64,000 nt of DNA, taken from Candidatus Micrarchaeota archaeon (GTDB lineage Archaea; Micrarchaeota; Micrarchaeia; Anstonellales; Bilamarchaeaceae). This document shows positions 1-64,000 of this stretch, one piece after another; the first letter of the stretch is position 1; every line of letters begins with the position of its first letter. The stretch is from assembly GCA_016926175.1 (NCBI GenBank), contig JAFGPA010000009.1, positions 54-64,053 of the forward strand. Reading direction: 5' to 3'. The position numbers were made by a program, and so were the translations under genes. The notes beneath the pieces are model-generated. The model ran no database searches. It saw only the letters and a list, made by a program, of their open reading frames with translations, and was not told the origin of the DNA.

Positions 1-1
1 C

Positions 2-622
2 GGCAGGTGCGAGGACCACCAGTGCGTTGAAAGGGATCTTTTATGCCCGGAGAATGCAGAGATTGGCAGTGAAGTTACCTGCCTGGCAACTCAAAACAAC
101 GCATCATGTGATGGATGTACCATTGAAGTGACTCATCCAGACGGCACAAAAACCTCTGGCAAAACAGATGACGGCAGATTCGCTTTCCCGATTGACAATG
201 CTGGAATTTACATTGTTAGTCTTGTTGTGAATGGCGAGGCGCTAATATCTGAAGAAGTTTCAGTTGCACTGCCAATAATCCCAATGCTTCCAGATGGTTT
301 GCCATTGCTGGAAATAGTTGCAATTCTTGCAATTATCGGTCTGTTGTTGCTCCTTCTTTTGTTATGGAAAAGGAAAAAGGGAATTGTTGCAGAATTGATT
401 ACAAAAACCCCTGCCCTTGGGAAGCCGGTACAGGTTAAGGTAGAAGACAAATCCCACAAGGGAATCGGGAAAATAGGAGTTTCAGTATTTCACAATGGCA
501 AGCTGTCAGAGTCTGGCATGAGCGCCAAAAAAGGAGAATTCAGTTTCACTCCAAAGAAAAAAGGCAGCTATGCGGTTCACATAATGGGCAGAAAGAAGCC
601 AGAGACCACATTTGAGCTGTAG
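2..622 (+). CDS. C-terminal part of a Cys-rich membrane-anchored surface protein (5' end lies outside the window)
   Basis: The frame of the 128..622 ORF stays open back to nt 2 (GRCEDHQCVERDLLCPENAE...). Leu-rich TM helix LLEIVAILAIIGLLLLLLLLW followed by KRKK. No family recognised. Confidence 0.5.
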   Translation, partial: GRCEDHQCVERDLLCPENAEIGSEVTCLATQNNASCDGCTIEVTHPDGTKTSGKTDDGRFAFPIDNAGIYIVSLVVNGEALISEEVSVALPIIPMLPDGLPLLEIVAILAIIGLLLLLLLLWKRKKGIVAELITKTPALGKPVQVKVEDKSHKGIGKIGVSVFHNGKLSESGMSAKKGEFSFTPKKKGSYAVHIMGRKKPETTFEL

Positions 623-656
623 ATAGCTATAAAACCTTTAATTTGGATGATACTCC

Positions 657-3545
657 ATGAAGCAGAGGTTGGAACTTACTGTAAAACCCAATGTTAAAGA
701 TGTCCAGGGTGAACAGCTGAAGGAAAAAATCAAAAAATCGCTTGGCAGGGATGTCAACTGCAGTTTTATAGAAGTTTATAATGTCGATCCTGAACTCAGC
801 GAAGATGAAATGCTTATTCTTGGAAAGGAAGTTTTTTCGGATCCGGTTGTCCAGCAGTACAGCATCGGAGAGCCTATTTACGGGGACAGCTGGAGGATTG
901 AGATTGGAATGCTTCCCGGGGTTACTGACAATATAGGCCATACGGCTGCAGGAGCAATCCGGGACAGGCTTTCAAAAGAGGTCAAAGTTTACTACTCCCG
1001 GATGTATTCCTTATCCGGAGCAGATGAACTCCTTGCTGAGCAAATTGCATCCCTGATACACAATCCGCTTGTTGAAAAGTTCAAAATTCATCTTCCCGGC
1101 TCCATTCCGGAGCCCTATCTTCCAAAAGTTGATATTAAGCACGAACCGTCAGTCGAAACAATCAGCCTGCACATGAGCCAGAAAAGGTTCGAACTTCTTG
1201 CAAAGCAGAAGATGCTTTCACTGAACCACGATGAATTTCTGGCAATAAAGTCATATTTCAGGCTTCCGGAAACCATTGCCGAACGAAAAGCAGCAGGTTT
1301 AGACACCAAAATCACAGACGTTGAGCTTGAAGCACTTGCACAAACCTGGTCCGAGCACTGCAAGCACAAGATTTTCAATGCCATGATAATCTATGATGAG
1401 GGCGGCGAAAAGCATGCCATAAACTCATTGTTCAAGACATTTATTGCAGGGGCAACCAAGCAGGTGAAAAAACCATACGTGGTCTCGGTTTTTGTTGATA
1501 ATGGCGGAATAATCAAATTTACGCCTGAATATGATATTGCTGTGAAAGTTGAAACCCACAATGCCCCGTCAGCCCTTGATCCTTATGGAGGCGCCCTGAC
1601 AGGCATTCTTGGCGTGCAGAGGGACATACTTGGCACCGGGCTTGGCGCGAATCCCATAGCAAATATAGATGTCCTTTGTTTTGGCTATCCTAATGAAAAA
1701 GATGTTCCAAAAGGCGTTCTGCACCCTGAAGTTATCTATGACGGGGTAGTCAAGGGCATAGAGCACGGCGGTAACAAGACCGGAATCCCAACTGTGAACG
1801 GCTCCATTATTTTTGACAGGGATTACACCTGCCGGCCACTTGTTTATGCAGGGACAATAGGAATCCTGCCTTCTGAGATTGATGGAAGAAGAACGCATGA
1901 AAAAATAATCCTCCCGGGATATCTTGCCGTAATGGTCGGAGGGCGGATAGGCAAGGATGGCATTCATGGTGCAACATTCTCATCAATGCAGATTGATTCC
2001 TCAGTTCCGCAGAGCGTTGTTCAGATAGGCGATCCGATTACACAGAAAAAAGCCCAGGATTTCATTCTTGAAGCCCGGGACAGTAGACTCTACGAGGCAG
2101 TTACGGATAATGGTGCGGGAGGCCTGTCTTCAAGCATAGGAGAGCTTGCAGAGATATCCGGCGGATGCGAAATCTATCTGGAAAAATGCCCGTTGAAATA
2201 TCCAGGTCTTGATCCATGGGAAATCCTTGTTTCAGAATCACAGGAAAGAATGACCCTTGCAGTTCCTGAGGAAAACCTTGAGAAGCTGAAAGAGCTTGCA
2301 AAAATCCATGAAGTTGAGCTTACTGCCGTTGGCAAATTCACAAATTCCGGAAAATTCCATGTATTCTACAATGACAGGACAGTTGCCTATCTTAGTATGG
2401 AATTCCTGCACAAAGGAGTGCCGCAACTGAAGCTGAATGCAAACTGGAAAAAGCTTCTTTACCCGGAGCCTCTTATCAGTGAATTCGAACCAGAAGAAAT
2501 CCTTATGAAGCTGTTGTCTTCACCAAACATCACTTCCAAAGAAAGAGTGATCCGGCAGTATGATCATGAAGTCAAGGGAACCAGCGTTATCAAACCAATA
2601 ATGATAGGACCGTCGGACGCAGGCGTGATAAAACCATTGTACAATTCCAATGAGGGCCTGGTGATTTCCCACGGCATATGCCCCAGATATGTTCAGGATG
2701 GCTATGCAATGGCAACTCTTGCTTTCGATGAGGCGGTGAGGAATGCAATATCTGCAGGAGCACGATTCGGCTATCTTGCATGCCTGGACAATTTTTCCTG
2801 GCCGGATCCGATCCACTCGATAAAAACCCCTGATGGCGAGCAGAAACTTGGCTCTCTGGTAAGGGCATGCCTCGGAATGTATGACTGTGCAACCAACTAC
2901 AACATTCCAATAATTTCAGGAAAGGACAGCATGAAAAATGATTACTACTCCCAGGGAAAAAAATATTCCATTCCACCGACACTGCTTGTAACAGTGATCG
3001 GAAAAATAGATGATATTTCAAGAGCAATGTCCACTGAGTTCAAGTTTCCGGGCGATTTCATATATGTGGTTGGAACAACAAAGGATGAGCTGGGAGGAAG
3101 CGAATATTACAGGCTTTACGGGGCAGTCGGCAACAATCCTCCGGAAGTTGATTTTCAGGAGACTACGGCTACCTACAAGGCCCTGTCATCTGCTATTGAA
3201 GAAGGCATTGTTTCATCAGTTCATGATGTTTCTGATGGCGGACTTTCAGTTGCATTTGCAGAATCTGCCATGAGCACCCGTCTTGGAGCTGAAATGGATA
3301 TTGATGTTGTGCCAGCCGCCACAAAACTGCTGGAATCACTGCTCTTCTCAGAAAGCGCAGGCCGGTTTGTTGTTTCAGTTCCTCCTGAAAAGGCTGCCAG
3401 ATTCGAATATCTGATGCAGGGCACCCGGTTTGCCAGAGCCGGAAGGGTTCGTGGAGACAAGCGTTTCATCATAAAAAGAGCAAATGAGCAGATAATCAAT
3501 ATGCCAATCGATAAAGTTCATCTGGCTTACCATAAGGGTATATAA
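657..3545 (+). CDS. purL: Phosphoribosylformylglycinamidine (FGAM) synthase II with a PurS-like N-terminal extension
   Basis: 962 aa. PurL/AIRS-type motifs SEHCKHKIFNA, VETHNAPSALDPYGGA, DNGAGGLSS, VHDVSDGGL. About 220 extra N-terminal residues resemble two PurS modules. Confidence 0.9.
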   Translation: MKQRLELTVKPNVKDVQGEQLKEKIKKSLGRDVNCSFIEVYNVDPELSEDEMLILGKEVFSDPVVQQYSIGEPIYGDSWRIEIGMLPGVTDNIGHTAAGAIRDRLSKEVKVYYSRMYSLSGADELLAEQIASLIHNPLVEKFKIHLPGSIPEPYLPKVDIKHEPSVETISLHMSQKRFELLAKQKMLSLNHDEFLAIKSYFRLPETIAERKAAGLDTKITDVELEALAQTWSEHCKHKIFNAMIIYDEGGEKHAINSLFKTFIAGATKQVKKPYVVSVFVDNGGIIKFTPEYDIAVKVETHNAPSALDPYGGALTGILGVQRDILGTGLGANPIANIDVLCFGYPNEKDVPKGVLHPEVIYDGVVKGIEHGGNKTGIPTVNGSIIFDRDYTCRPLVYAGTIGILPSEIDGRRTHEKIILPGYLAVMVGGRIGKDGIHGATFSSMQIDSSVPQSVVQIGDPITQKKAQDFILEARDSRLYEAVTDNGAGGLSSSIGELAEISGGCEIYLEKCPLKYPGLDPWEILVSESQERMTLAVPEENLEKLKELAKIHEVELTAVGKFTNSGKFHVFYNDRTVAYLSMEFLHKGVPQLKLNANWKKLLYPEPLISEFEPEEILMKLLSSPNITSKERVIRQYDHEVKGTSVIKPIMIGPSDAGVIKPLYNSNEGLVISHGICPRYVQDGYAMATLAFDEAVRNAISAGARFGYLACLDNFSWPDPIHSIKTPDGEQKLGSLVRACLGMYDCATNYNIPIISGKDSMKNDYYSQGKKYSIPPTLLVTVIGKIDDISRAMSTEFKFPGDFIYVVGTTKDELGGSEYYRLYGAVGNNPPEVDFQETTATYKALSSAIEEGIVSSVHDVSDGGLSVAFAESAMSTRLGAEMDIDVVPAATKLLESLLFSESAGRFVVSVPPEKAARFEYLMQGTRFARAGRVRGDKRFIIKRANEQIINMPIDKVHLAYHKGI

Positions 3546-3551
3546 TAATTC

Positions 3552-5381
3552 TTGGCCAACTATGGGATTATGCTTGCCAATCTCAAAACTGAAATTGCAC
3601 AAATGGTTGCAGAATCAGCAAATTCCGATCCAAAAACAGTGCTGCCAACCATTGAACTAAGCAAAATGGCTGACATCTCATGCAAATACGCATTCATACT
3701 TTCCAAGGAAAAAAATAAAAATCCTGCAACGATTGCAGGAGAAATTGCAGGCAAGATAAAAAAATCAGAAAATTTTGATAAAACAGAGGCCAATGGCCCG
3801 TACATAAACTTTAGCCTCAGCAATAAGGCATATTCCAGCATAGTGGGAAATGTCATTAAGCAGGCAAAAGACTATGGCCGCAGAAAGAAACAACCCGGAA
3901 AAATAATGATCGAGTTCCCATCTGTCAATCCCAATAAGCCCTGGCACATCGGGCATTTACGAAACGCGATCCTTGGCGATTCCGTTTCAAGAATTCTTGA
4001 ATCCGGTGGCAATCAGGTTGAGAAAATGGATTATATAAATGACCTTGGCCTGCAGGTTGCACAATCGCTCTGGGGCACCCTGAATTCTGATGCAAAACCA
4101 CATGGCAAATTCGATCAGTGGCTTGGAGAGCAGTACGTTGAAGTTGCAAAAAAATTCGAAGAAAATGAAAAGATCGCAGGAGAAATACGCGTTATGCTCA
4201 AGAAGATGGAAGAAGGGAGCAATGATATTGCAGAAAAAGGAAGAGCTCTTGCAGAAGACTGCGTGAAAGCACAGTATGAGACTTCATTCAGCTTTGGTAT
4301 CTGTCATGATGTTCTTGTTTTTGAATCAGACATTATGAACACTGTTTTTGGCGAAGGACTTGAATACATAAAAAAGAGCGATTCTGTCATATGTGAGGCG
4401 GAAGGCAAGAACAAGGGCTGCTGGGTGGTGAAGCTTGATTATGATTTCGGCTTTGGAAAAATGGAAAACCCGGATAAAATATTAATTCGCAGCGACGGAA
4501 CCGCAGTTTACACCGGAAAAGACCTTATCTTCCATCTCTGGAAATTCGGAAAACTGAAAAACAGGTTCAAATATAAAAAATTCATTGACCAGCCCAATGG
4601 CGTAACTGCATACAAAACATCCACCGAAGGCGAGGAAAAGGATTTTGGCAATGCATCCAGCGCAATCAACGTCATAGGCGTTGAACAGAAATATCCCCAG
4701 AAAGTTATTGTTGAAATATTCAGGAAGCTGAATTTTGCCGAAGAAGCAGACAATCTGAGGCATCTTTCCTATGAGCCTGTGGGTCTGCAGGAGTCAAAAT
4801 TCTCAGGAAGAAAAGGAACCTGGATGGGATATACTGCTGATAATTTACTGGCAGAGGCAAAGCAGCGGGTTTTGGAAAAAATAAAGCTGGATGTTTCTGA
4901 TGATGAAAAGGAAAAAATTGCACTGGATGTTGCAGTTGCAGCAATCAAATTCGCTTTTCTGAGGACAAGCTCTGACAAGCGGATCACTTTCAAATGGGAA
5001 ACTGCCCTGAATATGGAAGGGGACTCGGGCCCTTATGTGCAGTATGCATATGTCAGGACAAACGGAATATTCAGCAGAACCAATGAACAACCGGAGATTT
5101 ATGATATAAAATTCAATGATTCAGAAAAAAGCCTGATCAAAAAAATTGCGGGGCTTCCTGATCTTGTGGAAAGATGCTCCAGGGAGCTTGCCCCCCATCA
5201 CCTTACCCAGTATGTGCTTGATGTTGCCGCTGATTTCAGCTCGTTCTATGCGGCATCTCCTGTGCTTCCTGAGCCGGATGAAAGAATAAGAAAATCAAGG
5301 CTGGCAATAACAAAAGCAACGGCAATTACCCTGAAGAATTCGCTTAACCTCCTGGGAATTCACTGTCCTGAAAGAATGTAA
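3552..5381 (+). CDS. argS: Arginine--tRNA ligase
   Basis: 609 aa. Class I HIGH region PNKPWHIGHLRNA, ArgRS-like length and helical C-terminal anticodon-binding region. The track start is TTG; an in-frame ATG at 3570 is an alternative. Confidence 0.88.
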   Translation: MANYGIMLANLKTEIAQMVAESANSDPKTVLPTIELSKMADISCKYAFILSKEKNKNPATIAGEIAGKIKKSENFDKTEANGPYINFSLSNKAYSSIVGNVIKQAKDYGRRKKQPGKIMIEFPSVNPNKPWHIGHLRNAILGDSVSRILESGGNQVEKMDYINDLGLQVAQSLWGTLNSDAKPHGKFDQWLGEQYVEVAKKFEENEKIAGEIRVMLKKMEEGSNDIAEKGRALAEDCVKAQYETSFSFGICHDVLVFESDIMNTVFGEGLEYIKKSDSVICEAEGKNKGCWVVKLDYDFGFGKMENPDKILIRSDGTAVYTGKDLIFHLWKFGKLKNRFKYKKFIDQPNGVTAYKTSTEGEEKDFGNASSAINVIGVEQKYPQKVIVEIFRKLNFAEEADNLRHLSYEPVGLQESKFSGRKGTWMGYTADNLLAEAKQRVLEKIKLDVSDDEKEKIALDVAVAAIKFAFLRTSSDKRITFKWETALNMEGDSGPYVQYAYVRTNGIFSRTNEQPEIYDIKFNDSEKSLIKKIAGLPDLVERCSRELAPHHLTQYVLDVAADFSSFYAASPVLPEPDERIRKSRLAITKATAITLKNSLNLLGIHCPERM

Positions 5382-5440
5382 CCATAATGATGATCCGTTT
5401 GCCTCGTTAATCTTCAGTTCTATCATTAAAAAGTTCCTTT

Positions 5441-6163
5441 TTATTCCCGTATATAATCCATTGCCTTCTTGAAATCCTTTTCAATCCTGAATTTCCTGAA
5501 ATATTTCAGAATGACTTCTACGTCACGTTCCAGAAATTTTCCTGCATTGGGATGCCCCAAAACCACGCCCTGGCCAAAATCGATAAGATAAGGCACTTTG
5601 CCCTGCAATATGTTGTATTCGCTTATATCAGCATGAACCAGTCCTGCTTTGTACATGCCACGGATATCCTTCAGAATGCCTTCGAGGTCCCCTTTCCCTC
5701 TTGGCCCTACCTGCTCTATTGTAGAATAAGGCAAATCCCCTTCTCCAAGAAATTCCATTACGACAATGTTTTCAAGAATATAGTAAGGCTTTGGCGCATG
5801 CACTCCGGCATCCTGGCATATCGTCAGGTTTTTGTATTCTTTTTTCGCAAATGCCTTGACAATCTCCCATTCGTTGTGCTTTATCTTGCTGAACCTGGGA
5901 TCCCCTTCAAGATAGCTGGATCTCCTGAAAAACCGGGCAGTTTCGGTTTTGTAGATTTTGACTGCCACATAGCTTCCTCCCGGAACCGTTGCACGAAAAA
6001 CATTTGCTTCCTTTCCGGTAGATATGGGATAATCTATTGTTTCCACAATCCCTTTTTTGAAAAGTCTGGAAAGATTCAGCAGTGTTCTTTTGTCAAAAAC
6101 ATCGCTTTCAATTTTGATTCTTTCCTTAAGCTGAAAATCCTCTTTTGATGGTTTTTTTGCCAT
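5441..6163 (-). CDS. rio1: RIO-type serine protein kinase (Rio1-like, no N-terminal wHTH)
   Basis: STGKEANVF nucleotide loop, VHADISEYNIL catalytic loop, IDFGQ metal loop. Start moved to ATG 6163 (MAKKPSKED), which overlaps the aIF1A stop as TGATG. Confidence 0.85.
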   Translation of the reverse strand: MAKKPSKEDFQLKERIKIESDVFDKRTLLNLSRLFKKGIVETIDYPISTGKEANVFRATVPGGSYVAVKIYKTETARFFRRSSYLEGDPRFSKIKHNEWEIVKAFAKKEYKNLTICQDAGVHAPKPYYILENIVVMEFLGEGDLPYSTIEQVGPRGKGDLEGILKDIRGMYKAGLVHADISEYNILQGKVPYLIDFGQGVVLGHPNAGKFLERDVEVILKYFRKFRIEKDFKKAMDYIRE

Positions 6164-6510
6164 CAGATGTACCCTTCTTCCTTGAGAATCCTGGCCTGGG
6201 ATGGGAAATATCTCCATATCACATCCCCTTTTTCATCACCCTGGATTTCCCAAGGTTTTACAATTACAACATCCCCTTCACGGACCCAGAGCCTGTTTTT
6301 CAATTTTCCAGGAACTCTGCACATCCGTTCTTTGCCGTCTTTGCAGGCAACTTTCATGCGTGATCCGCCCATGAGCCCCAGAACCAGCCCAAGAACCTCA
6401 GGAGGCCTGGGCAATCTTAATCTTCTTCTTTCCTCTTCCCTGCTTAGCTGTGGCACTGGCGCTTTCTTTTTTTTCGCACCGCCATGATAGCCTCCTTTTC
6501 CTGCCAACAT
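6163..6510 (-). CDS. eif1A: Translation initiation factor aIF-1A
   Basis: 115 aa. S1/OB core RVPGKLKNRLWVREGDVVIVKPWE typical of eIF1A. Basic N-terminal tail. Confidence 0.9.
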   Translation of the reverse strand: MLAGKGGYHGGAKKKKAPVPQLSREEERRRLRLPRPPEVLGLVLGLMGGSRMKVACKDGKERMCRVPGKLKNRLWVREGDVVIVKPWEIQGDEKGDVIWRYFPSQARILKEEGYI

Positions 6511-6511
6511 A

Positions 6512-6931
6512 TCACCTTATTGTTGATTTTGCACCACATGCTTCACAAACAAGAAATCTTATGTGATGCTCATCTGTTATATGGGTGTCCGGTTTATTGC
6601 ATTCCTTGCAAACCACATATTTCTTTACAAAATCCTCAAGCTTGCTGTTTAGCATGTCGCCTACAACTCTTCTTTGAAGTACCAATCTTTCTTCCTTGAT
6701 TTCAACAGGTACTGCAAGCTCTTTTGAAAGGTATTTTGAAAGCATTGCAGGTTCCCTTCTTATTTTGTCAGCAACTGCCTTAAAATTCTTGACGATGGTT
6801 TTGTTGCCTTCTGAGAAGTAATCGAACTTTGGCATTTCAAACCTTTCCACGCTTGTCGTATTCTTTGGAAGGTTTTCATAGACATTGTCCAATAACTTTT
6901 CATAATCAGAATCCATAGAATACCCTTTCAT
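6512..6931 (-). CDS. eif2b: Translation initiation factor aIF-2 beta subunit
   Basis: 139 aa. C-terminal C4 zinc ribbon CKECNKPDT...CEACGA and an eIF2-beta/eIF5-type central domain. Stop lies 1 nt before the aIF1A start. Confidence 0.9.
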   Translation of the reverse strand: MKGYSMDSDYEKLLDNVYENLPKNTTSVERFEMPKFDYFSEGNKTIVKNFKAVADKIRREPAMLSKYLSKELAVPVEIKEERLVLQRRVVGDMLNSKLEDFVKKYVVCKECNKPDTHITDEHHIRFLVCEACGAKSTIR

Positions 6932-7008
6932 GGCGATGGTTTTAAATTAGGTGCACTATCCTGCAGTCCAAAACTGATTTATAAATCTATTGTAATAAAT
7001 AGATTAAT

Positions 7009-7407
7009 ATGGTAAACAAACTCCTGAAAAAAGAAACCTGCAGTGCAAAATCCTCACTAAAAGGCAGTTTCAGGGAACATGGCCCTATTTTGAGTTATGA
7101 TAAACTAGATAAACTGCTGAATTGCCAGCTGCCTTCGAAGGCAGTAAGAATTATCAATGCTCATCTGAATGACATGCTTCCAACTTCAGACAGTATGCCT
7201 GATAGAACTGAAAGAATGAAAAAGAAGATTTTAAGGGCAGTTGTTTTTGCAGCCGATACAAATTGTGCTCAAAAAATCAGTATCAAGACGCTGGCAGCAT
7301 GCCTCAGGTCCATTGGAAACTGGGAGTTTAATAAGGGAGACCTGGAACTTGGCTCAGAACTCCGGGGATTGGCAGAGCAGCTATATGCAGTTGCAAAAAA
7401 ACATTAG
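7009..7407 (+). CDS. Hypothetical protein (possible divergent histone-fold core)
   Basis: 132-aa ORF with TATA-like tttataaa 24 nt upstream of the ATG. No firm family; see findings. Confidence 0.45.
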   Translation: MVNKLLKKETCSAKSSLKGSFREHGPILSYDKLDKLLNCQLPSKAVRIINAHLNDMLPTSDSMPDRTERMKKKILRAVVFAADTNCAQKISIKTLAACLRSIGNWEFNKGDLELGSELRGLAEQLYAVAKKH

Positions 7408-8651
7408 GTGCCTTCCTTCCAGCCTGACAGATACTTTTTCTGTTCAGCCGTAAGTTTGTCTTTTTTTATCCCCATTGCCTCCAGCTGGAGCTCTGCAATG
7501 TGATTGTCTATTTCTTCCGGAAGCCTTATTACTTTTGTCTCAAGCCTGTCCCTGTTCCTGACTAAATATTCGCATGCAAGCGACTGGCCGGCAAATGATG
7601 TTGCCATTACTTCTGACGGATGGCCTTCGGCAGCAGAAAGATTCACAAGCCTTCCTTCGGCACAAAGATAAATTTTCCTGCCCCGGACATCATACTCATC
7701 AAGAAACGGGCGTATCCTTCTCTTTTTCCAGAGCCTGTTCATTCCTTCAACGTCAATTTCATTATCAAAATGCCCCGAGTTTGCAAGTATTGCCCCGGAT
7801 TTCATTGTTCTGATATGCTCTGTACGGATAATTTTCTTGTTTCCTGTTACTGTGACAAAAATATCACCTGTCCTGGCAGCATCTGAAACAGGCATAACCC
7901 GGTATCCGTCAAGAACAGCCTGCATTGCCCTGAAAGCATCAACTTCTGTTACAATGACACTGGCACCCATTCCGCCTGCCCTAAGAGCCAGCCCTTTTCC
8001 ACAGTCTCCATAGCCGCAGACAACAAAGGTTTTTCCTGCTATAAGTACATTTGTGGCTCGGAGAATGCCGTCGATAGTGGACTGTCCCGTACCATAATAA
8101 TTGTCCAGCAGGTGCTTTGTTTTGTTGTCGTTGACTGCAATCATGGGACATTTCAATACCCCCTCCCGCTCCATTGCGTGGAGCCTGATTATTCCGGTTG
8201 TTGTTTCTTCGCAGCCTCCAATTACCTTTTCCAGCATTTTCCTGTGTTTTGTATGAAGAGCAGTTACCAGATCGCAGCCATCATCTATTGTGATATTGGG
8301 ACCGGCAGCAATCACGTTTTCTATATATCTGTAATATTCCTGCAGGCTTTCTCCTTTTTTGGCATAAACGCATATCCCTTCCTTTGCAAGTGCAGCAGCG
8401 ACATCATCCTGGGTTGAAAGCGGGTTGCAGCTTGCAATCGCTATTTTTGCCCCGCCTGCCTTCAATGTCCTTACAAGAACCGCAGTCTCCTTTGTGACAT
8501 GCAATGCCAGGCCGATTGTTAATCCTTTGAATGGTTTCTTTTTTGCAAACCTGTCCCTGATTTTTTTCATTATTGGCATGTTTCTTTCTGCATATTCTAT
8601 ATTCAGCATTCCCTGTGCGGCTAATCCAATATTCTTTACTTCGTAATTCAT
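7404..8651 (-). CDS. ahcY: Adenosylhomocysteinase
   Basis: 415 aa. SCNPLSTQDDVAAAL, DDGCDL, EETTTG and the NAD-binding GYGDCGKG motif. Confidence 0.93.
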   Translation of the reverse strand: MNYEVKNIGLAAQGMLNIEYAERNMPIMKKIRDRFAKKKPFKGLTIGLALHVTKETAVLVRTLKAGGAKIAIASCNPLSTQDDVAAALAKEGICVYAKKGESLQEYYRYIENVIAAGPNITIDDGCDLVTALHTKHRKMLEKVIGGCEETTTGIIRLHAMEREGVLKCPMIAVNDNKTKHLLDNYYGTGQSTIDGILRATNVLIAGKTFVVCGYGDCGKGLALRAGGMGASVIVTEVDAFRAMQAVLDGYRVMPVSDAARTGDIFVTVTGNKKIIRTEHIRTMKSGAILANSGHFDNEIDVEGMNRLWKKRRIRPFLDEYDVRGRKIYLCAEGRLVNLSAAEGHPSEVMATSFAGQSLACEYLVRNRDRLETKVIRLPEEIDNHIAELQLEAMGIKKDKLTAEQKKYLSGWKEGT

Positions 8652-8738
8652 GGTATGGATGGAGCTGAAACCATTAAAAAATACGCGTTAGGGCATATAT
8701 CTTTAAATATAGGTCTAATTTAATATATATCCGAGATT

Positions 8739-9095
8739 ATGATCATTGACGGAAAGATATTCTCCAGCAAAAACTTCATTAATAAACTGAGAAAGGAAAA
8801 ATTTTCAATTTTCCTGCTCTGGATGATGTCCAGAAAAGAGCAGCATGGTTACGAAATAATTAAGACCATTAACAAAGATCCTTGCATACCCTCTTTTCCA
8901 GCAAGCAGGATATACCCTCTTTTGCATGATCTTAGCCAGAAAGGTCTTTTATCCCAAAAGAAAATTATGCAGGGAAAAAGGTCACGGAAGATTTACGCCA
9001 TAACTGCAAAAGGCAGGGCAGTTCTTGAGAAGGCAAAGGAACATCTGAATAAAAGCCCGCTTGTGGTGGCTTATATGGAGGATATGTTGAAATGA
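8739..9095 (+). CDS. PadR-family wHTH transcriptional regulator
   Basis: HGYEIIKTI ... RIYPLLHDLSQKGLL ... RKIYAITAKG pattern. 4-nt overlap (ATGA) with the downstream ABC ATPase. Confidence 0.8.
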   Translation: MIIDGKIFSSKNFINKLRKEKFSIFLLWMMSRKEQHGYEIIKTINKDPCIPSFPASRIYPLLHDLSQKGLLSQKKIMQGKRSRKIYAITAKGRAVLEKAKEHLNKSPLVVAYMEDMLK

Positions 9096-9766
9096 AAGAA
9101 GTAATGAAGCTTGAGGATATATCAAAGACATATGTCATGGGTGAAGGAATCAAAGTCCATGCTCTCCTCGATGTTGACCTTGCAATACAGCCAAATTCCT
9201 TCATGTCGATACTTGGCCCGAGCGGATCAGGCAAGTCCACCCTGCTTCATATAATGGGGCTTTTGGAAACCCCTACAGGCGGAAAAAGATACATTGACGG
9301 AATAGAAACAAGCACAATGAATGAGGATGAGCAGGCAAAAGTGAGGGGAGAAAAAATCGGATTTGTTTTCCAGACATTCAATCTTATTCCTTCACTTACT
9401 GCACTGGAAAATGTTGAGCTGCCCCTGATACTCTGCACAAGCAACGGTTTAAAAAGAAGAAAAAAGGCTACCGAGCTTCTTGAAAGCGTTGGCCTTGGAG
9501 ACAGGCTCACCCACAGGCCCGGGCAGCTTTCAGGAGGGCAAAGGCAGAGGGTTGCGATAGCCCGGTCCCTTGCAAATGATCCGGAGATAATCCTTGCTGA
9601 TGAGCCTACCGGAAACCTTGATTCGAAAACAGGCCATGAAGTGCTCGATATATTCAGGGATCTTCACAATGAAGGGAAGACAATAATCATAATAACCCAC
9701 GACCAGTATATTGCAAAGCAGACCAAGAGAATGGTCCGGCTTAAGGATGGTCGCATTATAGAATAG
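9092..9766 (+). CDS. ABC transporter ATP-binding protein (MacB/LolD-like)
   Basis: Walker A GPSGSGKST, Q-loop, signature LSGGQRQR, Walker B ILADEPT, H-loop ITHD. Confidence 0.92.
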   Translation: MKEVMKLEDISKTYVMGEGIKVHALLDVDLAIQPNSFMSILGPSGSGKSTLLHIMGLLETPTGGKRYIDGIETSTMNEDEQAKVRGEKIGFVFQTFNLIPSLTALENVELPLILCTSNGLKRRKKATELLESVGLGDRLTHRPGQLSGGQRQRVAIARSLANDPEIILADEPTGNLDSKTGHEVLDIFRDLHNEGKTIIIITHDQYIAKQTKRMVRLKDGRIIE

Positions 9767-11221
9767 GTGTATGAAATGAAGAGATTGTTTTTGGTTTTGA
9801 TGTTGCTGGGAGTTGCCTTTGCGGGCATCTCGATTGATGATTATACGGTTACCAAACCCGTGTACAAGCCCGGAGAGCCGGGCGTTGCCACTATATCTGT
9901 TTCAAATCCGTTGGGCAGCGAAAGGGTCACCTCAATTACAATGACCGTAAATTCTGCATATGAACTGACAGTGACCAGTTCCCCCAATCTTGCCGATATA
10001 GATTCCGGGGGGTCAGCCATAGTTTCAATCCCCTTTAAGGTAAAGCAGGATGCAAATCCGGGGATTTACACTATAAATGTATTCTTCAGGGGATACAAAA
10101 TGGGGGATAGTGCCGGAACAAGCGTTACATCTGTCAACAGCATTGCCATTCCTATAACAGTTGTAAATGAGCCTGAATTCTCATTCTCGGTTGATAATAA
10201 ACTTCTTACCGGCCTTGACGATGTCAATCTTAGGATAGTCAACAACGGCGGCATTGCAAAAAATGTGAAGATCAGCATTGTCGGGCCTGTTTCACTTTAC
10301 GGGGCAGACCAGATTTATGCAGGTGAAATAACCGGTGAAAAAACAATTCCACTTTCCCTTGATTCCAGAAGCGCAAATGAAGGCGTGGCTGATTTACTGG
10401 CAGTACTGAGCTATCAGGATGCACTTGGAATTCCGCATACTGAAAATGCAACTCTTCGCATGACCATAAGAAAAGAACAGCTGGACATCCTGATTATCCC
10501 GCAGGATAAAATCAACACGCGTGACAAAAGCCAGCTTACGCTGAAAGTAATCAATGAAGGCACAGAAACAATTTCAAATCTCAGGATCAAATTCCCCGGC
10601 GATTCAATTAAAATGATGGACGTAACTGAACTGAAATTCGGAGATCTTCTGCCAGGGCAGAGTGCAACCAAGAATGCCACAATATACACCGAGCTTTCGC
10701 CAGGAGTGAATCTTGTTGATTCCAGGGTGGAATGGATAGAAAAGGATGTTCAGATGGAGGAGCAGAGAAGCATTGCACTGACCGTAACATCTGATGCAGA
10801 TGTCGAGGTGTTTCTTGAGGCAAAGCCGCTGCCGCTTACCCTGGGAGGGGACCATACTATCTCTGTTCTTGTTTCCAATCTCGGGACATTCTCTATTGAG
10901 AATGTTGATGTTGCCATAGAATCCCCAGTGATGAAGTCAATGGACATATCCAACAAACAATATATAGGAGGCCTGCAAAGGGATGATTTCTCAACCGTGC
11001 AGTTCCTTATGCATATTAATGCAACTGAACCCGGCATATACCCGGTCTACCTTGACATTCACTATAGGGACCAATCCGGCATGTGGATGCAAAAGAAAAT
11101 CCAAAAGGAAATAAATATCTACAATGGAACGGCTGATGAAGGCGGAAGCTCTCTGCCAATTCTGATCGGGCTGGGAGTAGTCATAGTGCTTGTATGGCAC
11201 TTCAAGTTCAGGAAAAAGTGA
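9767..11221 (+). CDS. Secreted multi-Ig-like (CARDB / COG1361 S-layer-domain-like) protein with C-terminal TM anchor
   Basis: Signal peptide, repeated beta-rich ~110-aa modules, C-terminal LPILIGLGVVIVLVWHF + KFRKK anchor. Embedded between the ABC ATPase and permease genes. Confidence 0.6.
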   Translation: MYEMKRLFLVLMLLGVAFAGISIDDYTVTKPVYKPGEPGVATISVSNPLGSERVTSITMTVNSAYELTVTSSPNLADIDSGGSAIVSIPFKVKQDANPGIYTINVFFRGYKMGDSAGTSVTSVNSIAIPITVVNEPEFSFSVDNKLLTGLDDVNLRIVNNGGIAKNVKISIVGPVSLYGADQIYAGEITGEKTIPLSLDSRSANEGVADLLAVLSYQDALGIPHTENATLRMTIRKEQLDILIIPQDKINTRDKSQLTLKVINEGTETISNLRIKFPGDSIKMMDVTELKFGDLLPGQSATKNATIYTELSPGVNLVDSRVEWIEKDVQMEEQRSIALTVTSDADVEVFLEAKPLPLTLGGDHTISVLVSNLGTFSIENVDVAIESPVMKSMDISNKQYIGGLQRDDFSTVQFLMHINATEPGIYPVYLDIHYRDQSGMWMQKKIQKEINIYNGTADEGGSSLPILIGLGVVIVLVWHFKFRKK

Positions 11222-11225
11222 CAAG

Positions 11226-12431
11226 ATGAATCTGAAAGAAATGGTTGAATTCAGCATGAATTCACTTTTCCACCAGAAGCTTCGCACCTTCCTTACGGTG
11301 CTTGGAGTTATAGTGGGCATTTCTTCAGTTATTATTCTTGTCGGCCTTGTACAGGGGCTCAAGTCTGATGTGCTTGAACAGCTTGAGGACTTTGGGCCAA
11401 GGACATTCATAATTACCCCTAAAAGCGGAGGCTCATTTGGAGGCTCATCAACATTCATGCCAACTTCCGGGAAGCTTTTTGAAAAAGATTATGAGAGAGT
11501 TAAAAAAATCCCCGAGATAGAAAGCATTACCAAGGTCATTATAGGCCAGACCACAGTCATCTTCAAGAACCAGAGCATTACTGGTACAGTATATGGGATT
11601 GAGGCCGGTTTATTTGATGATACTGTTCCTGTTGAAATAGATGCAGGCAGATTCCTTCAGGATACCGACCTGGGAGTTGCAGGCCTGGGATCCGATGTTG
11701 CATCAGGCTTTGCCCAGGATGTCAAAGTCCAGTCAAGTATCTATCTTGGAGAAAAGAAATTCAAGGTTGTCGGGGTTCTGAAGTCCACAGGCAATTCCTT
11801 TGCACCGATAGACAATGTCATATTTGTTTCCTTTGATGATGCAAAGGAGCTTTTCAACAGATCGCTTCTCGCAAACGAAATTTCAGCCATAAGACTGACC
11901 CTGAAAGAGGGAAGCGATGTCGATGCAGTTGAAGAAAAATTAAACAGTATAATGCTTGCTTCACACAGGGTCAGCGAAGATAACCGGGATTTCACCATCA
12001 TAAGCCCGAAATTCATCAACCAGAGGTTCAGCGAAATTCTTGATCTTATTACATTGTTCCTTGGGGCTATTGCATCCATATCCCTTCTTGTTGGCGGAAT
12101 AGGCATATCAAATACAATGTTCATGAACGTTCTGGAGCGCACCAAGGAAATCGGGACTATGAAAGCCGTAGGAGCAACAACAAAGCAAATCCGCGATCTA
12201 TTTATGATTGAGAGCAGCATCATAGGCCTGTTTGGCGGTGTGCTTGGCCTTTTGGTTGCAGTTCTCACGGGGTTTGCCATAACAGAGCTGTTTGACCTCA
12301 CATTTGTCTTTGACCCTTTTGTCATTGCAGGAGCAGTAGTTTTTTCAATTCTTATCGGCCTTATTTCAGGAACATTTCCGGCAATTGAGGCCGCGAAGGT
12401 TGATCCAATCGTTGCATTGAGGTATGAATAA
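11226..12431 (+). CDS. ABC transporter permease, FtsX/MacB family
   Basis: N-terminal TM, large extracytoplasmic domain, three C-terminal TMs with MacB-type GGIGISNTMFMNVLERTKEIGTMKAVGA. Start set to ATG 11226 (MNLKEMVEF). Confidence 0.85.
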   Translation: MNLKEMVEFSMNSLFHQKLRTFLTVLGVIVGISSVIILVGLVQGLKSDVLEQLEDFGPRTFIITPKSGGSFGGSSTFMPTSGKLFEKDYERVKKIPEIESITKVIIGQTTVIFKNQSITGTVYGIEAGLFDDTVPVEIDAGRFLQDTDLGVAGLGSDVASGFAQDVKVQSSIYLGEKKFKVVGVLKSTGNSFAPIDNVIFVSFDDAKELFNRSLLANEISAIRLTLKEGSDVDAVEEKLNSIMLASHRVSEDNRDFTIISPKFINQRFSEILDLITLFLGAIASISLLVGGIGISNTMFMNVLERTKEIGTMKAVGATTKQIRDLFMIESSIIGLFGGVLGLLVAVLTGFAITELFDLTFVFDPFVIAGAVVFSILIGLISGTFPAIEAAKVDPIVALRYE

Positions 12432-13651
12432 TGAAACTTGAAGATGCGGTTGTCTATGCATTGAAAAACCTTTCGCAGAGAAGCCTGCGCAGCTGGCTTA
12501 CAATAATCGGAATGGTGATCGGGGTAATCGCGATTGTGGTGATACTTTCAATCAGTGAAGGTTTCAACAAGGACATTACAGATCAGCTGGCCTCATTTGG
12601 CGCAGACCAGATGTTCATCTATCCGCTTTCTGATTTTCTTTCCGCGTTCAGCGGAACAGGAGCTCTTCAGCAGACAAGCGGAAAGCTTTTTCAGGCAGAT
12701 GTCGATGACATAAACAATATTCCGGGAGTCAAAAATACTGCACGCATTATCTATGGCCGTGCAAGCCTTTCTTTCAAAGGAAAGAACATCACTTCATTTA
12801 TATTCGGTACAGACCGGGAAATGTTTGAAATGTATGGAGACTACATTGAAGTGGAGTCCGGGAGAATGTTCAAGGAAGGAGAAAGAAACGTTGCATTTTT
12901 TGCCGCAGATGCGGCAACTGACTATTTTGGGAAGGATAAAATTAATGTGGGCAGCGTAATCCAGATAAACGGAAAGAACTTCCGCGTTGTCGGCATCCAG
13001 AAAAAAATCGGCACATCCCTCTCAACATCTGACGACAGCGCCATATATGTGCCTTTTGAGGACGCCCGGGATCTTTTTAAAGGGCAGTTTCTTGCCGATG
13101 AAGTCGGCATGATAATGGTGCAGATCGATGAAGGCTTTGAACCAGACAAAATAAAACAGACGATTGAATACCGGCTTGCCAGCAATCACCGTGTAAAATC
13201 AGACGATCTTGATTTTTCTGTTATTACCTCAGACCAGATAAACGAGATTGTCGGCACTGTTCTTCTTACAGTACAGCTTGTTCTGGCGGCAATAACGCTT
13301 ATTGCTTCTTTTGTTGGTGCCATAGGAATTGCCAACACAATGTTCATGAATGTGCTTGAGCGCATAAGGGAAATCGGAATCCTGAAATCAGTTGGTGCAA
13401 CAAAAAAGGATATTCTTATGATATTCCTTGTTGAAAGTGCAATCATTGGTCTTGCGGGCGGTGTAATTGGCCTGGTGCTTGGATATGGCCTTCTGCAGCT
13501 GCTGATAGAGCTGTTCAATATCCCCGTTTTCCTCAGGCTGAGAATAATAGCATTTGTCTTCGTATTTTCAATAGGGACCGGGGCAGCGGCAGGTTTCCTT
13601 CCTGCATGGCGTGCTGCAAAAATGGATCCTGTTGAGGCATTGCGCTTCTAA
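12431..13651 (+). CDS. ABC transporter permease, FtsX/MacB family (paralog)
   Basis: Same architecture, GAIGIANTMFMNVLERIREIGILKSVGA. Start overlaps the upstream stop (TAATG). Confidence 0.85.
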   Translation: MKLEDAVVYALKNLSQRSLRSWLTIIGMVIGVIAIVVILSISEGFNKDITDQLASFGADQMFIYPLSDFLSAFSGTGALQQTSGKLFQADVDDINNIPGVKNTARIIYGRASLSFKGKNITSFIFGTDREMFEMYGDYIEVESGRMFKEGERNVAFFAADAATDYFGKDKINVGSVIQINGKNFRVVGIQKKIGTSLSTSDDSAIYVPFEDARDLFKGQFLADEVGMIMVQIDEGFEPDKIKQTIEYRLASNHRVKSDDLDFSVITSDQINEIVGTVLLTVQLVLAAITLIASFVGAIGIANTMFMNVLERIREIGILKSVGATKKDILMIFLVESAIIGLAGGVIGLVLGYGLLQLLIELFNIPVFLRLRIIAFVFVFSIGTGAAAGFLPAWRAAKMDPVEALRF

Positions 13652-13699
13652 ATCAGTTAATTATTTATAGTTTCACATTTTAACTCAGGAAAGACTTTC

Positions 13700-15736
13700 A
13701 TGGAATTAATCGTAGCTGAAAAACCAAGAGTTGCGGAAAAAATCGCAAATGCAATAGGTGACAAGGTCACAAAAAAAGCCCACAAGGGAGTTTATTATTA
13801 TGAAACAGAACGCAATGGGGAAACTATGCTGGTAGCCCCTGCAGTGGGCCACATATATACTCTTGTTGAGAGGGAAAAGAAAAGGGCATACCCGGTTTTT
13901 GATATCGAATGGGTTCCGGCATATGAAGCTTCCAAGGAAGCCGCATATACAAAAAATTATGTGGAACTGATACAGAAACTCGGGAAACATGCAGACACTT
14001 TTGTTTCAGCGTGCGACTATGATATTGAAGGATCAACCATCGCATATAATGTTTTTCGCTATGCAACAACAATCCGGGAAGGCAAAAGAATGAAGTTTTC
14101 GGCATTGACAAAAACCGATCTTGTGAATGCATACGAGGACCGCGCTGAATTTGATTATAATAATGCATATGCCGGCGAAACAAGGCATATCCTGGACTGG
14201 TATTACGGTATCAATCTTTCACGGGCGTTGATGAGTGCACTGAAAGCTGCAAACAGGTACAAGGTAATGTCGATTGGCCGTGTACAGGGTCCGGCACTCA
14301 ATCTCCTGTCCTCCCAGGAAAAGGAAATCCGCGCGTTTGTGCCGACTCCTTACTGGGAGCTGACAGCAAAAATAAAGGATATTGAATTCAAGCACATCAA
14401 TGACCGCTTCCTTGATGAAGGCCAGGCAGATGTTGCCCTGGATAATACAAAATCAGACGGCGCTGTTGAAAATGCTGATAAAAAAGAACAGAAAATTGCG
14501 GCAAATCCAAATTTTGACCTTACCAGCCTCCAGGTAGAAGCCTACCGGCTGTTCAAATATGCTCCATCAAGAACTCTTGAGCTGGCGCAAAATCTTTACG
14601 AAGCCTCATTGATAACCTACCCCAGAACATCATCACAGCAGATTCCGCCAACCATAAAACTTTCGCCGATACTTCAGGAACTCTCAAAGAATGCAGATTA
14701 CCGGCAACTGGCAAAAAAAATTCTTGACAGCAGCTGGCTCACTCCGAAGCAGGGAAAGAAATCAGACCCGGCGCATCCTGCAATCCATCCAACTGGCCAG
14801 CTTGCTTCTCTAAGCGGCCCTGAAAAGAACCTCTATGATCTTATTGCCCGGAGATTTCTTGCATCCTTTGCTCCGGATGCTACAAGGGAAAGAAGCAGGA
14901 TTGAAGTAAAAAGCGGCTCCGAGCTCTATGCTGCGTCAGGGAGCAGAATCCTGGAAAAAGGATGGACGGAATTCTACGGCCCATACTACACTACTGAAGA
15001 TACCCAGCTTCCCGAATTCAGCAAAGGTGAGAAAGTGGAGCTGAAATCAAAGAAGAAAACAAAAAAGGAAACAAAACCTCCGAAAAGATATACCCAGGCT
15101 TCCATTGTTTCAGAACTGGAAAAAAGACACCTTGGAACCAAATCCACCCGTTCTGTTATTGTTGATACCCTGCTGAAACGAGGCTATGCCTCAGGACAGT
15201 CAATCGAGGTAACCGATTTTGGGCTTAAAGTAGCTGATATACTCAACAAATACGCCCCTGAAATCCTTGATGAAAACCTTACCCGGAAAATTGAAGAGGA
15301 TATGGAAGGGATCCAGGATGGCAGGGTGGATAAGGATGCGGTAATAAAGGAAAGCAGGGAAATGCTCATCCAGATACTCGACAAATGGAAGAAAAGCGAG
15401 GCCAAAATAGGCAATGAACTTCTTGATGCGCTTGTATCAACCCAGGAACATGCAAATATAATTGGCGATTGCGACAAATGCAGCAACAAACTGAGAATCA
15501 TAAGGATGAAAAACAATAAGCAGTTTATAGGCTGTACCGGATATCCAAACTGCAGAAATGCATACCCTCTTCCCACAGGGGCATTTGTAAAACCTCTTGA
15601 TACCAAGTGTGAAGCATGCGGAAAGCCAACAGTATATATTAAAAGGGGCAAAACATCATTTAAGATGTGCATAGACCCTAACTGTCCGACAAAGGCTGAT
15701 TGGAAAAAGCGTGGTTCAAATGAGGAAAATAAATGA
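13700..15736 (+). CDS. topA: Type IA DNA topoisomerase (archaeal TopA / Topo III-like) with C-terminal zinc fingers
   Basis: Toprim EKPRVAEKIA and DYDIEGS, SIGRVQGPAL, active-site ITYPRTSSQ, C-terminal CDKCSNKL...GCTGYPNC and CEACGKP fingers. Confidence 0.9.
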   Translation: MELIVAEKPRVAEKIANAIGDKVTKKAHKGVYYYETERNGETMLVAPAVGHIYTLVEREKKRAYPVFDIEWVPAYEASKEAAYTKNYVELIQKLGKHADTFVSACDYDIEGSTIAYNVFRYATTIREGKRMKFSALTKTDLVNAYEDRAEFDYNNAYAGETRHILDWYYGINLSRALMSALKAANRYKVMSIGRVQGPALNLLSSQEKEIRAFVPTPYWELTAKIKDIEFKHINDRFLDEGQADVALDNTKSDGAVENADKKEQKIAANPNFDLTSLQVEAYRLFKYAPSRTLELAQNLYEASLITYPRTSSQQIPPTIKLSPILQELSKNADYRQLAKKILDSSWLTPKQGKKSDPAHPAIHPTGQLASLSGPEKNLYDLIARRFLASFAPDATRERSRIEVKSGSELYAASGSRILEKGWTEFYGPYYTTEDTQLPEFSKGEKVELKSKKKTKKETKPPKRYTQASIVSELEKRHLGTKSTRSVIVDTLLKRGYASGQSIEVTDFGLKVADILNKYAPEILDENLTRKIEEDMEGIQDGRVDKDAVIKESREMLIQILDKWKKSEAKIGNELLDALVSTQEHANIIGDCDKCSNKLRIIRMKNNKQFIGCTGYPNCRNAYPLPTGAFVKPLDTKCEACGKPTVYIKRGKTSFKMCIDPNCPTKADWKKRGSNEENK

Positions 15737-16913
15737 GATTGACGTTAATGGAAAAACAGTGATAGTGCGTGTTGATCTCAACTGCCCTGTTGAAAAAGGC
15801 AAAATAACCGGATGTGCAAGGATATATTCCCATGCAGGAACAATCAGAAATCTCAGTGGCCGGGGCGCAAAGGTTGTTGTTCTTTCCCACCAGGGAAGAG
15901 AAGGCAGGGATGATTTCATAGGCCTTGAACAGCATTCCAAACTCCTCCAGCAAATTCTTCACAAAGAAATAAAGTATGTCGATCAGGTTGTAGGGCCCAG
16001 GTCCGAGGAAGCCATCAAAAATCTGAAAGACGGCGAAATAGTCCTTCTTGATAATGTCAGGCGCCTGAAGTCCGAAACCATAGTTCCTGAGGGAAAGGGC
16101 GAACTGATCCAGAGGGTGGGGCCTCTTGCTGATTATTATGTGCTTGATGCTCTTTCAGTGGCTCACAGGAAGCACTCAAGCGTTATCGGCTTTTCCGAAA
16201 CTCTCCCGTGTTTTGCAGGGCAGATTCTTGCAGATGAACTCGATGCGGTTGACATAATAAGGAACGGCTCTGACGTGGTCTTTGTTCTTGGAGGCTCAAA
16301 GATAGATGATTCATTTTCCATAATGAAGAAGTGGCTTTTTGAAAATCGCGCGAAGGAAGTCCTTGTAGGAGGCGCTGTTGCCATCCTACTTCTTTATGCT
16401 TCAGGGAAAGACATAGGGGATTCAGCGGAGTATCTGAAAGAAAAAGGGCTCCTTGACAAAAAGGAAGAAGCAAAGAAAATCATTGATGAATATGACGGCA
16501 GGATAATAGTTCCTGTTGATGTTGCGATTTCAGTGGATTCAAAAAGGACCGAAGTGGATGTGGACCATATCCATGGAAGGATACTTGATATCGGCGAAAA
16601 AACAATGTATGATTTCTACAGAAGAATCATGAATGCAAAATACGTTATCATGAACGGCCCTCTTGGAGTGTATGAGGATCCCAAATTTGCAGTAGGCACC
16701 TCAAGGGTATTCCATGCAATGTCAAAAACAAAGGCATATACCCTTTTGGGAGGCGGGCATACCATTGCAGCAATGGAAAAACTTCAGGTGGACCAGGACA
16801 AGTTCAATTATGTTTCTCTTTCCGGAAAGGCGCTCATTGCATACCTCTGCGGAGAAAAGCTGCCGGGCATCGAAGCGCTGAAAATGAATGAAAAAAGCTT
16901 TCCGGACCTATAA
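15720..16913 (+). CDS. pgk: Phosphoglycerate kinase
   Basis: About 397 aa. RVDLNCP near the N-terminus, SHQGREG, LLDNVR, and C-terminal GGGHT region. ATG 15720 preferred over the GTG at 15711. Confidence 0.9.
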   Translation: MRKINEIDVNGKTVIVRVDLNCPVEKGKITGCARIYSHAGTIRNLSGRGAKVVVLSHQGREGRDDFIGLEQHSKLLQQILHKEIKYVDQVVGPRSEEAIKNLKDGEIVLLDNVRRLKSETIVPEGKGELIQRVGPLADYYVLDALSVAHRKHSSVIGFSETLPCFAGQILADELDAVDIIRNGSDVVFVLGGSKIDDSFSIMKKWLFENRAKEVLVGGAVAILLLYASGKDIGDSAEYLKEKGLLDKKEEAKKIIDEYDGRIIVPVDVAISVDSKRTEVDVDHIHGRILDIGEKTMYDFYRRIMNAKYVIMNGPLGVYEDPKFAVGTSRVFHAMSKTKAYTLLGGGHTIAAMEKLQVDQDKFNYVSLSGKALIAYLCGEKLPGIEALKMNEKSFPDL

Positions 16914-16957
16914 CCTTTTTATTTCTCCTGTCCAACTATCATTGAAGAGGCGGGTTT

Positions 16958-18076
16958 ATGGACGACAAGCTGCTTGAAGAAGCCAGAAAGCCACATGGCG
17001 ATGCAAAAGTGATACTTTCACTGGAACAGAAAGGTTTCTGCGTATCCCGCCTGAGACGAGGCACCTCAACAAAGGAAAAGGAAGCAAAGGATGTTGCGGA
17101 ATTCGAGGATCTTATCAAATCAGCCGCTGTTTCATGGGTCGATTATGTTGTCGAGGACCTGAAACGCGATGCCCCCGAAGTTGCAAAATCCATAGGTTTC
17201 AGCGAACAGCTTGTTAATAGCCTCCTGTCCCGCCTGTCAGAAAGCGGCTATGAAGATCTTGACAGTGAAATGGGGCTTCTTGTTCCTGTAATATCTGCCC
17301 AGGGCTTTGATGTCAAAATCGAGTACATGCTTGTTCTCCTGAGAAACAATCTTGTTGTCACACTCCACACCACTCAAATGACCAGGTTTTTCCGCCTGAG
17401 GCGCTATGCCAAGATATTCATGAAAAAGATCAAGCCGAAGCTGTCCAAAGAGGACCGCATTACCATACTGCTTACAAGAATTCTTGATGAAAGCAACAGC
17501 AGGAATTTTGATGCATTGCGCAACATTGAAAAGTCTGCAGATAATGTCAGTGAAATGCTGTCAAGGACAGATACTGACCGTGAGCTAATCGGAAGGCAGA
17601 TACATGCCATGAAGCATGGATTAATGATCTACATGAACGGCCTTTGGGAAACAATCGATGTTCTTAACACACTGCGCTACGGAGATCCCGAGCTTCTGAG
17701 TGACAACAGGAGACTGCTCGAAAGAATCGGTGCACTTACAATTGAAACAAACTATCAGATAGAGCTTGCAGAGCATATGAGCCAGGTTCTTGCGAGCGGC
17801 CTTGAAGTGATGCAGAGCATCTACAACAACCAGCTGCAGATTCTTAACAACAATCTTGCCCTTGTTGTCGCTTATCTTACTGTTATTGGAACTGCGGTTC
17901 TTGTTCCAAACACACTTGCAACTATCTTTGGAGTTTCGTTTTTTGATGATTTTGGAACCGGATTCCTTTCCGATTATCTTATCCTCATACTGCTTTCAAC
18001 AGTCATTTCAGTTTTGCTTGCATACCTGTGGGTAAGAAAGAGCGGCCTGCTTCCGAAGGGCATCAAAAACCAATAG
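16958..18076 (+). CDS. CorA-like divalent cation transporter family protein (deviant GMN motif)
   Basis: Soluble N-terminal domain, long helices, two C-terminal TMs. The loop reads TIFGVSFF where CorA has YGMNF. Confidence 0.6.
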   Translation: MDDKLLEEARKPHGDAKVILSLEQKGFCVSRLRRGTSTKEKEAKDVAEFEDLIKSAAVSWVDYVVEDLKRDAPEVAKSIGFSEQLVNSLLSRLSESGYEDLDSEMGLLVPVISAQGFDVKIEYMLVLLRNNLVVTLHTTQMTRFFRLRRYAKIFMKKIKPKLSKEDRITILLTRILDESNSRNFDALRNIEKSADNVSEMLSRTDTDRELIGRQIHAMKHGLMIYMNGLWETIDVLNTLRYGDPELLSDNRRLLERIGALTIETNYQIELAEHMSQVLASGLEVMQSIYNNQLQILNNNLALVVAYLTVIGTAVLVPNTLATIFGVSFFDDFGTGFLSDYLILILLSTVISVLLAYLWVRKSGLLPKGIKNQ

Positions 18077-18195
18077 ATGTATTATGAAAAGCACAGATTG
18101 TTGCTGTCAATTGTGGTATTCTAAGATATATTTATGGCTATAAAACCCGGTTTTGCCGGTTAAAAAAGTATTTTTTTCGTCTGAAGACCAAAAAG

Positions 18196-18203
18196 TATTT
18201 AAA
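18196..18203 (+). promoter_or_regulatory. TATA box candidate upstream of tfb
   Basis: tatttaaa preceded by purine-rich ccaaaaag. GGAGGGAGG (18252-18260) lies 7 nt before ATG 18268. Confidence 0.45.
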
Positions 18204-18267
18204 TCCCATTGTTCATAAAATGTTTTGCAAATTTTTAAAAACTTTACTAATGGAGGGAGGTTTTAGT

Positions 18268-19188
18268 ATGGCTGGTAGTTCTGCAACGAAAAAATGCCCA
18301 GAATGCGGCAGCAAAAGAATAGTGAGGGATTATGAAAAAGGAGAACTTATTTGTTCACAGTGCGGTTTGATTATTGCAGAAAATATTCATGACATGGGCC
18401 CTGAATGGCGCGCATTTGATGCCGAGCAAAAAGAGAAAAAGGCACGCGGCGGAGCCCCGATAAAATTCATGAGGCCAAACAAAGGTCTTGTTACCGAGAT
18501 AGACCAGTACAACAGGGACATAAGAGGAGGTAAAATCTCTCCGAAGAAACAGGCCCAGCTGTACAGGATGAGGAAATGGCACAAGAGGGTTTCAATTGCA
18601 ACTTCAATGGAAAGAAATCTTGTCATTGCCCTTGCTGAGCTTGACCGTGTTGCATCATCCCTTGGCCTTCCTGAAAACATCAAGGAAAGCGCTGCTTTGC
18701 TGTACAGAAGAGCAGTGAAGGAAGAGCTCATTCGCGGAAGACTGATAGAATCCGTTGTTGCCGCTGTTATATATGCCATCTGCAGACTGCAGGGCATTCC
18801 AAGGACTCTTGACGAAATTTCCAGAGCATCCGGCATCGAGAAAAAGGAAATCGGAAGAGCATACAGATTCCTGAAATCCGAACTGAAAGTAGACGTTCCT
18901 TTGACCGATCCTGCACAATATGTTCCAAAATTTGCCACTGCCCTGAAGCTTGGGCCTGAAGTCCAGGAAGAGGCAGTGAAGCTTATCAAGAAAGCTCTCA
19001 GGAAAGGCCTGATTTCCGGAAGAGGCCCGACAGGCGTTGCGGCAGCTGCTTTGTATATCGCATCTGCAATGCACGGCGAAAAGAAAACCCAGAAGGAAGT
19101 CGCTGATGTTGCCGGCGTAACCGAAGTTACTATCAGGAACAGATACAGGGAACTGAAAAAAGAGCTTGGCCTGAAGGTCAACCTTTGA
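18268..19188 (+). CDS. tfb: Transcription initiation factor TFB
   Basis: N-terminal Zn ribbon CPECGS...CSQCG, B-reader, two cyclin-fold repeats. Start set after the TATA box and the SD-like GGAGG. Confidence 0.9.
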   Translation: MAGSSATKKCPECGSKRIVRDYEKGELICSQCGLIIAENIHDMGPEWRAFDAEQKEKKARGGAPIKFMRPNKGLVTEIDQYNRDIRGGKISPKKQAQLYRMRKWHKRVSIATSMERNLVIALAELDRVASSLGLPENIKESAALLYRRAVKEELIRGRLIESVVAAVIYAICRLQGIPRTLDEISRASGIEKKEIGRAYRFLKSELKVDVPLTDPAQYVPKFATALKLGPEVQEEAVKLIKKALRKGLISGRGPTGVAAAALYIASAMHGEKKTQKEVADVAGVTEVTIRNRYRELKKELGLKVNL

Positions 19189-19208
19189 TATCTTCCGTAT
19201 TTCAGAAT

Positions 19209-19246
19209 TTGAAATGCTGCGGCATTTCAATCTTCTGATTTTTTAA
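19209..19246 (+). terminator. Hairpin plus T-run downstream of tfb
   Basis: 9-bp stem ttgaaatgc/gcatttcaa (19209-19230, loop tgcg) followed by gatttttt. Confidence 0.5.
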
Positions 19247-19499
19247 TTTTCATCCATGAATTTTTTGAAAATCAGAGATAGTGTTATCATCACAGGATAT
19301 CCAGTGAACAAGTTCACCGGCTCCCAGGTTCTTTCGAGCCCGGGATCCTCAGTCTGTCGAACACTCATCATCTGTTTCCTCTTATATAGGTTCAGCTTAA
19401 ATCCCTATAGGGTTGGGAATAAATGTCTATTTATGATTTTTTATTTCCGGAGAGGATACTTGCATTTATAAATTTTATTTAACTATATCTTTCCCCCCC

Positions 19500-19712
19500 A
19501 TGACACAAAAGGTGACCTCCATGACAACAATAAAGCGTGAAAAAGATGCCGGATATTTCCTGGTGGTTAATGCCAGGCCTTCTGACCAGCTGCTGGAAAA
19601 AATCAGGAATTTAGGCTGGAAATCAGGACAATATGTTTACTGGAACCGTAAAAATCTTGAACTGAAGTTCTTCAATACCCGTGAAGATCTTGATCATTTT
19701 CTTCATAATTAA
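19500..19712 (+). CDS. Small hypothetical protein
   Basis: 70-aa ORF preceded by an AT-rich tttataaatttta element. No family recognised. Confidence 0.4.
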   Translation: MTQKVTSMTTIKREKDAGYFLVVNARPSDQLLEKIRNLGWKSGQYVYWNRKNLELKFFNTREDLDHFLHN

Positions 19713-19800
19713 CTTATCCTTTTTTAATTTGCCGCCAGCATAATGGAATGCAGTGATGAAAAGCAATACCTCTGAGAAACTTTTAGCAAAAGCTTCAATG

Positions 19801-19867
19801 AAGAAGATCTTGAGTTCTGAAACTCAAGAGACTTGAACTTTGTTCAAGAAGATCTTGAGTTCTGAAA
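19801..19867. repeat. Two copies of a 22-nt direct repeat with embedded hairpins
   Basis: aagaagatcttgagttctgaaa at 19801-19822 and 19846-19867. Hairpins cttgagtt-ctga-aactcaag (19809-19828) and cttgaac-ttt-gttcaag (19832-19848). Confidence 0.8.
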
Positions 19868-19935
19868 ACCCTGCAAAGTATTTATCCGGCAAAGTATTGC
19901 CGGTGCAGCAAGATCACAAAAAAATAAAGAAGAGA

Positions 19936-19955
19936 GAGCTGCTTTAAAGCAGCTC
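19936..19955. terminator. Bidirectional terminator-like perfect palindrome between convergent genes
   Basis: gagctgcttt/aaagcagctc (10-bp arms) flanked by an A-run upstream and ctgctttttt downstream. Confidence 0.5.
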
Positions 19956-19977
19956 CTGCTTTTTTATCCCTTCCACA

Positions 19978-20751
19978 TCATTCTTCATCTTCAGATTCGT
20001 TTTCAGCTTCATTGCCCGGCCTTCCAATTCCTTTTCCAGGTATCTCATCCTGTCCGCCAGTTTTGTTCTGAGTCTGATTATGGATCTGCTCCTGTGTTCT
20101 GTTCTGGGTTTCACTCTGGTTTTTGTCTTCTTTTTCGCCTGGCCTCTCCTGCGTCATTTTACCTTCCCGCTCCTGCATTCTTTCCATGTGCCTTTCCTGG
20201 TTCATTATTGAGTTGTTTAGGGCATTAAGCACTCCTTCCTTTGCCTGTGCAGGTACTTTTTCATATACTCTCTGAAGGACTCTTATGCTGTTTCTCACTT
20301 CATTTTGTACCTGCTGAACATCTTCCTCATCTGCACTGCCTTCGTCAACTGCTTCTTCAATGGCATTTTGTGCGGCCTGGTTTTCCTCATTTTGTTCTGT
20401 GGTTGCCTGCTCAATAAGCCTCAGGGTTTGATTTAATCCTGCCTGATCCCCCTGTGCAGCAAATTTTTGTGCCTTGCCGGAAAGAACATGTGCCTCAACT
20501 GCCCTGAGCATTCCGTATTTTGCATGCTTTCTGGCCTTTTCAGCCTTGTCAAATGTGAAGAATTTATCGACATTCTCAAAAAATCTTTTGAATCCATAAG
20601 TGAATTCGCCCGGAAGTGTCCCTACTTCGCTTTCATTTATTATTATATCCAGTTCATCATTTGTGACATTTACATTCTCTTCACTGTTCTCTGCAAATGC
20701 AGGGACAACAAGCATTCCCAAAGCAACAATCAACAATACAAACGCTTTCAT
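19978..20751 (-). CDS. Secreted acidic coiled-coil protein (DUF5667-like N-terminal motif)
   Basis: Signal peptide MKAFVLLIVALGMLVVPAFA. LPGEFTYGFKRFFENVDKFFTF motif. Gln/Glu/Asn-rich low-complexity C-terminus. Confidence 0.6.
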   Translation of the reverse strand: MKAFVLLIVALGMLVVPAFAENSEENVNVTNDELDIIINESEVGTLPGEFTYGFKRFFENVDKFFTFDKAEKARKHAKYGMLRAVEAHVLSGKAQKFAAQGDQAGLNQTLRLIEQATTEQNEENQAAQNAIEEAVDEGSADEEDVQQVQNEVRNSIRVLQRVYEKVPAQAKEGVLNALNNSIMNQERHMERMQEREGKMTQERPGEKEDKNQSETQNRTQEQIHNQTQNKTGGQDEIPGKGIGRPGNEAENESEDEE

Positions 20752-20831
20752 TTACATCCTCCGGTCAAAAGACCGAACAAATAAAAACATGAACAATACT
20801 AAAATAATCCTGTGAACTGGCGTGAACAACT

Positions 20832-21653
20832 ATGAACAAGGCCGTATTTCTGACACTGCTGCTGCTATCGCTTGGCTTTTCATCTGTCATCTACACTGTT
20901 GATACTGACAGAGCCGGCTTTTCATATGTTACGGTCTCACTTGGGCAGGAAACATCCACAAACGTCAGCCTGCCTGCAGATGCAAACAATTTCCTTATAG
21001 TAGGAGGATCATATCGGTTAATCAACGGCACGTCACTTGTTTCCCCGGGCTTATCCGGCATAACAACATTCTCATTTACCAGTGAAATCATGACATCCAA
21101 GTCAGGTTCCGAATGGAAACTTAATTTTTCCCCGCCTGAAAATTCCAATGTCTATGTTTACATGCCTGGATTTGCAACAATTGTTTCCTCTTCCATACAA
21201 CCTTCAGCTGTTTCGTCAGAAAATTTCAGGACAGTTCTGCAATTTGATTCACAGGAAGCAATTACAATCTTCTACAGGCTTGATGAGGAATATGCTGAAC
21301 CGGAAAGCGATTCGACACTGATTCTTGCAGCTGCAATTATTGCAGCGGCAGTTATTGCCGCCCTGATAATCCGGCAGAGCAGCAAAAAGACCGGGAAAAA
21401 ATCATCATTGCACATTACTCCGGGAAAAAAGGAAATGATGGAAACGTTTAATGAAAATGACACTAAAATAGTTCTTTATTTATTACAGGAAAAAGGAAAA
21501 GCAAAAAGGAATGATCTTGAAAGAAAAACAGGAATAAGCAAATCAAGCCTTGCGATGGCGCTGAACCGTCTTGAAAAAAGAAAAATAATCGAAATTGACA
21601 GGGGGGCAACAACCCATTTCGTCAGGCTTTCCGAGTATTTTCTGAAACTGTAG
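20832..21653 (+). CDS. Membrane-anchored wHTH regulator (signal peptide - ectodomain - TM - cytoplasmic MarR/TrmB-like wHTH)
   Basis: TM LILAAAIIAAAVIAALII + RQSSKKTGKK, then NDTKIVLYLLQEKGKAKRNDLERKTGISKSSLAMALNRLEKRKIIE. Confidence 0.65.
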   Translation: MNKAVFLTLLLLSLGFSSVIYTVDTDRAGFSYVTVSLGQETSTNVSLPADANNFLIVGGSYRLINGTSLVSPGLSGITTFSFTSEIMTSKSGSEWKLNFSPPENSNVYVYMPGFATIVSSSIQPSAVSSENFRTVLQFDSQEAITIFYRLDEEYAEPESDSTLILAAAIIAAAVIAALIIRQSSKKTGKKSSLHITPGKKEMMETFNENDTKIVLYLLQEKGKAKRNDLERKTGISKSSLAMALNRLEKRKIIEIDRGATTHFVRLSEYFLKL

Positions 21654-21661
21654 GTGAAAAA

Positions 21662-22051
21662 ATGAAATACGCAATTTTATTGGCAATTATTCTGATTGCA
21701 GGATGTACTTCAGATAATGGACCTGCCGATACAACCGGAACTGTTCCGGCCGGCACATCTGAAGGTCCGGAAGACAGGAGCGGAACAATCACAACAACGG
21801 GGTATGCTGATTGTATGGAGCGCTGCGAATCTGGCGGGCCTGGAACCGGGCCATACTGCAAGGACGGCTGCAGGTTTGAACAGGCAGAAAATACAAAAGA
21901 TCTTTTCTACTGCAACCAGATGGACCAGAAAGAAAGCATTCCAGAATGCTATGGGACAGTTGCAATTGCTGCCGGAGATATAAAAATCTGCGACAAGCTG
22001 TCAAACCCGGAAGACCGGAATCACTGCCTTGCAGCATTCAGCCCAAGATAA
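21662..22051 (+). CDS. Small Cys-rich lipoprotein
   Basis: Lipobox-like LIAGC, Thr/Gly/Pro linker, then regularly spaced Cys (CMERCESG, CKDGC, CYGTVAIAAGDIKICDKL...HC). Confidence 0.6.
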   Translation: MKYAILLAIILIAGCTSDNGPADTTGTVPAGTSEGPEDRSGTITTTGYADCMERCESGGPGTGPYCKDGCRFEQAENTKDLFYCNQMDQKESIPECYGTVAIAAGDIKICDKLSNPEDRNHCLAAFSPR

Positions 22052-22080
22052 TTTAATTTTTTCCATATTAATTATTCTTT

Positions 22081-22593
22081 ATGAAAAGGGGGATGATATT
22101 TGCAGGCGGCCTATTGTTAGGGATCCTGGTCACTTATATTGGCACATTGTTTTTCATCGTGCCTGTCAATACTGTTTTTTCTCCGGATGACGGACGTGAA
22201 ATAATCGATCTCATAGATTCTGCAGAAGATTCAATTGACATTGAGATGTATGTCTTTACATCCCGGGATGTTGTTGAAGCTCTGGAACGGGCAAAAAACA
22301 AAGGAGTGGAAATAAGGATCATAGTGGAAAGATCAACCATAAGCGGATCCAACAAGGAAATATTCAATGAACTTTCTGCAAAAGGGTTCAGAGTCAAATA
22401 TGCATCAACAGCATTCCAGCTTACCCATTCAAAATTCATGATCCTTGATGGAAAAGTTGTTTTTGTCGGATCGCACAATTTCAGCAATTCTGCGCTGTAC
22501 AAAAACCGCGAAGCATCAGTAATAATATACAGTGAAAAAACAGCAGGCGAATTCCAGGAAACTTTTAATTATGACTGGAGCCTAGCTTCTTGA
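22081..22593 (+). CDS. Membrane-anchored single-HKD phospholipase D superfamily protein (Nuc-like endonuclease)
   Basis: N-terminal TM. One HKD motif HSKFMILDGKVVFVGSHNFSNSA. Its 170-aa size matches Nuc-type homodimeric nucleases. Confidence 0.8.
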   Translation: MKRGMIFAGGLLLGILVTYIGTLFFIVPVNTVFSPDDGREIIDLIDSAEDSIDIEMYVFTSRDVVEALERAKNKGVEIRIIVERSTISGSNKEIFNELSAKGFRVKYASTAFQLTHSKFMILDGKVVFVGSHNFSNSALYKNREASVIIYSEKTAGEFQETFNYDWSLAS

Positions 22594-23580
22594 AATTACA
22601 TATTTGCCATAAAGCCTTGCAAATACCTTGTATCTTCCGCGTTCAATCTTTGTTATCTGGCCACGGTCCAGCAGCCTTTTTACCAGCGCAGTAACAGGCC
22701 CGAGAGGGATTTTCAGTTCATTTGCAATGTCGGAAACATGGATAAAATCCCTTCTGGAAATTGACAGCAGTATCCTTCTCTCTGCAACGGGCGTTTCCTG
22801 ATACATTTTTCCAAACCATTCGCGGCCAAGCATGTTCATGATATGGGGCAAATATGCAAGATAATGGCCTTTGGATATTACCTTTTCATTCTCCCTTAGC
22901 CTGTCATAGATATGGTGGCAGACGGTTTTGAAAAGCCTTGGGTTGCCCTCGCTGTCATTCATTATTGAGCTGAAGCATTCCTCCCCCATCCTAAGCTCTT
23001 TTTCCAGTGCCTTTTCTACAACCTCCCTTGCCTCATGTTCTGCAAAGGGCTGTAAAACCATGGCTCTTTCTGATTTCATTTCTTTTGTACTGGTCATTAC
23101 AACTGAAATCCCCTGTTCAGCTGCCTTTTCAATTATTTCTATGGCTTCTTTCGCCTTTTTCATCCTGTCGATATCGTCGACAAAAAGAATTGTACCGAAA
23201 TGCCTGGGGCTGCTTGCAGTTTCCAGCAGTTCCCCGAAGCTTTCCGGAGTATTTCTTCTTATCTCCAGATTTGGTATGGCCCTGGTTTCCTGATAGAGCT
23301 TGTCTACCATAGCCTCCATTCCCTCTCCTTTCTCTATTTTAACATAAGGGGCCAGGGCACCCTCTTTTCTGGCAATATGGCTGAAATGCCTGATCAGGGT
23401 GGTTTTTCCTGTTCCCGGTCCTCCAGTTATCATTAATATTCCCGGCTGGCCTGAAACCGCTCCGTTGACGAAAGTGTTAAATATCCTGACTTCGTCTTTT
23501 CTGCCTATAATGTTTTCCGGATCTATTTCATATATCTGGAATGGATTTGGACCTTTCATTAAAATCCCTTTTTCATGCAA
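22582..23580 (-). CDS. AAA-type ATPase with C-terminal wHTH (archaeal ATPase / Orc1-Cdc6-like fold)
   Basis: Walker A GGPGTGKTT, Walker B ILFVDDIDR, C-terminal wHTH VSDIANELKIPLGPVTALVKRLLDRGQI. Confidence 0.75.
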   Translation of the reverse strand: MHEKGILMKGPNPFQIYEIDPENIIGRKDEVRIFNTFVNGAVSGQPGILMITGGPGTGKTTLIRHFSHIARKEGALAPYVKIEKGEGMEAMVDKLYQETRAIPNLEIRRNTPESFGELLETASSPRHFGTILFVDDIDRMKKAKEAIEIIEKAAEQGISVVMTSTKEMKSERAMVLQPFAEHEAREVVEKALEKELRMGEECFSSIMNDSEGNPRLFKTVCHHIYDRLRENEKVISKGHYLAYLPHIMNMLGREWFGKMYQETPVAERRILLSISRRDFIHVSDIANELKIPLGPVTALVKRLLDRGQITKIERGRYKVFARLYGKYVISRS

Positions 23581-23645
23581 AGCCGGGTTTTCCGCTTTTC
23601 TGGTTTTTTTAATCCTTTTTAAAGGTTTTGGTTGGGTTCAACCAG

Positions 23646-23668
23646 ATATGGCAGGATTCCTGCCATAT
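23646..23668. promoter_or_regulatory. Perfect 23-bp palindrome in the divergent promoter region (candidate operator)
   Basis: atatggcagga-t-tcctgccatat, 11-bp arms with no mismatch, between the ATPase-wHTH gene and the giant ORF. Confidence 0.45.
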
Positions 23669-23753
23669 ACGAACACTACTTTGTTGTTTTTACAACAAAA
23701 AACTACAATCCATGTAGTTTCTGTAGTTTCCATAGATACTATAAACCTAAACC

Positions 23754-23761
23754 TTTTTAAA
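23754..23761 (+). promoter_or_regulatory. TATA box candidate for the giant ORF (leaderless spacing)
   Basis: tttttaaa ends 22 nt before ATG 23784. Confidence 0.4.
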
Positions 23762-23783
23762 GCGCCGGACACCCGAACTAATC

Positions 23784-26700
23784 ATGACAGCCATAAGAAG
23801 TTTGTTTGGAATGTTTTTGTTCATGGTCCTGGTTGGCAGTGTATTTGCTCAGCTGGGCCTTGGTGGCCAGTCTTTCGAAAAGGAAAGCGTGGTCTACTAT
23901 GAAACTGACGCAACACGTCAGGTCCTCACTATCAGTGTGGTGGCATTTGAGCCGGCACAATCCCAGGACGGCACTCAGCTCACTGATACCATAAAGCAAG
24001 AGCTTTTAGCCGAATGCAGGGCAGAAGGAGCAGATAATATCATGGTTTGCCTGCAGAGAAAAGCCTTGGAGAGAACTGCCGCTTCAACTGATTACAGGCT
24101 GGATATGGAATCTCTTCAGGAAGGCACTATTACAGTATATCAGTGGAATGCCATCAGCAAAACATACGTTGTGGTTCCAACATGTACCCAGATTCCAATA
24201 AACAATGTCAGAACGGTAACTGACTCAAGCGGAGAGGCTGTCGACAATTATTATACTACATGTGATCTTTCAGGTGAACTTGAAGGGGCAACCTCGGCAA
24301 GCTTTGTCATTGAATACGAACCCCAGGAAGGTTCAGGCATAGCTCCGAGTACAACCACCTATTCCTATGACAGTGCCCGTGTTGCAGGTACAGATGCTTT
24401 AACCCAGCAGATCAACCAGGTTATAAGCGCAATATCAAGTGGCGGGGCAAACGGAACCCCGGCACTTCCATGTGTTGGCATATTCCTTATTCTGGGTCTG
24501 TTGCTGTCATCACTTTATTTCGCTGGCAAATCACCAGTTTCATTGCTCGATATCACCACACCAAGACTTCCGGCACCCAAGGGAGTAGCTGCAGGCGGAC
24601 AGATGCTCATGCCTTTTGGTTATGCGGAAATGGGAAGAACCACAAAAGCTAAAATGAGGACTGCTGCCGTAGCTGCCGGAGTGACTGCAGCCGGACTTGC
24701 TACAAAAAGCAGAGGAGATGTTGAAAGGCGCCAGCTTGAAAGCCAGGTGGATGCAACAGCAGCCAAAGCAAGCCGTGCGCATGTTGTTTCAGGAGATGTT
24801 GGAGAACAGGCCAATATACAGAAGGCGCTCATAGCAGGAGGAAGAGAAGCTGGAATGAGCCGGGCAGAGCTCGATAAGCTTTCAAGAAGACTTCTCTATG
24901 ACTACGGAGATTCAGAGCACAGGACAGTTGCACAGATACTTGAAAAGCTTAAGGCAAAGGGAGGAAAAAACGCTCTCATGGCAATGACTCTCCAGGACTA
25001 TATAATAGGCCAGAGGCAGCTTAAAACACTTGAAGCAATTACAACCCATCCTGACATAGGAAAAAGAGACTATGTTAGCGGTAAAATCTCAAGTGTCACC
25101 AGCAAGGCATTTGGTGTAAACAGATATGCAATAATCGGCGGTTTTGTTCCGGCCATGGTGGGTTCAACTACAAGAACTGCAAGGCAAATGGTCAGAATGA
25201 GCAAGGCATCAGTTAAACAAGCACCCAACCTGGTCAAAGCAACAGCAAGATCCACAATTGAACTTGTTGGAGGCAAGAGAGCGGTTGAAGAGCTTGAATA
25301 CAAGGCAAAGACTTCCCAGACTGCAGGATGGTTTGCAGGGCAGCTCAAGGAGAATCCTGCGTCTGTCATTGTCGGACAGTCATTCCCGGTAAGCGACAAG
25401 GCAGGATACTTCTACAAGCAGCTCAGGGATGAGGCTCACCACGATTCAATGAGATATCTTTTAAGACAGATCTACAAGAAGATGGGTGTCAAGTTCAATG
25501 TTTCCGAAGAAGAAATGGCGCAGATGGGCCATGTTGACATGGACATCCTGAAGAGATCAGGCTACAAGCCAACAAAAGAAATGCTTGCAATGGAAGCAGA
25601 ACTCAGGGGAATATTAGGAGACAAATCAAAGAGTTTCCTGGAAAAAGTAAATGCACTGACAGCATTTGCAGAGAGATGCGGAGCACACGTAGACCACAAT
25701 GCAATTGCGTTCACACAAAAAGTGGAATCAATACATATGTCTGTGGAAACAGACCATGGCAAGATGCTCCTGCTTCAGGAAGAGCTTGAAAGGCAAAGCA
25801 GGGTCAGGGGCTCAAATGTTCATGACGATGCATTTGTATGCCATATTGGCGGAGACACCCTAAGAGGCCCGGCCATCTGGGAAACTATGGTTCTTCGTAC
25901 AATGATCTACGATGCAGAAAATGGGCACCTCCAGGGAGGTATCCGCGAAGAGCTTCTGTCAGCCAGACTTAACACTGCAAACAGACTTGCAACTCTTGAT
26001 CCAAGCCATGCAGGTGCAATGGAACAGCTTCCGGAACACATGAGAAACCAGGCACAGCTTACGGCAGTTGCAGAAAGAAACAGGTCAGAACTGGTTCAGC
26101 TGTTCTCTGAAGAAGGGAAAGCAGCATTCCAGAAATCCCACAAGGACGGAAAGTCCATGGAGTCTGCTTCACTGCATGAAATAGTTGCATTCATGTATGG
26201 CGGAGGAGTCAAAGAAAAGGCAACCGGACACGTCGATCCAAAAACAGGAAAGATGATGTGGTGGGGTGCAGACCAGGAACACACAGTTCCAAAGGATTAT
26301 GCCCTTGTCGATGTCAAAAGACACTGGGTTGACCACGTAAGTGTACAGGACAACTATGCAATAGGGCAATGGGTGGAGTCCAGGTTCACAAGGAGCTATG
26401 TTCCGGCAGCCCGGGCATCCATTGAAGCAGAGCTCGACAGAATGCCAGGTTCAGCGGCATGGACAGTTGAGGAAAGGGCAAAACAGGCCAAAAAGCTCTG
26501 GATACGGGACGAAATGATCAAGGACTTCGAGCAGAGATTCAACTCACAGTTTGCAAATAATGCCTACGGCGGAACAACAAGGGAAACTGCAAGATTCTAC
26601 AATGGCATTGCAATGGGATTCCTTGCAAAGGCACTGGAAGAAAAGGGACTTTCATCCAATCACCCGGATGCAATGTTCCTTCAGGGCATTGACCACACCA

Positions 26701-28526
26701 ATCCACAGCACATTGGAAAAATGAGAGAACTTCTCTTGCTCCACCGGGATGCATATGAGAAGGTTGCACACAGGGATGTCACATATAATGATGTTGCCAA
26801 GTCCAGCAAGCCAATGGTTATGCTCCATGAAGGTGGATTTGCATACTATCACAAGGGCATGATGCTGTCAGATGCAGACCGTGTTATGGGCGGACAGGTG
26901 TCCATCCGGGATAACAACGGCCAGATGAGGGCATTTGTTCCTGATGATGTTGTAGTGAAATTCGGAGCAAGGGATGACCTTACAGCACAGTTCTACAAGG
27001 CAAGAGGCTCAAAGGATCCAAACGAATGGCATGGATTCCTTGATGCAGCAACCAAATGGACAAAGGAAGGCAACTACAGCTATGAAAAGGAGAAAGTGCT
27101 CGCAGCAGTGCTCTGGGAATACTCCAACAGAACCTATGATTATGAAAGATTCTGGAGCAAGAGTGCAGTTACTGTTGAATCCAAGAGGGAAGTGGCTCCT
27201 GTTGCACCCTCCTTCCTTAGATTCTTTGGTGCTGACGGCCACAAATACGATACAATGATCAAACCATTCAGGGACATTGGTCTTCATGCAGGAGATTATG
27301 TCTCCAAGGTTGCACTTGAAGCAGGGGGACCTGTTCATACAGCATCCTATGAAATCACTCCGACTTCAGAGTACTACAGGCAACACTCATGGAAGCTTGC
27401 AGAGAGGATAATGTCCGGGCAGGACGTTGCCCAGCTCTCAGATGCAGAGAAAGTTGCATACAGGAATTATGCACTTTCTCAGGGTGCATACCACCAGGTT
27501 TGGGACTATTCAATTGACAGGAACCCCTGGAGAACATCCACATCATTCGGAGCTGCACAGTCATGGGCATCATTCTTCCACTTTGGTCCTGCACAGAACT
27601 TTAACGTCAGGGACAACCTCAGGGCATACATGGGCAAGGGAGAGTATACCGGCTTTATGGCAACCCATGGGTTTGCACTTGACCTTGCAGGCAAAATGAT
27701 GAGGCCATACCTTGGGGCAATAAGAGGTATGCAGATGTCTATGCAGGGATATGCATCCAAATGGGACAGCCAGGACAATGCCCTGAGACAATGGAACTAC
27801 ACACAGCCAAGGCTCAGGGAAGCACTTCAGTCACTCAACCCATTCTCATACAGATGGTTCCCAGGCAAGACAAGCGAGAATATTGCCAAGCTCAATGTCT
27901 TTGGCGGTTCACTTGAGCAGCACCAGCTTGCAGGTCCTGAATATATGGCCGGCCTCAAACAGGCTCCACAGGACATATTCCTGCAGAGAAAGGGTGTCTA
28001 TGCCTCGGCAAGAACTGGCGAAGCAAACCCGGCAGCGTCTTTCTACAACTACAGACACGAACTCATGTACGATGCTCCAATGGCAGAGTATATGATCAGG
28101 CAGAAGGACGCATCCTTCATGTACGACAAGAAAGTACAGGATGCAGCAATGAACAACACCCAGAGAAGGACAGTGTCTGCAGAAGCACTTGCAATCAGAA
28201 GGGAAGAGGAACTCAGGGGATTCGGAATTATGCAGAACCCGCTTTACGGCTGGGCCAACCCGATAGCATTCCTCTGGCACGCACCTCTTCCGATGATGCC
28301 ATCATCCCTTACGCCAAAGGACATAGTGGCAAATGCAGTGAGAAAGCACAAGTATGGCCAGGGCGGATCCTGGAATGACACAATGAACCAGCTTGGGCAG
28401 AACATATCCAAGGGAACCAAGGATATACTCTCGCCACACATGCTTCACAGGACAGTTTACTGTCCCAGCTGCGGCAGAAGCGGCTACAGGGGAGCAAGAT
28501 GCGGCTGCGGCAAGCCTCTCTATTGA
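23784..28526 (+). CDS. Orphan giant membrane-anchored protein with C-terminal zinc ribbon
   Basis: Uninterrupted 1580-codon ORF. Signal peptide, ~200-aa ectodomain, TM ALPCVGIFLILGLLLSSLYFAG, >1300-aa unassigned region, terminal CPSCGRSGYRGARCGCGKPLY. Confidence 0.85.
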   Translation: MTAIRSLFGMFLFMVLVGSVFAQLGLGGQSFEKESVVYYETDATRQVLTISVVAFEPAQSQDGTQLTDTIKQELLAECRAEGADNIMVCLQRKALERTAASTDYRLDMESLQEGTITVYQWNAISKTYVVVPTCTQIPINNVRTVTDSSGEAVDNYYTTCDLSGELEGATSASFVIEYEPQEGSGIAPSTTTYSYDSARVAGTDALTQQINQVISAISSGGANGTPALPCVGIFLILGLLLSSLYFAGKSPVSLLDITTPRLPAPKGVAAGGQMLMPFGYAEMGRTTKAKMRTAAVAAGVTAAGLATKSRGDVERRQLESQVDATAAKASRAHVVSGDVGEQANIQKALIAGGREAGMSRAELDKLSRRLLYDYGDSEHRTVAQILEKLKAKGGKNALMAMTLQDYIIGQRQLKTLEAITTHPDIGKRDYVSGKISSVTSKAFGVNRYAIIGGFVPAMVGSTTRTARQMVRMSKASVKQAPNLVKATARSTIELVGGKRAVEELEYKAKTSQTAGWFAGQLKENPASVIVGQSFPVSDKAGYFYKQLRDEAHHDSMRYLLRQIYKKMGVKFNVSEEEMAQMGHVDMDILKRSGYKPTKEMLAMEAELRGILGDKSKSFLEKVNALTAFAERCGAHVDHNAIAFTQKVESIHMSVETDHGKMLLLQEELERQSRVRGSNVHDDAFVCHIGGDTLRGPAIWETMVLRTMIYDAENGHLQGGIREELLSARLNTANRLATLDPSHAGAMEQLPEHMRNQAQLTAVAERNRSELVQLFSEEGKAAFQKSHKDGKSMESASLHEIVAFMYGGGVKEKATGHVDPKTGKMMWWGADQEHTVPKDYALVDVKRHWVDHVSVQDNYAIGQWVESRFTRSYVPAARASIEAELDRMPGSAAWTVEERAKQAKKLWIRDEMIKDFEQRFNSQFANNAYGGTTRETARFYNGIAMGFLAKALEEKGLSSNHPDAMFLQGIDHTNPQHIGKMRELLLLHRDAYEKVAHRDVTYNDVAKSSKPMVMLHEGGFAYYHKGMMLSDADRVMGGQVSIRDNNGQMRAFVPDDVVVKFGARDDLTAQFYKARGSKDPNEWHGFLDAATKWTKEGNYSYEKEKVLAAVLWEYSNRTYDYERFWSKSAVTVESKREVAPVAPSFLRFFGADGHKYDTMIKPFRDIGLHAGDYVSKVALEAGGPVHTASYEITPTSEYYRQHSWKLAERIMSGQDVAQLSDAEKVAYRNYALSQGAYHQVWDYSIDRNPWRTSTSFGAAQSWASFFHFGPAQNFNVRDNLRAYMGKGEYTGFMATHGFALDLAGKMMRPYLGAIRGMQMSMQGYASKWDSQDNALRQWNYTQPRLREALQSLNPFSYRWFPGKTSENIAKLNVFGGSLEQHQLAGPEYMAGLKQAPQDIFLQRKGVYASARTGEANPAASFYNYRHELMYDAPMAEYMIRQKDASFMYDKKVQDAAMNNTQRRTVSAEALAIRREEELRGFGIMQNPLYGWANPIAFLWHAPLPMMPSSLTPKDIVANAVRKHKYGQGGSWNDTMNQLGQNISKGTKDILSPHMLHRTVYCPSCGRSGYRGARCGCGKPLY

Positions 28527-28558
28527 TCTTTTAATTTTTTCTCTTCTAATTTTATTAT

Positions 28559-31159
28559 ATGAGATTTCCTGTTTTGCTAATTATAATGATCTTTATTTCC
28601 GGTTGCCTGCAGAGTATAGGCTCTGAAGAATTCAGAAATGACTACATCCGAAACCTGCACAGAACTCCAATAAATGATCCTTCACAGATTGAAGAATGCA
28701 AAATAGGAAGCTGCTATTGCATGGTGTGCCAGAACGGAAGTCCGATATGGGGGGGCATATGGAACAATCTTGTTGGCGGCAGATGCTACATGGAAACGGA
28801 ATGCACGCCCGAACGGGCAATGGAGCTGAGGAACAGCACAGCGACACCTGATCTTTCAATAAGAAATTTCATGCTTGGCCAGGGACCGTCCATTGGCGAC
28901 TTTTCCGATGCCAATCCCTATTGCTCCAACAAACTTTCAATGGCAGTGGAATGGCTTGTGGGGAATGCTGACAATGCCTATGAAATGCCTGATGCAGGCA
29001 GGGCACTATGCGTGCTGAGCAGGGAAATAATTCCGGTTTATATTCTTTACAGTGAAGGAGAAAATATCAATGCTGCCCGTGCAGGGGAGATTGGCCGTAG
29101 CCTTGCAAATGACGGCCAGAGCCTTTACCAGGGCTTTCTTACTCCCGGGCCGGTCGGTCCCAATATTGTTGTTACCGAAATCGATTACGATATTTCTGAT
29201 GCAGGCCAGATAATCGAGCAGATTCGTGCAGTGAAGAATGCATGCGGCGATGCCTGCTGGGTTGCTGTTGCACCAAAAATCGGTGATACCGAAGCGCTTG
29301 ATGCAGTGATGGCAAGTGCAGGGGATCAGGTTGATGTCATTGCATTTGGAGTTAATGGAAATTATGTTGATGCCTGCAGTTCTGGAAGAATAAGCTCGCA
29401 GAAGATGATGAACCAGGTTGTCAATTTCACTGAATATGCAGTTTACACCTATGGAAAGCCAGCTTTAATACCCTATATAATGTTTGATCCTGATACCACT
29501 GACATAAACGGATGCGTCTGGAAGGAAAGTGATGTGACAGCGGCATATGGCGCATTCATACCCGGAGGAATCCAGCGCCTGAGAAAAATCGGAGTGATCG
29601 GCTTTGCACCATATTCATTTAACTCAACCAGCTTTGGCTCTGTTTCCAATCCGCTGAAATGTGCCAACTGTGCAATTGCTTCAAATGAGCAAAGGCTCAG
29701 GGCATACTATGGAGCATGCCAGCAGTATACAAACATTTCAGGAACGCGGCCATCATATGGCAACGAGATTCTTTATCCAAATGAATCAGCGGGCTTCTGC
29801 GATTTCGGTACAAGCATTGAGGGCCTGCTCAGGGAGACCAGCTATGCCAGTGTGGGCGGAAACCGGGATTATCTTTCTCCAAATGCGCCGGAACTCAGGC
29901 CTGTCGGCACTCCATCATTCAGATGCAGTTCCTGCCTTTTGAGCAATATTACCTCCAATCCTGTTGCGCCGTTTAATTTTGGAGGCACAGCATCTGTTGA
30001 TTCTTCAAGTTTCCACGGCTGCATTGAATACCAGGATGAAATAAATGCATGGGCAGATGCAAGAAACCTTGATCCCATGCTTGTACGTGCATTTGCATTG
30101 ATTGAAAGCAATCTTGATCCAGGTGCGGCTGCAAGAGTGTGCAAGGAAGGATATACAGGCACAGGTCCTGACGGAAGACCATGCTTTGAAGCAAGCCCTG
30201 CACAGGATGAATGCTATTCAAATGCATACCGGATAATGGACGATCCGTCTGGAACATACGATTTTGCCGATGCTCCGGATGCAGAAGACCTTGATGAAGA
30301 CCCAGACTGGAAATGGTGCGGCCTTGGTTTTATGCAGTCACTGGAGCCTCCCTATACATTGTGGCCGGCATCTGTAAATCCAAGCGGAGAGCCCGGCGAG
30401 TTTGCGTGGGCATGCGATGATGCGGGAATCTGCTCTGAAAATCTTCTCGTTGTTGCAAGGGGATGCGCGGCGGAAACAGATCCTCCCGGGCAGTTCAATC
30501 CATTCAATATTTCACATTCACTGTGCATTGGAACATACAAGATGCAGCAGGGTCTGAACGCTGCAAGAGGAATAGTCCGCCAGATGAAAAGCGACGGCCT
30601 TCTTGTAAACAGCAATGCTGAAAACGAGGAAGTGCTTGCAGCTTATATAATGGCCCAGATGTACGGCGGTTCCTGGGGGATTACAGGAAGTAGTATGAAA
30701 ACAGTGAATGGCGTTCTTCCCCCATGCGGAAGCGAAACCTCTGCCGGGGACTGCTTCAGAAGCCTGTTTGCAGAGAATATGCGATGGAACAGGGACGCCT
30801 GCGTGGAAGACAGCGGCGGGGAACTTCCCTGGCAGTGCAGTGAAGAAGGCGTGCCAAGATGGCAACCTCCGGAATACTGTTTTGGGGAAAGCGATCCTGC
30901 TGTTTTCTGGGACCAGTGCATCCAGCCATTCCTGACAACTCCTAACAATCATGGAAATGTAAAAATGAAGCAGTTCTTTGCTCTGCAGAGTTGCAGTACC
31001 AATCTTTGTCCTGACGGCCTGAAAATGCTCAACGATATTTGCACTCCTGATGAAAGCGGAACACTAAATGAAGAGCTGTGCGAAGGCCCTGGAAGGCCGA
31101 GAATTCCTGAATCAGGAAGCTACTATGCACAGGCTGCAGAGCAGGCACAAGACAACTGA
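28559..31159 (+). CDS. Cys-rich secreted lipoprotein with alternating beta/alpha N-domain and lysozyme-like (GH23 / SLT-like) C-terminal signature
   Basis: Lipobox-like FISGC. LVRAFALIESNLDPGAAA (catalytic-Glu-like ES at nt 30104-30109), GLGFMQS (about nt 30320-30340), AYIMAQMYGG. Starts 33 nt after the giant ORF. Confidence 0.7.
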   Translation: MRFPVLLIIMIFISGCLQSIGSEEFRNDYIRNLHRTPINDPSQIEECKIGSCYCMVCQNGSPIWGGIWNNLVGGRCYMETECTPERAMELRNSTATPDLSIRNFMLGQGPSIGDFSDANPYCSNKLSMAVEWLVGNADNAYEMPDAGRALCVLSREIIPVYILYSEGENINAARAGEIGRSLANDGQSLYQGFLTPGPVGPNIVVTEIDYDISDAGQIIEQIRAVKNACGDACWVAVAPKIGDTEALDAVMASAGDQVDVIAFGVNGNYVDACSSGRISSQKMMNQVVNFTEYAVYTYGKPALIPYIMFDPDTTDINGCVWKESDVTAAYGAFIPGGIQRLRKIGVIGFAPYSFNSTSFGSVSNPLKCANCAIASNEQRLRAYYGACQQYTNISGTRPSYGNEILYPNESAGFCDFGTSIEGLLRETSYASVGGNRDYLSPNAPELRPVGTPSFRCSSCLLSNITSNPVAPFNFGGTASVDSSSFHGCIEYQDEINAWADARNLDPMLVRAFALIESNLDPGAAARVCKEGYTGTGPDGRPCFEASPAQDECYSNAYRIMDDPSGTYDFADAPDAEDLDEDPDWKWCGLGFMQSLEPPYTLWPASVNPSGEPGEFAWACDDAGICSENLLVVARGCAAETDPPGQFNPFNISHSLCIGTYKMQQGLNAARGIVRQMKSDGLLVNSNAENEEVLAAYIMAQMYGGSWGITGSSMKTVNGVLPPCGSETSAGDCFRSLFAENMRWNRDACVEDSGGELPWQCSEEGVPRWQPPEYCFGESDPAVFWDQCIQPFLTTPNNHGNVKMKQFFALQSCSTNLCPDGLKMLNDICTPDESGTLNEELCEGPGRPRIPESGSYYAQAAEQAQDN

Positions 31160-31176
31160 GAAAACAGAAGCCATTT

Positions 31177-32307
31177 CTATTTCAGCCATTCTTTTCCTTC
31201 TATTTTTTTCTTGATGTATTCTCCTACAAATGTAAGCCTTTCGCCCTGCAAAGCATCCTGCTCAATCTTTTTCTTGGTTTTCAGCACAAGCTTGAGTTCG
31301 TGGACCCAGTCCTTTGACCTGTTGATCCACGGATAGCCGAGCATCTCTTCAGCCCTTTTGATGTCAACTTCCTTTGCCCTGATTGTCAGCTTGTCAAGAA
31401 ACTTGAATTCTTCAATGTCGCTCATTGTTACCCCTATGAATTTTGCTTCTGGAACAGCAAAATCCCTTCCAAGATATGCAAGGTTCATGCTTCCTGTCTT
31501 GATTGTCCAGTAGATGTACCATCCCCACGCATCACAGTCCATAAGGCAATATACCGGCAGTTTTCTGTCTGCAAGCTTCCTCAGCAGCCTTCTTGTTCCC
31601 CTTGTCGACTGCCCCTTTGGCGTGACCAGCAGGCAGTTTTCCTTTTTCCAGAATTTGTCTTCATTCAGTCTTTGCCAGAGGGCATCTTTTTCCACTACAA
31701 GAACCCACTCTGCATCCAAGGATTCAATATCCATCCCATTATCGACATCAGATGGGATGGACCATCCTGACCTTCCCTGTTTTGAAAGGTCTATCAATGT
31801 TTCTTCACCGCCAAACCTGTCCCTGATGGTCATTCCCCCTGCCACAAATCCCTTCCTGTCTGTTGTAAGGTTGAGATCCTCTCTTTTCAGCTTCAGTGCA
31901 ACTTCCAGGTCTTCGATCAATGCATTGGATTCGCTCTGCTCTGTGAAAAGATCCTCATCCATTTCCTCCCCAAGTGAGAACTTCAGCTGGTAGAAAAGAC
32001 CCCTGATTGAGGTGTGCAGGTCCTGCTCCAGGAATGTTTTTGATTTTGCAGCAATTGCAACAGTCTGCATGAATGTCCTTGCCTGTGCAACTGAAAGATA
32101 TTTCCTCAGTTCTTTTTTATCGCCTGTTCTGAGACAGCCCAGCCCTTCATCATAAATGGTATTGCCTTTTGTTCTCAAAGTGGTTTCAAATGTCGGGCCT
32201 TCTCCTGCATGGATCTGCACAACCATGTCTTTTCCGAGCTTTTCAAGCTTCTCCTTCGCTTTCATCTTTCTCCTCCTCAATTCTTTCGGTGGTTTCGGGC
32301 TCATCAT
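31177..32307 (-). CDS. top6A: DNA topoisomerase VI subunit A (Spo11-like)
   Basis: RGLFYQLK region with the catalytic Tyr, Toprim VLVVEKDA and CLMDCDAWG. Alternative start MKAKEK at 32265; overlaps the top6B end. Confidence 0.9.
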   Translation of the reverse strand: MMSPKPPKELRRRKMKAKEKLEKLGKDMVVQIHAGEGPTFETTLRTKGNTIYDEGLGCLRTGDKKELRKYLSVAQARTFMQTVAIAAKSKTFLEQDLHTSIRGLFYQLKFSLGEEMDEDLFTEQSESNALIEDLEVALKLKREDLNLTTDRKGFVAGGMTIRDRFGGEETLIDLSKQGRSGWSIPSDVDNGMDIESLDAEWVLVVEKDALWQRLNEDKFWKKENCLLVTPKGQSTRGTRRLLRKLADRKLPVYCLMDCDAWGWYIYWTIKTGSMNLAYLGRDFAVPEAKFIGVTMSDIEEFKFLDKLTIRAKEVDIKRAEEMLGYPWINRSKDWVHELKLVLKTKKKIEQDALQGERLTFVGEYIKKKIEGKEWLK

Positions 32308-33829
32308 CCTTCATGGTCACATATTTGTCTTCCACGATGGAAGAAAGTTTCTTTGACAGTTTTTCCTTTTTCTCGCCAGTAAGAGATGCAAGATCTGCAG
32401 ACAGCTGCTCAATATATCTTGAAACGACTTTTTTCTTTGTGGCAATTTCATTAGCTTTTCTTTTTCCTGAAATAAATTTCTGTATTCCCCTGGAAGCTTC
32501 CATAACGGCAAACTTTATCTCTGCCATAAGATCTTCCTCATTGGCTATTGCCTGCTTGCCTGCGCTTGTATACGGTACATGTACGGAAACAACATTTACC
32601 AGGACTGCAATCGGCTCGTCTTCAAAATTTCTGATGTTGTACCGCTTCCAGTCTATGCTCCTGATGGTTTCTGTAATTGCGCAGCCTCCTGCATCGAAAA
32701 GAAGCGGAACCTTGTTTGCAAACCTCATCAGTTCTCCTTTTTTGTTGGCATCACTTACACCGCCTCCGTAGGCAATTGCAGTTTCAATGACGAAAGGAAT
32801 CCCCCCCCGGTAGACCTTCGGGCTTCTTTCAGTTACTACCAGCACATCCGGGTTGAAAATATTTCTGAACGACGCTTCAATCTGCTGCTGCCCTATCGGA
32901 ACAAGAGAATCTGTTGCCGGAGCTATCCACTTCACTTTTCCAAATGCCTCTACTATTTTCTCAGCCTCGGCCCAGGTAAGATCGCCCGGTTTTTTCCTGA
33001 AATTCACTTCCGGGGCCAGATCCCTCAATTCAGAAACCTTTCCTGCACTCACCCTTGAAAATGCATTCTGTAAAAATGAAGAAAGCCTGGTTTCCGTGGA
33101 ATGCTTTGCGAATTCAAGAATATCATGTGTTGTTATCCCAAGCGGATGCGGCCTGATTTCAAACGGCCTTTTGGGGTTTTCTTCTATTGATCTAGGAAAC
33201 AATGTTTTTTCACTGTTCGGCTCAAGCAGCGATATGATTGCATTTGGATTTGTGAGCGCCGTTCTTCTCAGGTATTCAAAAACCCCGTAGTTGCTTCTTT
33301 CATACCTTACATCCTTGTATTCTGAAATCACCGTAAGTCCTGATTCTTCGGTATCCTGCTCTTCAATAACTTCAACAACCGGCTTGTTTTTCTTGAAATC
33401 CATGGATATCCTTGCAGTCAGTTTCTTTCCATTGTGGCATGTAACTGCCTTTGTGGGCTGGCCAGTTGTTATGTATGAAAACATGGTGCAGGCTGATGCT
33501 CCTATCCCCTGCTGCCCCCGTTGCTGGATATACCTGTGGAATTTTGTTCCTGCCAGCATCTGGCCAAGGGCCTTTCCAATATGTGTTTTTGGTATTCCCG
33601 GTCCATTGTCCTTTACCGTAACCTGGTAATGGTCCTTTCCAAGCTCGTTTATTTCTACTGAAATTTCAGGGAGAATACCTGCCTCTTCGCAGGCATCAAG
33701 GCTGTTTGTTACAAACTCGTGGACAATCATTGTAAGAGAGCGAATCTTCCCTGAAAAACCCAGCATCTGCCGGTTTTTCTTAAAAAATTCGGCTACGGAG
33801 TGCTCCTTAAAGTCTTTGAATTCATCCAT
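32243..33829 (-). CDS. top6B: DNA topoisomerase VI subunit B (GHKL ATPase)
   Basis: Bergerat fold EFVTNSLDA, DNGPGI, GQQGIGAS. Transducer domain. Confidence 0.92.
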   Translation of the reverse strand: MDEFKDFKEHSVAEFFKKNRQMLGFSGKIRSLTMIVHEFVTNSLDACEEAGILPEISVEINELGKDHYQVTVKDNGPGIPKTHIGKALGQMLAGTKFHRYIQQRGQQGIGASACTMFSYITTGQPTKAVTCHNGKKLTARISMDFKKNKPVVEVIEEQDTEESGLTVISEYKDVRYERSNYGVFEYLRRTALTNPNAIISLLEPNSEKTLFPRSIEENPKRPFEIRPHPLGITTHDILEFAKHSTETRLSSFLQNAFSRVSAGKVSELRDLAPEVNFRKKPGDLTWAEAEKIVEAFGKVKWIAPATDSLVPIGQQQIEASFRNIFNPDVLVVTERSPKVYRGGIPFVIETAIAYGGGVSDANKKGELMRFANKVPLLFDAGGCAITETIRSIDWKRYNIRNFEDEPIAVLVNVVSVHVPYTSAGKQAIANEEDLMAEIKFAVMEASRGIQKFISGKRKANEIATKKKVVSRYIEQLSADLASLTGEKKEKLSKKLSSIVEDKYVTMKDDEPETTERIEEEKDESEGEA

Positions 33830-33944
33830 GAAATAACCTCAACTGGTGCTGAAATGATTATCTGCAATGGCTTTATTATTGCTTTCTCTTCTGAAAAAAC
33901 CCACAAACCACCACCTTTAAATATCTGCTCTACGTAATAATCGC

Positions 33945-34433
33945 ATGCAACGTTCGTCCCAAGTAACCCGTCAAATACCACAATCTGAATACTCCAGGAC
34001 TGCCCTCAGGGGAAAACAGCTGCTTGAAGAATCAATAAGATGCCCAAAAAGAGAAAACCGGGCCCTCAGGGTTCTTGTTCTGGACGATTGCCCGGAAGTA
34101 CTGTTCCTATACCAGGATCTTCTCAGGTCGGACAATGTGCAGATTTTTGCTCCAAAACCAGTCAATTCAGTAAAAGAGGCAATGGACCTTGTCCGGGAAG
34201 TGAAGCCGGATCTTGTGATCAGCGATCTTTGCCTTACCATGGGCCGCACTGAGGGGTTTGAAATTCTGGCCAGAATCCGGAAAGAAATGCCTTTTGTTCC
34301 AGTTGCCCTTTCCACAAGCAGCTATCCCTATCAGCATGATCTTGTTGCAGAGATAGATAAAAAGGAATTTGATGCTGTTTTTAACAAAGGCGATCTTAAG
34401 GGACTTCAGGATTTTATCTCTAGGAACCTCTGA
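33945..34433 (+). CDS. Orphan response-regulator receiver (CheY-like) protein
   Basis: VLVLDDCPE acidic pair, DLVISDLCLTMG phospho-acceptor region, ALSTSS, FNKGD. No histidine kinase in the window. Confidence 0.65.
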   Translation: MQRSSQVTRQIPQSEYSRTALRGKQLLEESIRCPKRENRALRVLVLDDCPEVLFLYQDLLRSDNVQIFAPKPVNSVKEAMDLVREVKPDLVISDLCLTMGRTEGFEILARIRKEMPFVPVALSTSSYPYQHDLVAEIDKKEFDAVFNKGDLKGLQDFISRNL

Positions 34434-34944
34434 ATTTTGCATCCATTATCTGGCGCCTTGCCTTTGCCAGGTAGCTTAAAACACCGGAATGCGGAGCCCC
34501 GCTGATAATCTTGTATACTGCTTCTTTTGCATATTCAATTGTTTCAAGTTTTGCGATTATCCCTACAGTATGCCCATAGACGCTGACAAATGATTCGGTG
34601 GCGTTTTCAATCTCGGTCTTTATCTTCCCTTTTTCCCCGATTATCCGGGCCTTTATCCTTTCCATTGCCTTTTCAGAAGGAAGTACTTCCCTGAGATGAA
34701 TAATATAAAATGCATAATCGTCCTTTACCAGCTGAAGCGCCTTTCTTGGCTCAAATCCCCTTCCAATGGCCCTTACAACATCCATGGCAAAGAAAATGTT
34801 TTCCGACTCGCCACTGATCTCAACTTCTTCATCACGGACAGTGATTTTTATTTTGCATTTTTCCTCTATTTTCTTCTTTGTCTGGCCCTTTTTCCCGATC
34901 AGTACACTGATCCGTTCCCTGGGAATCTTTATTATCTCGGTCAT
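34420..34944 (-). CDS. KH-domain RNA-binding protein (archaeal Dim2/Pno1-like)
   Basis: Two KH modules with VLIGKKGQTKKKIE and IIGEKGKIKTEIE GXXG loops. Confidence 0.85.
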   Translation of the reverse strand: MTEIIKIPRERISVLIGKKGQTKKKIEEKCKIKITVRDEEVEISGESENIFFAMDVVRAIGRGFEPRKALQLVKDDYAFYIIHLREVLPSEKAMERIKARIIGEKGKIKTEIENATESFVSVYGHTVGIIAKLETIEYAKEAVYKIISGAPHSGVLSYLAKARRQIMDAKFRGS

Positions 34945-35717
34945 TTCAATATCTCCTTCAGTATTCTCCTTATCTCGTCATTATTTTCAGTTTCAAGTCT
35001 TTTTGCAGCCTCTCCTTTCACTTCATCATCATTGATTGATTTCAATGCTCTTGCAGCAGCGAGCCTTGCCTCCTCATCCCAGTGTGAAAGAAGAATGATG
35101 AATGTTTTTTTTACTTCATCCTGATCGCCTATCGATGATATGGCTTTGATGGCATTTTTCTGATTCTCTCCTATGTCCCCTCTTGCAAATATTACAAGTT
35201 CCTTTTTCAGCTGCATACTTAATTCAGCATCGTCAAGGTTAGCTATATACTCCAATGCAACAGATGCATCATTGCTGCTTCTCAGCATTGAACTCATGCA
35301 ATGCACTATCTTTTCTTTTTCCTGTATTTTCCTGAGGCTTTGTATTACAATATCCTTTATCCTGTGCTTTTTTTCAAGTGCCAGCATAAGGAAATCTGCA
35401 AGCGCATCCTCCCATCCGCCGTCTATCAGCATTTGTATTGTATATAATGTGATGAACTTTGGGGAAAGTCCGTACTGATTGCTGTGTTCCTGGGAAAGTA
35501 TGGATACAGCTACCCTCATCAGTGCGAACCTGTCTTCTTCCAGCGTTGAAATATCAACTCCCGGACTTTTTGTGGCAGCATACGACCCCATTATTTTCCA
35601 GAACAAATCCCTAATGTTTGCATCTGGCGATAATCCAAACTTATCCAGAGAAGGCGGTTTCGGCTCTTCCGGCACCTCCTCTATATCGTCATCGCCGCCA
35701 AACCCCTGTTTTGGCAT
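34941..35717 (-). CDS. HEAT (PBS-lyase-type) repeat protein
   Basis: Repeated helical pairs, e.g. NQKNAIKAISSIGDQDE and DEEARLAAARALKSINDDE. 4-nt overlap with the downstream KH gene. Confidence 0.6.
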   Translation of the reverse strand: MPKQGFGGDDDIEEVPEEPKPPSLDKFGLSPDANIRDLFWKIMGSYAATKSPGVDISTLEEDRFALMRVAVSILSQEHSNQYGLSPKFITLYTIQMLIDGGWEDALADFLMLALEKKHRIKDIVIQSLRKIQEKEKIVHCMSSMLRSSNDASVALEYIANLDDAELSMQLKKELVIFARGDIGENQKNAIKAISSIGDQDEVKKTFIILLSHWDEEARLAAARALKSINDDEVKGEAAKRLETENNDEIRRILKEILK

Positions 35718-35752
35718 ACAAATTTATCCCTGTTGTTCTTTAAAAAACCTTT

Positions 35753-36370
35753 ATGTCAAACCTGGAAATGGTTGAATACCTGAAAAGGCAGGGTTATCTG
35801 AAATCAAAAAGGGTGGAATCCGCCCTTCTTGCAACAGACCGCGCAGACTTTACCGGGTCTCCCTACTGCGACAGTCCCCAGCCCGTTGCCCGGGGGCAGA
35901 CAATCTCTGCACCCTCTGTCGTTGCATTCATGCTTGAGCACCTGGATGTCCGGTCCGGGATGAAAGTCCTTGAAATAGGGACAGGTTCAGGCTACAATAC
36001 TGCTTTGCTTTCCCGCCTTGTTGAAAGCGGGAAGGTAATATCGTTTGAATTCTATGATGAAGTTTTTGAAGTTGCAGAAAAAAACCTGAAGAACTTCAAA
36101 AATGTTGAAATTTATCTTGGTGATGGAAGCGCAGGACATGAAAAGCAGGCTCCATATGACCGCATCATTGTAACGGCAGCCATGCCATCCCTTGATGATG
36201 ATCATCCGCTGATCCGGCAATTAAAGCATGACGGAAAACTCGTTGCTCCTGTGGGAAGCCGCTACCATCAGGACATTGTGGTTTTTGATAATTCCAAAAA
36301 GACACGTGCAAAAGTGCTTCCGGTAATTTTTGTTCCCTTAAGGGGGAAGCTTGGTTTCACTTCCATTTGA
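35753..36370 (+). CDS. pcm: Protein-L-isoaspartate O-methyltransferase
   Basis: GQTISAPSVVAFMLE, SAM-binding VLEIGTGSGYNTALL, YDRIIVTAA. Confidence 0.9.
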   Translation: MSNLEMVEYLKRQGYLKSKRVESALLATDRADFTGSPYCDSPQPVARGQTISAPSVVAFMLEHLDVRSGMKVLEIGTGSGYNTALLSRLVESGKVISFEFYDEVFEVAEKNLKNFKNVEIYLGDGSAGHEKQAPYDRIIVTAAMPSLDDDHPLIRQLKHDGKLVAPVGSRYHQDIVVFDNSKKTRAKVLPVIFVPLRGKLGFTSI

Positions 36371-36905
36371 TGTTGCATCCGCATGACGGCAAAGCCTGCA
36401 CAGTTACCTCTTTCCCTTCCAGCAGCTGCCTGACCGCATCTTCCATTTCAGAAGTTTTTCCTTCTTCATGCTTTTTTCCATGGGCATCGTCAAATCTTCC
36501 ATGGTAAACAAGCTTCAGGCCAGCATCAAAAAGAAAAGGATCGGGAGTGCATTCAGCGCCATATGCTTTTGCAGTCTCCTGGCTTTCATCAAATAAATAA
36601 ATGAAATTGAAAGAGTATTTTTCCGAGTATTCTTTCATCTTTTCAAAACTGTCTTCCCTATAATTATCAGAATCATTGGAATTTATGCCGATAACCTGCA
36701 ATTCCGGATATTTATTTTGCAGTTCAATGAAATAAGCGAGTTTCGGGACAACATATGGGCAATGGTTGCACATGAAGATAATCAAAACAGGCTTTCCCCT
36801 GAATTCTGAAAGCGAATGGCTCCTGCCGTCTGTTCCTGGAAGATCAAATTCCGGAGCACTGTCCCCTCTCCCCAATTTCCTGTAGCTTGAATATGTCAGT
36901 GTCAT
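36357..36905 (-). CDS. Thioredoxin-fold protein (peroxiredoxin-like, CxxC)
   Basis: PVLIIFMCNHCPYV redox motif and AhpC/TSA-like layout. Confidence 0.8.
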   Translation of the reverse strand: MTLTYSSYRKLGRGDSAPEFDLPGTDGRSHSLSEFRGKPVLIIFMCNHCPYVVPKLAYFIELQNKYPELQVIGINSNDSDNYREDSFEKMKEYSEKYSFNFIYLFDESQETAKAYGAECTPDPFLFDAGLKLVYHGRFDDAHGKKHEEGKTSEMEDAVRQLLEGKEVTVQALPSCGCNIKWK

Positions 36906-37144
36906 TTTTTCACTATCCCCCGCTGCCTTCTTTTACCCTGAATGGGCTCACAGGCCATTTCTGGTTTCTTTTTGCTTAATTCGACAAAATACCTTCCTAT
37001 CAACCTTCTTATTTCACCGTATGCATCTTTTTCATCTTCCACCTGTCCTATAACTCCGGGAAGATCAGGAACAGTTATTACGAATTTTCCTTTTTCCCCC
37101 CGCTCCACCAGAACCCTGTATCCCTCTACTTCAATTTCTTTCAT
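36902..37144 (-). CDS. HicB-family antitoxin-like protein
   Basis: MKEIEVEGYRVLVERGEKGKFVITVPDLPGVIGQVEDEKDAYGEIRRLI matches the HicB/UPF0150 pattern. ATG 37144 lies 1 nt after the upstream stop. Confidence 0.65.
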   Translation of the reverse strand: MKEIEVEGYRVLVERGEKGKFVITVPDLPGVIGQVEDEKDAYGEIRRLIGRYFVELSKKKPEMACEPIQGKRRQRGIVKK

Positions 37145-37145
37145 A

Positions 37146-38081
37146 TTAAATCGCCTTTCTTGCTGCTTCAAATTCTCCGGGAGTCACTCCGATATCCCTT
37201 ACTATCTTTCTTACAGTTATGGGGTCATACTCCCCATCATGCGGATCAGAAATTGTCAGGCTTTTCGGCCCTTCAAATACAAGTTCTTTGACCTTTCTCT
37301 TAAGTTCAAAACCCAGCTGCGCAAGAACCTTAACCATCTCAGCCTTTTTCATTGGCCGTGAAACATACTTCTCTTCCTTTTCTTTAATTTTCTCTTCAGG
37401 CACCGGAATGCCAAGCTGTCTGCTTATTTCCTGATAGCTGTCCAGAAGAATTCCGGGAGTTTGGTTGTAATCAACCCATGCCGGAAGTGCTGTTGTTTTT
37501 GCCCATTCATCTATCATTTCTTTTTTGGTTTCCATGGCTTCCAATTCTGAAATGAAATTATTCTCATCCGGTATAAGGATTATCTCAGGGTATTCCCCAA
37601 AAATCTTTTTTACCACATCTTTTCCAAGTGAAGTGATCCAGATGTCTTCTACCCTTTCTTCTATTTTGCCAGGCCCCAGCAATGCTTCTGCACGTTCCAT
37701 TATTCCTTCATCAGTTATGCCTATTGACCCAAGCAGTTCCCTCGTTTTTTTACTTGCAGAAACTCCTCCTTCAAGCATCCCAATCCTGAAAACCCCGCTT
37801 TTTTCCCTGCGTTCACTTCTGCGCCTTTCTTCACGCTCTTTTATTGCATTCTGCACAGAGGCAAGTTTTAATATCATATTTTCAGCTTTCTTCAGATTTT
37901 CCCTGTCACTTTTTTCATATATCTCAACAAGAAAACCGAGCCTTGTGGAACCAGTGATTGTTACCTCATACCCAATATCTGAAACAAATTTGTGGATTTC
38001 CTGCTGAAGCTCTGGATCAAGGTCCCGTAACATGATTGATTTTACCGAATCAAGATTCATACGTTCTTTCCCGCTTTTCAT
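37146..38081 (-). CDS. 311-aa protein with C-terminal HicA-like domain
   Basis: The last ~65 aa, MKKAEMVKVLAQLGFELKRKVKELVFEGPKSLTISDPHDGEYDPITVRKIVRDIGVTPGEF, follow the HicA/YcfA pattern. The N-terminal ~240 aa are unassigned. Confidence 0.55.
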   Translation of the reverse strand: MKSGKERMNLDSVKSIMLRDLDPELQQEIHKFVSDIGYEVTITGSTRLGFLVEIYEKSDRENLKKAENMILKLASVQNAIKEREERRRSERREKSGVFRIGMLEGGVSASKKTRELLGSIGITDEGIMERAEALLGPGKIEERVEDIWITSLGKDVVKKIFGEYPEIILIPDENNFISELEAMETKKEMIDEWAKTTALPAWVDYNQTPGILLDSYQEISRQLGIPVPEEKIKEKEEKYVSRPMKKAEMVKVLAQLGFELKRKVKELVFEGPKSLTISDPHDGEYDPITVRKIVRDIGVTPGEFEAARKAI

Positions 38082-38466
38082 AATTTAAATGCTTCTGGTG
38101 CTCGATTTTTATGCAGTGGTTCATTATGACGGCAATCCCGGATTTTTCAGCTTTCTTTGCAGCTTCTTCATTGACAATGCCAAGCTGCATCCACACTACC
38201 GAAGCTCTGATTTTTATTGCATCATCAACTACTCCGGGAACAAATTCGCTTTTTCTGAAAATATCAACGACATCGACTTTTTCTTCAATTTCCAGCAATG
38301 ATTTGTATGATCTGATTCCGTTCCATTCCCTGATATTGGGATTGACCGGAATGACTTTATAGCCATTTTTAATGAGATACGCTGCGACCTGGTAGCTTGC
38401 CTTTTCTGGTTTTTCAGACAGTCCGACAACGGCTATTGTTACTGCTTTCCGGAGAATCTCTTCCAT
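38050..38466 (-). CDS. CoA-binding domain protein (YccU/YneT-like)
   Basis: IAVVGLSEKPEKASYQVAAYLIKNGYKVIPVNP. Confidence 0.85.
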   Translation of the reverse strand: MEEILRKAVTIAVVGLSEKPEKASYQVAAYLIKNGYKVIPVNPNIREWNGIRSYKSLLEIEEKVDVVDIFRKSEFVPGVVDDAIKIRASVVWMQLGIVNEEAAKKAEKSGIAVIMNHCIKIEHQKHLNYEKRERTYES

Positions 38467-38503
38467 GCTAATAGTTTATAAACTTCTTTTCTTATTCTTT
38501 GTC

Positions 38504-38782
38504 ATGACAAAAGTAGTAAAGCGAAGGGGAAAGGAAGAGCCTTTTGATGAAAAAAAGTTTTACGACTCTGTTTTTTCGGCATGCAAGGAATGTGATCTGG
38601 GAGATGACGATGCAAGGAAAATTTCTGATAAGGTTACTGCAGATATCAACAAATTTGTAGGGTCCAGGGATGAAATCAACACTACTGAGATATTTGCCTA
38701 TGCGCTCCAGCTTCTTGCCCAGCATCACGAAGCCGTTGCTTTCATGTATCAGACGCACAGAGACCTTTCCTCGAAAGTATGA
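38504..38782 (+). CDS. ATP-cone domain protein
   Basis: MTKVVKRRGKEEPFDEKKFYDSV... is a typical ATP-cone start. Start moved to ATG 38504. Confidence 0.7.
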   Translation: MTKVVKRRGKEEPFDEKKFYDSVFSACKECDLGDDDARKISDKVTADINKFVGSRDEINTTEIFAYALQLLAQHHEAVAFMYQTHRDLSSKV

Positions 38783-38920
38783 ATGCACCTGCAGCTGAAA
38801 ACAGCTATGGCGCAGTCTGAATCATAGCATAACTCTATTGCAGGAAAAAGCGCCTGCAGCAAAGGCAAATCGAAATTTTGCAATTGGCTGATTTAAAAAA
38901 TATACTGTGGAAGTTATTTT

Positions 38921-39091
38921 ATGACCGATATCATAGCGGCAAAAAAACTCGGAAAACTTTTGAAAGCAGCAGATGAAGCTTATCTTAAGGAAAATGGCCA
39001 AAAAGGGGAAGACTGGGCGCAATGGTGCGGACAGTGGATACACAACAAGCTCAAGGAAGAAGAGGAAAAAGGAATATGTGAGTTCTGCTAA
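38921..39091 (+). CDS. Small Trp-rich hypothetical protein translationally coupled to uppP
   Basis: 56-codon ORF (MTDIIAAKKLGKLLKAADEAYLKENGQKGEDWAQWCGQWIHNKLKEEEEKGICEFC). Its TAA overlaps the uppP ATG as TAATG. Confidence 0.45.
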   Translation: MTDIIAAKKLGKLLKAADEAYLKENGQKGEDWAQWCGQWIHNKLKEEEEKGICEFC

Positions 39092-39849
39092 TGGAACTGA
39101 CTGAGGCAGTCGTTCTGGGCATCATACAGGGATTGTCGGAATGGCTTCCGATAAGCTCTGAAGGAATGGTGACTCTTGCAGGGCGGTTTTTATTTGATTC
39201 ACAGTACCAGGATGCCCTGGGCTCGGCAATATGGCTGCACACGGGCACTACAATATCTGCACTGGTATACTTCCGCAATGATATCCTCGAAATCCTGAAA
39301 ATGGCAAACAGGCATCTGTTTCTCTTTCTTCTGATCTCAACTCTCTCAACTGCGATAACTGCTGTGCCCCTTCTCATTCTTGCCCTGAATCTTGAGATCC
39401 CTGAATCGCTGTTCACTATAATGATAGGCATTTTCCTTCTGGGCATTGCCTGGCTCCACAAAACAAGGAAAATTTCCGGACAACAAAAACAGCTGACTGA
39501 TAAAAATGCATTTGTGGCAGGCATTATACAGGGATTTGCAATACTCCCCGGACTGAGTCGCTCAGGACTTACCATTGCAACCCTTCTGGGCCAGAAATAT
39601 CCGCTGCACCAGTCATTCAGGCTCAGCTTCCTTATGAGCATTCCCGTAACCTCTGCAGTTCAGATTGTTTATCCTCTCGCAAAAGGGGAATTTTCTGTAT
39701 CTGCAGAACTGCTTGCCGGAACAATAGCTGCTGCCGTGGTTGGCCTGCTCACAATAAAATATCTGATGGAACTATCTGAAAAAATCAACTTTTCAACGGC
39801 GACCTTTGCCCTTGGTGCGCTTGTAATTGTTCTTGGGTTTATAATTTGA
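39091..39849 (+). CDS. uppP: Undecaprenyl-diphosphate phosphatase (BacA/UppP family)
   Basis: GIIQGLSEWLPISSEGM and GIIQGFAILPGLSRSG motifs. Polytopic membrane protein. Confidence 0.88.
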   Translation: MELTEAVVLGIIQGLSEWLPISSEGMVTLAGRFLFDSQYQDALGSAIWLHTGTTISALVYFRNDILEILKMANRHLFLFLLISTLSTAITAVPLLILALNLEIPESLFTIMIGIFLLGIAWLHKTRKISGQQKQLTDKNAFVAGIIQGFAILPGLSRSGLTIATLLGQKYPLHQSFRLSFLMSIPVTSAVQIVYPLAKGEFSVSAELLAGTIAAAVVGLLTIKYLMELSEKINFSTATFALGALVIVLGFII

Positions 39850-40995
39850 ATCTCTTCTTGGCCTGTATTTTTCAGTGTGTTCTGCTCTTCTTTCAGTATA
39901 TCCTTCCTTCATCCAGGCAAAATCAGGATGGTCTTCTCTCATCCTTTCTTCACGGCTTTCCCTTCTTATTATGAAATTGATTACCCTGCCTGTTGATCCC
40001 ATCCTTCCGGTTCTTCCTACCCTGTGAAGGTGGGTTTCATCGCTTTCTGCCTGGTCATAGTTGATTATGAGCCCAAGATCATCAATGTGCAGGCCTCTTG
40101 CAGCAACATTAGTTGCTACCATTATCTCAAGTTTGCCTTTTTTGAAAAGCTCTATCATGCTGTTTCGGCTGGCCTGACTCATATCTCCCTGCAAAATGCC
40201 TACATTCTGCAATCCCTTTTGCTTGAGCCTGTCAGTGAGCCATGATGTCCCCCTTTTTGTCTCCATGAAAATAAGGGTCTTTATGCCGGCATGCCTTTGC
40301 AGTATTCTCACAAGCTGTGAAAGTTTTCCACGCTGGGTTGTTTCAACGTGTTCTTCCCTTATTGTAGAGACAATTTCCTTTTCCCCAACTTCTATTGTCT
40401 GTGCCTCTGGAATGTGTTTCGATGCTATGCTCATTATGCTTTCATCAATGGTTGCCGATAAAAGTATCATGAGCTTTTCCTTTGGCAGAGCATCAAGAAC
40501 TTCCGTCATTTCATCCTGGAATCCAAGATCAAGCATATGGTCAGCTTCATCAAGAACTACAGTTTCAAATTCATTCATCCTTACAATCCCTCTCCGGTTA
40601 AGGTCGAGCAGCCTTCCAGGCGTTGCCACAAGTATCTCATAGCCGCCCTTAAGGTCATTGATCTGGGTGTTTATGCTCTGGCCCCCATACACTGCAAATA
40701 TCCCGGAGTACTGGTCCTTTCCGATTGCCTTTACTTCTTTGCATACCTGTATTGCCAGTTCCCGCGTCGGGGTAAGGATCAGGGCTTTTTTAGTATCCCC
40801 GTTTGCAAGTCTTTCAACCAATCCGATTCCAAACGCAGCGGTTTTGCCTGTTCCTGTCTGGCTTCTGACAACAAGATTTTTCCCCTTTATTATCTCAGGA
40901 ATCGTCTTTATCTGGACCTCTGTTGGCTCTTTATATCCGAGAGCTTCAAGGGCCCCCAGTGTTTTTTCATTTAAATTTAATTCTGTGAATTTCAT
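39793..40995 (-). CDS. DEAD-box ATP-dependent RNA helicase
   Basis: Q motif, SQTGTGKT, PTRELA, DEAD, SAT, HRVGRTGR. Basic C-terminal tail. Confidence 0.92.
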   Translation of the reverse strand: MKFTELNLNEKTLGALEALGYKEPTEVQIKTIPEIIKGKNLVVRSQTGTGKTAAFGIGLVERLANGDTKKALILTPTRELAIQVCKEVKAIGKDQYSGIFAVYGGQSINTQINDLKGGYEILVATPGRLLDLNRRGIVRMNEFETVVLDEADHMLDLGFQDEMTEVLDALPKEKLMILLSATIDESIMSIASKHIPEAQTIEVGEKEIVSTIREEHVETTQRGKLSQLVRILQRHAGIKTLIFMETKRGTSWLTDRLKQKGLQNVGILQGDMSQASRNSMIELFKKGKLEIMVATNVAARGLHIDDLGLIINYDQAESDETHLHRVGRTGRMGSTGRVINFIIRRESREERMREDHPDFAWMKEGYTERRAEHTEKYRPRRDSNYKPKNNYKRTKGKGRR

Positions 40996-41081
40996 TTTCT
41001 CACTTAAAATAAGAATATATTTTTTTTAAAAAAATTTCTTATGCTTAACTATCTCTCTTTGGTACTTTACACCTTAAAAAC

Positions 41082-41897
41082 CTATTTGTATGTGAAAAAA
41101 CCGGCATAAACCGGATAATGGTCTGAAACAGCCTCAGCCTGTTTTTGATCCAGCCCATATTCAAGATCAAATCTGAACACCCCGCTTACGCCATTGTATT
41201 CATCTGTTTCTTTTGTTATCACTATCCTGTCATATGTGCAGTTTGTGCTTTTTGTTGTGGTGTCCTCGTCATTGCCAATCAGCCATTGGTATGGCCTGTC
41301 CTGCATCTCATCAAAATAAGAGCAGTCTGCGTTGAAATCGCCCATTACTATGATATCTCCGGGAATACTTTCAATCACCGTTTCCAGCGCAGCTATCTCC
41401 TGAAAGGCCTCATCGGGATCAACATGAATTGCTGCAATTGTGAACGTGAAATTTCCGGATCTGAATTCTGCAATATAAGGTTCCCTGTGAAACTGGTCTT
41501 CGCTGTCATTGTACGTATAGTTGTTTAGAAGCACTACTTTTTCCGTATTATAGAAGTATGCGTACTGCTCTTTGCTTGTTGTTCTTCCAAGGCGTGGCCC
41601 CACAGTGAGTCTATAGCTGCCATTTTCATTCACTTTATCAAGCAGGGCGGATATGGCAGTTCCGCTGCTGTCCCTGATCTCCTGGACAGCTACAATGTCA
41701 AAATTTCTTATTGTTTTTGCAAGAATTTCCATTACCTGGCCATCAGATGCCTTTGAAATGCCAAAAACCTGTATGTTAAATGCTGCGACAGTGATGCTTG
41801 TTGCAGTTGTATTGTTATGAATTTTTTCATTATTCTGTTCTGGCGCTTCCAGCGCCACACATCCAAAAAGCAGCAAAATAACAATTATTGTTCTCAT
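41082..41897 (-). CDS. Secreted DNase I-family endonuclease (EEP superfamily)
   Basis: Signal peptide. VAAFNIQVFG, AVQEIRD, IAAIHVDP, MGDFNADCSY, YDRIVI, VSDHYPVY mirror the DNase I catalytic blocks. Confidence 0.88.
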   Translation of the reverse strand: MRTIIVILLLFGCVALEAPEQNNEKIHNNTTATSITVAAFNIQVFGISKASDGQVMEILAKTIRNFDIVAVQEIRDSSGTAISALLDKVNENGSYRLTVGPRLGRTTSKEQYAYFYNTEKVVLLNNYTYNDSEDQFHREPYIAEFRSGNFTFTIAAIHVDPDEAFQEIAALETVIESIPGDIIVMGDFNADCSYFDEMQDRPYQWLIGNDEDTTTKSTNCTYDRIVITKETDEYNGVSGVFRFDLEYGLDQKQAEAVSDHYPVYAGFFTYK

Positions 41898-41920
41898 AAA
41901 TTAAAAACAAGGCAAAAATT

Positions 41921-42031
41921 TTAGAAGATGACCATGAGCAGAGGAGCCATGAAAAGCAGCAGGGTTATTATAAGAGCTATGTACTCCACAACCACCATCC
42001 TTGCCATTCTATTTTCATCGTTCACGTACAT
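41921..42031 (-). CDS. Possible 36-aa hydrophobic peptide upstream of the DNase gene
   Basis: MYVNDENRMARMVVVEYIALIITLLLFMAPLLMVIF. Ends 23 nt before the DNase ATG, with an AT-rich tatatata element upstream. Too short to be sure. Confidence 0.25.
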   Translation of the reverse strand: MYVNDENRMARMVVVEYIALIITLLLFMAPLLMVIF

Positions 42032-42589
42032 TTTAGTCACCCATACTATATAGAAAACTAGTTCTATATATATTTTTTTCCTAATTTTTTGTGGCTAAGA
42101 CTAATTTTACTAGTGTTTTTGTGTTGTCAGCTACATTATTCACGTCGTTAAACGCCTGCAACAACCTCTTCCGGTTTTTTCAATGGATTTTTACAGGTAA
42201 AGTGAAAGGATAGTGGTCAAAAGTATCTTTATAAGATGGGAAATACGCTAAGCAGAACCCGGAAAGGGTTCAGCCTAGGATATCGCGTCTTCCACCATTA
42301 TATGTATGAATCCGAAAGAATCCTTGAAGCTTCTCTCGCGGTTCATTTCATACCTTAATCTTACAACCCCCCTCATGATTATATTAGGTATGCAGTGATT
42401 TATATAGTTTTTCTTTAATTTTATGTTGCTAAGCATAGTTTTTGGCTAATTTCCTGTAAATTACATGTAAAAAGTGGAAAAAATTAGTGAAAAATGGACA
42501 ATTATTGTTTCAATCAGATAGCTATATTAGTCTTTCCCTCTATTTTTCTATGTGATTTTATGGGAACTAAAGGGATAGCTATAGTGAAA

Positions 42590-43054
42590 ATGGATGTCAA
42601 GGAGCTTATTGAACTTCTTAACAGTGCACTTGCAGATGAATGGCTTGCTTATTATCAGTACTGGACCGGTGCAAAGGTTGTCAAGGGCCCTATGAGGACG
42701 AATGTTCAGAGAGAACTTGATGAGCATGCGGGCGAGGAGCTTGAACATGCAAATATGCTTGCAGAAAGAATAATACAGCTTGGCGGAACACCGCTTCTTG
42801 ATCCGAAGGAATGGAGCAAGAAATCCAGCTGCGGCTATGAAGTGCCTTCTGATCCAAATGTAAGGATGATTCTTGAGCAAAACATCAAAGGAGAACAATG
42901 TGCAATTGTCGTTTATAATAAGATTCTTGAGAAAGTAAAAACAGGAAACGATCCAATCACCTTCAACATGGTAAGGAAAATAATGGAGGATGAGGTCAAG
43001 CACGAGCAGGAGCTTGAAGATCTTCTTGATGACCTGACGCTTCTTAGGAAATAA
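42590..43054 (+). CDS. Dps-like ferritin-superfamily protein (DPSL-type)
   Basis: Four-helix-bundle di-iron ligand pattern (EWLAYYQY, EELEHANMLAERI, EQCAIVVY, EDEVKHEQEL). Start set to MDVKELIELL; ATG 42560 is also possible. Confidence 0.82.
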   Translation: MDVKELIELLNSALADEWLAYYQYWTGAKVVKGPMRTNVQRELDEHAGEELEHANMLAERIIQLGGTPLLDPKEWSKKSSCGYEVPSDPNVRMILEQNIKGEQCAIVVYNKILEKVKTGNDPITFNMVRKIMEDEVKHEQELEDLLDDLTLLRK

Positions 43055-43221
43055 AGGCAATTGCAAAGAAGGCTTCTGCAATTGAAACCATAAGCTCCTT
43101 TATGGTTTATCAAGTGCCTGATGCTATTGCCGGCAGATTTATTTGAATTTTACGTATATTTTTTTGAAATTTTTTATTTTTGAATCAAATTTTTTAAAAA
43201 ATACCGTGCTTAGCAACATCT

Positions 43222-44526
43222 TTACTTTTGCAAGCCAGAAATCATTTTTCCGAGTATTGGCGGCACTATGAGTGTGGTAATAAGTGCCACTGCTGATATT
43301 ACTGAGTATTCTATGGAATTGAGTATCCCTGTTGTAAGGCCTATGGATGCTACGATGAGCGCCACTTCCCCTCTCGGAACAATGCCCATACCTATTATCC
43401 CTGCCTCTTTTTTTGTTATGCTACAAAATGGAATGGCAATGAAAGGAGCTACAAACTTGCTTGCAACGGCAATTATGCTTATGGCCACTATCGCTCCAAA
43501 CGACATCCACAGACTGTTGATATCAAAGAAAATTCCGAGACTTATGAAAAATATCGGAAGAAACAGCTGTTCGAGGCCATATGTTTTTTCCTCCAGATCT
43601 CTGGAATGTTTGCTTTGATTGAGTACAATTCCTGCAAGGAATGCCCCGACAATTGCAGAAAGTTTTATGTATTCTGCTACGTAGGCATAGAAGAGCATGA
43701 ATGCCATTGCCGCCAGAAATCTCCTGTTGCTCATCTCCTTTCTGTCTATGTATTCTATGAAAGTTTTGCCCGCCATCACTCCCCCTGCCAGGAATACCAT
43801 GACGCTTAAGAGGGTGAGTCCAATATCCAGGAATGATCCTCCACTCCCTATATTGATGACGAATGAGAGAACAAGCAGGCTCAGTATGTCGTCTATTACT
43901 GCCGCACCTATTATTATTCTGGCGTATCTCTCCTGCAAAAGCTTATACTCTTTGAGAACTGCCACTGTTACGCCCACGCTGGTTGCAGTCAGTGCCGCTC
44001 CGAGAAACATCGAATATGCAAAGCTTCCGCCATAGAACAGTGCAAATCCGGCACCTGCAGCAAAAGGAACAAGAACTCCGACAAATGCGATTATAATATT
44101 CTCTTTTGAGAAGATATTGTCTATCTTGTTGTGAAGCCCCACCTTGAAAAGAAGGATTACGGCGCCAAGCTGGGCAAATACATGCAATATGTCCTCCATC
44201 CTGAAAATGTCCGGCGGATGCTCCGGTATGTCAATGGGAAGTGTCTTGAGCAGCTGCCAGCCAAATTCTGTAAAGCTCGGGCTCATGAGAATACCAAGCA
44301 GCATAAGGATCATTACCGAAGGCTGCCTGAAATAGATGACTGCAAGCTCTCCAATCATTGCAAGGAGAAGAAGGAAGACAATTTCGAAATATACGTGTTT
44401 GTCCTGCTCCACCTGCTCGAAAAGACTGGCCCTGATGATTGTGAACATCAGGACAAGGAATACTCCGAGCACCAGGAGTGTTGCAATCTTTTTCATGCTC
44501 AGATCTTTTCTCAAACAATTTTTCAA
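43222..44526 (-). CDS. Cation:proton antiporter (CPA2 / Kef-type membrane domain)
   Basis: 434 aa, about 12 TMs, Na_H_exchanger-like. Confidence 0.8.
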   Translation of the reverse strand: MKNCLRKDLSMKKIATLLVLGVFLVLMFTIIRASLFEQVEQDKHVYFEIVFLLLLAMIGELAVIYFRQPSVMILMLLGILMSPSFTEFGWQLLKTLPIDIPEHPPDIFRMEDILHVFAQLGAVILLFKVGLHNKIDNIFSKENIIIAFVGVLVPFAAGAGFALFYGGSFAYSMFLGAALTATSVGVTVAVLKEYKLLQERYARIIIGAAVIDDILSLLVLSFVINIGSGGSFLDIGLTLLSVMVFLAGGVMAGKTFIEYIDRKEMSNRRFLAAMAFMLFYAYVAEYIKLSAIVGAFLAGIVLNQSKHSRDLEEKTYGLEQLFLPIFFISLGIFFDINSLWMSFGAIVAISIIAVASKFVAPFIAIPFCSITKKEAGIIGMGIVPRGEVALIVASIGLTTGILNSIEYSVISAVALITTLIVPPILGKMISGLQK

Positions 44527-44581
44527 TGTGATGCCGGATTTGGGTAAAATTATTTAAGCAATCAAAACATACTTCCATTGA

Positions 44582-44884
44582 ATGGATTCACAGACGCGCC
44601 TGCTTTACTGGCTTTTAAACGCATCCAGGGGAGGCCCCACAAGATTGCGCATTATCAGAATCCTTGCTGCAAAACCAATGAATATGCGCCAGCTTTCCCT
44701 AGCCGCAAATCTTGATTATAAGACCGTCCAGGGGCACATCGAACTTCTTGTGGAGGAAGGTATTCTCCAGACCCCGAAGAAGAAATACGGATCGGTGTAT
44801 TTCCTCAGTTCTGAATGGGAGGACAATGAATATTTATCTGAAATAATGAAAGGTGATAAAAATGAAAGAAAAAAAAGAAAATAA
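44582..44884 (+). CDS. ArsR-like wHTH transcriptional regulator
   Basis: RLRIIRILAAKPMNMRQLSLAANLDYKTVQGHIELLVEEGIL. Confidence 0.7.
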   Translation: MDSQTRLLYWLLNASRGGPTRLRIIRILAAKPMNMRQLSLAANLDYKTVQGHIELLVEEGILQTPKKKYGSVYFLSSEWEDNEYLSEIMKGDKNERKKRK

Positions 44885-45302
44885 TCTCACTTTTAAGTCA
44901 ATTGGCGGAGCGGTTCTGGCTCTGCTGCTTTCCCTGACCCTTATGCTGGTTGCCAATGCTGCATTGCCTTTCAGGCATTTTGGGCCTGGAACTGAATCTC
45001 CAGGGCCATTCCAAGATGCTTTTGCGAACCTGTTCCTCATCCACGCAGTTCTGTCATTTGCAATGCTTGCCATGTCATTTTACCTGTTCTTCATTTATCT
45101 GAAGGATTACCTTCAGCTCAAAAGCAGGTTTACTGTCGGGCTTCTCCTTGCAGTTTTCTCATTCATGCTTTTTGCTGTGGCGGCGAATCCCTTTCTCCAT
45201 GTATTCTTTGGAGTCTATGGAAGGAGCGGCATATTCCAGCTCATACCATACTTCTTTGCCTCTGTTTCCCTTGCAATACTGCTCTGGGTGAGTTCAAAGT
45301 AG
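44853..45302 (+). CDS. Small polytopic membrane protein
   Basis: About 4 predicted TMs. Overlaps the end of the wHTH gene, which suggests an operon. Confidence 0.55.
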   Translation: MIKMKEKKENNLTFKSIGGAVLALLLSLTLMLVANAALPFRHFGPGTESPGPFQDAFANLFLIHAVLSFAMLAMSFYLFFIYLKDYLQLKSRFTVGLLLAVFSFMLFAVAANPFLHVFFGVYGRSGIFQLIPYFFASVSLAILLWVSSK

Positions 45303-45381
45303 ATCAAAATCAGGCGTAATTTGGGGGCTATTCCGGCAAATCCTTTTATAAAAAGCTGCACTGGTCATTTCCGGTGAAACA

Positions 45382-45828
45382 ATGACCAACAAGATTTTGA
45401 TAGCAGCCCTTGCCATTTTCGGCATTCTGGGCCTGAGCTTTGCCTGGGGAGGATTCTTCATGAATATTCCGGATGAAGCAAAAGAGCAAATGCAGGAGGC
45501 ATTTGAAGCAAAGGATTTTGAAACTATGAAAGCGCTCAGAGAACAGTATGCGCCGCAAGTTAATGAAACCCTGATGGAAGAAACAAATGCCATCAGGGAT
45601 CAGATACATGATGCGATGGTTTCAGGAGACTATGAAACAGCAAAGGAGCTGCACGAACAGTTCCGTGATCTTATGCCAGGAAGGGGAATTGGCCACGGAA
45701 CAATGGGACCAAGAGGTATGCACAGGTTCGAAGGAGAATGTATCAGACCAATGGAATCAGGGAGTATGCAGGGGTTCGGAAGAGGGGGGTGTAACTGTCC
45801 GGGTAATGCTGAGGGCCCTAGTGAATAG
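45382..45828 (+). CDS. Secreted helical protein with Gly/Arg/Met-rich tail
   Basis: Signal peptide, Glu/Lys-rich helices, then PGRGIGHGTMGPRGMHRF...GFGRGGCNCPG. Confidence 0.55.
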   Translation: MTNKILIAALAIFGILGLSFAWGGFFMNIPDEAKEQMQEAFEAKDFETMKALREQYAPQVNETLMEETNAIRDQIHDAMVSGDYETAKELHEQFRDLMPGRGIGHGTMGPRGMHRFEGECIRPMESGSMQGFGRGGCNCPGNAEGPSE

Positions 45829-46119
45829 TCATTTATGCTGAGCCCGCAGGCACACTGGAATGATGTATTGGTCTGATTTCCAGTGTTGCCTATTTCAATT
45901 CTTTTTTCTGATTTTTTTCCATGAAGTTTGAAAGTTCCATTCAGTTTTCCTGCTCCTGGCAGGAACAACGGAAAGATAATGCAGGAACTGCAGCCGGGAA
46001 AGGGGCCCAACACCGGCAGATGAACCTGAAAATAGATGGTCAGGGCGTGGAACTGGTTCGCCATTTCAGGCCAAAGCCTTTCAAATAAATATTTATTTGT
46101 AATCCTCCTATGATTTTCC

Positions 46120-46386
46120 ATGCCTTATTCCAAAAATCCCCAAATAATAGACAAGGAGACTGATTCCGGTCTATTGCTATTCAATACTGATTCCGGCAGA
46201 ATGATGGAGCTTAATTCCACTGCAAGGCTGCTGTGGCAGAAGACAGGTGAAAGTTTTGAGCTTGCAGACCTCCGGGAGATAATAGAGAAAAACTGCAGCG
46301 AAGCCAATGGTATTGATGCTGACATTGAGGAATTCATAACAGCTGCAATAAAACACGGTCTGGTGACTGACAATGGAAAAAATTAA
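46120..46386 (+). CDS. PqqD-family (RiPP-recognition-element-like) protein
   Basis: 88 aa. GLLLFNTDSGRMMELNSTARLLWQKTGESFELADLREIIEK...DIEEFITAAIKHGLV matches the PqqD pattern. Confidence 0.75.
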   Translation: MPYSKNPQIIDKETDSGLLLFNTDSGRMMELNSTARLLWQKTGESFELADLREIIEKNCSEANGIDADIEEFITAAIKHGLVTDNGKN

Positions 46387-46432
46387 GTATGTGAAGCCGG
46401 AGATCAGGGAAGTCTGGGACGAAGATATTGGC

Positions 46433-47326
46433 TCACTTGGAGTATATTTGTTGGAGATGTAATTTTTTCATTTCATGTACATATCCATTGTGTACGCCTA
46501 GTTTCCAGAGGCGATGAAGGAATCCGAACATAATCCTGTCGCCAATGGGCTGTTTTTCAATTTTTGTGAGCTTTCCGAGATTTCTTTTTGGGAAAAGAAT
46601 TTCCCTTATTGTGGTTATCCTGTCCTTTTCAAGTTTTCCGCCATGCCTTTTTCCAATTATTGCAATTCCCACGCCCATAAGCCATGCCCTATGATAAAAT
46701 GGACCAAGTTTTCTTGGATCCTTATGGAAAACAACTGCATTATCAAGATTTTTCAAATAGTATCCCTTACGGATTATCTTTTGCGAAAGATGGATGTCCT
46801 CTACCCCAATCACACCCTCCTCAAAGATCCCTATATCAACAAGCGCAGTACGCCTGTAAAGAACGTTCATTGTTGGGAGGTGAATAGACCTTCCTCTAAA
46901 ATCAAGGTCCTTCCAAAGCCTGCAATAATCGCAATATCTGCTTATCACATTGTCTTTATGTGCCGTGATTACTGGCCCGCCAACTCCGGCGCATTTCCCA
47001 TCACTTGGAAATTCTTTCAACAATCCAGACAGCCAGCCTGCTTCAGGAAGACAGTCATCATCAGTGAATGCAATGAATCTTGCACCGGAATTCCTGACTC
47101 CAAGGTTCCGTGCCCTACCCGCACCTTTTTTCTCTTCTTCCAGGAACCTTATCATGCCTGCATTTGCCTTATCTTTAAGAAATCCCCTAGTGCCATCTGT
47201 TGATCCGTTGTCCACAACTATTATCTCAAATTTTTCTTTGGATAAATCTTGTTTTTCAAGAGCGGATATACATTCTTTTAGGTCTTCAATTCTATTAAGA
47301 GTAGGAATGACAACGCTGATTTCCAT
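46433..47326 (-). CDS. Family 2 glycosyltransferase
   Basis: SVVIPTLNR, IIVVDNGSTDGT, FTDDDC (DXD). Confidence 0.88.
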   Translation of the reverse strand: MEISVVIPTLNRIEDLKECISALEKQDLSKEKFEIIVVDNGSTDGTRGFLKDKANAGMIRFLEEEKKGAGRARNLGVRNSGARFIAFTDDDCLPEAGWLSGLLKEFPSDGKCAGVGGPVITAHKDNVISRYCDYCRLWKDLDFRGRSIHLPTMNVLYRRTALVDIGIFEEGVIGVEDIHLSQKIIRKGYYLKNLDNAVVFHKDPRKLGPFYHRAWLMGVGIAIIGKRHGGKLEKDRITTIREILFPKRNLGKLTKIEKQPIGDRIMFGFLHRLWKLGVHNGYVHEMKKLHLQQIYSK

Positions 47327-47401
47327 TATCTGTTAAGCATTGAAATCTATTTAAAGAATTGCCAATGCCTATTTATAATTTCTATAGCCACTGAAATAAC
47401 C

Positions 47402-48343
47402 ATGGATAAGAATAACGAGCTTGTCAAAGAAATAAGCACTCTGATGAAAACTCATCCTGATAACTGGCAAAATAAACTAAGTGACAAAACAAAAAAGAAA
47501 TTAAGAGAACAGATAATGAAAAAAAGAATCACAGACAATCTCAAAATAATCAAATATCTCAACCAGAAAAAAATAGATTATCTTGTGCTGAAGGGCATTT
47601 CATTATGGTATTTTGATCGTGGGAGAGATTTTGAGGACCTTGACATTCTTGTCGATCCAGAAGATGTTGAAAAAACTGCAACCTTTCTTATCAGGGACTT
47701 TGGCTACCGCTATGATCGGCTCGAGGAACTGGATTTCCTAAGAAATCCTGAACAGAATCATGCCCATGATGTTTCAATCATAGCTCCAAAGATGATTCCT
47801 ATTGAAATTCATTACCGCATGTTCAACTATCTTGATCAACATAGTCTGCCTTTGATGGCTGATAAGGTTTTTCTTGACTATGAAGGGGTGAAGATTCCGT
47901 GCCAGTCCAAAGAACTGCAGTTGCTTGAAGCATTTCTGCACAACGTGTATCATCATTTTTTCATCTGTGATCGCAAAAAATGGATAAATGATCTGAACAT
48001 CATTATTGGCAATTACAATATTGATTGGGACAAATTCCTTTGGATCCTTGCTGAATTAAAACAAAAAGAAGTCATTTACCTTACAGTTAAAATGCTGAAT
48101 CCCAAAATGCCTCCTCAGGTTCTAAAACGTCTGAAGCCCGTTTCATTGCTGTCCTATATCAAGAAACCTGTTTTCATATGGGCAGCCTATTTTGTCTGGG
48201 ACAGGCTCTTTCCACCAAAAGGCATCCTGTACCAGAGATTCCACATAAAAGAAAATTCAATATTCTTTTTCCTGAGTTATCCTGCAAACTGGATTCGGCT
48301 GGTTTTTGTTACCATGAAACTGGTCCTGAAAAAGATCTTCTAA
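47402..48343 (+). CDS. Uncharacterised nucleotidyltransferase family protein (NTP_transf_5-like)
   Basis: YLVLKGISLWYFDRGRDFEDLDILVDPEDVEKTATFLIRDFGY and HAHDVS...IEIHY. Confidence 0.68.
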   Translation: MDKNNELVKEISTLMKTHPDNWQNKLSDKTKKKLREQIMKKRITDNLKIIKYLNQKKIDYLVLKGISLWYFDRGRDFEDLDILVDPEDVEKTATFLIRDFGYRYDRLEELDFLRNPEQNHAHDVSIIAPKMIPIEIHYRMFNYLDQHSLPLMADKVFLDYEGVKIPCQSKELQLLEAFLHNVYHHFFICDRKKWINDLNIIIGNYNIDWDKFLWILAELKQKEVIYLTVKMLNPKMPPQVLKRLKPVSLLSYIKKPVFIWAAYFVWDRLFPPKGILYQRFHIKENSIFFFLSYPANWIRLVFVTMKLVLKKIF

Positions 48344-49269
48344 TCTCCGAGGAACTCCAGCAGTTTTTTCCGTACTTCTACCTCCTCATAGCCCGCATAA
48401 AATTCAAAACAATCTACTCCTTCAACTAAAGATGCATATTTCTTGAAAATATCTCCAGTTCCATCCGTGATGTCTTTATTTAAGATAGCCCAAACGAAAG
48501 GTATCTCTTTCTTGTAAATTCTTATCAGGTTCAATAATGCTATCTTGTAATCCATCTTCTTTATTTCACTAGTGTCATTGTTCCAAATTTTCAAGAATAT
48601 TATGGTGTCTGGTTTTCCATATTCAAAGTCATGATCCACGTATTTTTCGATTTTAAAAGATTTAGATTTTATCTCAAATCTCTTTTCCAAGTCCTTATCA
48701 ATTGTGGTATTCATGCTAAATGGAACCAATCCTTTCCCGTCAAATAATACTGAATCATCACTGATGGCCTTTGCTCCATTTCGAACTAATCTAAGTAAAG
48801 ATGATGATTTTCCACAGTGGCTATCTCCGCAAAAAATGATGTTCTTTCCATTATAATGCGCTGCTGATGCATGGATATACACCATTCCGTTTTCCTGAGC
48901 TGAAATAATTATTGACCATTTTAACAATAATCTTAACATCAATCTAAGTTCTTCTGTATCGTCAATATAATCTACAATCATTTCTCTTTTGACAGGATCC
49001 ATTACAATGGAATATTCTTTGTCTTTGCCGATTATGAAAATCTTTTTGTTGTGTGCATATATTGCCTGCCCATCAAAGACATTGGTCCTTATTGCTTTGT
49101 TAGGAACCTCAATTTTTGATGTTTTTTTGATTCTGGTGAAAAAAACATGATCTTTTTCCTTTATCTGGTACTGATTTATCTCATTGTCAATATACTTGAA
49201 AAGATCGTCTTTATCATGTTCGATTTTAAGAACCACATTTGCGAAATTATAATAATCATCCATGTGCAT
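48340..49269 (-). CDS. HPr-kinase-related (HprK C-terminal domain-like) P-loop protein
   Basis: IHASAAHYNGKNIIFCGDSHCGKSSSLLRLV...AISDD mirrors the HprK GxSGxGKS P-loop context. Confidence 0.68.
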   Translation of the reverse strand: MHMDDYYNFANVVLKIEHDKDDLFKYIDNEINQYQIKEKDHVFFTRIKKTSKIEVPNKAIRTNVFDGQAIYAHNKKIFIIGKDKEYSIVMDPVKREMIVDYIDDTEELRLMLRLLLKWSIIISAQENGMVYIHASAAHYNGKNIIFCGDSHCGKSSSLLRLVRNGAKAISDDSVLFDGKGLVPFSMNTTIDKDLEKRFEIKSKSFKIEKYVDHDFEYGKPDTIIFLKIWNNDTSEIKKMDYKIALLNLIRIYKKEIPFVWAILNKDITDGTGDIFKKYASLVEGVDCFEFYAGYEEVEVRKKLLEFLGD

Positions 49270-49702
49270 TCATCCTCTCTACTGTTGGTAAATATGGGTA
49301 AAATATTGATGCTGCTTTTAGTAAAAAGAAATGTTTTTTCTTTTTAAGATCAAATGCCTTTGAATACAAAATAAAATATGGCAGAAACAATAATATGAAG
49401 AACTCTCCAACACGGTTTTTTATTACTGGCATTTCCTTTCCCACAACAACCCCAAGTACCTTATCCTTTTTGAATGGAAAGTTAAAAAATCTGCAATTAT
49501 CTCCCTTTGTAAAATAATATCCTGCACATTTATGCAACAACCTGTGAGCTATCCTCATCCCATACCGGTTTTCAAATAAAATAACATCCCCGATTTTCGG
49601 TTCAACTGTCCTGTCTACCAATAATGTTTCCTTGGGGTCAATGCTTGGCTGCATGTCATTGCCATAGAGCACCTTAACCTTTTCCAAATTCTTCAAAGAC
49701 AT
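49256..49702 (-). CDS. S24/S26-like (type I signal peptidase-like) protein with C-terminal TM
   Basis: YGNDMQPSI ... IGDVILFE ... RIAHRL ... TKGDN blocks resemble archaeal/ER signal peptidase. The nucleophile position looks substituted. Confidence 0.55.
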   Translation of the reverse strand: MSLKNLEKVKVLYGNDMQPSIDPKETLLVDRTVEPKIGDVILFENRYGMRIAHRLLHKCAGYYFTKGDNCRFFNFPFKKDKVLGVVVGKEMPVIKNRVGEFFILLFLPYFILYSKAFDLKKKKHFFLLKAASIFYPYLPTVERMNAHG

Positions 49703-50783
49703 TGTTTATCTCCTTTTTATACCTGTCAAAATTGAACTTTTCTGTAATCTCCCTGGTTCCCCTGCGTTTTTCCATTCTTAAATCATCATCAGACAGGATC
49801 CTTCCCAGTCCTTCTGCATAATCATTTATGTCCTTATGTCTTGCACAGTATCCGAATCTGCCGATTGTTTCCCTGTCAAAACCTGCATATTCGTTTGTGA
49901 CAACCGGCAGGCCATATCCTATGCATTCTGACAATGCAATGGGGCATTCATCAAAGCAGAATGGCATGAATGCGCATTCTGCAGCCTGCATGTATCTGTG
50001 GAGCTGCTCCTTTGGCAAGAAACCAGTGGCAATGACATTCGCCTTCCCCCCTGCTTCATGGAGGAGCTGTTTCATATAGTCCTGCTCATAATTGTTTATC
50101 CTTCCGGTAATTATCAGTATTGCATTGGGCATCATATCTTTCAGCAGTTTCATCGTCTCTATTGCATATTTTACTCCTTTCATGACCCTAAGTTCTGCAG
50201 GCATGATAATTATCCTCATCTTTCCCACTTTTCTTTCCCCTCCAGGCTGCATCTTTGGAATTGGCCTTGCTATGTAAACAATTTTTCCAGGTGCAATGCC
50301 CTGTTCCACTATGTGCTCCTGGATCTTCATGGAGTGTACAATTATCTTTTCAGCTTTTTCGTAGTTTTCTATCTCCCTTTCTGCAACAAACCCATAATAG
50401 TCAAGTAATTTCCTGAAGTGTGCAGTCTCAGGATATTCCCCATCCACAAGCTCCACTACTTTTTTGTAGGGTACATTTGAAGTATAATATATGAATTTTT
50501 CAGATAAAAAGAGCCCCATGCTGTTGAATGCAAGCACTGCATCATGGTCTGCATGGCTGACCTTGCGGCCAAAATCCTTTGCCAGTGCAATGGTATTGTG
50601 ATACCTGTTCATCAGATCTGCCGGATCATTGTTGCCTTCTTCAAGCCTTACATTCCCTCCATTCGGAGCAAAAACTATTTTTTCATGCCCGGACAGGGCA
50701 TCATTGATGTTTCTGAATGCAGTTCTGAAGCCGTTCCATTCCTGATTCTCAAGGTTGTCCGGAACGCCTATGGCTATTTTCAT
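49674..50783 (-). CDS. GT-B fold glycosyltransferase (family 4-like)
   Basis: C-terminal FMPFCFDECPIALSECIGYGLPVV (E-x7-E region). Confidence 0.85.
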   Translation of the reverse strand: MKIAIGVPDNLENQEWNGFRTAFRNINDALSGHEKIVFAPNGGNVRLEEGNNDPADLMNRYHNTIALAKDFGRKVSHADHDAVLAFNSMGLFLSEKFIYYTSNVPYKKVVELVDGEYPETAHFRKLLDYYGFVAEREIENYEKAEKIIVHSMKIQEHIVEQGIAPGKIVYIARPIPKMQPGGERKVGKMRIIIMPAELRVMKGVKYAIETMKLLKDMMPNAILIITGRINNYEQDYMKQLLHEAGGKANVIATGFLPKEQLHRYMQAAECAFMPFCFDECPIALSECIGYGLPVVTNEYAGFDRETIGRFGYCARHKDINDYAEGLGRILSDDDLRMEKRRGTREITEKFNFDRYKKEINNVFEEFGKG

Positions 50784-50829
50784 ATAATCCTCTTTCCGTG
50801 CAATTCTTAAAAACTGTATTTTTCTGCCG

Positions 50830-51306
50830 TCAGTTCATTATCCATATGTAAAAATTTAGGATTGCTGCAAATGAGACCCAAAGGATGTAAGGGACAAGGA
50901 GCAAACCTGCGCCTTTTGAAATTCTCCAGAACAATGCGGCGGAAGCAAGAATGGAGAACCATAAAATTATTATTTCAATGAATGCGTAAAAAGGCGAACG
51001 CAGTCCAAAGAAGAGTATTGACCACAAAGCATTGAGGAAAAGCTGTATGCCAAAAACCCCAAGTGCAATCCGCACCTCTTCTTTTTCCAGCCCCTTCCTG
51101 AGGATAAGATATGCAGAAATCCCCATAAGGGTATAAAGAGTGATCCATACCGGGCCAAAAACCCAGTTTGGAGGGGCAAAATCCGGCCTTACAAGATCCA
51201 CATACCATTCAGGTATTGCATTTAAAGTGAACAGAGATCCTATAATCCCTGCAAGCTGGCATATGATGATCAGTGCAATTGCCTTGACTATTTCCTTTGG
51301 CTTCAT
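50830..51306 (-). CDS. tspO: TspO/MBR tryptophan-rich sensory protein
   Basis: 158 aa, 5 TMs, PPNWVFGPVWITLYTLMGISAYL, FLNALWSILFF. Confidence 0.85.
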   Translation of the reverse strand: MKPKEIVKAIALIIICQLAGIIGSLFTLNAIPEWYVDLVRPDFAPPNWVFGPVWITLYTLMGISAYLILRKGLEKEEVRIALGVFGIQLFLNALWSILFFGLRSPFYAFIEIIILWFSILASAALFWRISKGAGLLLVPYILWVSFAAILNFYIWIMN

Positions 51307-51360
51307 CTATGAAGATTTCTTCCAATCAATTTAAAATTAATGCTTCAGGGAACTGCAGGC

Positions 51361-52578
51361 TTATCCTTTCTTCCTGGTCATACTGTATGCTATAGTGCCA
51401 ATTATTGCTATTAGTGTTGTAGTTATTATCAGAATGACGATTATGTCTGTAATCAAAGGAATCTCTATCCCCTCCTGGGCAGGTACAAATGCAAGCACGG
51501 CTGCTACATAGCCTCTGGGAATCATAATCGTTATTATCATTTTGTATTCTGAGTATGCATGCTCCAGCATTGAAAGGAGGCTTGCTGAAAGGTATCTTAC
51601 AATTAATATAATGCCTATTATGGCGGCTATCACGATAATTGATATCTTTTCCAGCAGTGCAGGGTCAAACGTGATTCCAAGCAGCACAAAGAAAGATGAT
51701 GCAAGGAAAAATGTCATATCTGTCTGAACTGATTTGATGGACCTGATTCTGGTGTCTATCGTATCGCTTCCCTTCAGTTTTGCCGGGCGCTTTATGAATT
51801 TAAAGATCTTATGGTAATTTCCAAGAAGCAGGCTGAAAGTAAATATTGCTATTATTGGATTGCCGCCCAGATAATCTGCAAGGAAATAAAGGACAAAGCA
51901 TATTCCAAGGGTTGAAGCGTAGCTTAGCTCCTTTCTCCTGCTTATCCTTGTCAGTACAAATCTCCAGAAAATGCTTGCAACCAGGCCAATAAGCATTGCT
52001 ACGGAAAATTCTGAGATCAGCCTGCCTGCAGCGTCACCAAGGCCCATCTCCCCAAGTGATATTAGCCTGACAATGAAGAAAGTTCCGAGAATCAGTGTGA
52101 AATCATTTATTATGGTTTCAAGAAGAATGAGCCTCCTTATGTTGCTGGTTACGTCAATTGACCTGAGCAAAGCCATAGAAGTAATTGTAGTGGTTCCGCT
52201 GGATATCAGTCCCAGAAGGGCAGCATGCCAAATCTGCCAGTTGAATAAAAAGTGAAGGACCCCGGCCACTGCGCATGTGGTAAAAATCGCTACCATGAAT
52301 GTGAAAAGCACTGCCTTCTGAAGCGACCCCCGTAGTTTGGAAATATCAAATTCTATTCCGGATTCTATCAGTATTGCAACCATTGCAGCGACTGAAATCA
52401 CCGGCAGATAAGCAAGCATATCCTTGCCAGGCACAATTCCAAATACTGGTCCGAGCAGAAGTCCGAAAATTATCAGAAACAGGGATTCAGGTATCTTGCT
52501 TTTTTGCCTCATCAGTCTTCCTGCAAAGCCGATCAGTATCACGATTCCGATAACCAGAAAAAATGAGTGGGTGTCCAT
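51361..52578 (-). CDS. Na+/H+ exchanger (CPA1 / NhaP-like)
   Basis: 405 aa polytopic membrane protein. Confidence 0.75.
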   Translation of the reverse strand: MDTHSFFLVIGIVILIGFAGRLMRQKSKIPESLFLIIFGLLLGPVFGIVPGKDMLAYLPVISVAAMVAILIESGIEFDISKLRGSLQKAVLFTFMVAIFTTCAVAGVLHFLFNWQIWHAALLGLISSGTTTITSMALLRSIDVTSNIRRLILLETIINDFTLILGTFFIVRLISLGEMGLGDAAGRLISEFSVAMLIGLVASIFWRFVLTRISRRKELSYASTLGICFVLYFLADYLGGNPIIAIFTFSLLLGNYHKIFKFIKRPAKLKGSDTIDTRIRSIKSVQTDMTFFLASSFFVLLGITFDPALLEKISIIVIAAIIGIILIVRYLSASLLSMLEHAYSEYKMIITIMIPRGYVAAVLAFVPAQEGIEIPLITDIIVILIITTTLIAIIGTIAYSMTRKKG

Positions 52579-52733
52579 TTCTTATTTTTCCCTCTTAGTT
52601 CTGGCCGTTATGCCCGGTGCAATCGCTTCATAATCATCATCAGGAACTTTCTTTCCTGATGCAATCTTTGAACGGCTGATCATAGAAGGACTCTCCTGCC
52701 AATGTTTTTATTAATTGCGAACTGCCGGGATTA

Positions 52734-53594
52734 TCAACTGAAGATCTTTTTTTCAATCGCTTTAACCGCTTTTTTGAATCCCTTTGCACCAGCTCCTTTC
52801 CCTTTTATGGGTGGTATCGCCTGGGCAAGCAGGCGGGGTATCTCTTCGTCATAAGGCACCTGCGCAATAAGCGCTTCACCAAATTCCACTGTGATCTTTT
52901 TTTCATAAGTTTCGGATATGCCTGCCTTGTTTATCACTACTGAAAACGGAATATTGAAATGCCTTACTACTTCAAGAGCCCTTTTCAGATTCGCTATGCT
53001 GGCAGGAGTAGGCTCTACCACTCCTACTGCATAGTCACATCCTGTAAGGGCTGCTATTACAGGACAGCCAATGCCTGCAGGTGCGTCGATAATAGTCAAT
53101 TCCGTGCCTCTTTCCTTTGCAATGGATTCTGCAGCTTTTTTTACTTCAAAAACAACCTTCCCGCTTCCGGATTCTCCAGGTTCCAGTTTTCCGTAAACCA
53201 GGGGAAAATGCTTTGTTTCCTTTACAATAAGTTCCCCGCCTAACTTCGGCATAAGCTTTATGGCATCGGGGCATACAAGAACGCAGGCACCGCATCCCTC
53301 GCATTTCAGCCTGTCTATAACTGCTTTGCTATTGATTATCCTTATAGCGCCAAATCGGCAGACCTCTGCACAGCGATGAGAAAAGATGTGTTTGCTCTCA
53401 TCAAAAACAGCGGTCTTTGATACGTATAGCGGTTCCTTTCGCAAAATCTCTCCTGGAAAAAGAATGTGCTGATTGGGGCAATCAACATCCGCATCAACAA
53501 GCACCATATTCTTCTTTGACATCTCCAGTGCCAGTGATGATGCAAATGAAGATTTTCCAGTGCCTCCTTTTCCGCTAAGAATTGCCACTTTCAT
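52734..53594 (-). CDS. MinD/ParA-superfamily P-loop ATPase with inserted 4Fe-4S ferredoxin domain
   Basis: Deviant Walker A SGKGGTGKSS. Cys clusters CAEVCRFGAI and CEGCGACVLVCPDAI. Confidence 0.85.
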   Translation of the reverse strand: MKVAILSGKGGTGKSSFASSLALEMSKKNMVLVDADVDCPNQHILFPGEILRKEPLYVSKTAVFDESKHIFSHRCAEVCRFGAIRIINSKAVIDRLKCEGCGACVLVCPDAIKLMPKLGGELIVKETKHFPLVYGKLEPGESGSGKVVFEVKKAAESIAKERGTELTIIDAPAGIGCPVIAALTGCDYAVGVVEPTPASIANLKRALEVVRHFNIPFSVVINKAGISETYEKKITVEFGEALIAQVPYDEEIPRLLAQAIPPIKGKGAGAKGFKKAVKAIEKKIFS

Positions 53595-54433
53595 TCAACC
53601 AACCTCTTTGCAAATGACAATATCCTCTTTGAGATCTGGTGTTCCGGATATTTTTCAACAATGGGAATCCCATCAACATAACACTCAACCATGGTTTTGT
53701 CATAAGGTATCTCAAGGACTGACTCTATTTTCCTATCGGATATGGTGCTTCTATTTACTACAGTTTCATAAGGGATACCCAGTTTTTCCAGAACTGCTGA
53801 GATTATTTTAAGGTCATTCTCGCCAAAAAAAGTCGGTTCAGTTATGGCCAATGCCCTGTCGCATCCTCCCAATGCACAGACTACTGGGCAATGAGCTCCT
53901 GCAGCAGTATCAACTATCACGATTTCGTGCTTCTTTGCCAGTCCTCTTTGCTTGACTGCATCAACAATCTTTTCGCTTAATGGTTCAGAAGGCTTCAGTT
54001 CTCCGGAAAAAAATTCCACTCCATATTTTTTTGCAGTGTAAGTCCATCCTATGACCTTGCATGACTCTTCAATTGCACCGAATGGGCATGCAATCATGCA
54101 TGCGCCGCATCCGCTGCATAGCGAATCGACCAATTCAGGGAGTTTGCCTGTTAACTGATAAAGAGCATTGAACTCGCATGCACTGACGCATTTTCCGCAT
54201 TTCATGCATTTCTCCTTGATAAAATGCGGCAGAAAAGAGCGAACCTCTTCCCTGTCCCTCAATTCAGTGCCGGCTATTATATGGGCGCTTGGGCAGTCTG
54301 CATCGCAGTCAAGGTAAGCAACTTTCTTTCCCATGCGGGCGAAGGCAATTGCAAGATTTACTGCAAAAACAGTTTTTCCTGTTCCTCCTTTTCCTCCTGT
54401 AATTCCGAGTATCATTCTTTCCCTCATTTGCAT
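53591..54433 (-). CDS. MinD/ParA-superfamily P-loop ATPase with inserted 4Fe-4S ferredoxin domain (paralog)
   Basis: TGGKGGTGKT. CMKCGKCVSACEFNA and CSGCGACMIACPFGAI. ATGA overlap with the downstream paralog. Confidence 0.85.
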   Translation of the reverse strand: MQMRERMILGITGGKGGTGKTVFAVNLAIAFARMGKKVAYLDCDADCPSAHIIAGTELRDREEVRSFLPHFIKEKCMKCGKCVSACEFNALYQLTGKLPELVDSLCSGCGACMIACPFGAIEESCKVIGWTYTAKKYGVEFFSGELKPSEPLSEKIVDAVKQRGLAKKHEIVIVDTAAGAHCPVVCALGGCDRALAITEPTFFGENDLKIISAVLEKLGIPYETVVNRSTISDRKIESVLEIPYDKTMVECYVDGIPIVEKYPEHQISKRILSFAKRLVE

Positions 54434-54461
54434 CTATTAACCGCATATTCTACTGAAAATT

Positions 54462-54809
54462 TCAATGATTGCAGGAATTTTCATTTGTTTTTAGCGTTCT
54501 TTTCAGGTAGCGATCAACCAAACCAGTTATATCCCCTTTTGCACCGTACACTACTTCAATATCCATTTTACCAAAAAGGGCTATTGCAGACGGCCCTATT
54601 CCATCAGTAATCAGAACATTTGCGCCAAGGGATCTCACAAATTCCGGTATTGCGCCGGGAACATGTTTTTCACAATAAGGATTTTTTACAATTTCAGTAT
54701 TTTTTATTTTGCCATCCTCGATTTCAAAAACAACAAAATTGGAGCAATGGGCGAAATGTGCGGCTGCATTCCCATCTGCGCCTCCTTCTGTTGCAACTAC
54801 TATTTTCAC
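54462..54809 (-). CDS. NifX/NifB-C-terminal-like (dinitrogenase FeMo-cofactor-binding family) small protein
   Basis: 115 aa. HFAHCSNFVVFE...G(A)NVLITDGIGPSAIALF pattern. Confidence 0.8.
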   Translation of the reverse strand: MKIVVATEGGADGNAAAHFAHCSNFVVFEIEDGKIKNTEIVKNPYCEKHVPGAIPEFVRSLGANVLITDGIGPSAIALFGKMDIEVVYGAKGDITGLVDRYLKRTLKTNENSCNH

Positions 54810-55231
54810 GGCCTGCCACCTTTGAATCCTGTGCCCCGGCCCGACATTCTGCCTCTTCCAAAGCCCATGCCAAAATGGCCAGGGGCGGTGGGAGCGTTTA
54901 CAGCAGAAAGCTTTCCGGCAAGCAGTTCTTTAACTGCATCTTCAACAGTAGCTGCAGAAGAATATATCCTTACGCCTGCCTGTAGAAGCACTGCAAGTGC
55001 ATTAGGGCCGCAGTTGCCTGTTATTACCGCTTCTACTCCGGCATCAATAACGGCCTGCGCAGCAGCTACGCCGGCTCCGCCGCCTGCCTGACCTCCGGGA
55101 TTAGCTATGATGTCAACTTTTCCGATATTATTTTCTTTAGTATTGATTACCGTGAATGTAGGGCAGCGGCCGAAAACAGGACAAATGCTATCTTTCAACC
55201 CTCCTTCCGAAGTTGAGACTGCAATTTTCAT
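54806..55231 (-). CDS. NifX/NifB-C-terminal-like small protein with Gly/Arg-rich tail
   Basis: VFGRCPTFTVI ... VEAVITGNCGPNALAVL, then the tail GHFGMGFGRGRMSGRGTGFKGGRP. Confidence 0.8.
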   Translation of the reverse strand: MKIAVSTSEGGLKDSICPVFGRCPTFTVINTKENNIGKVDIIANPGGQAGGGAGVAAAQAVIDAGVEAVITGNCGPNALAVLLQAGVRIYSSAATVEDAVKELLAGKLSAVNAPTAPGHFGMGFGRGRMSGRGTGFKGGRP

Positions 55232-55486
55232 TTAATCACGTTTCTCCAGAGTGGCTATCCTTTTCCTTACTTCCTCCAATTCTGCTCCAAGTTCATCTGC
55301 ATATGATTTCAGTTCTTTGATTTCATCATTTTTTGCAGGCTGGATCCCTGCCGGGTATCCCGCCCAAAAACCCCTTCCAAATCCGCCTCCACGGCCAAAG
55401 CCCATCCCCATGCCTCTTCCGTAACCTCTTCTGCAATTCCATCTTCCCTGCCCCCAAAAAGGGCCCGTTCCATCTCCTGCTGGCAT
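55232..55486 (-). CDS. DUF5320-like protein (Gly/Arg-rich N-terminus, coiled-coil C-terminus)
   Basis: MPAGDGTGPFWGQG...GYGRGMGMGFGRGGGFGRGF then ELKSYADELGAELEEVRKRIATLE. No intergenic gap on either side. Confidence 0.7.
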   Translation of the reverse strand: MPAGDGTGPFWGQGRWNCRRGYGRGMGMGFGRGGGFGRGFWAGYPAGIQPAKNDEIKELKSYADELGAELEEVRKRIATLEKRD

Positions 55487-55795
55487 TCATTCACCTCTTT
55501 TTTTCTTTACCGAATAGTTGCCACCATAAATCTTGATGGCTTTTCCATTGACAAGCGCATTTGCAATCTTTTTATGGGCTGACTGAAGCAGCCTGTGAAG
55601 AGTTGGCTGTGAGATACCCATTTTTTTTGCTGTTTCTGCCTGTTTAAAACATTCCAGGTCACTAAGCCTGACAGATTCGAACTCCTCAACTGTTAGTTCC
55701 ACTTCCTGCAGGTCAATCAGCGGCACTGCACGGGGCTTGAAATATGTAACGCCCGGCTCTGCATATACCATTCTGCACTTCTTCGGCCTTGTCAT
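55487..55795 (-). CDS. DUF134/UPF0251 family predicted DNA-binding protein
   Basis: MTRPKKCRMV...FKPRAVPL...LTVEEFESVRLSDLE...ETAKKMGISQPTLHRLLQSAHKKIANALVNGKAIKI. Start moved from 55990 to ATG 55795. Confidence 0.8.
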   Translation of the reverse strand: MTRPKKCRMVYAEPGVTYFKPRAVPLIDLQEVELTVEEFESVRLSDLECFKQAETAKKMGISQPTLHRLLQSAHKKIANALVNGKAIKIYGGNYSVKKKRGE

Positions 55796-55798
55796 ATT

Positions 55799-55816
55799 TA
55801 TGAATATATATTCATA
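55799..55816. promoter_or_regulatory. Perfect 18-bp AT-rich palindrome at the divergent promoter of the DUF134 operon and the Trx-CcdA gene
   Basis: tatgaatat/atattcata, starting 4 nt upstream of the DUF134 ATG. Confidence 0.3.
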
Positions 55817-55876
55817 ATATTTAAAAACTGTTTTGATTAACAGCAAAGTTAAAAAATTTAAGGGAGTTAAAAAATC

Positions 55877-57025
55877 ATGAAGAAAATTCTTTTCGCTATG
55901 GCAATTTTGCTTTTGTTTGGTGCAAGCTATTCTGTCAATGTTGATTTTTATTACGGCCAGGGATGCCCACACTGCGCCTCTACAAAACAATTATTTGATG
56001 CTATTGGAGGAGAATACGGACTGAACCTTAATATCCATGAGATATATTACGATGCTGAAGAGCGATCTGCATATATACAAGAATATCAAAAATTTGGGTA
56101 TGATGTTAATCTGGGCGGAGTTCCAACGTCAATAGTTGAAGGAAAAACCATGATCATAGGGGGTATGGAAGAATCGCAATGGAGATCCCTTTTCGAGGCA
56201 TGCAAAAACAACAGATGCCCCAAAGGAGTCTATTCGTATTATACTTTTAACATTTCAGATGAGCAGGACTATGAACCTCCTGCTCCTCTTCCTGAAGATG
56301 GACACCTGTCAAATCCAGTGGAGGAAAAAGACAGCATAGGAACAGTTACTCTTTCAATTATAATTGGAGCGGCAATAGTTGATTCCGTTAATCCATGTAC
56401 GATCGCAGTAATGATTCTTTTATGCGGGGCCGTACTTTGCTCAAAAGGCAAGAAGGATGCACTTCTTTCCGGATTGATATTTTCGGCAGTAATATTCGTC
56501 ATGTACATGCTTTACGGACTGGGAATAATGAAGGCAATAACATCCTTTGGCCTCACAACCATGTTTTATGGTGTTGTGACTGTCGGTGCCCTTCTCCTTG
56601 CCATTATGGAGCTGAATGCTTATTTCAATTACAAGCCAGGCTTCTTTGCAGTTGAGATGCCCATGTTCCTAAGGCCATATGCAAAAAAGGTAACTTCAAA
56701 TGCCACTTCCCCCACGGCTGTTGCACTGGCGGCCATTCTTTGTTCAATATTTCTCCTTCCATGTTCCTCAGGGCCGTATTTAGTGGTATTGGGAATGATT
56801 GCCAAAGCTGCAACTCTCCAGACATTGTCGTACCTTTTGCTCTATAACTTCTTTTTCGTGCTTCCAATGCTTATGATATCCATTGGGATATATTTCGGAA
56901 AAGCTTCAGTAGAACAGATCGGGGAAGCAAAAGAGAAATACATAAAGCATATCCATCTGTTTTCAGGAATTATCCTGCTGATATTGTTCCTTATCATGCT
57001 TAATCAGATTCTTTTAATTGTCTAA
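55877..57025 (+). CDS. Thioredoxin-fold (CPHC) domain fused to a CcdA/DsbD-type thiol:disulfide transporter membrane domain
   Basis: Signal peptide, YYGQGCPHCAS, then DSVNPCTIAVM and LLPCSSGPY DsbD-family motifs. Confidence 0.8.
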   Translation: MKKILFAMAILLLFGASYSVNVDFYYGQGCPHCASTKQLFDAIGGEYGLNLNIHEIYYDAEERSAYIQEYQKFGYDVNLGGVPTSIVEGKTMIIGGMEESQWRSLFEACKNNRCPKGVYSYYTFNISDEQDYEPPAPLPEDGHLSNPVEEKDSIGTVTLSIIIGAAIVDSVNPCTIAVMILLCGAVLCSKGKKDALLSGLIFSAVIFVMYMLYGLGIMKAITSFGLTTMFYGVVTVGALLLAIMELNAYFNYKPGFFAVEMPMFLRPYAKKVTSNATSPTAVALAAILCSIFLLPCSSGPYLVVLGMIAKAATLQTLSYLLLYNFFFVLPMLMISIGIYFGKASVEQIGEAKEKYIKHIHLFSGIILLILFLIMLNQILLIV

Positions 57026-57065
57026 AGCCATTTCAATCGCAAAGCCGGCAAGGGCATCGTGTTGC

Positions 57066-58229
57066 TTACGCTTCCCTGCGAACCCTGTCTGCGAATGATT
57101 TTATCAGATATGGTGCCATTAGCGTCGAAACAATACATAATATCGTAAGAGATAAGATTATCTCAGGCCCAAGTATGCCAAATTCCAGGCCTATGAATGC
57201 GACTGCAAGTGTTGTTGAGAGTTGGGGCGTTGTTGCAATTCCAACAAGTGCGCTTTGCGCCCTGCTGAAACCTGCAAGCTTCCCTGCAATATACCCACTA
57301 CCGATTTTTGCTACAAATAATGTCACTATCATAGCCAGTGTGAGGAAGCCGGTTTCCTCCACTCTCGACAATGCGCTTATGTCAGTTTTTGAGCCAAGCA
57401 AGACGAAGAATACTGGTATGAAAATTCCATAGCCTATGGCATGAAGCTTCCTTCTGATTTCCTCCCGCTTTATAGATTCGGAGAGCGTCATTCCGGCAAA
57501 GAAGCCTGCGATCATATGATGGAGCCCTATCAAATCAAATATAACAACCGTGAACAGCAGGATTGCGAATATGAAGCGCAGTTCTTTTTCAAACTTGTCC
57601 TTTCTTTTATGCCTGATTCTGCGCATATAAAGCTCCCTCAACTCCTTTATGGCAACATGCAGAAAAAGAAGGAAGATGAATATCACGAGATAGAAAATTG
57701 GCAGTGGTATGGTGCTTGTGGGATTGATGGTCTGCAGAAACATCGAAAGCACTATAAGGCTCAGGACATCTTCTACAAGAGTTGCACCCAGGATGGTTTT
57801 GCCCAGCCTGGTTGAATTCAGCCCGGTTGATTTGAGGGATGGAACGATGGCGGCAACGGAAGATGATATGAAAACTATGCCCATAAGCAGAGCTGTAATC
57901 CAGCCATAGCCGAGAAGGATAAAAAGGGATACGCCGAAAACAAATGGCACAAATCCGTTAAGAAAAGACAGAATGCCTACCCCCCTCTGTATGTCTGCCA
58001 TCGCAGAAAGCTTGATTTCGATGCCAGCCATAAACATCAGGAATACGAAACCTATGCTTCCAATAAACTCCATTGTTGGATCGATAGTCAGTATGCCCAG
58101 CCAGTGCGGGCCTACAATCATGCCGCCTATTATCAGAGTGACAACATATGGCATGTGAATGAATTTGAAAAATTCTGCGAAGAAAAGGCCTGCTCCTAAG
58201 ATGATCAGGAATGTTATAAGCTCGGCCAT
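57066..58229 (-). CDS. Cation:proton antiporter (CPA2 membrane domain)
   Basis: Polytopic membrane protein. Start moved to MAELITFLIILGAG (ATG 58229); the 23 residues upstream in the track ORF look non-genic. Confidence 0.78.
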   Translation of the reverse strand: MAELITFLIILGAGLFFAEFFKFIHMPYVVTLIIGGMIVGPHWLGILTIDPTMEFIGSIGFVFLMFMAGIEIKLSAMADIQRGVGILSFLNGFVPFVFGVSLFILLGYGWITALLMGIVFISSSVAAIVPSLKSTGLNSTRLGKTILGATLVEDVLSLIVLSMFLQTINPTSTIPLPIFYLVIFIFLLFLHVAIKELRELYMRRIRHKRKDKFEKELRFIFAILLFTVVIFDLIGLHHMIAGFFAGMTLSESIKREEIRRKLHAIGYGIFIPVFFVLLGSKTDISALSRVEETGFLTLAMIVTLFVAKIGSGYIAGKLAGFSRAQSALVGIATTPQLSTTLAVAFIGLEFGILGPEIILSLTILCIVSTLMAPYLIKSFADRVRREA

Positions 58230-58601
58230 GGCCGGATAACCCGGGCAACATATATAATGCTTTTTTTGGCTTCGCCAGGCATTTATGAAATATTGCATAA
58301 AAGCACCCTGGCCGCAGTTGTCGAATTTTTTACTGCATAATCATAATCTGAAAGTGTGACTGATTCCGGAAATATCCAAGGAGATCAAGGCATATAAGTT
58401 TCTACTTATGTCAGTGGTTGCTGATACCCTCAAATAAAAGCAGTTCTTCTCGCTCTTGGACCGGACCATAGTTACAAAATGAAGGCCGGACAGTTCCCCG
58501 GGCAATCAGGCACATGCGCACAGAAGCAAAAGATGTGGAAACTTTAACCCTGCTTTATGCTGCAGGCAGAAAGGCCGGATTCCTTAAAAATATTCTGCAT
58601 A

Positions 58602-59576
58602 TCAATGCCCCAGCACATAAGAGAATATCAGCGGCGCAACTATCGTGGCATCGGATTCAATCATAAATCTTGGAGTATCCGGCATGAGTTTGCCCCAGGT
58701 TATCTTTTCGTTCGGAACAGCGCCGGAATAAGAGCCGTAGCTGGTCGTGGAGTCGCTTATCTGGCAGAAATACGACCATGCAGGAACGTTCTCAAGATGT
58801 ACGTCCTGGTTGATTAGCGGAACTGCGCATATTGGAAAATCTCCTGCAATGCCCCCTCCTATCTGGAAGAATCCGATTTTGCCGGATCCGGATTCTTTCT
58901 GGTACCATGAAACAAGTTCCTTCATGTACTCAAGGCCCTCTTTCATAACTTTCATATCCCTGATATTGCCCTTGATATGTTCGGCTACGAAAACATTTCC
59001 AAGAGTGGAATCAGCCCAGCCTGGAACGAATACCGGAATATTCTTTTCACAAGCAGCTATCAGCCAGCTGTTTTTTGGGTCTATGGAATGGTGCTCATCA
59101 AGCTTTCCCGAGCGGATAAGCTGATAAAGGAACTCATGAGGGAACATTCTTTTGCCTTCCTCCTCATTCTTCTTCCATACCGGCAGAAGGAGGCGCTCTA
59201 TTTTCCTCATGGCTTCCTCTTCTGGTATGCAGGTATCGGTTACCCTGTTCAATCCCTTCCTTAATAGCCCGAGTTCCTGATCCGGGGTCAGGTTACGATA
59301 ATCGCGCACCATTACATACTTGTCATGCGCTACTAAGTTGAACAAATCCTCCTCGAGGTTTGCACCTGTTGTTGATATTGCATGTATTTTTTCCTGCCGT
59401 ATCATTTCCGCAAGGCTTATTCCCAGCTCAGCGGTGGACATTGCGCCAGCCATAGCAAGCAATATTTTTCCTCCGTCATCTATATGTTTTCTGTATGCTT
59501 TGGAGGCCTCGAGAAGCTCACCTGCATTAAAGTGCCTATAATTTCTTTCAATGAATTCCGATATACTGCCTTTCAA
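58602..59576 (-). CDS. dys: Deoxyhypusine synthase
   Basis: 324 aa. ILLAMAGAMSTAE, STTGANLEEDL, GGGIAGDF and DATIVAPLI blocks typical of DHS. Confidence 0.9.
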   Translation of the reverse strand: MKGSISEFIERNYRHFNAGELLEASKAYRKHIDDGGKILLAMAGAMSTAELGISLAEMIRQEKIHAISTTGANLEEDLFNLVAHDKYVMVRDYRNLTPDQELGLLRKGLNRVTDTCIPEEEAMRKIERLLLPVWKKNEEEGKRMFPHEFLYQLIRSGKLDEHHSIDPKNSWLIAACEKNIPVFVPGWADSTLGNVFVAEHIKGNIRDMKVMKEGLEYMKELVSWYQKESGSGKIGFFQIGGGIAGDFPICAVPLINQDVHLENVPAWSYFCQISDSTTSYGSYSGAVPNEKITWGKLMPDTPRFMIESDATIVAPLIFSYVLGH

Positions 59577-59914
59577 TAAACAACACCTTTTAATTTTGTA
59601 GATATTCTCTACGCCAACTATTATATTATTTACGAACGCGCGCGTTCTGAAAAAACTTCCTGATGCCTGCCTCTTTACCCACGAAAGGAAACTTCAGGAA
59701 TCTGAGTTCTGCATTTTGAATTTTACAACTACGCCTGTAAAAATACTGCCTTCTGCATGGTTTATATTCCCGGCGCATTATTTCTTAAGCAGGTGAGGAT
59801 CTGGAGATTTCTAAAATCAAACCAACCGTAAAAGGGTTTTTCCTAAAAAACTATCCATTCTGCCTTCCGGCATTTTTAGTTCTTGTCCTTGCAGGTTTCC
59901 TGCTACTGTTACTG

Positions 59915-60289
59915 ATGCCTGCCATAACTGGTGTGTTAGGCTACGCGCTGATTGTTTTGGGCATTCTAACACTGGTACTTCCTTTGATACACGCACATTT
60001 GCACTGCAAGGCTACATCTATTTCATTTGATGACGACAAGCTCGTTCATGAAACCGGAATTCTGAACAACAGAAAAAAGAAAATCCCCGTAAATATGATC
60101 ACTGACTCTTCTTCCAGCAGAACTTTTATAGAAAAATTTCTGGGTACCGGAACACTTAGTATAAGCACCAGCGGAAGCACGGGTTACGAAATGGTATGCG
60201 ACGGGCTTGATTATTCAGAACTTGAAACCCTGCACCAGAAGCTTTATTCCAGAATCAGGATCTTAAAGGCCGAAGAGCAGAAAAAATGA
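59915..60289 (+). CDS. Bacterial-type PH domain (bPH_2 / YdbS-like) membrane protein
   Basis: TM then SISFDDDKLVHETGILNNRKKKIPVNMITD...GTGTLSISTSG. The upstream in-frame sequence encodes another TM but lacks ATG/GTG/TTG. Confidence 0.6.
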   Translation: MPAITGVLGYALIVLGILTLVLPLIHAHLHCKATSISFDDDKLVHETGILNNRKKKIPVNMITDSSSSRTFIEKFLGTGTLSISTSGSTGYEMVCDGLDYSELETLHQKLYSRIRILKAEEQKK

Positions 60290-60467
60290 TTTTGCACAGG
60301 CATTGTTTCAGGTTTTTTCCTGAGTCCGTCAGTCAATCCCCTTCTGAAAGCGGTTTAGACAGCACAAATGATTTTTGGACTTCGTCAGGATTTACCATGG
60401 CTTTTTCTGTCGAGTACCCCGGATTCCCTGCGCTTGTTTTAATAAGGTGCTGCAGCATACCCAATTT

Positions 60468-61268
60468 ATGGAAACAACTTCTGAAACATATGCGGCCATA
60501 GCCAGAGCTGCAAAAGCATTTCTTGTGGACTACGGTTTTTCCGATGAGCAGGCCACAAAGGTTGTCAGAGGATTTGGAAATGATCTGATGGAAGGGGCCG
60601 GATTAGTCTCCGCCCTGCTCGAAAACTTCAAAACTTTTGGTTTTTCAAAGGAGCAGGTGATAGGCCTTCTGTCCAAAAGCCAGTCCATCTCAGTTTACCA
60701 GCTTTCAAAGATCAATATTCAGATACATCTTCTGGCGCAAACAGGATTCCAGAAAGATAAAATCAGAAAAATGATGGCTGACAGCCCAGGAATCATAGGT
60801 TTAACTCACCAGAATATCCAATCCAAGATCGATGTGCTTAAGCATTATGGCTTCAGCCATTCGGATTCAATTGCAGTTTTTACAAAGGCACCTTCGGCCC
60901 TTGGTCTTTCGGAAGATACGCTTAATGCAAAACTTTCTGCGCTTGAATCAGATACTGTATTCCAGAGAAAAAGCCGGGGCCTTCTTTCAGTCGGGTTGAC
61001 AAAAGCCGAAGTGAAAAAAGCGGTTTTGGAATTTCCGGCAGTTCTATGTTTCAGGGAAAATGAAATAAGACGGAAAAAGCGGCTCATGCTCATAATCAGT
61101 GAAGGCGATAGGCAGGATGTTATCGATGCGGGCCGCCGGTGGATGCAGAGCGTGAAAAAAACAGCTGCCAGGTCAAGATTCCTCAAGAACAAGGGCTATT
61201 CCTGTGAAACAAAGCGCGTTTACCTCTCTGCAAAGCAGTTCAAGGATAATTTCGGAAGGTCCCTATAG
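60468..61268 (+). CDS. mTERF-like helical repeat protein
   Basis: Five ~33-aa repeats of the type L..(Y/F)GFS.EQ(V/I)..(L/V)....P..L..S...(L/I)..K(I/L), e.g. FKTFGFSKEQVIGLLSK, LKHYGFSHSDSIAVFTKAPSALGLSEDTLNAKL. Start set to METTSETY. Confidence 0.7.
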   Translation: METTSETYAAIARAAKAFLVDYGFSDEQATKVVRGFGNDLMEGAGLVSALLENFKTFGFSKEQVIGLLSKSQSISVYQLSKINIQIHLLAQTGFQKDKIRKMMADSPGIIGLTHQNIQSKIDVLKHYGFSHSDSIAVFTKAPSALGLSEDTLNAKLSALESDTVFQRKSRGLLSVGLTKAEVKKAVLEFPAVLCFRENEIRRKKRLMLIISEGDRQDVIDAGRRWMQSVKKTAARSRFLKNKGYSCETKRVYLSAKQFKDNFGRSL

Positions 61269-63536
61269 TTTTTCAAAAGCCAGTTTCTGATTTGGGAAAT
61301 AATCCGTGCTTTGGAGCATTCCGGAGTCAAATGCATTTTTCATTCTTGCAATTCCCTTCTCTTTTGAGCTGCTCATGCGGGTCAGAAGAACGCGGTTTTT
61401 CGTTTTTATCGCATACTCCCTGATCACCCAGAGTCTTGCGTGATCCGGTGTTGTCCATCTTTTCTTTGCAAGCAGCTTTTCAAGTTCTGTTGCTGCAATT
61501 TTTTGGCAGTGGCACTGGCTCTTCAGAAAATTCAGTTTGGCATATGTGCTGACAAGATGTAAATCTGCAAAACGAATTGAATGCCTGCCCATGTGATCTG
61601 CATAAAGTCTTGCTCCTAAATCACCGCTATCGCTGAGAATAACGTGTTCTTTTGCAATCAAAAATGAAAAATTATCCTTGAGGCGATACTTGCCGAGCTG
61701 GTCTACAACATGCTGAAGGGAAACCAGGGTACCTGTCTTTCCTTCCATTCTTGCCTTCCATTTATGCGGACTGTCTGTTCTGACATATGTCCAGCTGCGG
61801 ATAAGAACGTCCCTCAGGCTATCGCTTCCTTTTTTTGCATACGTTTCCCTGAGCCGTTGGGCGGTCCTTTTTCTTCCTTTCATTGCCCTTGCATCTGCCA
61901 GCATGAAATAATGCAGTCTGTTTTGCACAAGATCATCTGGCGCAGCAGTTTGTATCATGGCAAAAACATCAGAAAACGACCTCATGTTCGCTACCCAGTT
62001 GTCATAGTGGCGTTTGTCAGTTGTCAGAAGCCATGCCTTTTGCGGGGGAAATGAGGTACCGCATATGCTTTCAATCTCATCCATCCGGAAAAGCAGGCTC
62101 TCGGAGCTGTGCCTTTTTACTCTCATATGGCCGAATACTTTTTCTGCAATGCTTCTGCCGAAACTGCGGGTCAGCCTTGATTTTAGTTCCTCCCCGTTTT
62201 TTTCATCATTTTGAAGTGCATAATAAACCCTGACGCTCTCTTCAAAATCTGCAAGCGATGCATATAGTACTGCTGCAGGGCGGCGGCGTATTATCTCCTT
62301 CCAGTCTGCAGGGTGTTCGGCTTCCAGCTGACTAATCCTATTCAGCGACGTTTTCAGCGAAAGGGTTCGCCGGTTGATCTGTTCCTCCGCCTTTTCCTGG
62401 TCAAAAATCTCCCCGAGTTTCAGATAAAGCCTTTCTTCCAGCTTTTCTCTTTCTTTTTGCACTGCAGGCTGCTTTGCCTTTCTTTTTTTGTACTCTACAA
62501 TCCAATCTGAATATCGTGCCGGAGTTCCTAGAAATGACTGGGGTGCATCAGCGGCAGCTTTCTGCAGTTCTTCAGGGTACTGATTTTGGAATTCAGTTAG
62601 TCTGTCCAGAGTACGTTCAAGAAACCTGTTTTCACTGCATTTGAATGAATAGGCTGCTGCCAGCTCTGAACCTATCAGAGTACCGATCTTTCCCTTGATT
62701 TCAGTTCGAACCACCGGCGAGAGATTTTTTGCCGCATCTTCAAACTCTTCAAATTCCCTTTTCCTGCTGAAAAATGCAGACCAGGGCAGGGAAGCGGAAT
62801 ACTCCCTGCAAATGTGGGGTCTGGTGCGTGCAAGACGTTCAAGTGCAGTTTCAGGGGTAATGGTGTGGAGCCGCATCAGGTAAATCGACAGGAGTTCTCC
62901 GAGTCGTTCTTTTGGTATAAATTCCCGAAGTGCTGCTTCGAGCTCTGCCAACTTTGCTTTGCGGCCTTCTTTTTTTGATTCCAGTTTTTGAATTGTTTTC
63001 ACCTGCGCACGCTGGGCCTGGGGGCGAAGCAGAAAAAAGCCGGGGTCGATTTCCAGTTTTTCTCTGAGTTTGTTGGCCCACGCGTCACCGAATGCGGTTT
63101 TAAAGAGCAAAATCGATTTTTGAATTTCATGCGGATGTATTGCAAGTTTTTTCAATGTCTCGCGGTCCGGTACGAACCCTACCTCCTTCATGCCTGCTTT
63201 TGCATGCGCTCTTGCCTTTGACATCTGCCTCTGAAGCCGTAAAAATTCCCCGAATTCCTTTTCTCCGCTATAAATGCGGGAAGGCGAATGGGCCAGTATG
63301 TAAGCAATGGATTTTTTCCCTGCAGTGCATTTCAATTTATTTACCCGGTTTGCGATGAACTTATAGGAATATCTCTTTTGCTCTATGATCCTGATCAGGT
63401 TTTCTGCAACCTGTCTTGTGAAAAGCGGTTCCAGAAGCTCCCATAATGTTCCTGCCCGCGGTTCGACAAGCGGCGGGGGCAGAGAGCTTTTTTTTGGTGC
63501 ATTGGCAGGCATTTTTTCAGCAGCTACTCTGAGCAT
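61263..63536 (-). CDS. 757-aa basic, helical orphan protein (degenerate repeat N-region, conserved C-terminal module)
   Basis: Long clean ORF. C-terminal ~110 aa are homologous to the upstream neighbour (AATELEKLLAKKRWTTPDHARLWVIREYAIK vs AAITLRKILSKKSWNTRDETKLWIIRNFAIE). Confidence 0.7.
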   Translation of the reverse strand: MLRVAAEKMPANAPKKSSLPPPLVEPRAGTLWELLEPLFTRQVAENLIRIIEQKRYSYKFIANRVNKLKCTAGKKSIAYILAHSPSRIYSGEKEFGEFLRLQRQMSKARAHAKAGMKEVGFVPDRETLKKLAIHPHEIQKSILLFKTAFGDAWANKLREKLEIDPGFFLLRPQAQRAQVKTIQKLESKKEGRKAKLAELEAALREFIPKERLGELLSIYLMRLHTITPETALERLARTRPHICREYSASLPWSAFFSRKREFEEFEDAAKNLSPVVRTEIKGKIGTLIGSELAAAYSFKCSENRFLERTLDRLTEFQNQYPEELQKAAADAPQSFLGTPARYSDWIVEYKKRKAKQPAVQKEREKLEERLYLKLGEIFDQEKAEEQINRRTLSLKTSLNRISQLEAEHPADWKEIIRRRPAAVLYASLADFEESVRVYYALQNDEKNGEELKSRLTRSFGRSIAEKVFGHMRVKRHSSESLLFRMDEIESICGTSFPPQKAWLLTTDKRHYDNWVANMRSFSDVFAMIQTAAPDDLVQNRLHYFMLADARAMKGRKRTAQRLRETYAKKGSDSLRDVLIRSWTYVRTDSPHKWKARMEGKTGTLVSLQHVVDQLGKYRLKDNFSFLIAKEHVILSDSGDLGARLYADHMGRHSIRFADLHLVSTYAKLNFLKSQCHCQKIAATELEKLLAKKRWTTPDHARLWVIREYAIKTKNRVLLTRMSSSKEKGIARMKNAFDSGMLQSTDYFPNQKLAFEKL

Positions 63537-64000
63537 AGTTTCACCATGTGGTTAGCGGAAAGATCCGGATTGTATTCCCGGTGGAGTGGCGGTCCTGACT
63601 GGAAAAGTGACCTTAGCCTCGTCCCGCTCATCAGCAGTTGGAGCTTTGATTCATTCTGTTCTATTGCAAAATTTCTGATGATCCAGAGTTTTGTTTCGTC
63701 CCTGGTGTTCCAGGATTTTTTTGAAAGAATTTTCCTGAGTGTTATTGCTGCGAGTTCTGCCGCCTTCTTTCTGTCCTTTGCAAAAAACAGGCGTAAATGA
63801 AGGCCAAGGAGCGGGGCATCAATCTTTCTTATCTGCTGTTCGCCATTTGCACCCCTTGTTACCCTGATTGCGATGTCATTGTCATTTGACAATGCGATGT
63901 ATGCGGCATTTTCAGGTATGTCCGGTTGATTTGAAATCAGCAGTGGCTGGCGTTTTTTGAGTCTGCAAACAAATCTCATCAGCGGAATGCGGGAAAAGCC
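63524..64000 (-). CDS. Paralog of the 757-aa protein C-terminal module (possibly 5'-truncated by the window edge)
   Basis: The frame remains open from ATG 63979 to nt 64000. 13-nt overlap with the downstream paralog. Confidence 0.55.
   Translation of the reverse strand, partial: GFSRIPLMRFVCRLKKRQPLLISNQPDIPENAAYIALSNDNDIAIRVTRGANGEQQIRKIDAPLLGLHLRLFFAKDRKKAAELAAITLRKILSKKSWNTRDETKLWIIRNFAIEQNESKLQLLMSGTRLRSLFQSGPPLHREYNPDLSANHMVKLCSE

What the first reader, a model, noticed from the sequence alone, without database searches (positions are those of the whole stretch)
19978..31159. Cell-surface island grouping a nuclease, an ATPase-wHTH, the giant protein and a muralytic-like lipoprotein
Seven consecutive genes between tfb and top6AB include only one soluble cytoplasmic protein, the AAA ATPase with a C-terminal wHTH. 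The rest are secreted or membrane-bound:
- a DUF5667-like secreted coiled-coil protein
- a membrane-anchored wHTH regulator
- a Cys-rich lipoprotein
- a TM-anchored single-HKD Nuc-like PLD nuclease
- the giant protein
- the Cys-rich SLT-like lipoprotein
The combination of envelope breaching, an extracellular nuclease, a huge membrane scaffold and an NTPase would suit an apparatus for interacting with or taking material from another cell. I know of no described system with this gene set. By hand count, nt 25261-25320 has 28/60 G+C and nt 48601-48660 has 19/60, so composition is heterogeneous across the window. The Ala/Gly-rich protein composition explains part of this.
Basis: inference. Interest (0 to 1): 0.62.

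Follow-up and report, generated by a model that had tools for sequence, protein, structure and literature searches.

The report
Micrarchaeota giant-protein and glycosidase envelope module
In this tiny symbiotic archaeon (Micrarchaeota), the seven-gene "island" is really an ancient, inherited two-gene unit: a 1,580-residue membrane protein of unknown fold plus a surface enzyme with two sugar-cutting domains; a nuclease and a dedicated gene switch were added later, and the unit's function is still unknown.

Summary
All seven genes exist as described, in a 1.05-Mb Micrarchaeota (DPANN) genome, but they are not one conserved system.

**Conserved core.** The giant gene is followed directly by the 866-aa lipoprotein gene in 38 of 40 informative loci, across an order and several other families. 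The two genes often overlap by four bases (ATGA).

**Later additions.**
- The membrane-anchored PLD is linked only within one family.
- The ATPase-wHTH occurs only in a subset of that family.
- The other three genes are neighbours only in the three closest genomes.

**The ATPase is most likely a regulator, not a motor.** It comes with a three-half-site operator (23702-23727) that is unique in the genome. A strict motif scan finds it in 14 of 19 loci with the ATPase and 0 of 22 without.

**The two core proteins.** Most of the giant's mass is predicted to be cytoplasmic. Its confident model matches no solved or viral fold. The lipoprotein combines a GH-A-type TIM barrel with an SLT-like domain.

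**Wider context.** A second, partly homologous giant/lipoprotein pair exists elsewhere in the genome. Both pairs sit next to arrays of an unknown polytopic membrane family ("c8"). That family in turn sits next to VirB4/CedB-like ATPases. A secretion-like machine is therefore possible but unproven.

The context is housekeeping and the composition is native, so this is not a mobile island.

The parts
23784..28526 (+). GIANT: 1580-aa single-pass membrane protein. Signal peptide residues 1-23; Cys-bearing ectodomain 24-227; TM 228-246 (nt 24465-24521); conserved post-TM motif GKSPxSLLDITTPRLPxPKG; about 1,330-aa helical body; zinc ribbon at residues 1560-1575 (nt 28461-28508).
   Evidence: More than 60 full-length homologues, every source-named one a Micrarchaeota/DPANN MAG, none with a Pfam domain. 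Topology. AF2 model of residues 381-1580: pLDDT 83.4, pTM 0.85. No PDB or BFVD fold match: best E 0.056 and 0.025, TM below 0.1. Invariant residues G248, P251, D256, P260, P263.
28559..31159 (+). P866: Cys-rich lipoprotein (lipobox-like SGC; 38 Cys). GH-A-type TIM barrel at about residues 95-400 (candidate acid E207, nt 29177-29179). SLT-like domain at about residues 485-830 (E516-S517, nt 30104-30109; GLMQ-type motif GFMQ at 590-593).
   Evidence: AF2 model pLDDT 79.7, pTM 0.81. Foldseek matches to GH53/GH26/GH5/GH10 barrels: E 2e-5, probability 1.0. 13 of 28 homologues hit Pfam SLT, best 5e-5. Conservation: E207 27/28, E516 27/28, G590 28/28, Q593 25/28. G15/C16 conserved in at least 90%. 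Family of 336 representatives among 1.84 billion proteins.
23702..23727 (.). Three-half-site operator ACTACA-N5-TGTAGT-N3-TGTAGT, about 30 bp upstream of the giant gene's TATA box (TTTTTAAAG, 23754-23762). The start codon at 23784 implies a leaderless mRNA.
   Evidence: Unique in the 1.05-Mb genome, with 0.5 expected for the inverted repeat alone. A strict motif scan finds it in 14 of 19 ATPase-bearing loci and 0 of 22 ATPase-less loci; Fisher p = 3e-7. The half-site sequence changes in step across genera (ATACAA, ACGACA, AGACAT) while the layout stays the same.
22582..23580 (-). AAA+/STAND-type ATPase (Walker A at residue 53, Walker B near 132) with a C-terminal wHTH. Transcribed divergently from the giant gene. 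Proposed dedicated regulator.
   Evidence: Pfam AAA_16 3e-12, HTH_24 4e-6. Orc1/Cdc6 model 30 bits vs a cut-off of 181. Present only in 19 loci of family f1, always divergent from GIANT, and co-occurring with the operator.
22081..22593 (+). Membrane-anchored single-HKD PLD (Nuc/DrmC-like). N-terminal TM with N-in orientation, so the catalytic domain faces outward. HKD motif at nt 22426-22449.
   Evidence: PLDc_2 1.2e-33. NucT 1.4e-13, DrmC 2.8e-17 and 7.9e-21, all below the equivalog cut-offs. On the same strand, upstream of GIANT, in 19 family-f1 loci; directly adjacent in those that lack the ATPase (L049, L051, L052, L054). Absent from every non-f1 locus.
23646..23668 (.). Perfect 23-bp palindrome ATATGGCAGGATTCCTGCCATAT, on the ATPase side of the intergenic region. 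Possibly a second, lineage-specific operator.
   Evidence: A different perfect palindrome sits at the same place only in the closest relative (L031, TTATGGAAGAATTCTTCCATAA) and is absent from the other loci.
19978..22051 (.). Three neighbours that are not part of the conserved unit: DUF5667 secreted protein (19978-20751, -), membrane-anchored wHTH (20832-21653, +), and a 129-aa Cys-rich lipoprotein (21662-22051, +).
   Evidence: Homologues adjacent only in L031, L034 and L035 among 40 loci.

Best explanation
The region is a composite, not one apparatus.

**Core.** The core is an old, vertically inherited two-gene operon found in one large Micrarchaeota clade.
- P866 is a disulfide-rich lipoprotein held on the outer face of the membrane. 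It carries two glycan-cleaving domains: a GH-A-type barrel and an SLT/GH23-like domain.
- GIANT crosses the membrane once. A small Cys-bearing ectodomain faces outward, and a 1,330-aa helical body of unknown fold with a zinc ribbon lies in the cytoplasm.

**Proposed mechanism (inferred).** GIANT's ectodomain and its conserved membrane-anchor module hold or control P866. This would couple sugar-cutting at the cell surface to the cytoplasm and to other membrane components. The most likely partners are the 'c8' polytopic proteins that are encoded next to the pair in sister families.

**Add-ons in this family.**
- An outward-facing PLD nuclease was added upstream. It probably degrades extracellular nucleic acid, or possibly lipid.
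- An ATPase-wHTH regulator was later inserted divergently. It binds a three-half-site operator to control the operon.

**Likely target.** The genome has no Mur-ligase gene, so the glycan being cut is more likely on a partner cell or in a surface or matrix polymer than in a wall of its own.

**Shown:** gene linkage, domain folds, conserved catalytic-type residues, and co-occurrence of operator and regulator.
**Inferred:** topology, physical pairing, substrate, and direction of regulation.
For: - **Pair adjacency.** 38 of 40 informative loci, co-directional, with an ATGA overlap in six. The loci span family f1, families f2, f3, f6 and f7 of the same order, and f15 and f16 of the class.
- **Matching distribution.** GIANT in 74 of 201 and P866 in 78 of 201 sampled genomes, covering all 37 genomes of f1 and nearly the whole order.
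- **The pair duplicated as a unit.** A second pair, GIANT2/LIPO2, is also adjacent wherever I looked. GIANT and GIANT2 share only the TM anchor module (hhalign 98%, E 1e-13). P866 and LIPO2 share the barrel (97.7%, E 2e-12).
- **P866 domains and residues.**
- **GIANT.** Confident model with no fold match.
- **Operator.** Unique in the genome and tied to the ATPase.
- **PLD.** Same-strand linkage within f1.
- **Native origin.** Housekeeping context and native codon-position GC.
- **No Mur ligase** in the 93%-complete genome.
Against:
- All sampled genomes belong to one class, so some synteny could be inherited rather than selected. Rearrangements around the pair, and its duplication as a unit, argue against that.
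- Exceptions exist. In G063 and G122 the two genes lie on different contigs. In f6 genus g22 (two loci), P866 stands without a recognisable GIANT next to it.
- SLT is sub-threshold for the window protein, and the fold search returned only N-domain matches.
- The barrel's expected nucleophile position is acidic in only 23 of 28 sequences, and D and E are mixed there. The barrel could bind sugar rather than cut it.
- Topology rests on hydrophobicity and charge only.
Confidence: 0.5

Rival explanations
1. Part of a T4SS/Ced-like translocation machine. In this reading the c8 polytopic proteins form the channel (VirB6/CedA role) and the VirB4/CedB-like ATPases encoded elsewhere are the motor. P866 (and LIPO2) would be the VirB1-like wall-opening enzyme. 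GIANT (and GIANT2) would be scaffolds or substrate docks inserted through the shared anchor module. The machine would move DNA, protein or other material between the symbiont and a partner cell.
For: - c8 arrays of 3-6 copies sit directly upstream of GIANT in all nine order-level loci outside f1.
- c8 arrays sit next to LIPO2/GIANT2 in the window's own genome and in L077, L079, L080 and L081.
- In the window's genome, single c8 genes are followed by a 2-TM protein and an ATPase. That ATPase's best models are VirB4-like CD1110 (3.7e-19), CedD (1e-18) and CedB (4e-18), ahead of HerA (1e-13).
- In G138 the order is c8 array, LIPO2, GIANT2, 2-TM protein, ATPase, all on one strand.
- In G079, P866 lies 1.3 kb from that ATPase module.
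- The ATPase is present in 61 of 61 genomes of the order.
- Ced and Ted are recognised as T4SS derivatives in archaea (PMC9905601).
Against: - c8 has no detectable similarity to VirB6, TrbL, CedA or anything else in Pfam, NCBIfam or PDB sequences.
- c8 occurs in 178 of 201 genomes, far more widely than the pair.
- Direct adjacency of the ATPase to a giant or lipoprotein gene was seen in only two genomes.
- The ATPase scores are far below the equivalog cut-offs.
- No pilin or coupling protein was tied to the pair.
Confidence: 0.2
2. Housekeeping remodelling of the cell's own envelope. P866 would trim the organism's own surface glycan (S-layer glycans or another polymer) during growth or division. 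GIANT would be the cytoplasmic-to-surface coupler, by analogy with FtsEX control of wall hydrolases in bacteria.
For: - Single copy, vertically inherited, and universal in the order.
- Embedded among tfb, top6AB, DUF530, KH-domain and tRNA-synthetase genes.
- The length of GIANT is tightly conserved.
Against: - No Mur-ligase gene, so no murein- or pseudomurein-type wall to remodel.
- Absent from more than half of the sampled Micrarchaeota, including whole families. It cannot be essential for the phylum's envelope.
- No FtsE or FtsX is involved.
- In one sub-clade the module is under a dedicated switch, which fits a conditional function.
Confidence: 0.2
3. One reading: all seven genes form one cell-surface apparatus, with the ATPase-wHTH as its energy source.
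For: The genes are contiguous in this genome and in the closest relative, L031. Six of the seven products have a signal peptide or TM segment.
Against: - Three of the genes are neighbours only in three genomes.
- The ATPase is missing from most lineages that keep the pair.
- The ATPase carries a DNA-binding domain and tracks a promoter-proximal operator.
Confidence: 0.05
4. The PLD and the ATPase form a small anti-virus defence pair (DISARM- or BREX-like parts) that merely sits beside the giant operon.
For: The PLD's best defence-library match is DrmC (7.9e-21). The ATPase has weak hits to mad8 and BrxD. The two genes are convergent and overlap by 12 nt.
Against: - No DrmA, DrmB, methylase or BREX core gene lies nearby.
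- The PLD has an N-terminal anchor that should put its domain outside the cell.
- The PLD is linked to GIANT even where the ATPase is absent.
- The ATPase tracks the operator at the GIANT promoter.
Confidence: 0.05

Closest known systems
Large extracellular SLT-domain proteins of Woesearchaeota and Pacearchaeota (fam00969; Castelle et al. 2021, PMC8204110)
   Same: A DPANN archaeon with no murein of its own encodes a surface protein with a murein-type lytic transglycosylase domain. Those authors proposed that it binds or cuts a partner's wall.
   Different: - A different phylum, and a family closed on itself: 336 representatives, with no spill-over into general SLT proteins.
- The enzyme is a separate 750-950-aa lipoprotein with an extra GH-A barrel.
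- It is paired with a mostly cytoplasmic giant protein, rather than being one giant secreted protein.
VirB1-type lytic transglycosylases within T4SS, and the archaeal Ced/Ted systems (VirB4-, VirB6- and VirB2-like parts; PMC9905601)
   Same: An SLT-type enzyme encoded with membrane-machine genes. VirB4/CedB-like ATPases and arrays of polytopic membrane proteins are linked by gene neighbourhood in relatives.
   Different: - No VirB4-like gene lies in the island.
- c8 shows no detectable VirB6/CedA similarity.
- No T4SS or Ced/Ted component known to me corresponds to the giant protein.
- The weak PDB sequence hit to EtgA is not significant (E 0.13).
FtsEX-type control of extracellular wall hydrolases (EnvC, PcsB, CwlO, RipC) in bacteria
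   Same: The concept only: a membrane protein couples a cytoplasmic state to an extracellular glycan or peptidoglycan hydrolase encoded beside it.
   Different: No sequence or fold relation, no ABC ATPase, a single-pass rather than polytopic membrane protein, and an organism without murein.
Orc1/Cdc6-type AAA+ plus winged-helix proteins used as transcription regulators in archaea
   Same: The same two-part layout (AAA+ P-loop followed by a wHTH) and binding sites with dyad symmetry. From my own knowledge, an Orc1 paralogue acts as a regulator in Sulfolobales.
   Different: The score against the Orc1/Cdc6 model is 30 bits against a cut-off of 181. The protein is 332 aa and confined to part of one family, so it is not a replication initiator.
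Nuc/NucT/DrmC single-HKD PLD nucleases
   Same: Size, a single HKD motif, and the PLDc_2 domain.
   Different: An N-terminal membrane anchor with the domain predicted to face outward. No DISARM partners. The substrate (nucleic acid or lipid) is untested.

Membership tests
SLT / GH23 family-1 lytic transglycosylase (P866 C-terminal domain) | Score at or above the Pfam PF01464 gathering cut-off | tested here: not met
   The window protein scores 12.2 bits against a cut-off of 21.3, E 0.087, and has no Pfam hit at E 0.1. 13 of 28 homologues hit SLT at E up to 1, best 5e-5.
SLT / GH23 family-1 lytic transglycosylase (P866 C-terminal domain) | Catalytic Glu in an E-S motif, followed by a G-L-M-Q motif | tested here: met
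   E516 in 27/28, S or T at 517 in 26/28, G590 in 28/28, Q593 in 25/28.
SLT / GH23 family-1 lytic transglycosylase (P866 C-terminal domain) | Lysozyme-like helical fold | tested here: inconclusive
   The model is helical over residues 485-830. The whole-model fold search returned only matches to the N-terminal barrel, and the domain could not be searched alone.
Clan GH-A (beta/alpha)8 glycoside hydrolases (P866 N-terminal domain) | TIM-barrel fold similar to GH5, GH10, GH26 and GH53 | tested here: met
   Foldseek against PDB: 45 matches with E up to 1e-3, top hits GH53, GH26 and GH5, probability 1.0, target TM 0.43-0.56.
Clan GH-A (beta/alpha)8 glycoside hydrolases (P866 N-terminal domain) | Two catalytic Glu residues, at the ends of strands 4 and 7 | tested here: inconclusive
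   E207 follows strand 202-205 and is conserved in 27/28. The residue after strand 302-308 (D310) is D or E in 23/28 and S, P or K in the others. Strand numbering is inferred from the model, not from a superposition.
PLD superfamily, Nuc-like nuclease | PLDc_2 domain above the cut-off, with one HxK(x)4D motif | tested here: met
   116 bits against a cut-off of 27; HSKFMILD at residues 116-123.
PLD superfamily, Nuc-like nuclease | Nuclease rather than phospholipid activity | not testable with these tools
   The best models are DrmC and NucT, ahead of cardiolipin synthase, but all are below the equivalog cut-offs.
Type IV secretion / Ced-Ted systems | VirB4/CedB-type ATPase encoded with the system | tested here: not met
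   The island's ATPase is AAA_16 plus wHTH. VirB4/CedB-like ATPases lie on other contigs (C20, C4, C16). One was adjacent to a giant or lipoprotein gene only in G138 and G079.
Type IV secretion / Ced-Ted systems | VirB6/CedA-like polytopic channel protein | tested here: inconclusive
   c8 arrays are linked by neighbourhood but match no family or PDB sequence. No structure model could be made.
Orc1/Cdc6 | Score at or above the TIGR02928 cut-off | tested here: not met
   30 bits against a cut-off of 181.3.
DISARM defence system | DrmA and DrmB (and a methylase) encoded beside DrmC | tested here: not met
   None of the neighbouring genes has helicase, DUF1998 or methylase domains.
Mobile genomic island | Foreign composition, a flanking tRNA or integrase, and patchy presence among relatives | tested here: not met
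   GC3 is native. There is no tRNA or Rfam match. The housekeeping context is conserved in relatives.

The most novel reading that the evidence does not exclude
GIANT/P866 and GIANT2/LIPO2 could be two versions of an undescribed kind of trans-envelope machine that arose in Micrarchaeota. A shared 70-residue membrane-anchor module would plug different giant cytoplasmic bodies into a hetero-oligomeric channel. That channel would be built from six c8 paralogues and powered by VirB4/CedB-like ATPases. The Cys-rich glycosidase lipoproteins would open a partner cell's surface. This would be the route by which these symbionts take nucleic acids or lipids from a host.
Probability: 0.15. Interest if true: 0.9.

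Novelty: new variant of a known kind. Interest (0 to 1): 0.6.

Why it matters
How DPANN archaea attach to other cells and take material from them is an open question. For the large non-acidophilic Micrarchaeota lineages, no molecular candidates were described in the papers I could search.

This module offers concrete candidates:
- a two-domain surface glycosidase;
- a giant protein of unknown fold with a conserved membrane-anchor motif;
- an outward-facing PLD;
- a regulator with a defined operator.

It also links the module by gene neighbourhood to arrays of unknown membrane proteins and to VirB4/CedB-like ATPases.

Several parts can be tested in the laboratory without culturing the organism: the enzyme domains, the PLD, and the regulator-operator pair. 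If the giant protein's confident model holds up, it also adds a large new fold.

Tried and rejected
- **Giant and P866 against Pfam and NCBIfam:** no hits.
- **Profile searches against PDB sequences:** only noise for the giant and c8; a non-significant EtgA hit for P866.
- **Fold search of the giant model against PDB and viral structures:** nothing, with TM below 0.1.
- **c8 against Pfam and NCBIfam, member by member:** nothing. The idea that c8 is VirB6-like therefore stays untested.
- **Replication origin beside an Orc1-like gene:** rejected. The ATPase is far below the Orc1 cut-off, occurs only in a sub-clade, and the intergenic region is often only about 90-120 bp with one operator.
- **The 23-bp palindrome as the conserved control element:** rejected as the general one. 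Only the closest relative has a counterpart, whereas the ACTACA/TGTAGT element is the conserved one.
- **Foreign origin of the higher-GC block:** rejected.
- **Defence-system reading:** rejected.
- **A weak match of a truncated 1161-aa ORF on contig C9 to the giant's post-TM motif:** judged to be chance.
- **Literature:** searches found no description of this pair.

Full report
**1. What is in the window**

ORF listing and translation confirm seven genes between tfb (18220-19188) and top6A/top6B (31177-33829).

| Coordinates | Strand | Product |
|---|---|---|
| 19978-20751 | - | DUF5667 protein |
| 20832-21653 | + | membrane-anchored wHTH |
| 21662-22051 | + | 129-aa Cys-rich lipoprotein |
| 22081-22593 | + | single-HKD PLD |
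| 22582-23580 | - | ATPase-wHTH |
| 23784-28526 | + | GIANT, 1580 aa |
| 28559-31159 | + | P866, 866 aa |

Pfam and NCBIfam support the DUF5667, wHTH, PLD and ATPase calls, and give nothing for GIANT or P866.

Every GIANT homologue that carries a source name comes from a Micrarchaeota/DPANN metagenome-assembled genome, including Ca. Bilamarchaeum dharawalense at 49% identity. The window lies in a 1.05-Mb, 93%-complete genome.

**2. Is it one system?**

I fetched 20-kb neighbourhoods of GIANT homologues from 40 other genomes and annotated them with BLAST and with HMMs built from the window's proteins.

- **GIANT and P866.** P866 follows GIANT directly on the same strand in 38 of 40 informative loci. 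The gap is often -4, an ATGA overlap. This holds even where GIANT is only 15-27% identical to the window's copy.
- **Exceptions.** In G063 and G122 the two genes lie on different contigs. In family f6, genus g22 (two loci), P866 has no recognisable GIANT beside it.
- **PLD.** It lies upstream on the same strand in 19 loci, all in family f1. It abuts GIANT where the ATPase is absent (L049, L051, L052, L054).
- **ATPase-wHTH.** It is present in 19 loci, a subset of f1, and is always divergent from GIANT.
- **The other three genes.** DUF5667, TM-wHTH and the small lipoprotein recur only in the three closest genomes.

Across 201 sampled genomes of the phylum, GIANT is found in 74 and P866 in 78. 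Both cover all of f1 and almost the whole order, plus families f15, f16, f18, f23 and f24. Both are missing from other families such as f10 and f11.

The conserved unit is therefore the pair. The PLD and the ATPase are successive family-level additions, and the rest is local context.

That context is housekeeping: tfb, top6AB, DUF530, a KH-domain protein, HEAT repeats and tRNA synthetases. GC3 is native, and there is no tRNA or known RNA nearby. This is not a mobile island.

**3. The ATPase is most likely a regulator**

The ATPase-GIANT intergenic regions of 19 loci share one element: ACTACA-N5-TGTAGT-N3-TGTAGT. It is an inverted repeat followed by a third half-site, about 30 bp upstream of the TATA box of the giant gene (window 23702-23727; TATA at 23754-23762; start codon at 23784, so probably a leaderless mRNA).

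- In some genera the half-site sequence differs (ATACAA, ACGACA, AGACAT) but the three-site layout is kept. This is what a co-evolving protein-DNA pair would produce.
- A strict scan finds the layout in 14 of 19 ATPase-bearing loci and in 0 of 22 loci without the ATPase; Fisher p = 3e-7. The other five have one-mismatch versions.
- In the window's genome the composite site occurs exactly once.

With its C-terminal wHTH, the ATPase is best read as a nucleotide-dependent transcription factor dedicated to this promoter (inference).

The 23-bp perfect palindrome at 23646-23668 has a counterpart only in the closest relative.

**4. The two core proteins**

*GIANT*

- **Topology.** Signal peptide, a 200-aa ectodomain with conserved Cys134, Cys160 and Cys230, one TM (228-246), an invariant post-TM motif (G248, P251, D256, P260, P263), then 1,330 Cys-poor residues ending in a zinc ribbon. 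By the positive-inside rule and the zinc ribbon, the large body is cytoplasmic (inference).
- **Structure.** An AlphaFold2 model of residues 381-1580, from 31 sequences, is confident (pLDDT 83.4, pTM 0.85) and mainly helical. It has no match in PDB or in the viral structure library: best E 0.056 and 0.025, TM below 0.1.

*P866*

- **Anchor and model.** It has a conserved lipobox-like G-C. Its model has pLDDT 79.7.
- **N-terminal half.** It matches clan GH-A TIM barrels (GH53, GH26, GH5, GH10) with E 2e-5 and probability 1.0. E207 after strand 4 is conserved in 27/28. The strand-7 position is acidic in 23/28.
- **C-terminal half.** It carries the family-1 SLT motifs: E516-S (27/28) and G-L-M-Q. 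13 of 28 homologues hit Pfam SLT, although the window protein itself is below the cut-off.
- **Family size.** Small and closed: 336 representatives among 1.84 billion proteins.

The genome has no Mur-ligase gene, so a murein- or pseudomurein-type wall of its own is unlikely to be the substrate.

**5. Wider context found while following the evidence**

- **c8 arrays next to the pair.** In the nine order-level loci outside f1, a tandem array of 3-6 paralogous polytopic membrane proteins ('c8'; 300-570 aa, 4-9 TM, no known family) lies directly upstream of GIANT.
- **c8 in the window's genome.** Six-gene c8 arrays lie elsewhere, at C19:17368-24934 and C2:14120-21501.
- **A second pair.** The C2 array is flanked by a 1411-aa lipoprotein with 61 Cys (LIPO2) and by a divergently oriented giant-like gene (GIANT2, cut by the contig end).
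- **The second pair in relatives.** The order c8 array, LIPO2, GIANT2 forms a single-strand cluster in L079, L080 and L081. GIANT2 is inverted in this genus.
- **Partial homology between the pairs.** GIANT and GIANT2 share only the juxtamembrane anchor module (98%, E 1e-13). P866 and LIPO2 share the central barrel (97.7%, E 2e-12). A giant-plus-lipoprotein pair was therefore duplicated as a unit, which independently argues that the two proteins work together.
- **c8 is much more widespread than the pair.** It occurs in 178 of 201 genomes, with many copies per genome.
- **Link to VirB4/CedB-like ATPases.**
  - In the window's genome, single c8 genes at C20 and C4 are each followed by a 2-TM protein and an ATPase. 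That ATPase's best models are VirB4-like CD1110, CedD and CedB, ahead of HerA.
  - The ATPase is in 61 of 61 genomes of the order.
  - In G138 it follows GIANT2 on the same strand.
  - In G079 it lies 1.3 kb from P866.

This makes a T4SS/Ced-like machine (PMC9905601) a serious but unproven reading.

**6. Interpretation**

- **Best supported (0.5).** A conserved envelope module in which a surface glycosidase lipoprotein works with, and is probably held or controlled by, a giant membrane-anchored protein. In this family it has an added outward-facing PLD and a dedicated ATPase-wHTH switch.
- **Rivals.**
  - Part of a T4SS/Ced-like machine (0.2).
  - Remodelling of the cell's own envelope (0.2).
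  - The original seven-gene apparatus (0.05).
  - A PLD-ATPase defence pair (0.05).

**7. Comparison with what is known**

The nearest published case is the large SLT-domain surface proteins of Woesearchaeota and Pacearchaeota (PMC8204110). The description of Ca. Bilamarchaeum does not mention this pair (PMC8561730). Full-text searches found no account of it.

Earlier notes from this scan on other genomes reached a similar core reading. I re-derived that core reading here. This report adds the following:
- the co-variation of operator and regulator;
- the paralogous second pair;
- the adjacency of c8 arrays to both pairs;
- the link to VirB4/CedB-like ATPases.

**8. Limits**

- All evidence is computational.
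- Gene calls in the relatives are my own simple ORF calls.
- All genomes belong to one class.
- No expression data could be obtained.

Noticed in passing
Own genome contigs C19:17368-24934 and C2:14120-21501 (outside the window): Two arrays, each of six tandem paralogues of an unknown polytopic membrane family ('c8'). The family is present in 178 of 201 Micrarchaeota genomes, with many copies per genome. Genes resembling type IV pilins lie downstream of the C19 array, at C19:28531-32097.
   Followed up: partly
Own genome contig C2:9884-14119 (-) and C2:21582-23051 (+): A second, partly homologous pair: a 1411-aa lipoprotein with 61 Cys, and a giant-like protein cut by the contig end. They flank the C2 c8 array, and the arrangement is conserved across the order.
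   Followed up: yes
Own genome contigs C20:7614-12037 and C4:8406-12680; a third ATPase copy at C16:38467-39696: A repeated module of c8, a 2-TM protein of about 260 aa, a VirB4/CedB-like ATPase, and a coiled-coil protein of about 250 aa. The ATPase is present in 61 of 61 genomes of the order.
   Followed up: partly
window 23646-23668: A perfect 23-bp palindrome between the ATPase promoter and the conserved operator. Only the closest relative has a counterpart, with a different sequence.
   Followed up: yes
L031:12376-12797 (closest relative, ATPase-GIANT intergenic region): About three tandem copies of a roughly 48-bp unit (gtcaaaacctgcttatgcttctccccggtggtttttggaatccacctga) are inserted in the orthologous intergenic region. 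They are absent from the window.
   Followed up: no
Other families: G167:C4, G092:C1, G030:C1, G115:C62, G039:C3: ORFs of 2,300-3,200 aa match the barrel part of the P866 profile, so much larger relatives of the lipoprotein exist.
   Followed up: no
L053:1-6700 (G054): Upstream of GIANT lie four tandem genes (418-489 aa) built from a roughly 55-aa repeat (…NPRDIT..DF.DNRLSGL…YLA…PEIKEWEM). They have no significant Pfam match.
   Followed up: no
L050, L052-L057, L064 (relatives): A DUF530 protein and a 135-150-aa HTH-like protein lie between P866 and top6A in most of these relatives. The window lacks both.
   Followed up: no

What the first reader, a model, noticed from the sequence alone, without database searches (positions are those of the whole stretch)
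23784..28526. Orphan 1580-aa membrane-anchored giant protein ending in a zinc ribbon
This is the longest ORF in the window. It is uninterrupted, and I cannot assign any part of it to a known family. Its layout is a cleavable-looking signal peptide (MTAIRSLFGMFLFMVLVGSVFA/QLG), a ~200-aa Thr/Ser-rich ectodomain and one strong TM helix (ALPCVGIFLILGLLLSSLYFAG). More than 1300 aa of Ala/Lys/Glu/Met-rich, Cys-poor sequence follow, ending in CPSCGRSGYRGARCGCGKPLY (C-x2-C-x10-C-x-C). A TATA-like tttttaaa sits about 22 nt before the ATG. The next gene starts 33 nt after the stop, so the two look co-transcribed. A small outside part, a very large inside part and a terminal Zn ribbon do not resemble an S-layer protein or adhesin. 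The layout looks more like a scaffold coupling a surface event to the cytoplasm.
Basis: partly seen in the sequence, partly recalled or inferred. Interest (0 to 1): 0.78.

Follow-up and report, generated by a model that had tools for sequence, protein, structure and literature searches.

The report
Micrarchaeota giant inside-facing membrane protein family
The 1,580-residue protein is real but is not an orphan: it belongs to an undescribed family found so far only in the tiny symbiotic Micrarchaeota archaea, has a confidently predicted shape unlike any solved structure, and is always encoded next to a secreted wall-cutting-type enzyme, so it probably anchors a cell-surface machine from the inside.

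Summary
The ORF (23784..28526, +, 1580 aa) and nearly all described features are confirmed. "Orphan" is wrong. At least 116 clusters (50% identity) of mostly ~1,500-2,000-aa relatives exist, and every named one is from Micrarchaeota MAGs. None is in Pfam, NCBIfam, PHROGs, PADLOC or PDB. Family-wide statistics support a signal peptide, an acidic disulfide-type ectodomain, one TM helix, a ~1,330-aa basic cytoplasmic part and a C-terminal Zn ribbon. AlphaFold2 gives a confident compact alpha-rich body (pLDDT 83.5, pTM 0.85) with no Foldseek match in PDB or BFVD. The TM helix and a predicted-unstructured juxtamembrane motif are the most conserved parts. Synteny is deep: a divergent AAA-wHTH ATPase upstream (38/40 loci), an 866-aa Cys-rich lipoprotein downstream (34/40, also in remote relatives), often a membrane-anchored Nuc-like PLD and Topo VI. 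The lipoprotein probably carries a divergent lytic-transglycosylase/lysozyme-like domain. Best reading (confidence ~0.4): the giant is the membrane-spanning hub of a Micrarchaeota-specific envelope module, tethering or controlling extracellular hydrolases from a cytoplasmic platform. Its biochemical function remains untested. It is a new family and, as far as tested, a new fold.

The parts
23713..23730 (+). Tandem direct repeat TGTAGTTTC x2, about 55-70 nt upstream of the giant's ATG. It matches a TAGTTT(T)CAT element found at about -60 in most homologous loci. Candidate regulator binding site (inferred).
23754..23761 (+). TATA box (TTTTTAAA) of the giant gene, 22 nt before the ATG. The family consensus is cATTTATAAAGCG at the same distance, implying a very short leader or none.
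23784..28526 (+). Giant gene, 1580 aa plus stop: member of a Micrarchaeota-restricted family with no match in any family library searched.
23784..23849 (+). Signal peptide, aa 1-22 (basic n-region, hydrophobic core, VFA/Q).
23850..24464 (+). Ectodomain, aa 23-227. Acidic (pI 4.1), with four (near-)invariant Cys (C78, C89, C134, C160). Predicted beta-sandwich with two helices (pLDDT mostly 85-96); only non-significant Ig-like similarity.
24465..24524 (+). Single TM helix, aa 228-247 (LPCVGIFLILGLLLSSLYFA). Conserved on all faces: mean top-residue frequency 0.85, versus 0.41-0.50 in the flanking regions.
24525..24638 (+). Juxtamembrane signature, aa 248-285 (GKSPxSLLDITTPRLPAPKGVxAGGQxLxPFGY). 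With the TM helix it is the most conserved part of the family and is kept in the most remote relatives. It is predicted unstructured in isolation (pLDDT <50 for 254-275). Inferred docking motif.
24639..28343 (+). Cytoplasmic body, aa 286-1520. Basic, Cys-poor, mainly alpha-helical and compact (AF2 model of aa 345-1544: pLDDT 83.5, pTM 0.85). No internal repeats. No Foldseek match in PDB or BFVD.
26829..27191 (+). Small module, aa 1016-1136 (short beta strands plus three helices; HEGG...SDxDR...PEDVxVxF.GRDDL...KVLAAVLW.Y..DY..FW). It also occurs as free-standing 120-250-aa proteins in other Micrarchaeota, once in the same cluster as a full-length giant.
28344..28451 (+). Poorly conserved basic linker, aa 1521-1556 (low pLDDT at the end of the model).
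28452..28523 (+). C-terminal zinc ribbon, aa 1557-1580: C-x2-C-x9-C-x-C. C1560, C1563 and C1575 are invariant and C1573 nearly so. Doubled in some remote relatives.
28559..31159 (+). Conserved partner: 866-aa lipobox protein (…FISGC), pI 4.3, 4.4% Cys with about 30 invariant Cys. Same restricted phyletic distribution as the giant and adjacent locus tags.
30011..30553 (+). Probable divergent lysozyme-like/SLT (GH23-type) domain of the partner, aa 485-665. Invariant catalytic-type Glu516 in ALIES, followed by CGLGFMQ.
22582..23559 (-). Divergently transcribed AAA_16-type P-loop ATPase with a C-terminal winged helix (Walker A GGPGTGKT, Walker B FVDD). Present next to the giant in 38/40 loci. Likely start is the ATG at 23559, not the TTG at 23580.
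22081..22593 (+). Single-HKD PLD-family (Nuc/NucT/DrmC-like) enzyme with an N-terminal membrane anchor (aa 6-33), so probably extracytoplasmic. Found in 26/40 loci and in remote locus L046.
21662..22051 (+). 129-aa Cys-rich lipoprotein (…LIAGC). Detected in only some loci (6/40 by tblastn).
20832..21653 (+). Membrane-anchored regulator: signal peptide, ~140-aa outside domain, TM 162-180, cytoplasmic winged helix (14/40 loci).
19978..20751 (-). Secreted acidic DUF5667 protein with a signal peptide (14/40 loci).

Best explanation
The giant is the membrane-spanning core of a Micrarchaeota-specific cell-envelope module.

Shown:
- It is a type-I bitopic protein. A small, acidic, disulfide-type ectodomain faces outward. 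One TM helix follows, and about 1,330 residues lie in the cytoplasm: a compact alpha-rich body of unknown fold plus a flexible, basic, Zn-ribbon tail.
- It is encoded in a deeply conserved cluster with an extracellular Cys-rich lipoprotein, a membrane-anchored Nuc-like PLD enzyme and a cytoplasmic AAA-wHTH ATPase.

Inferred:
- The ectodomain holds or positions the lipoprotein, which probably carries a lysozyme/lytic-transglycosylase-like glycan-cleaving domain, at the cell surface.
- The TM helix is conserved on all faces, so it probably packs into a protein bundle, either a homo-oligomer or with the anchors of neighbouring gene products.
- The invariant but unstructured juxtamembrane motif is a docking site just under the membrane.
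- The cytoplasmic body and Zn ribbon form a platform that links the surface enzymes to cytoplasmic partners such as the AAA-wHTH ATPase.
- The module would serve envelope-glycan cleavage and scavenging at the contact with a host or prey cell, in line with the proposed role of secreted murein transglycosylases in other DPANN. Remodelling of the organism's own envelope is the alternative.
For: Family and distribution:
- The family is real, full-length and restricted to Micrarchaeota.
- It is absent from IMG/VR viral contigs.
- It sits among housekeeping genes (TopA, PGK, CorA, TFB, Topo VI), not in a mobile or defence island.

Topology:
- Only two hydrophobic segments occur family-wide.
- Cys is 2.34% in the ectodomain versus 0.16% in the body. 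The positive-inside rule holds in 82/100. A C-terminal CxxC is present in 97/100.
- pI is 4.7 outside versus 9.1 inside.

Structure:
- The body model has pLDDT 83.5 and pTM 0.85. The ectodomain model is confident.
- No match in PDB or BFVD. No PDB sequence or profile hit.

Conservation:
- The TM helix and the juxtamembrane segment each score 0.85, against 0.41-0.50 for the flanks. The juxtamembrane segment has pLDDT <50.

Synteny:
- AAA-wHTH 38/40, partner 34/40, PLD 26/40.
- Remote relatives keep the partner (hmmsearch E 1.4e-119 and 2.3e-59) and Topo VI; one has a 4-nt overlap with the giant's stop.
- The partner family has the same distribution and adjacent locus tags.

Partner's enzyme domain:
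- 18/30 orthologs hit Pfam SLT, best 2.3e-5.
- 10 of 11 PDB hits of the sub-profile are lytic transglycosylases or goose lysozyme, all aligned on the catalytic helix. Glu516 is invariant.

Neighbours:
- The neighbours are exported or membrane-anchored.

Literature:
- Secreted lytic murein transglycosylases in DPANN, including three Micrarchaeota genomes, have been proposed to attack bacterial walls (PMC5864196; PMC8204110; PMC9723730).
Against: - No physical or co-expression evidence links the giant to the lipoprotein, the PLD or the ATPase. Conserved adjacency could partly reflect frozen ancestral synteny, since Topo VI is conserved there too.
- Two remote relatives (L041, L044) lack an adjacent partner.
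- The SLT assignment is sub-threshold for individual proteins. Scores are 13-16 bits against Pfam's 21.3-bit cut-off and cover only model positions 3-35. The window's own copy has no Pfam hit even at E<=0.5.
- The partner may have its own promoter.
- A 1,200-residue, highly conserved compact body is more than a passive tether would seem to need, so it may have an enzymatic or mechanical activity that this explanation does not capture.
- Topology rests on sequence rules; no dedicated predictor or experiment was used.
Confidence: 0.4

Rival explanations
1. Outside-in signalling receptor. The ectodomain senses a surface event such as host contact or a wall fragment. The conserved TM and juxtamembrane region is a cleavage or switch site (regulated intramembrane proteolysis or oligomerisation). 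The cytoplasmic body with its Zn ribbon is then released or activated to act on nucleic acids or on the AAA-wHTH regulator.
For: - Small sensor-like ectodomain. The TM helix contains conserved Pro and Gly residues. The juxtamembrane motif is extremely conserved and unstructured.
- The Zn ribbon sits on a flexible basic tail.
- A wHTH ATPase is divergently transcribed, with conserved upstream repeats.
- A second membrane-anchored wHTH regulator lies in the cluster.
Against: - No protease is encoded in the conserved cluster.
- A released domain of about 1,300 aa would be unprecedentedly large for such a pathway.
- No DNA-binding or sigma-binding domain is recognisable.
- The body's basic pI is not distinctive, because other cytoplasmic proteins of this genome also have pI around 9.
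Confidence: 0.15
2. Cytoplasmic structural scaffold for cell shape, division or membrane remodelling. The giant forms a sub-membrane lattice or ring, with the TM helix as anchor, and the extracellular hydrolase merely follows its localisation. This would be analogous to RodZ/MreB or FtsEX-type coupling in bacteria.
For: - Large compact alpha-helical body with very long helices of 46, 59 and 37 residues.
- One gene per locus at a fixed, housekeeping chromosomal position across the clade.
- High conservation of the body.
- A free-standing copy of one body module exists in some genomes, which could co-assemble with the giant.
Against: - No similarity to any known cytoskeletal or ESCRT/FtsZ-associated protein.
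- No coiled-coil-type repeats or internal repeats.
- pTM 0.85 indicates a globular rather than filamentous monomer.
- FtsZ is encoded elsewhere in at least one Micrarchaeota genome (L043), so a canonical division system exists.
Confidence: 0.15
3. Membrane-tethered nucleic-acid machine for DNA/RNA uptake, processing, or anchoring of the chromosome. A homo-oligomer of the giant would work with the surface Nuc-like PLD nuclease and the wall-cutting lipoprotein to bring in host nucleic acids. The basic body and Zn ribbon would handle them in the cytoplasm, and the AAA-wHTH ATPase would supply energy or DNA binding.
For: - A membrane-anchored single-HKD PLD of the Nuc/NucT type is conserved next to the giant.
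- AAA-wHTH ATPase is adjacent in 38/40 loci.
- The tail is a basic Zn ribbon.
- The TM helix is conserved on all faces, as expected inside a helix bundle.
- Linkage with Topo VI persists.
- From general knowledge: DPANN commonly lack nucleotide biosynthesis and must scavenge.
Against: - A single TM helix per chain is a poor channel former unless highly oligomeric.
- No nuclease, helicase, translocase or OB/HhH-type domain was detected in the giant.
- The PLD could equally be a phospholipase.
- The basic pI is not specific.
- Topo VI linkage may be plain ancestral synteny.
Confidence: 0.12
4. Ordinary surface protein (S-layer, adhesin) with the bulk outside the cell.
For: - It has an N-terminal signal peptide and is very large. 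DPANN are known for giant surface proteins (general knowledge).
Against: - After the signal peptide the only TM helix is at 228-247, so the 1,330 residues behind it lie on the opposite side from the exported 23-227 segment.
- The body has 0.16% Cys versus 2.34% in the ectodomain and 4.4% in the truly extracellular partner. It has half the sequon density, and pI 9.1 versus 4.3-4.7 for the exported parts.
- A Zn ribbon is at the C-terminus in 97/100 members.
- There is no C-terminal anchor.
Confidence: 0.03
5. Artefact: a chance ORF or an assembly chimera.
For: None found.
Against: - The same length and architecture occur in more than 100 independent clusters from many samples and assemblers.
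- The promoter is conserved.
- The AF2 models are confident.
Confidence: 0.01

Closest known systems
[quoted passage not shown]
   Same: These are DPANN archaea encoding exported proteins with an SLT/GH23-type domain, interpreted as tools to bind or degrade the cell walls of bacterial hosts or prey. The 866-aa partner here probably carries such a domain.
   Different: - In those proteins the SLT domain is part of the giant extracellular protein itself (up to 3,000 aa).
- Here it sits in a separate Cys-rich lipoprotein and is so divergent that Pfam misses the window's copy.
- It is paired with a giant whose bulk is cytoplasmic and which has no SLT domain.
- The giant itself is not described in those papers.
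Bacterial inside-to-outside control of wall hydrolases by membrane proteins (FtsEX-EnvC/PcsB, RodZ-MreB type coupling) - from general knowledge
   Same: The logic is the same: a membrane protein with a cytoplasmic part, near an ATPase, that positions or regulates an extracellular glycan or peptide hydrolase.
   Different: - No sequence or structural similarity.
- Single-pass rather than multi-pass.
- The cytoplasmic part is about ten times larger.
- The host is an archaeon with no recognised murein. The upstream operon was checked and encodes no murein synthesis genes.
- No evidence of regulation.
Podovirus internal virion/ejection proteins (T7 gp16-like) and tape-measure proteins
   Same: They are very large, mostly alpha-helical proteins that cross or contact a membrane and are associated with an SLT domain. 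They were the top (non-significant) BFVD hits.
   Different: - Foldseek E 0.02-0.1, TM-score 0.06-0.09 and rmsd above 30 A are noise level.
- No PHROG hit.
- No relative on viral contigs.
- Chromosomal, with deeply conserved synteny across the clade.
Zinc-ribbon-tailed single-pass membrane proteins (Pfam Zn_ribbon_3, DZR, zf-tcix type modules)
   Same: A four-Cys ribbon lies at the cytoplasmic terminus. Weak Pfam hits to these models occur in several family members.
   Different: In the known families the ribbon is usually N-terminal and attached to small proteins. Here it is a C-terminal appendix on a 1,300-aa body, and all Pfam scores are below the curated cut-offs.
Giant host-interaction proteins of other DPANN (e.g. 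SPEARE proteins of Nanohaloarchaeota) - recalled from my own knowledge, not checked here
   Same: Lineage-specific giant proteins in ultrasmall symbiotic archaea, suspected to mediate host contact.
   Different: As I recall them, those are largely extracellular mosaics of recognisable domains (protease, adhesion, nuclease). This giant has no recognisable domain and faces the cytoplasm.

Membership tests
Archaeal S-layer protein / surface adhesin | Bulk of the protein extracellular, after an N-terminal signal peptide | tested here: not met
   The only TM helix after the signal peptide is at aa 228-247. The Cys, charge, sequon and pI asymmetries place aa 248-1580 in the cytoplasm. This is inference from sequence rules, not experiment.
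Archaeal S-layer protein / surface adhesin | C-terminal membrane anchor or sortase-type (PGF-CTERM) signal | tested here: not met
   The C-terminus is a soluble Zn ribbon, and there is no hydrophobic segment after aa 247.
Zinc ribbon (Pfam Zn_ribbon_3 / zf-tcix / DZR) | Two Cys knuckles (CxxC ... CxxC/CxC) conserved across homologs | tested here: met
   C1560, C1563 and C1575 are invariant and C1573 is at least 90% conserved. A CxxC lies in the last 70 residues in 97/100 members.
Zinc ribbon (Pfam Zn_ribbon_3 / zf-tcix / DZR) | Score above Pfam's curated cut-off | tested here: not met
   The window protein has no hit. Relatives reach E 9e-4 to 0.3, for example Zn_ribbon_3 at 17.6 bits against a 27-bit cut-off.
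SLT / GH23 lytic transglycosylase (for the 866-aa partner, not the giant) | Catalytic Glu in the E-S motif on the first helix, followed by a GLMQ-type motif | tested here: met
   ALIES (E516 invariant, S517 at least 90% conserved) and CGLGFMQ (G590 invariant, Q593 at least 90% conserved). The profile alignment places the Glu on the catalytic Glu of EtgA.
SLT / GH23 lytic transglycosylase (for the 866-aa partner, not the giant) | Significant match to the family model over the whole domain | tested here: inconclusive
   18/30 orthologs hit PF01464, best E 2.3e-5. The hits inspected score 13-16 bits against a 21.3-bit cut-off and cover model positions 3-35 only. The window copy has no hit at E<=0.5. 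Ten of 11 PDB sub-profile hits are transglycosylases or lysozyme, but each has E 0.2-1.1.
SLT / GH23 lytic transglycosylase (for the 866-aa partner, not the giant) | Lysozyme-like fold and glycan-cleaving activity | not tested
There is no biochemical assay.
Orc1/Cdc6 replication initiator (for the AAA-wHTH neighbour) | Score above the family cut-off, with an AAA+ lid and a Cdc6-type C-terminal winged helix | tested here: not met
   TIGR02928 scores 30 bits against a 181.3-bit cut-off. The winged helix matches HTH_24/MarR, not Cdc6_C. The profile against PDB gives Cdc6/ORC hits at only 2e-8 to 1e-4, and only on the P-loop half.
Phage internal virion / tape-measure proteins | Structural or sequence similarity, and a viral genomic context | tested here: not met
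   BFVD best E 0.021 with TM about 0.06. No PHROG hit. No relative in IMG/VR. The flanks are housekeeping genes.
Anti-phage defence system (DISARM/BREX-like, suggested by the PLD and AAA_16 neighbours) | Core defence proteins present, and a variable island-like context | tested here: not met
   The giant and the partner have no PADLOC hits. The PLD matches DrmC models (7.9e-21), but no DrmA/B, helicase or methylase was seen among the neighbours scanned. The cluster has a fixed position across the clade, next to TFB and Topo VI.
Type IV secretion / conjugation module (VirB1-type SLT plus Nuc-type PLD) | VirB4/VirD4-type ATPases and VirB6/8/10-type channel proteins in the cluster | tested here: not met
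   None was detected among the window genes scanned at 7.4-19.2 kb and 20.0-34.4 kb, or in the precomputed Pfam annotation of the homologous loci.

The most novel reading that the evidence does not exclude
The giant is the core of a previously unknown archaeal trans-envelope machine. In this reading, oligomers of its all-face-conserved TM helix and juxtamembrane motif form a gated conduit. The conduit is served outside by a wall-cutting lipoprotein and a surface nuclease, and inside by a 1,200-residue new-fold platform with a Zn-ribbon arm and an AAA-wHTH ATPase. Micrarchaeota would use it to breach a host or prey envelope and import nucleic acids or other macromolecules. It would be the symbiont-side apparatus of DPANN parasitism, which has not been identified molecularly.
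Probability: 0.12. Interest if true: 0.9.

Novelty: categorically new. Interest (0 to 1): 0.66.

Why it matters
Micrarchaeota and other DPANN archaea are a large share of archaeal diversity and live by attaching to other cells, yet the symbiont-side molecules of that lifestyle are almost unknown.

This gene takes up roughly 0.3-0.5% of a genome of about 1-1.5 Mb (one carrier chromosome is 1.57 Mb). It is conserved in length, architecture and position across every Micrarchaeota lineage in which it was found. It has a confidently predicted fold with no relative in PDB or BFVD.

Its fixed pairing with an exported, probably glycan-cleaving lipoprotein and a surface Nuc-like enzyme gives a concrete, testable candidate for a host-contact or scavenging apparatus. 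It is also a clean target for structural biology, being a new large alpha fold, and it could serve as a phylogenetic marker for the clade.

Tried and rejected
- **Library searches with the giant:** Pfam, NCBIfam, PADLOC and PHROGs searches of single proteins, all 25 aligned members, five remote members and five long members found nothing except weak Zn-ribbon hits.
- **PDB by sequence and by profile:** nothing.
- **Foldseek:** the body model against PDB and BFVD, and the N-terminal model against PDB, gave no hit with E<=0.001. The karyopherin, ABC-transporter, internal-virion-protein and Ig-Fc hits were rejected as noise (TM <=0.15, or <=0.43 only when normalised to tiny targets).
- **Own murein-like wall:** I tested the idea that the upstream + strand operon is a murein (dcw-like) cluster, which would give the SLT partner a substrate. 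Rejected: the genes are a MacB-type ABC transporter, TopA, PGK, CorA and TFB.
- **Orc1/Cdc6 and replication origin:** I tested whether the AAA-wHTH is Orc1/Cdc6 and the intergenic repeats mark an origin. Rejected on scores. GC skew and gene orientation converge rather than diverge here.
- **Defence island or prophage:** rejected.
- **Internal repeats or domain duplication:** none found; hhalign probability <=1.9%.
- **Short proteins as assembly fragments:** mostly rejected. They have their own N-termini and lie on long contigs. In L043 neighbouring small ORFs match different, non-collinear parts of the giant. Their meaning remains open.
- **Basic pI as evidence for nucleic-acid binding:** rejected as non-specific.
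- **Literature:** the four searches found no description of this family.

Full report
**1. The observation**

The ORF at 23784..28526 (+) is uninterrupted, 1580 aa, starts with ATG and is the longest in the window; the next longest is 962 aa. The described layout is there:
- a hydrophobic N-terminus MTAIRSLFGMFLFMVLVGSVFA/Q;
- a Thr/Ser-rich acidic segment, aa 23-227 (pI 4.1, 4 Cys);
- one strong hydrophobic helix at 228-247;
- a long Cys-poor remainder (2 Cys in 1160 aa, Ala 10.8%, Met about twice that of other window proteins);
- the terminal motif CPSCGRSGYRGARCGC. Its spacing is C-x2-C-x9-C-x-C, not x10.

TTTTTAAA lies at 23754-23761, 22 nt before the ATG. The next gene starts at 28559, 33 nt after the stop. 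No Pfam, NCBIfam, PADLOC, PHROGs or PDB-sequence match exists for the protein.

**2. Not an orphan**

A search of 5.8 billion proteins returned 60 relatives, nearly all full-length, at 27-100% identity and about 1,560-1,670 aa. Every named one comes from Candidatus Micrarchaeota, Micrarchaeia or Bilamarchaeum MAGs. One is an identical record, JXA56_01225. A scan of one genome per GTDB species found the gene in 39 species, all labelled Micrarchaeota or given placeholder names.

A full HMMER profile search of 1.84 billion representatives with the cytoplasmic body found 116 clusters at 50% identity, 66 of them with E<=1e-30. These include remote relatives of 1,500-2,000 aa that match in several stretches. 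Those that carry names are again Micrarchaeota. NCBI places Bilamarchaeum in Microcaldota; Micrarchaeia; Anstonellales. No relative was found on IMG/VR viral contigs.

The remote relatives keep the whole architecture: signal peptide, Cys-containing ectodomain, the TM and juxtamembrane signature, and one or two C-terminal Zn ribbons. The ORF is therefore a real gene of a real, undescribed, clade-restricted family, not a chimera.

**3. Topology**

Hydropathy finds only the two hydrophobic segments in 25/25 aligned members. Across 100-103 members:
- Cys is 2.34% in the ectodomain against 0.16% in the body.
- K+R in the 15 residues flanking the TM averages 0.63 on the ectodomain side and 1.89 on the body side (body side higher in 82/100).
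- N-x-S/T sequons are twice as dense in the ectodomain.
- pI is 4.7 for the ectodomain, 9.1 for the body and 9.8 for the tail.
- 97/100 have a CxxC within the last 70 residues.

Four ectodomain Cys (C78, C89, C134, C160) are invariant or nearly so. All of this supports N-out/C-in: about 205 residues outside and about 1,330 inside. It is inference from sequence rules; no dedicated predictor or experiment was available.

**4. Structure**

AlphaFold2 on aa 345-1544 with a 57-sequence alignment gave mean pLDDT 83.5 and pTM 0.85. The model is a compact, mainly alpha-helical body with some very long helices and two small beta regions.
- Foldseek against 350,542 PDB chains found nothing better than E = 0.15 with TM <=0.12.
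- Against BFVD the best hit was E = 0.021 with TM about 0.06. The internal virion and tape-measure proteins at the top are long-helix noise.
- A profile of the whole family against PDB sequences found nothing.
- There are no internal repeats.

The model of aa 1-420 (pLDDT 83.3) shows a beta-sandwich ectodomain with two helices (pLDDT mostly 85-96), the TM helix, and well-defined helices 277-419. Its best PDB matches are non-significant Ig-like sandwiches (E >=0.019). AFDB and HHpred could not be searched here, so "new fold" holds only for PDB and BFVD.

**5. What is most conserved**

The TM helix (228-247) and the following segment 248-285 (GKSPxSLLDITTPRLPAPKGVxAGGQxLxPFGY) each have a mean top-residue frequency of 0.85. 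The signal peptide scores 0.49, the ectodomain 0.41 and aa 286-420 score 0.50.

The helix is conserved on all faces. That is what one expects of a helix packed against protein rather than lipid. The juxtamembrane segment is predicted unstructured in isolation (pLDDT <50 for 254-275), which is typical of a docking motif. Both points are inference.

**6. A module that also exists on its own**

Residues about 1016-1136 (short beta strands plus three helices) also occur as free-standing proteins of 120-250 aa. These have their own N-termini and sit on contigs up to 157 kb.
- In one metagenomic contig a 145-aa copy lies in the same cluster as a full-length giant.
- In another genome (L043) it sits in a row of small ORFs, one of which matches a different part of the giant.
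- The window has no separate copy.
- No Pfam family matches the module.

I cannot explain these small proteins.

**7. Gene neighbourhood**

tblastn of the window's proteins against 40 homologous loci gave these counts:
- the divergently transcribed AAA-wHTH gene (22582..23559, -) in 38/40;
- the downstream 866-aa gene in 34/40, the rest mostly being contig ends;
- the PLD gene in 26/40;
- Topo VI A/B in 27/40.

The most divergent first-round homolog (27% identity) has the same order. Remote relatives keep it too:
- L045 has an AAA-like gene, the giant, an 879-aa partner homolog (E 2.3e-59), then Top6A/B.
- L046 has PLD, the giant, and a 792-aa partner homolog (E 1.4e-119) whose start overlaps the giant's stop by 4 nt, with Top6A/B nearby.
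- Two remote relatives (L041, L044) lack an adjacent partner.

The partner family has the same restricted distribution and adjacent locus tags. The wider flanks are housekeeping genes: a MacB-type ABC transporter, TopA, PGK, CorA, TFB and Topo VI. This is a fixed core region, not a mobile or defence island.

**8. The neighbours are envelope proteins**

- **Partner (866 aa):** a lipobox (…FISGC), pI 4.3, 4.4% Cys and about 30 invariant Cys.
- **PLD enzyme:** an N-terminal membrane anchor and an intact HxKxxxxD motif. It matches NucT and DrmC models.
- **orf129:** a Cys-rich lipoprotein.
- **The 273-aa "wHTH" protein:** a signal peptide, an outside domain, a TM helix and a cytoplasmic winged helix.
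- **DUF5667 protein:** a signal peptide.
- **AAA-wHTH:** the only wholly cytoplasmic member. It has Walker A and B motifs and only generic P-loop/ORC-like similarity, far below the Orc1/Cdc6 cut-offs.

**9. The partner's enzyme domain**

The motif ALIES…CGLGFMQ suggested a lytic transglycosylase.
- Pfam misses the window's copy, but 18 of 30 orthologs hit SLT (PF01464), best E 2.3e-5.
- The hits inspected are sub-threshold: 13-16 bits against a 21.3-bit cut-off, covering model positions 3-35 only.
- A sub-profile of aa 485-665 against PDB gave 11 hits at E<=10. Ten are lytic transglycosylases or goose-type lysozyme (EtgA, EmtA, Slt/LtgA, GEWL), all aligned on the catalytic helix with the invariant Glu516 on the catalytic Glu.

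I therefore call the domain a probable, divergent lysozyme-like/SLT domain, not a proven one. Published work has reported exported murein transglycosylases in DPANN, including three Micrarchaeota genomes, and proposed that they attack bacterial walls (PMC5864196, PMC8204110, PMC9723730). None of these papers mentions the giant.

**10. Transcription signals**

The giant has a strongly conserved TATA box (consensus cATTTATAAAGCG) 22-30 nt before the ATG in most loci, and a conserved TAGTTT(T)CAT element near -60. The window carries the latter as the tandem repeat TGTAGTTTC x2 at 23713-23730.

The giant-partner spacer is 32-243 nt in most loci. It often contains a T-rich TATA-like element about 30 nt before the partner's ATG. 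Co-transcription cannot be decided from sequence.

**11. Interpretation**

Shown:
- a real, clade-restricted family with no match in any family library searched;
- a type-I topology with the bulk inside (by sequence rules);
- a confident model without structural relatives in PDB or BFVD;
- deep linkage to an exported Cys-rich lipoprotein, a membrane-anchored PLD and an AAA-wHTH ATPase.

Inferred: the giant is the membrane-spanning hub of an envelope module, holding or controlling the extracellular enzymes from a cytoplasmic platform (confidence about 0.4).

The rivals are an outside-in receptor (0.15), a sub-membrane structural scaffold (0.15), a nucleic-acid uptake or tethering machine (0.12), an ordinary surface protein (0.03) and an artefact (0.01). 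The remaining probability is for functions not listed. The size and conservation of the body suggest an activity of its own that none of these readings specifies.

**12. Novelty and score**

The giant matches no known family by sequence or, within the libraries available, by structure, and I found no description of it. I rate the family and fold as categorically new. The partner's enzyme domain is a new variant of a known kind, and the overall logic resembles known inside-outside coupling systems.

Interest is 0.66. It is a concrete, testable candidate for the unknown symbiont-side apparatus of a major archaeal clade, but no function has been demonstrated.

Noticed in passing
window 18220-19188 (+): This 322-aa protein is 89-100% identical (best tblastn segment) across the homologous loci. 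It is transcription factor B (TFIIB repeats plus Zn ribbon). It is usually a few kb upstream of the giant cluster.
   Followed up: yes
window 20832-21653 (+): The winged-helix regulator is membrane-anchored: signal peptide, ~140-aa extracellular domain, TM 162-180, then a cytoplasmic wHTH (weak Csa3/CARF-type PADLOC hits over aa 121-268). It looks like a one-component transmembrane transcription factor; its ligand and targets are unknown.
   Followed up: partly
window 22081-22593 (+) and 22582-23559 (-): The PLD gene and the AAA-wHTH gene converge and overlap by 12 nt at their 3' ends. The AAA ORF listed from the TTG at 23580 most likely starts at the ATG at 23559, because the family consensus begins MKGPNPF.
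   Followed up: partly
window 23590-23700: The 224-bp divergent intergenic region holds several short inverted repeats (ggttgggttcaacc, ggcaggattcctgcc, ttgttgtttttacaacaa) besides the TGTAGTTTC tandem repeat. They could be operators for the wHTH proteins. Only the TAGTTT element and the TATA box were checked for conservation.
   Followed up: partly
window ~28000-32000 (whole-window profile): Cumulative GC skew peaks at about 28-30 kb. Gene orientation switches from mostly + (1-19 kb) to mostly - (31-64 kb), so genes converge on the giant/partner/Topo VI region. This is compatible with a replication fork convergence zone or simply with strand bias of transcription. GC is also higher here (0.47-0.49 versus 0.42-0.45).
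   Followed up: no
L043 4290-6239; JGI 3300075153 contig: Free-standing 120-250-aa proteins are homologous to giant aa ~1016-1136. In L043 they lie in a row of five small ORFs, one of which matches giant aa 771-832 out of order. In another contig a 145-aa copy lies about 4 kb from a full-length giant. Either the giant arose by fusion of small proteins or these are spin-off modules.
   Followed up: partly
P0226-P0230 (e.g. P0229 on OY970229.1, the chromosome that also holds L027): Short (289-356 aa) proteins carry the partner's SLT-like Cys-rich domain. At least some Micrarchaeota therefore have a second, smaller paralog of the putative glycan-cleaving enzyme elsewhere in the genome.
   Followed up: no
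window 31177-32307 (-) and 32243-33829 (-): Topo VI subunits A and B are adjacent, and the listed ORFs overlap by 65 nt. Their linkage to the giant-partner pair persists even in remote relatives (L045, L046), which is unusually stable synteny for functionally unrelated genes.
   Followed up: partly
L045 7114-7914 (-): The AAA-wHTH homolog next to a remote giant is only 266 aa. It matches the family profile at positions 5-62 and 170-331, so much of the ATPase core appears to be deleted. The ATPase activity may be dispensable in that lineage.
   Followed up: no
window 33945-34433 (+): A stand-alone response-regulator receiver domain protein (162 aa) lies just beyond Topo VI B and is conserved in 7/40 loci. 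No cognate histidine kinase was found among the neighbours examined.
   Followed up: no

What the first reader, a model, noticed from the sequence alone, without database searches (positions are those of the whole stretch)
28559..31159. Cys-rich lipoprotein with a split lytic-transglycosylase-like signature in an archaeon
The protein has a lipobox-like FISGC, and its N-terminus is dense in Cys (CKIGSCYCMVCQ...). The N-terminal half alternates short hydrophobic strands and helices (IPVYILYS, NIVVTEIDYD, CWVAVAPKIG, VDVIAFGVNG, PALIPYIMFD, IGVIGFAPYSF), as in a (beta/alpha)8 glycosidase. The C-terminal half carries the three GH23/SLT blocks in order: LVRAFALIESNLDPGAAA (Glu-Ser), GLGFMQS and AYIMAQMYGG. 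Each gap between blocks is several-fold longer than in bacterial SLT domains and is filled with Cys-rich inserts. Archaea lack murein, so a muralytic fold here suggests one of three things: action on a bacterial or pseudomurein-containing partner, a new substrate, or local wall opening for the neighbouring giant protein.
Basis: partly seen in the sequence, partly recalled or inferred. Interest (0 to 1): 0.7.

Follow-up and report, generated by a model that had tools for sequence, protein, structure and literature searches.

The report
Split lytic-transglycosylase lipoprotein of Micrarchaeota
A tiny symbiotic archaeon (Micrarchaeota) encodes a membrane-tethered, disulfide-rich surface protein. 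It joins a sugar-cleaving barrel domain to a heavily disguised bacterial-type cell-wall-cutting domain, and it is always paired with a giant membrane protein of unknown function.

Summary
ORF 28559..31159 (+) encodes an 866-aa protein with a conserved lipobox (ISGC) and 38 Cys (4.4% against 0.8% in neighbouring proteins). All three quoted SLT-like blocks are present.

- **Host:** the genome is a Candidatus Micrarchaeota (DPANN) MAG.
- **Database status:** Pfam, NCBIfam and PDB sequence searches give no hit for the intact protein.
- **Evidence for a split GH23/SLT domain in residues ~488-712:**
  - 24 of 41 homologs hit PF01464 weakly.
  - After two inserts are excised, 10 of 10 hit only SLT, with E down to 3e-8.
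  - E516 is invariant, and G590, Q593, Y702 and G704 are conserved.
  - A confident AlphaFold model has lytic transglycosylases as its best named fold matches, at marginal E-values.
- **N-terminal half:** a TIM barrel like clan GH-A glycanases (Foldseek E 2e-6). E207 is invariant after the strand assigned as β4. An invariably acidic residue (D/E310) follows the strand assigned as β7.
- **Context:** in 44 of 45 Micrarchaeota species genomes the gene lies directly downstream of a 1580-aa single-pass membrane protein. That protein is mostly cytoplasmic and has no recognisable domain.

Lytic-transglycosylase proteins are already reported in other DPANN, so this is a new variant, not a new kind. 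The substrate and the physiological role remain inferred.

The parts
28559..31159 (+). Gene for the 866-aa Cys-rich lipoprotein (JXA56_01230 in the source MAG)
   Evidence: ORF list. 100% match to P0001. AlphaFold2 model pLDDT 85.4, pTM 0.85.
28559..28606 (+). Signal peptide with lipobox I-S-G-C (residues 1-16). Cys16 is the predicted lipid-attachment site.
   Evidence: It is the only hydrophobic segment, residues 1-23. G15/C16 are at least 90% conserved. Cys is present in 140/142 relatives.
28697..28804 (+). N-terminal Cys-rich knot (residues 47-82, six Cys)
   Evidence: C52, C57 and C76 are invariant. C47, C54 and C82 are at least 90% conserved. Short strands 52-58 and 76-79 appear in the model.
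28853..29758 (+). (beta/alpha)8 barrel resembling clan GH-A glycoside hydrolases (residues ~99-400)
   Evidence: Foldseek against PDB: GH53 galactanases, GH5, GH26 and GH79, E 2.4e-6 to 3e-4, probability 1.00, TM (target) 0.5-0.57. Alternating strand/helix pattern in the model. No Pfam hit for this part.
29177..29179 (+). Codon of E207, candidate acid/base after the strand assigned as beta4 (VVTE)
   Evidence: Invariant in 41/41. 148/157 E plus 5 D in the wider set. It follows strand 202-205.
29486..29488 (+). Codon of D310, candidate nucleophile after the strand assigned as beta7 (PYIMFD)
   Evidence: Always acidic: 35 D and 6 E of 41. It follows strand 302-308.
30020..30145 (+). SLT core segment 1 (residues 488-529): helices ending in the catalytic E516-S517 (codons 30104-30109)
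   Evidence: E516 is invariant. The segment aligns to the E-S motif of EtgA and Slt. This segment alone, taken from homolog P0021, scores 21.6 bits on PF01464. Helix 506-517 in the model.
30146..30307 (+). Insert 1 (residues 530-583), Cys-containing and acidic, between the E-S and G-L-M-Q motifs
   Evidence: No Pfam hit on its own. Cys columns 522-567 and 552-587 are gained and lost together, which suggests disulfides stapling the insert to the core.
30308..30370 (+). SLT core segment 2 (residues 584-604): strand plus GLGFMQS (motif II, family consensus GLMQ) and LEPPYTFWP
   Evidence: G590 is kept in 165/167 and Q593 in 162/170. Alignment shown.
30371..30487 (+). Insert 2 (residues 605-643), Cys-rich
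   Evidence: Variable length across homologs. No Pfam hit.
30488..30694 (+). SLT core segment 3 (residues 644-712): invariant N-P-F, two long helices, and AAYIxxxxYxG (motif III-like)
   Evidence: N647 is kept in 160/169, P648 in 169/169, F649 in 163/169, Y702 in 147/167 and G704 in 150/166. In spliced form the alignment extends to profile position 101 of 117 of PF01464.
30695..31156 (+). C-terminal Cys-rich helical extension (residues 713-866), not part of any known domain
   Evidence: High pLDDT up to about residue 800. Invariant C748, C787, C812 and C817. No Pfam hit.
23784..28526 (+). Co-conserved upstream gene: a 1580-aa single-pass membrane protein. It has a signal peptide, a ~190-aa ectodomain with 4 invariant Cys, a TM helix at 222-249, a ~1330-aa cytoplasmic part and a C-terminal zinc ribbon.
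   Evidence: Hydropathy and Cys positions. 60 homologs, named ones Micrarchaeota or Ca. ainarchaeum. Directly upstream on the same strand in 44/45 species loci. Only 32 nt separate it from the lipoprotein gene. No domain found even with a profile.
22582..23580 (-). Divergent AAA/Orc-Cdc6-like ATPase with wHTH, a conserved neighbour of the cassette
   Evidence: Pfam AAA_16, AAA_22 and HTH_24. tblastn match upstream of the giant gene in 37 of the 45 species loci.

Best explanation
The gene encodes an extracytoplasmic, membrane-tethered, bifunctional glycan-cleaving enzyme of a Micrarchaeota (DPANN) archaeon.

**Steps shown or directly supported**
- A Sec-type signal peptide ends in a lipobox, so the mature protein most likely begins at lipid-modified Cys16. 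It would sit on the outer face of the cytoplasmic membrane, in the space under the S-layer.
- About 37 further Cys, many conserved and several gained or lost in pairs, indicate a disulfide-stapled extracellular protein.
- Residues ~99-400 form a (beta/alpha)8 barrel like clan GH-A endo-glycanases. E207 is invariant after the strand I assign as beta4. A residue that is always acidic (D/E310) follows the strand I assign as beta7. This is the '4/7' placement of catalytic carboxylates.
- Residues ~488-712 are a GH23/SLT lysozyme-like domain. Its three conserved blocks are pulled apart by two Cys-containing inserts. E516 lies at the C-terminal end of a helix, followed by Ser, as the single conserved carboxylate.

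**Steps inferred**
- With one catalytic Glu and family-1-type motifs (ES.F.P.A, GLMQ, AY..G), the C-terminal domain most likely cleaves beta-1,4 bonds in an N-acetyl-amino-sugar glycan of murein type. The mechanism would be lytic-transglycosylase or lysozyme-like.
- The barrel would cut a second glycosidic linkage in the same or an associated polymer.
- The gene is co-transcribed with a giant single-pass membrane protein, and the enzyme probably works with that protein's small ectodomain.
- The most likely role is cutting a foreign or shared amino-sugar polymer at the cell surface: the murein of bacterial neighbours or hosts, or similar glycans. This would serve contact or sugar scavenging, as proposed for the large LT proteins of Woese- and Pacearchaeota.
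For: **Host, localisation, disulfides**
- ORF and archaeal host.
- Lipobox and a single hydrophobic segment.
- AliA-type lipoprotein lipidation machinery is reported in DPANN (PMC12462473).
- Cys excess and paired Cys gain/loss.

**Barrel**
- Foldseek E 2.4e-6, probability 1.00, to GH53, GH5, GH26 and GH79.
- E207 is invariant and D/E310 is always acidic, each at a strand end.

**SLT domain**
- 24/41 intact homologs hit PF01464 weakly, best E 3e-4.
- The profile-versus-PDB list is EtgA plus six Slt chains, aligned on the E-S motif.
- After removing the inserts, 10/10 hit SLT only, E down to 3.1e-8, 7/10 above the gathering score, covering profile positions 3-101 of 117.
- Controls: inserts, C-terminal extension and N-terminal half give no hit. 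The correct segment order scores 33.6 bits, the wrong order 25.6, and segment 1 alone 21.6.
- The C-terminal model has pLDDT 89.5. Its highest-probability PDB matches are MltE (TM 0.50 on target), MltF, Slt and Tse3. Its top BFVD matches are LT_GEWL/SLT proteins (E 0.028, probability 0.98), including PRD1 transglycosylase.
- Motif conservation across 185 relatives.
- A stand-alone homolog of this domain carries an independent precomputed 'SLT (faint)' tag.

**Operon and precedent**
- The giant gene is directly upstream in 44/45 species genomes. The gap is 32 nt here, and the genes overlap in L003.
- Precedent for extracellular LT proteins in DPANN: PMC8204110 and PMC9723730.
Against: - The intact window protein hits no Pfam, NCBIfam, PHROG or PDB sequence model. 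Even when spliced it stays below Pfam's cut-off (17.1 against 21.3 bits).
- Foldseek E-values for the C-terminal domain are not significant by themselves (0.44 or higher for PDB, 0.028 for BFVD). P450s interleave with the PDB hits.
- Motif III lacks the Asn of A-Y-N-x-G.
- The barrel has T-E, not the clan GH-A N-E. Its beta7 acid is mostly Asp, not Glu. No GH family profile matches it.
- No substrate evidence exists.
- A lipoprotein anchored beneath an S-layer cannot obviously reach another cell's wall.
- Phylum-wide vertical conservation next to housekeeping genes looks more like a core cell-envelope function than a predation tool.
- The cultivated Micrarchaeota host cited here ('Ca. Scheffleriplasma hospitalis') has a single membrane and no additional surface polymer (10.1101/2021.04.28.441871).
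Confidence: 0.6

Rival explanations
1. Same fold assignment, different role. The enzyme remodels the archaeon's own envelope. It would act in the 20-25 nm space between membrane and S-layer on an endogenous or host-derived glycan, for example S-layer/N-glycan chains or an unrecognised amino-sugar polymer. The giant membrane protein would couple its activity to a cytoplasmic process such as growth or division. The analogy is to bacterial transmembrane regulators of wall hydrolases.
For: - The membrane anchor keeps the enzyme close to its own membrane.
- The cassette is present in 44/45 species representatives, at a fixed position next to topoisomerase VI and other housekeeping genes.
- The partner protein has about 1330 cytoplasmic residues and an invariant juxtamembrane segment.
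- Micrarchaeota have a glycosylated S-layer and a pseudoperiplasm (10.1101/2021.04.28.441871).
Against: - No polysaccharide wall is known in Micrarchaeota. The S-layer paper describes one membrane plus an S-layer only.
- No glycan-synthesis genes are seen in the annotated part of the window.
- The regulatory analogy rests on gene adjacency alone.
Confidence: 0.3
2. The two domains are catalytically dead folds that now serve as glycan-binding or adhesion modules, or as a structural envelope protein.
For: - The SLT motifs are diverged, with no Asn in motif III.
- The barrel lacks the N-E signature.
- A few relatives replace the Glu: Q, D, N or S in 12/172. The stand-alone relative P0196 has TQS.
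Against: - E516 is invariant in the 41 closest homologs and kept in 93% of 172. E207 is kept in 94%. Position 310 is always acidic.
- Conservation is concentrated at strand ends and at the helix C-terminus, which is typical of active sites.
- The known Micrarchaeota S-layer protein is a different, nearly sulfur-free protein with S-layer domains.
Confidence: 0.08
3. The SLT resemblance is a chance motif match, and the C-terminal half is an unrelated helical Cys-rich domain.
For: - No significant hit for the intact protein.
- Fold E-values are above 0.01.
- Most of the sequence signal comes from one ~40-residue segment.
Against: - SLT is the only recurrent family among 41 independent scans, and the only hit in 10/10 spliced sequences, down to E 3e-8, with collinear extension over 99 of 117 profile positions.
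- Independent PDB-sequence, PDB-fold and viral-fold searches all return lytic transglycosylases.
- The conserved residues are exactly the family-1 motif residues.
Confidence: 0.04

Closest known systems
Family-1 lytic transglycosylases / GH23 SLT domain (Pfam PF01464; E. coli Slt70, MltE, MltF; EtgA)
   Same: - Helix ending in a catalytic Glu-Ser.
- ES.F.P.A, G-L-M-Q and A-Y-..-G blocks in the same order.
- Lysozyme-like helical fold, with MltE matched at TM 0.50.
- Lipoprotein anchoring, as in the bacterial Mlt enzymes (the latter from general knowledge).
   Different: - Two inserts of about 54 and 39 residues split the domain, so no standard profile detects the intact protein.
- Inserts and core are cross-linked by conserved Cys pairs.
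- A ~150-residue Cys-rich extension follows.
- Motif III lacks Asn.
- The host is an archaeon without known murein.
[quoted passage not shown]
   Same: DPANN archaea carrying an extracellular GH23/SLT domain, interpreted as acting on bacterial walls.
   Different: - Those proteins are up to ~3000 aa and are detected directly by Pfam/CAZy. They are described as specific to Woese-/Pacearchaeota with small genomes and are patchily distributed.
- This one is 866 aa, invisible to standard annotation, fused to a TIM barrel and lipobox-anchored. It is found in 45 Micrarchaeota species genomes, in 44 of them in a fixed two-gene cassette.
- Homology between the two sets was not tested.
Clan GH-A (4/7 superfamily) endo-glycanases, e.g. 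GH53 beta-1,4-galactanases, GH5, GH26
   Same: (beta/alpha)8 fold with conserved carboxylates after the strands assigned as beta4 and beta7.
   Different: - No sequence-profile membership in any GH family.
- T-E instead of N-E.
- Asp predominates at the beta7 position.
- Preceded by a six-Cys knot.
Phage virion-associated or endolysin LT_GEWL/SLT proteins (e.g. PRD1 transglycosylase P7)
   Same: Best fold matches in the viral library (E 0.028, probability 0.98).
   Different: - No phage context. The gene is chromosomal, flanked by housekeeping genes, with no PHROG hit.
- The matches are marginal.

Membership tests
GH23 / SLT domain (PF01464), family-1 lytic transglycosylases | Score at or above the Pfam gathering threshold (21.3 bits) | tested here: inconclusive
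   - The intact window protein has no hit.
- With the inserts removed it scores 17.1 bits, E 0.004, below the cut-off.
- At family level, 7/10 spliced homologs exceed the cut-off (best 33.6 bits, E 3e-8), and 24/41 intact homologs hit weakly.
GH23 / SLT domain (PF01464), family-1 lytic transglycosylases | Catalytic Glu at the C-terminal end of a helix, followed by Ser (motif I, E-S) | tested here: met
   E516-S517 lie at the end of helix 506-517. E is present in 41/41 and 160/172, S in 151/172. The motif aligns to the E-S of EtgA and Slt.
GH23 / SLT domain (PF01464), family-1 lytic transglycosylases | Motif II, G-L-M-Q | tested here: met
   The window has G-F-M-Q and the family consensus is G-L-M-Q. 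G590 is kept in 165/167 and Q593 in 162/170.
GH23 / SLT domain (PF01464), family-1 lytic transglycosylases | Motif III, A-Y-N-x-G (motif definition recalled from the literature, not checked here) | tested here: inconclusive
   The family consensus is A-A-Y-I-A-x-x-x-Y-x-G, and the window has AAYIMAQMYGG. Ala-Tyr and a Gly are present, but Asn is absent.
GH23 / SLT domain (PF01464), family-1 lytic transglycosylases | Lysozyme-like fold superposable on solved LTs | tested here: inconclusive
   The highest-probability PDB matches are MltE (TM on target 0.50-0.51), MltF, Slt and Tse3, but E is 0.44 or higher. BFVD top hits are LT_GEWL/SLT at E 0.028, probability 0.98. No residue-level superposition was possible.
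GH23 / SLT domain (PF01464), family-1 lytic transglycosylases | Cleaves MurNAc-beta-1,4-GlcNAc with formation of 1,6-anhydroMurNAc | not testable with these tools
   Requires enzyme assays.
Clan GH-A (4/7) glycoside hydrolases | (beta/alpha)8 barrel fold | tested here: met
   Foldseek against PDB: E 2.4e-6, probability 1.00, TM on target 0.5-0.57 to GH53, GH5 and GH26. Secondary-structure pattern.
Clan GH-A (4/7) glycoside hydrolases | Acid/base Glu after beta4 in an N-E motif, and nucleophile Glu after beta7 (definition from general knowledge) | tested here: inconclusive
   - E207 is invariant after strand 202-205 but is preceded by Thr, not Asn.
- Position 310, after strand 302-308, is always acidic but is Asp in 35/41.
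- The strand numbering is my inference from the model's secondary structure.
Clan GH-A (4/7) glycoside hydrolases | Sequence membership in a defined GH family | tested here: not met
   No Pfam or NCBIfam hit for the N-terminal half, alone or in 41 homologs. dbCAN/CAZy was not available.
Lipobox lipoproteins (archaeal, AliA-type pathway) | [L/V/I][A/S/T/V/I][G/A/S]C at the end of a signal peptide (motif as given in PMC12462473) | tested here: met
   I-S-G-C at residues 13-16, after the only hydrophobic segment. The Cys is kept in 140/142. Stand-alone relatives have A-S-C or I-G-C.
Lipobox lipoproteins (archaeal, AliA-type pathway) | Lipidation enzyme (AliA, arCOG02177) in the same genome, and thioether-archaeol on the Cys | not tested
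   Only 64 kb of the genome is in hand. The paper reports AliA in DPANN generally.
DPANN large murein-like LT proteins (fam00969, Woese-/Pacearchaeota) | Homology to that protein family | not tested
Known only from PMC8204110.

The most novel reading that the evidence does not exclude
The giant single-pass membrane protein and this bifunctional glycanase lipoprotein form a Micrarchaeota-specific trans-envelope machine. The ~1330-residue cytoplasmic domain would control extracellular glycan cleavage. The machine's universal presence would mean one of two things. Either Micrarchaeota own a so-far unrecognised amino-sugar polymer in their envelope, or many of them depend on murein-walled (bacterial) partners, unlike the wall-less Thermoplasmatales host of the cultured species cited here.
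Probability: 0.2. Interest if true: 0.8.

Novelty: new variant of a known kind. Interest (0 to 1): 0.55.

Why it matters
Micrarchaeota are obligate or near-obligate symbionts whose surface biology and host range are largely unknown outside a few acidophilic co-cultures. This is a phylum-wide surface enzyme with a murein-type cutting domain. Every standard annotation pipeline labels it 'hypothetical'. It is a concrete, testable handle on what these cells touch or digest.

If it is active on murein, it argues for bacterial partners or prey. If it is active on something else, it extends GH23 chemistry to an archaeal substrate. It also shows a general blind spot: domains split by long disulfide-stapled inserts escape profile searches, yet they can be recovered by family-wise scanning and by excising the inserts.

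The always-adjacent 1580-aa protein has no recognisable domain. It becomes a priority target by association.

Tried and rejected
**Searches that returned nothing**
- Direct Pfam, NCBIfam and PHROG scans of the protein and of its giant neighbour.
- phmmer and profile searches of the full-length protein against PDB sequences. Only noise came back: a ribose-binding protein, a Fab, and an uncharacterised protein.

**Searches that were uninformative as first run**
- The Foldseek search with the full-length model was dominated by the N-terminal barrel and said nothing about the C-terminal half. I therefore modelled residues 470-866 separately.
- A word-indexed homolog search with the C-terminal profile returned only 3 proteins, with no names or bacterial links. 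The origin of the SLT domain could not be addressed.
- A profile of the giant neighbour against PDB and Pfam gave only zinc-ribbon noise.

**Hypotheses considered and dropped**
- *Micrarchaeota S-layer protein.* The described SLP is nearly sulfur-free and has S-layer domains.
- *Phage or mobile-element origin.* The flanks are housekeeping genes, synteny is conserved, and there is no PHROG hit.
- *'Wall opening so that the giant protein can be exported.'* By hydropathy only about 190 residues of that protein lie outside.


Full report
**1. What is there**

The ORF 28559..31159 (+) is real: 866 codons, ATG start, TGA stop.

The window is archaeal. It carries TFIIB, topoisomerase VI A and B, a PNO1-type KH protein, and other housekeeping genes such as ArgRS, AdoHcy hydrolase, PGK and topoisomerase I. 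The protein is 100% identical to 'hypothetical protein JXA56_01230' of a Candidatus Micrarchaeota MAG.

The protein has one hydrophobic segment (residues 1-23) ending in I-S-G-C. It has 38 Cys (4.4%), against 0.8% in 15 other proteins of the window.

**2. Family**

A word-indexed search found 52 homologs at 25-61% identity. All those with names are from Micrarchaeota or Bilamarchaeum, apart from one labelled Ca. ainarchaeum sp., and none has a Pfam domain on record.

An exhaustive profile search found 301 clusters at the 50% identity level with E ≤ 1e-3, of which 194 have E ≤ 1e-30. Most have the same ~850-aa architecture. Some are ~400-aa proteins that contain only the C-terminal half, placed behind their own lipobox and a Pro/Ala-rich linker. 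This sets a domain boundary near residue 480.

A scan of one genome per GTDB species returned 45 loci. Most are labelled Micrarchaeota. A few are labelled only 'archaeon' or 'ainarchaeum'.

**3. N-terminal half**

The AlphaFold2 model built on 41 sequences is confident (pLDDT 85.4, pTM 0.85).

Foldseek against the PDB gives 85 matches at E ≤ 1e-3. They are led by GH53 beta-1,4-galactanases, a GH5/GH26-type mannanase, GH79 glucuronidases, GH10/GH26 xylanases and GH5 cellulases. The best E is 2.4e-6, the probability 1.00, and the TM-score on the target 0.5-0.57.

Conserved residues sit at the strand C-termini:
- Q108
- Y164-S165
- E207 (41/41; 148/157 in the wider set)
- D243
- D259
- N/D266
- Y306
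- D/E310 (35 D and 6 E of 41)
- Y352

By my strand numbering, which is an inference, E207 follows beta4 and D/E310 follows beta7. This is the clan GH-A arrangement. However, the N-E signature is T-E here, the beta7 acid is mostly Asp, and no GH sequence family matches. So this half works like a 4/7 glycosidase, but membership in any GH family is unproven.

**4. C-terminal half**

Individually weak lines of evidence agree:
- When each of the 41 homologs was scanned on its own, 24 hit PF01464 (SLT). The best E was 3e-4, and no other family recurred.
- The C-terminal profile searched against PDB sequences returned eight chains at E 0.4-1.6. Seven are lytic transglycosylases (EtgA and six Slt chains), aligned on ...DP.lvRA.i..ES.f....
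- I removed residues 530-583 and 605-643. After that, 10 of 10 diverse members hit SLT and only SLT.
  - E-values reached 3.1e-8, and 7 of 10 scored above the gathering score.
  - Single alignments spanned profile positions 3-101 of 117.
  - The window protein scored 17.1 bits, E 0.004.
- Controls behaved as expected.
  - The inserts, the C-terminal extension and the N-terminal half gave nothing.
  - For one member, segment 1 alone gave 21.6 bits, the three segments in the wrong order 25.6 bits, and the right order 33.6 bits.
  - Most of the signal therefore comes from motif I, and the other two blocks add to it collinearly.
- A separate model of residues 470-866 (pLDDT 89.5) has no significant PDB fold match (E ≥ 0.44).
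  - Its highest-probability PDB matches are MltE (TM on target 0.50-0.51), MltF, Slt and the T6SS muramidase Tse3.
  - Against viral models, the top named hits are LT_GEWL/SLT proteins and PRD1 transglycosylase (E 0.028, probability 0.98).
- The conserved residues are the family-1 motif residues.
  - E516 is kept in 41/41 and 160/172, S517 in 151/172, G590 in 165/167 and Q593 in 162/170.
  - N647 is kept in 160/169, P648 in 169/169, F649 in 163/169, Y702 in 147/167 and G704 in 150/166.
- E516 ends helix 506-517.
- An independent precomputed annotation gives 'SLT (faint)' for a stand-alone relative.

I conclude that the domain is a genuine but strongly diverged GH23/SLT fold, split by two inserts. 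The first gap is about four times the canonical length and the second about twice (derived).

**5. Disulfides**

Most Cys columns are invariant. Four variable pairs are gained and lost together in 39-41 of 41 sequences: 522-567, 552-587, 723-732 and 828-841. This is the signature of disulfide partners.

Two of these pairs tie insert 1 to the SLT core. This fits an oxidising, extracytoplasmic location.

**6. Context**

The upstream gene, 23784..28526, encodes a 1580-aa protein with these features:
- a signal peptide
- a ~190-residue ectodomain with four invariant Cys
- one TM helix (222-249)
- an invariant juxtamembrane segment
- about 1330 cytoplasmic residues
- a terminal CxxC...CxC zinc ribbon

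It has 60 homologs; those with names are labelled Micrarchaeota, Bilamarchaeum or Ca. ainarchaeum. No domain or PDB match was found, even with a profile.

The giant gene lies directly upstream, on the same strand, in 44 of 45 species loci. A divergent AAA/wHTH gene is found on the upstream side in 37 of the 45 loci, and topoisomerase VI on the downstream side in 33. The intergenic gap here is 32 nt, and in a 25%-identity relative the two genes overlap. This is a phylum-wide two-gene cassette.

**7. Mechanism**

Shown or directly supported:
- export signal plus lipobox
- a disulfide-rich ectoprotein
- two glycosidase-type folds with conserved candidate catalytic carboxylates

Inferred:
- lipidation by an AliA-type pathway, which is reported in DPANN (PMC12462473)
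- cleavage of a beta-1,4 N-acetyl-amino-sugar glycan by the SLT domain, using E516 as the single acid
- cleavage of a second linkage by the barrel
- cooperation with the neighbour's ectodomain

On the physiological role I lean to action on foreign amino-sugar polymers. This follows the proposals made for the LT proteins of Woese-/Pacearchaeota (PMC8204110, PMC9723730).

A strong rival is remodelling of the archaeon's own pseudoperiplasm. Three observations favour it: the membrane anchor, the universal vertical conservation, and the largely cytoplasmic partner. In addition, the cultured Micrarchaeum has an S-layer over a 20-25 nm space, and its Thermoplasmatales host has no surface polymer (10.1101/2021.04.28.441871).

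**8. Comparison and novelty**

Extracellular GH23/LT proteins are already described in DPANN. One Micrarchaeota MAG has been listed with a GH23 in a CAZy table (PMC8561730).

What is new here:
- a cryptic, insert-split, disulfide-stapled SLT domain that escapes standard annotation
- its fusion to a GH-A-like barrel behind a lipobox
- its presence in all 45 Micrarchaeota species genomes recovered by the scan, in a fixed cassette with an uncharacterised giant membrane protein in 44 of them

This is a new variant of a known kind. I score interest as moderate, 0.55. Nothing contradicts established biology, but the finding gives a testable entry point into Micrarchaeota surface and host biology.

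Noticed in passing
window 23784-28526 (+): A 1580-aa protein with no recognisable domain. It has a signal peptide, a small 4-Cys ectodomain, one TM helix with an invariant juxtamembrane motif (YFAGKSP.SLLDITTPRLPAPKG), about 1330 cytoplasmic residues and a C-terminal zinc ribbon. All named homologs are from Micrarchaeota-type MAGs, and it is more conserved than the lipoprotein it precedes.
   Followed up: partly
window 9092-13651 (+): An ABC ATPase, a Cys-free 484-aa protein without Pfam hits, and two MacB_PCD/FtsX permeases in a row. This is a MacB/LolCDE-like export cluster in an archaeon that also makes lipobox proteins.
   Followed up: no
L011 6001-11080 (MAG DeMMO3_13): tblastn matches to the lipoprotein span about 5 kb. 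This suggests a tandem duplicate of the gene in this Micrarchaeota-like genome. In L011 and L032 there is also a ~1.4 kb gap between the giant gene and the lipoprotein gene.
   Followed up: no
P0180 (locus L005 6149-7393), P0173, P0196: Stand-alone ~400-aa versions of the split-SLT domain, each with its own lipobox and a Pro/Ala-rich linker. They are not next to a giant gene in L005. P0196 has Gln in place of the catalytic Glu.
   Followed up: partly
window 30122-30124 and 30257-30259 (residues 522, 567); 31040-31042 and 31079-31081 (residues 828, 841): Cys columns are gained and lost in pairs across the family. The window protein has lost the 522-567 pair (Gly and Tyr instead) and carries the rarer 828-841 pair.
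   Followed up: yes
window 22081-22593 (+): A small PLD-like (PLDc_2) protein of 170 aa. It stays near the cassette even in the most distant relative (L003), where it directly precedes the giant gene.
   Followed up: no
L006 8001-11285 (P0222, 1094 aa): A relative in which the N-terminal barrel profile matches in four stretches. It is flanked by Laminin_G_3 / GH2_C-like proteins, so a different architecture is built from the same barrel.
   Followed up: no
window 19978-20751 (-) and 20832-21653 (+): A DUF5667 protein and a protein whose only recognisable part is a C-terminal TFIIE-alpha/TrmB-type winged helix. They lie between TFIIB and the cassette.
   Followed up: no
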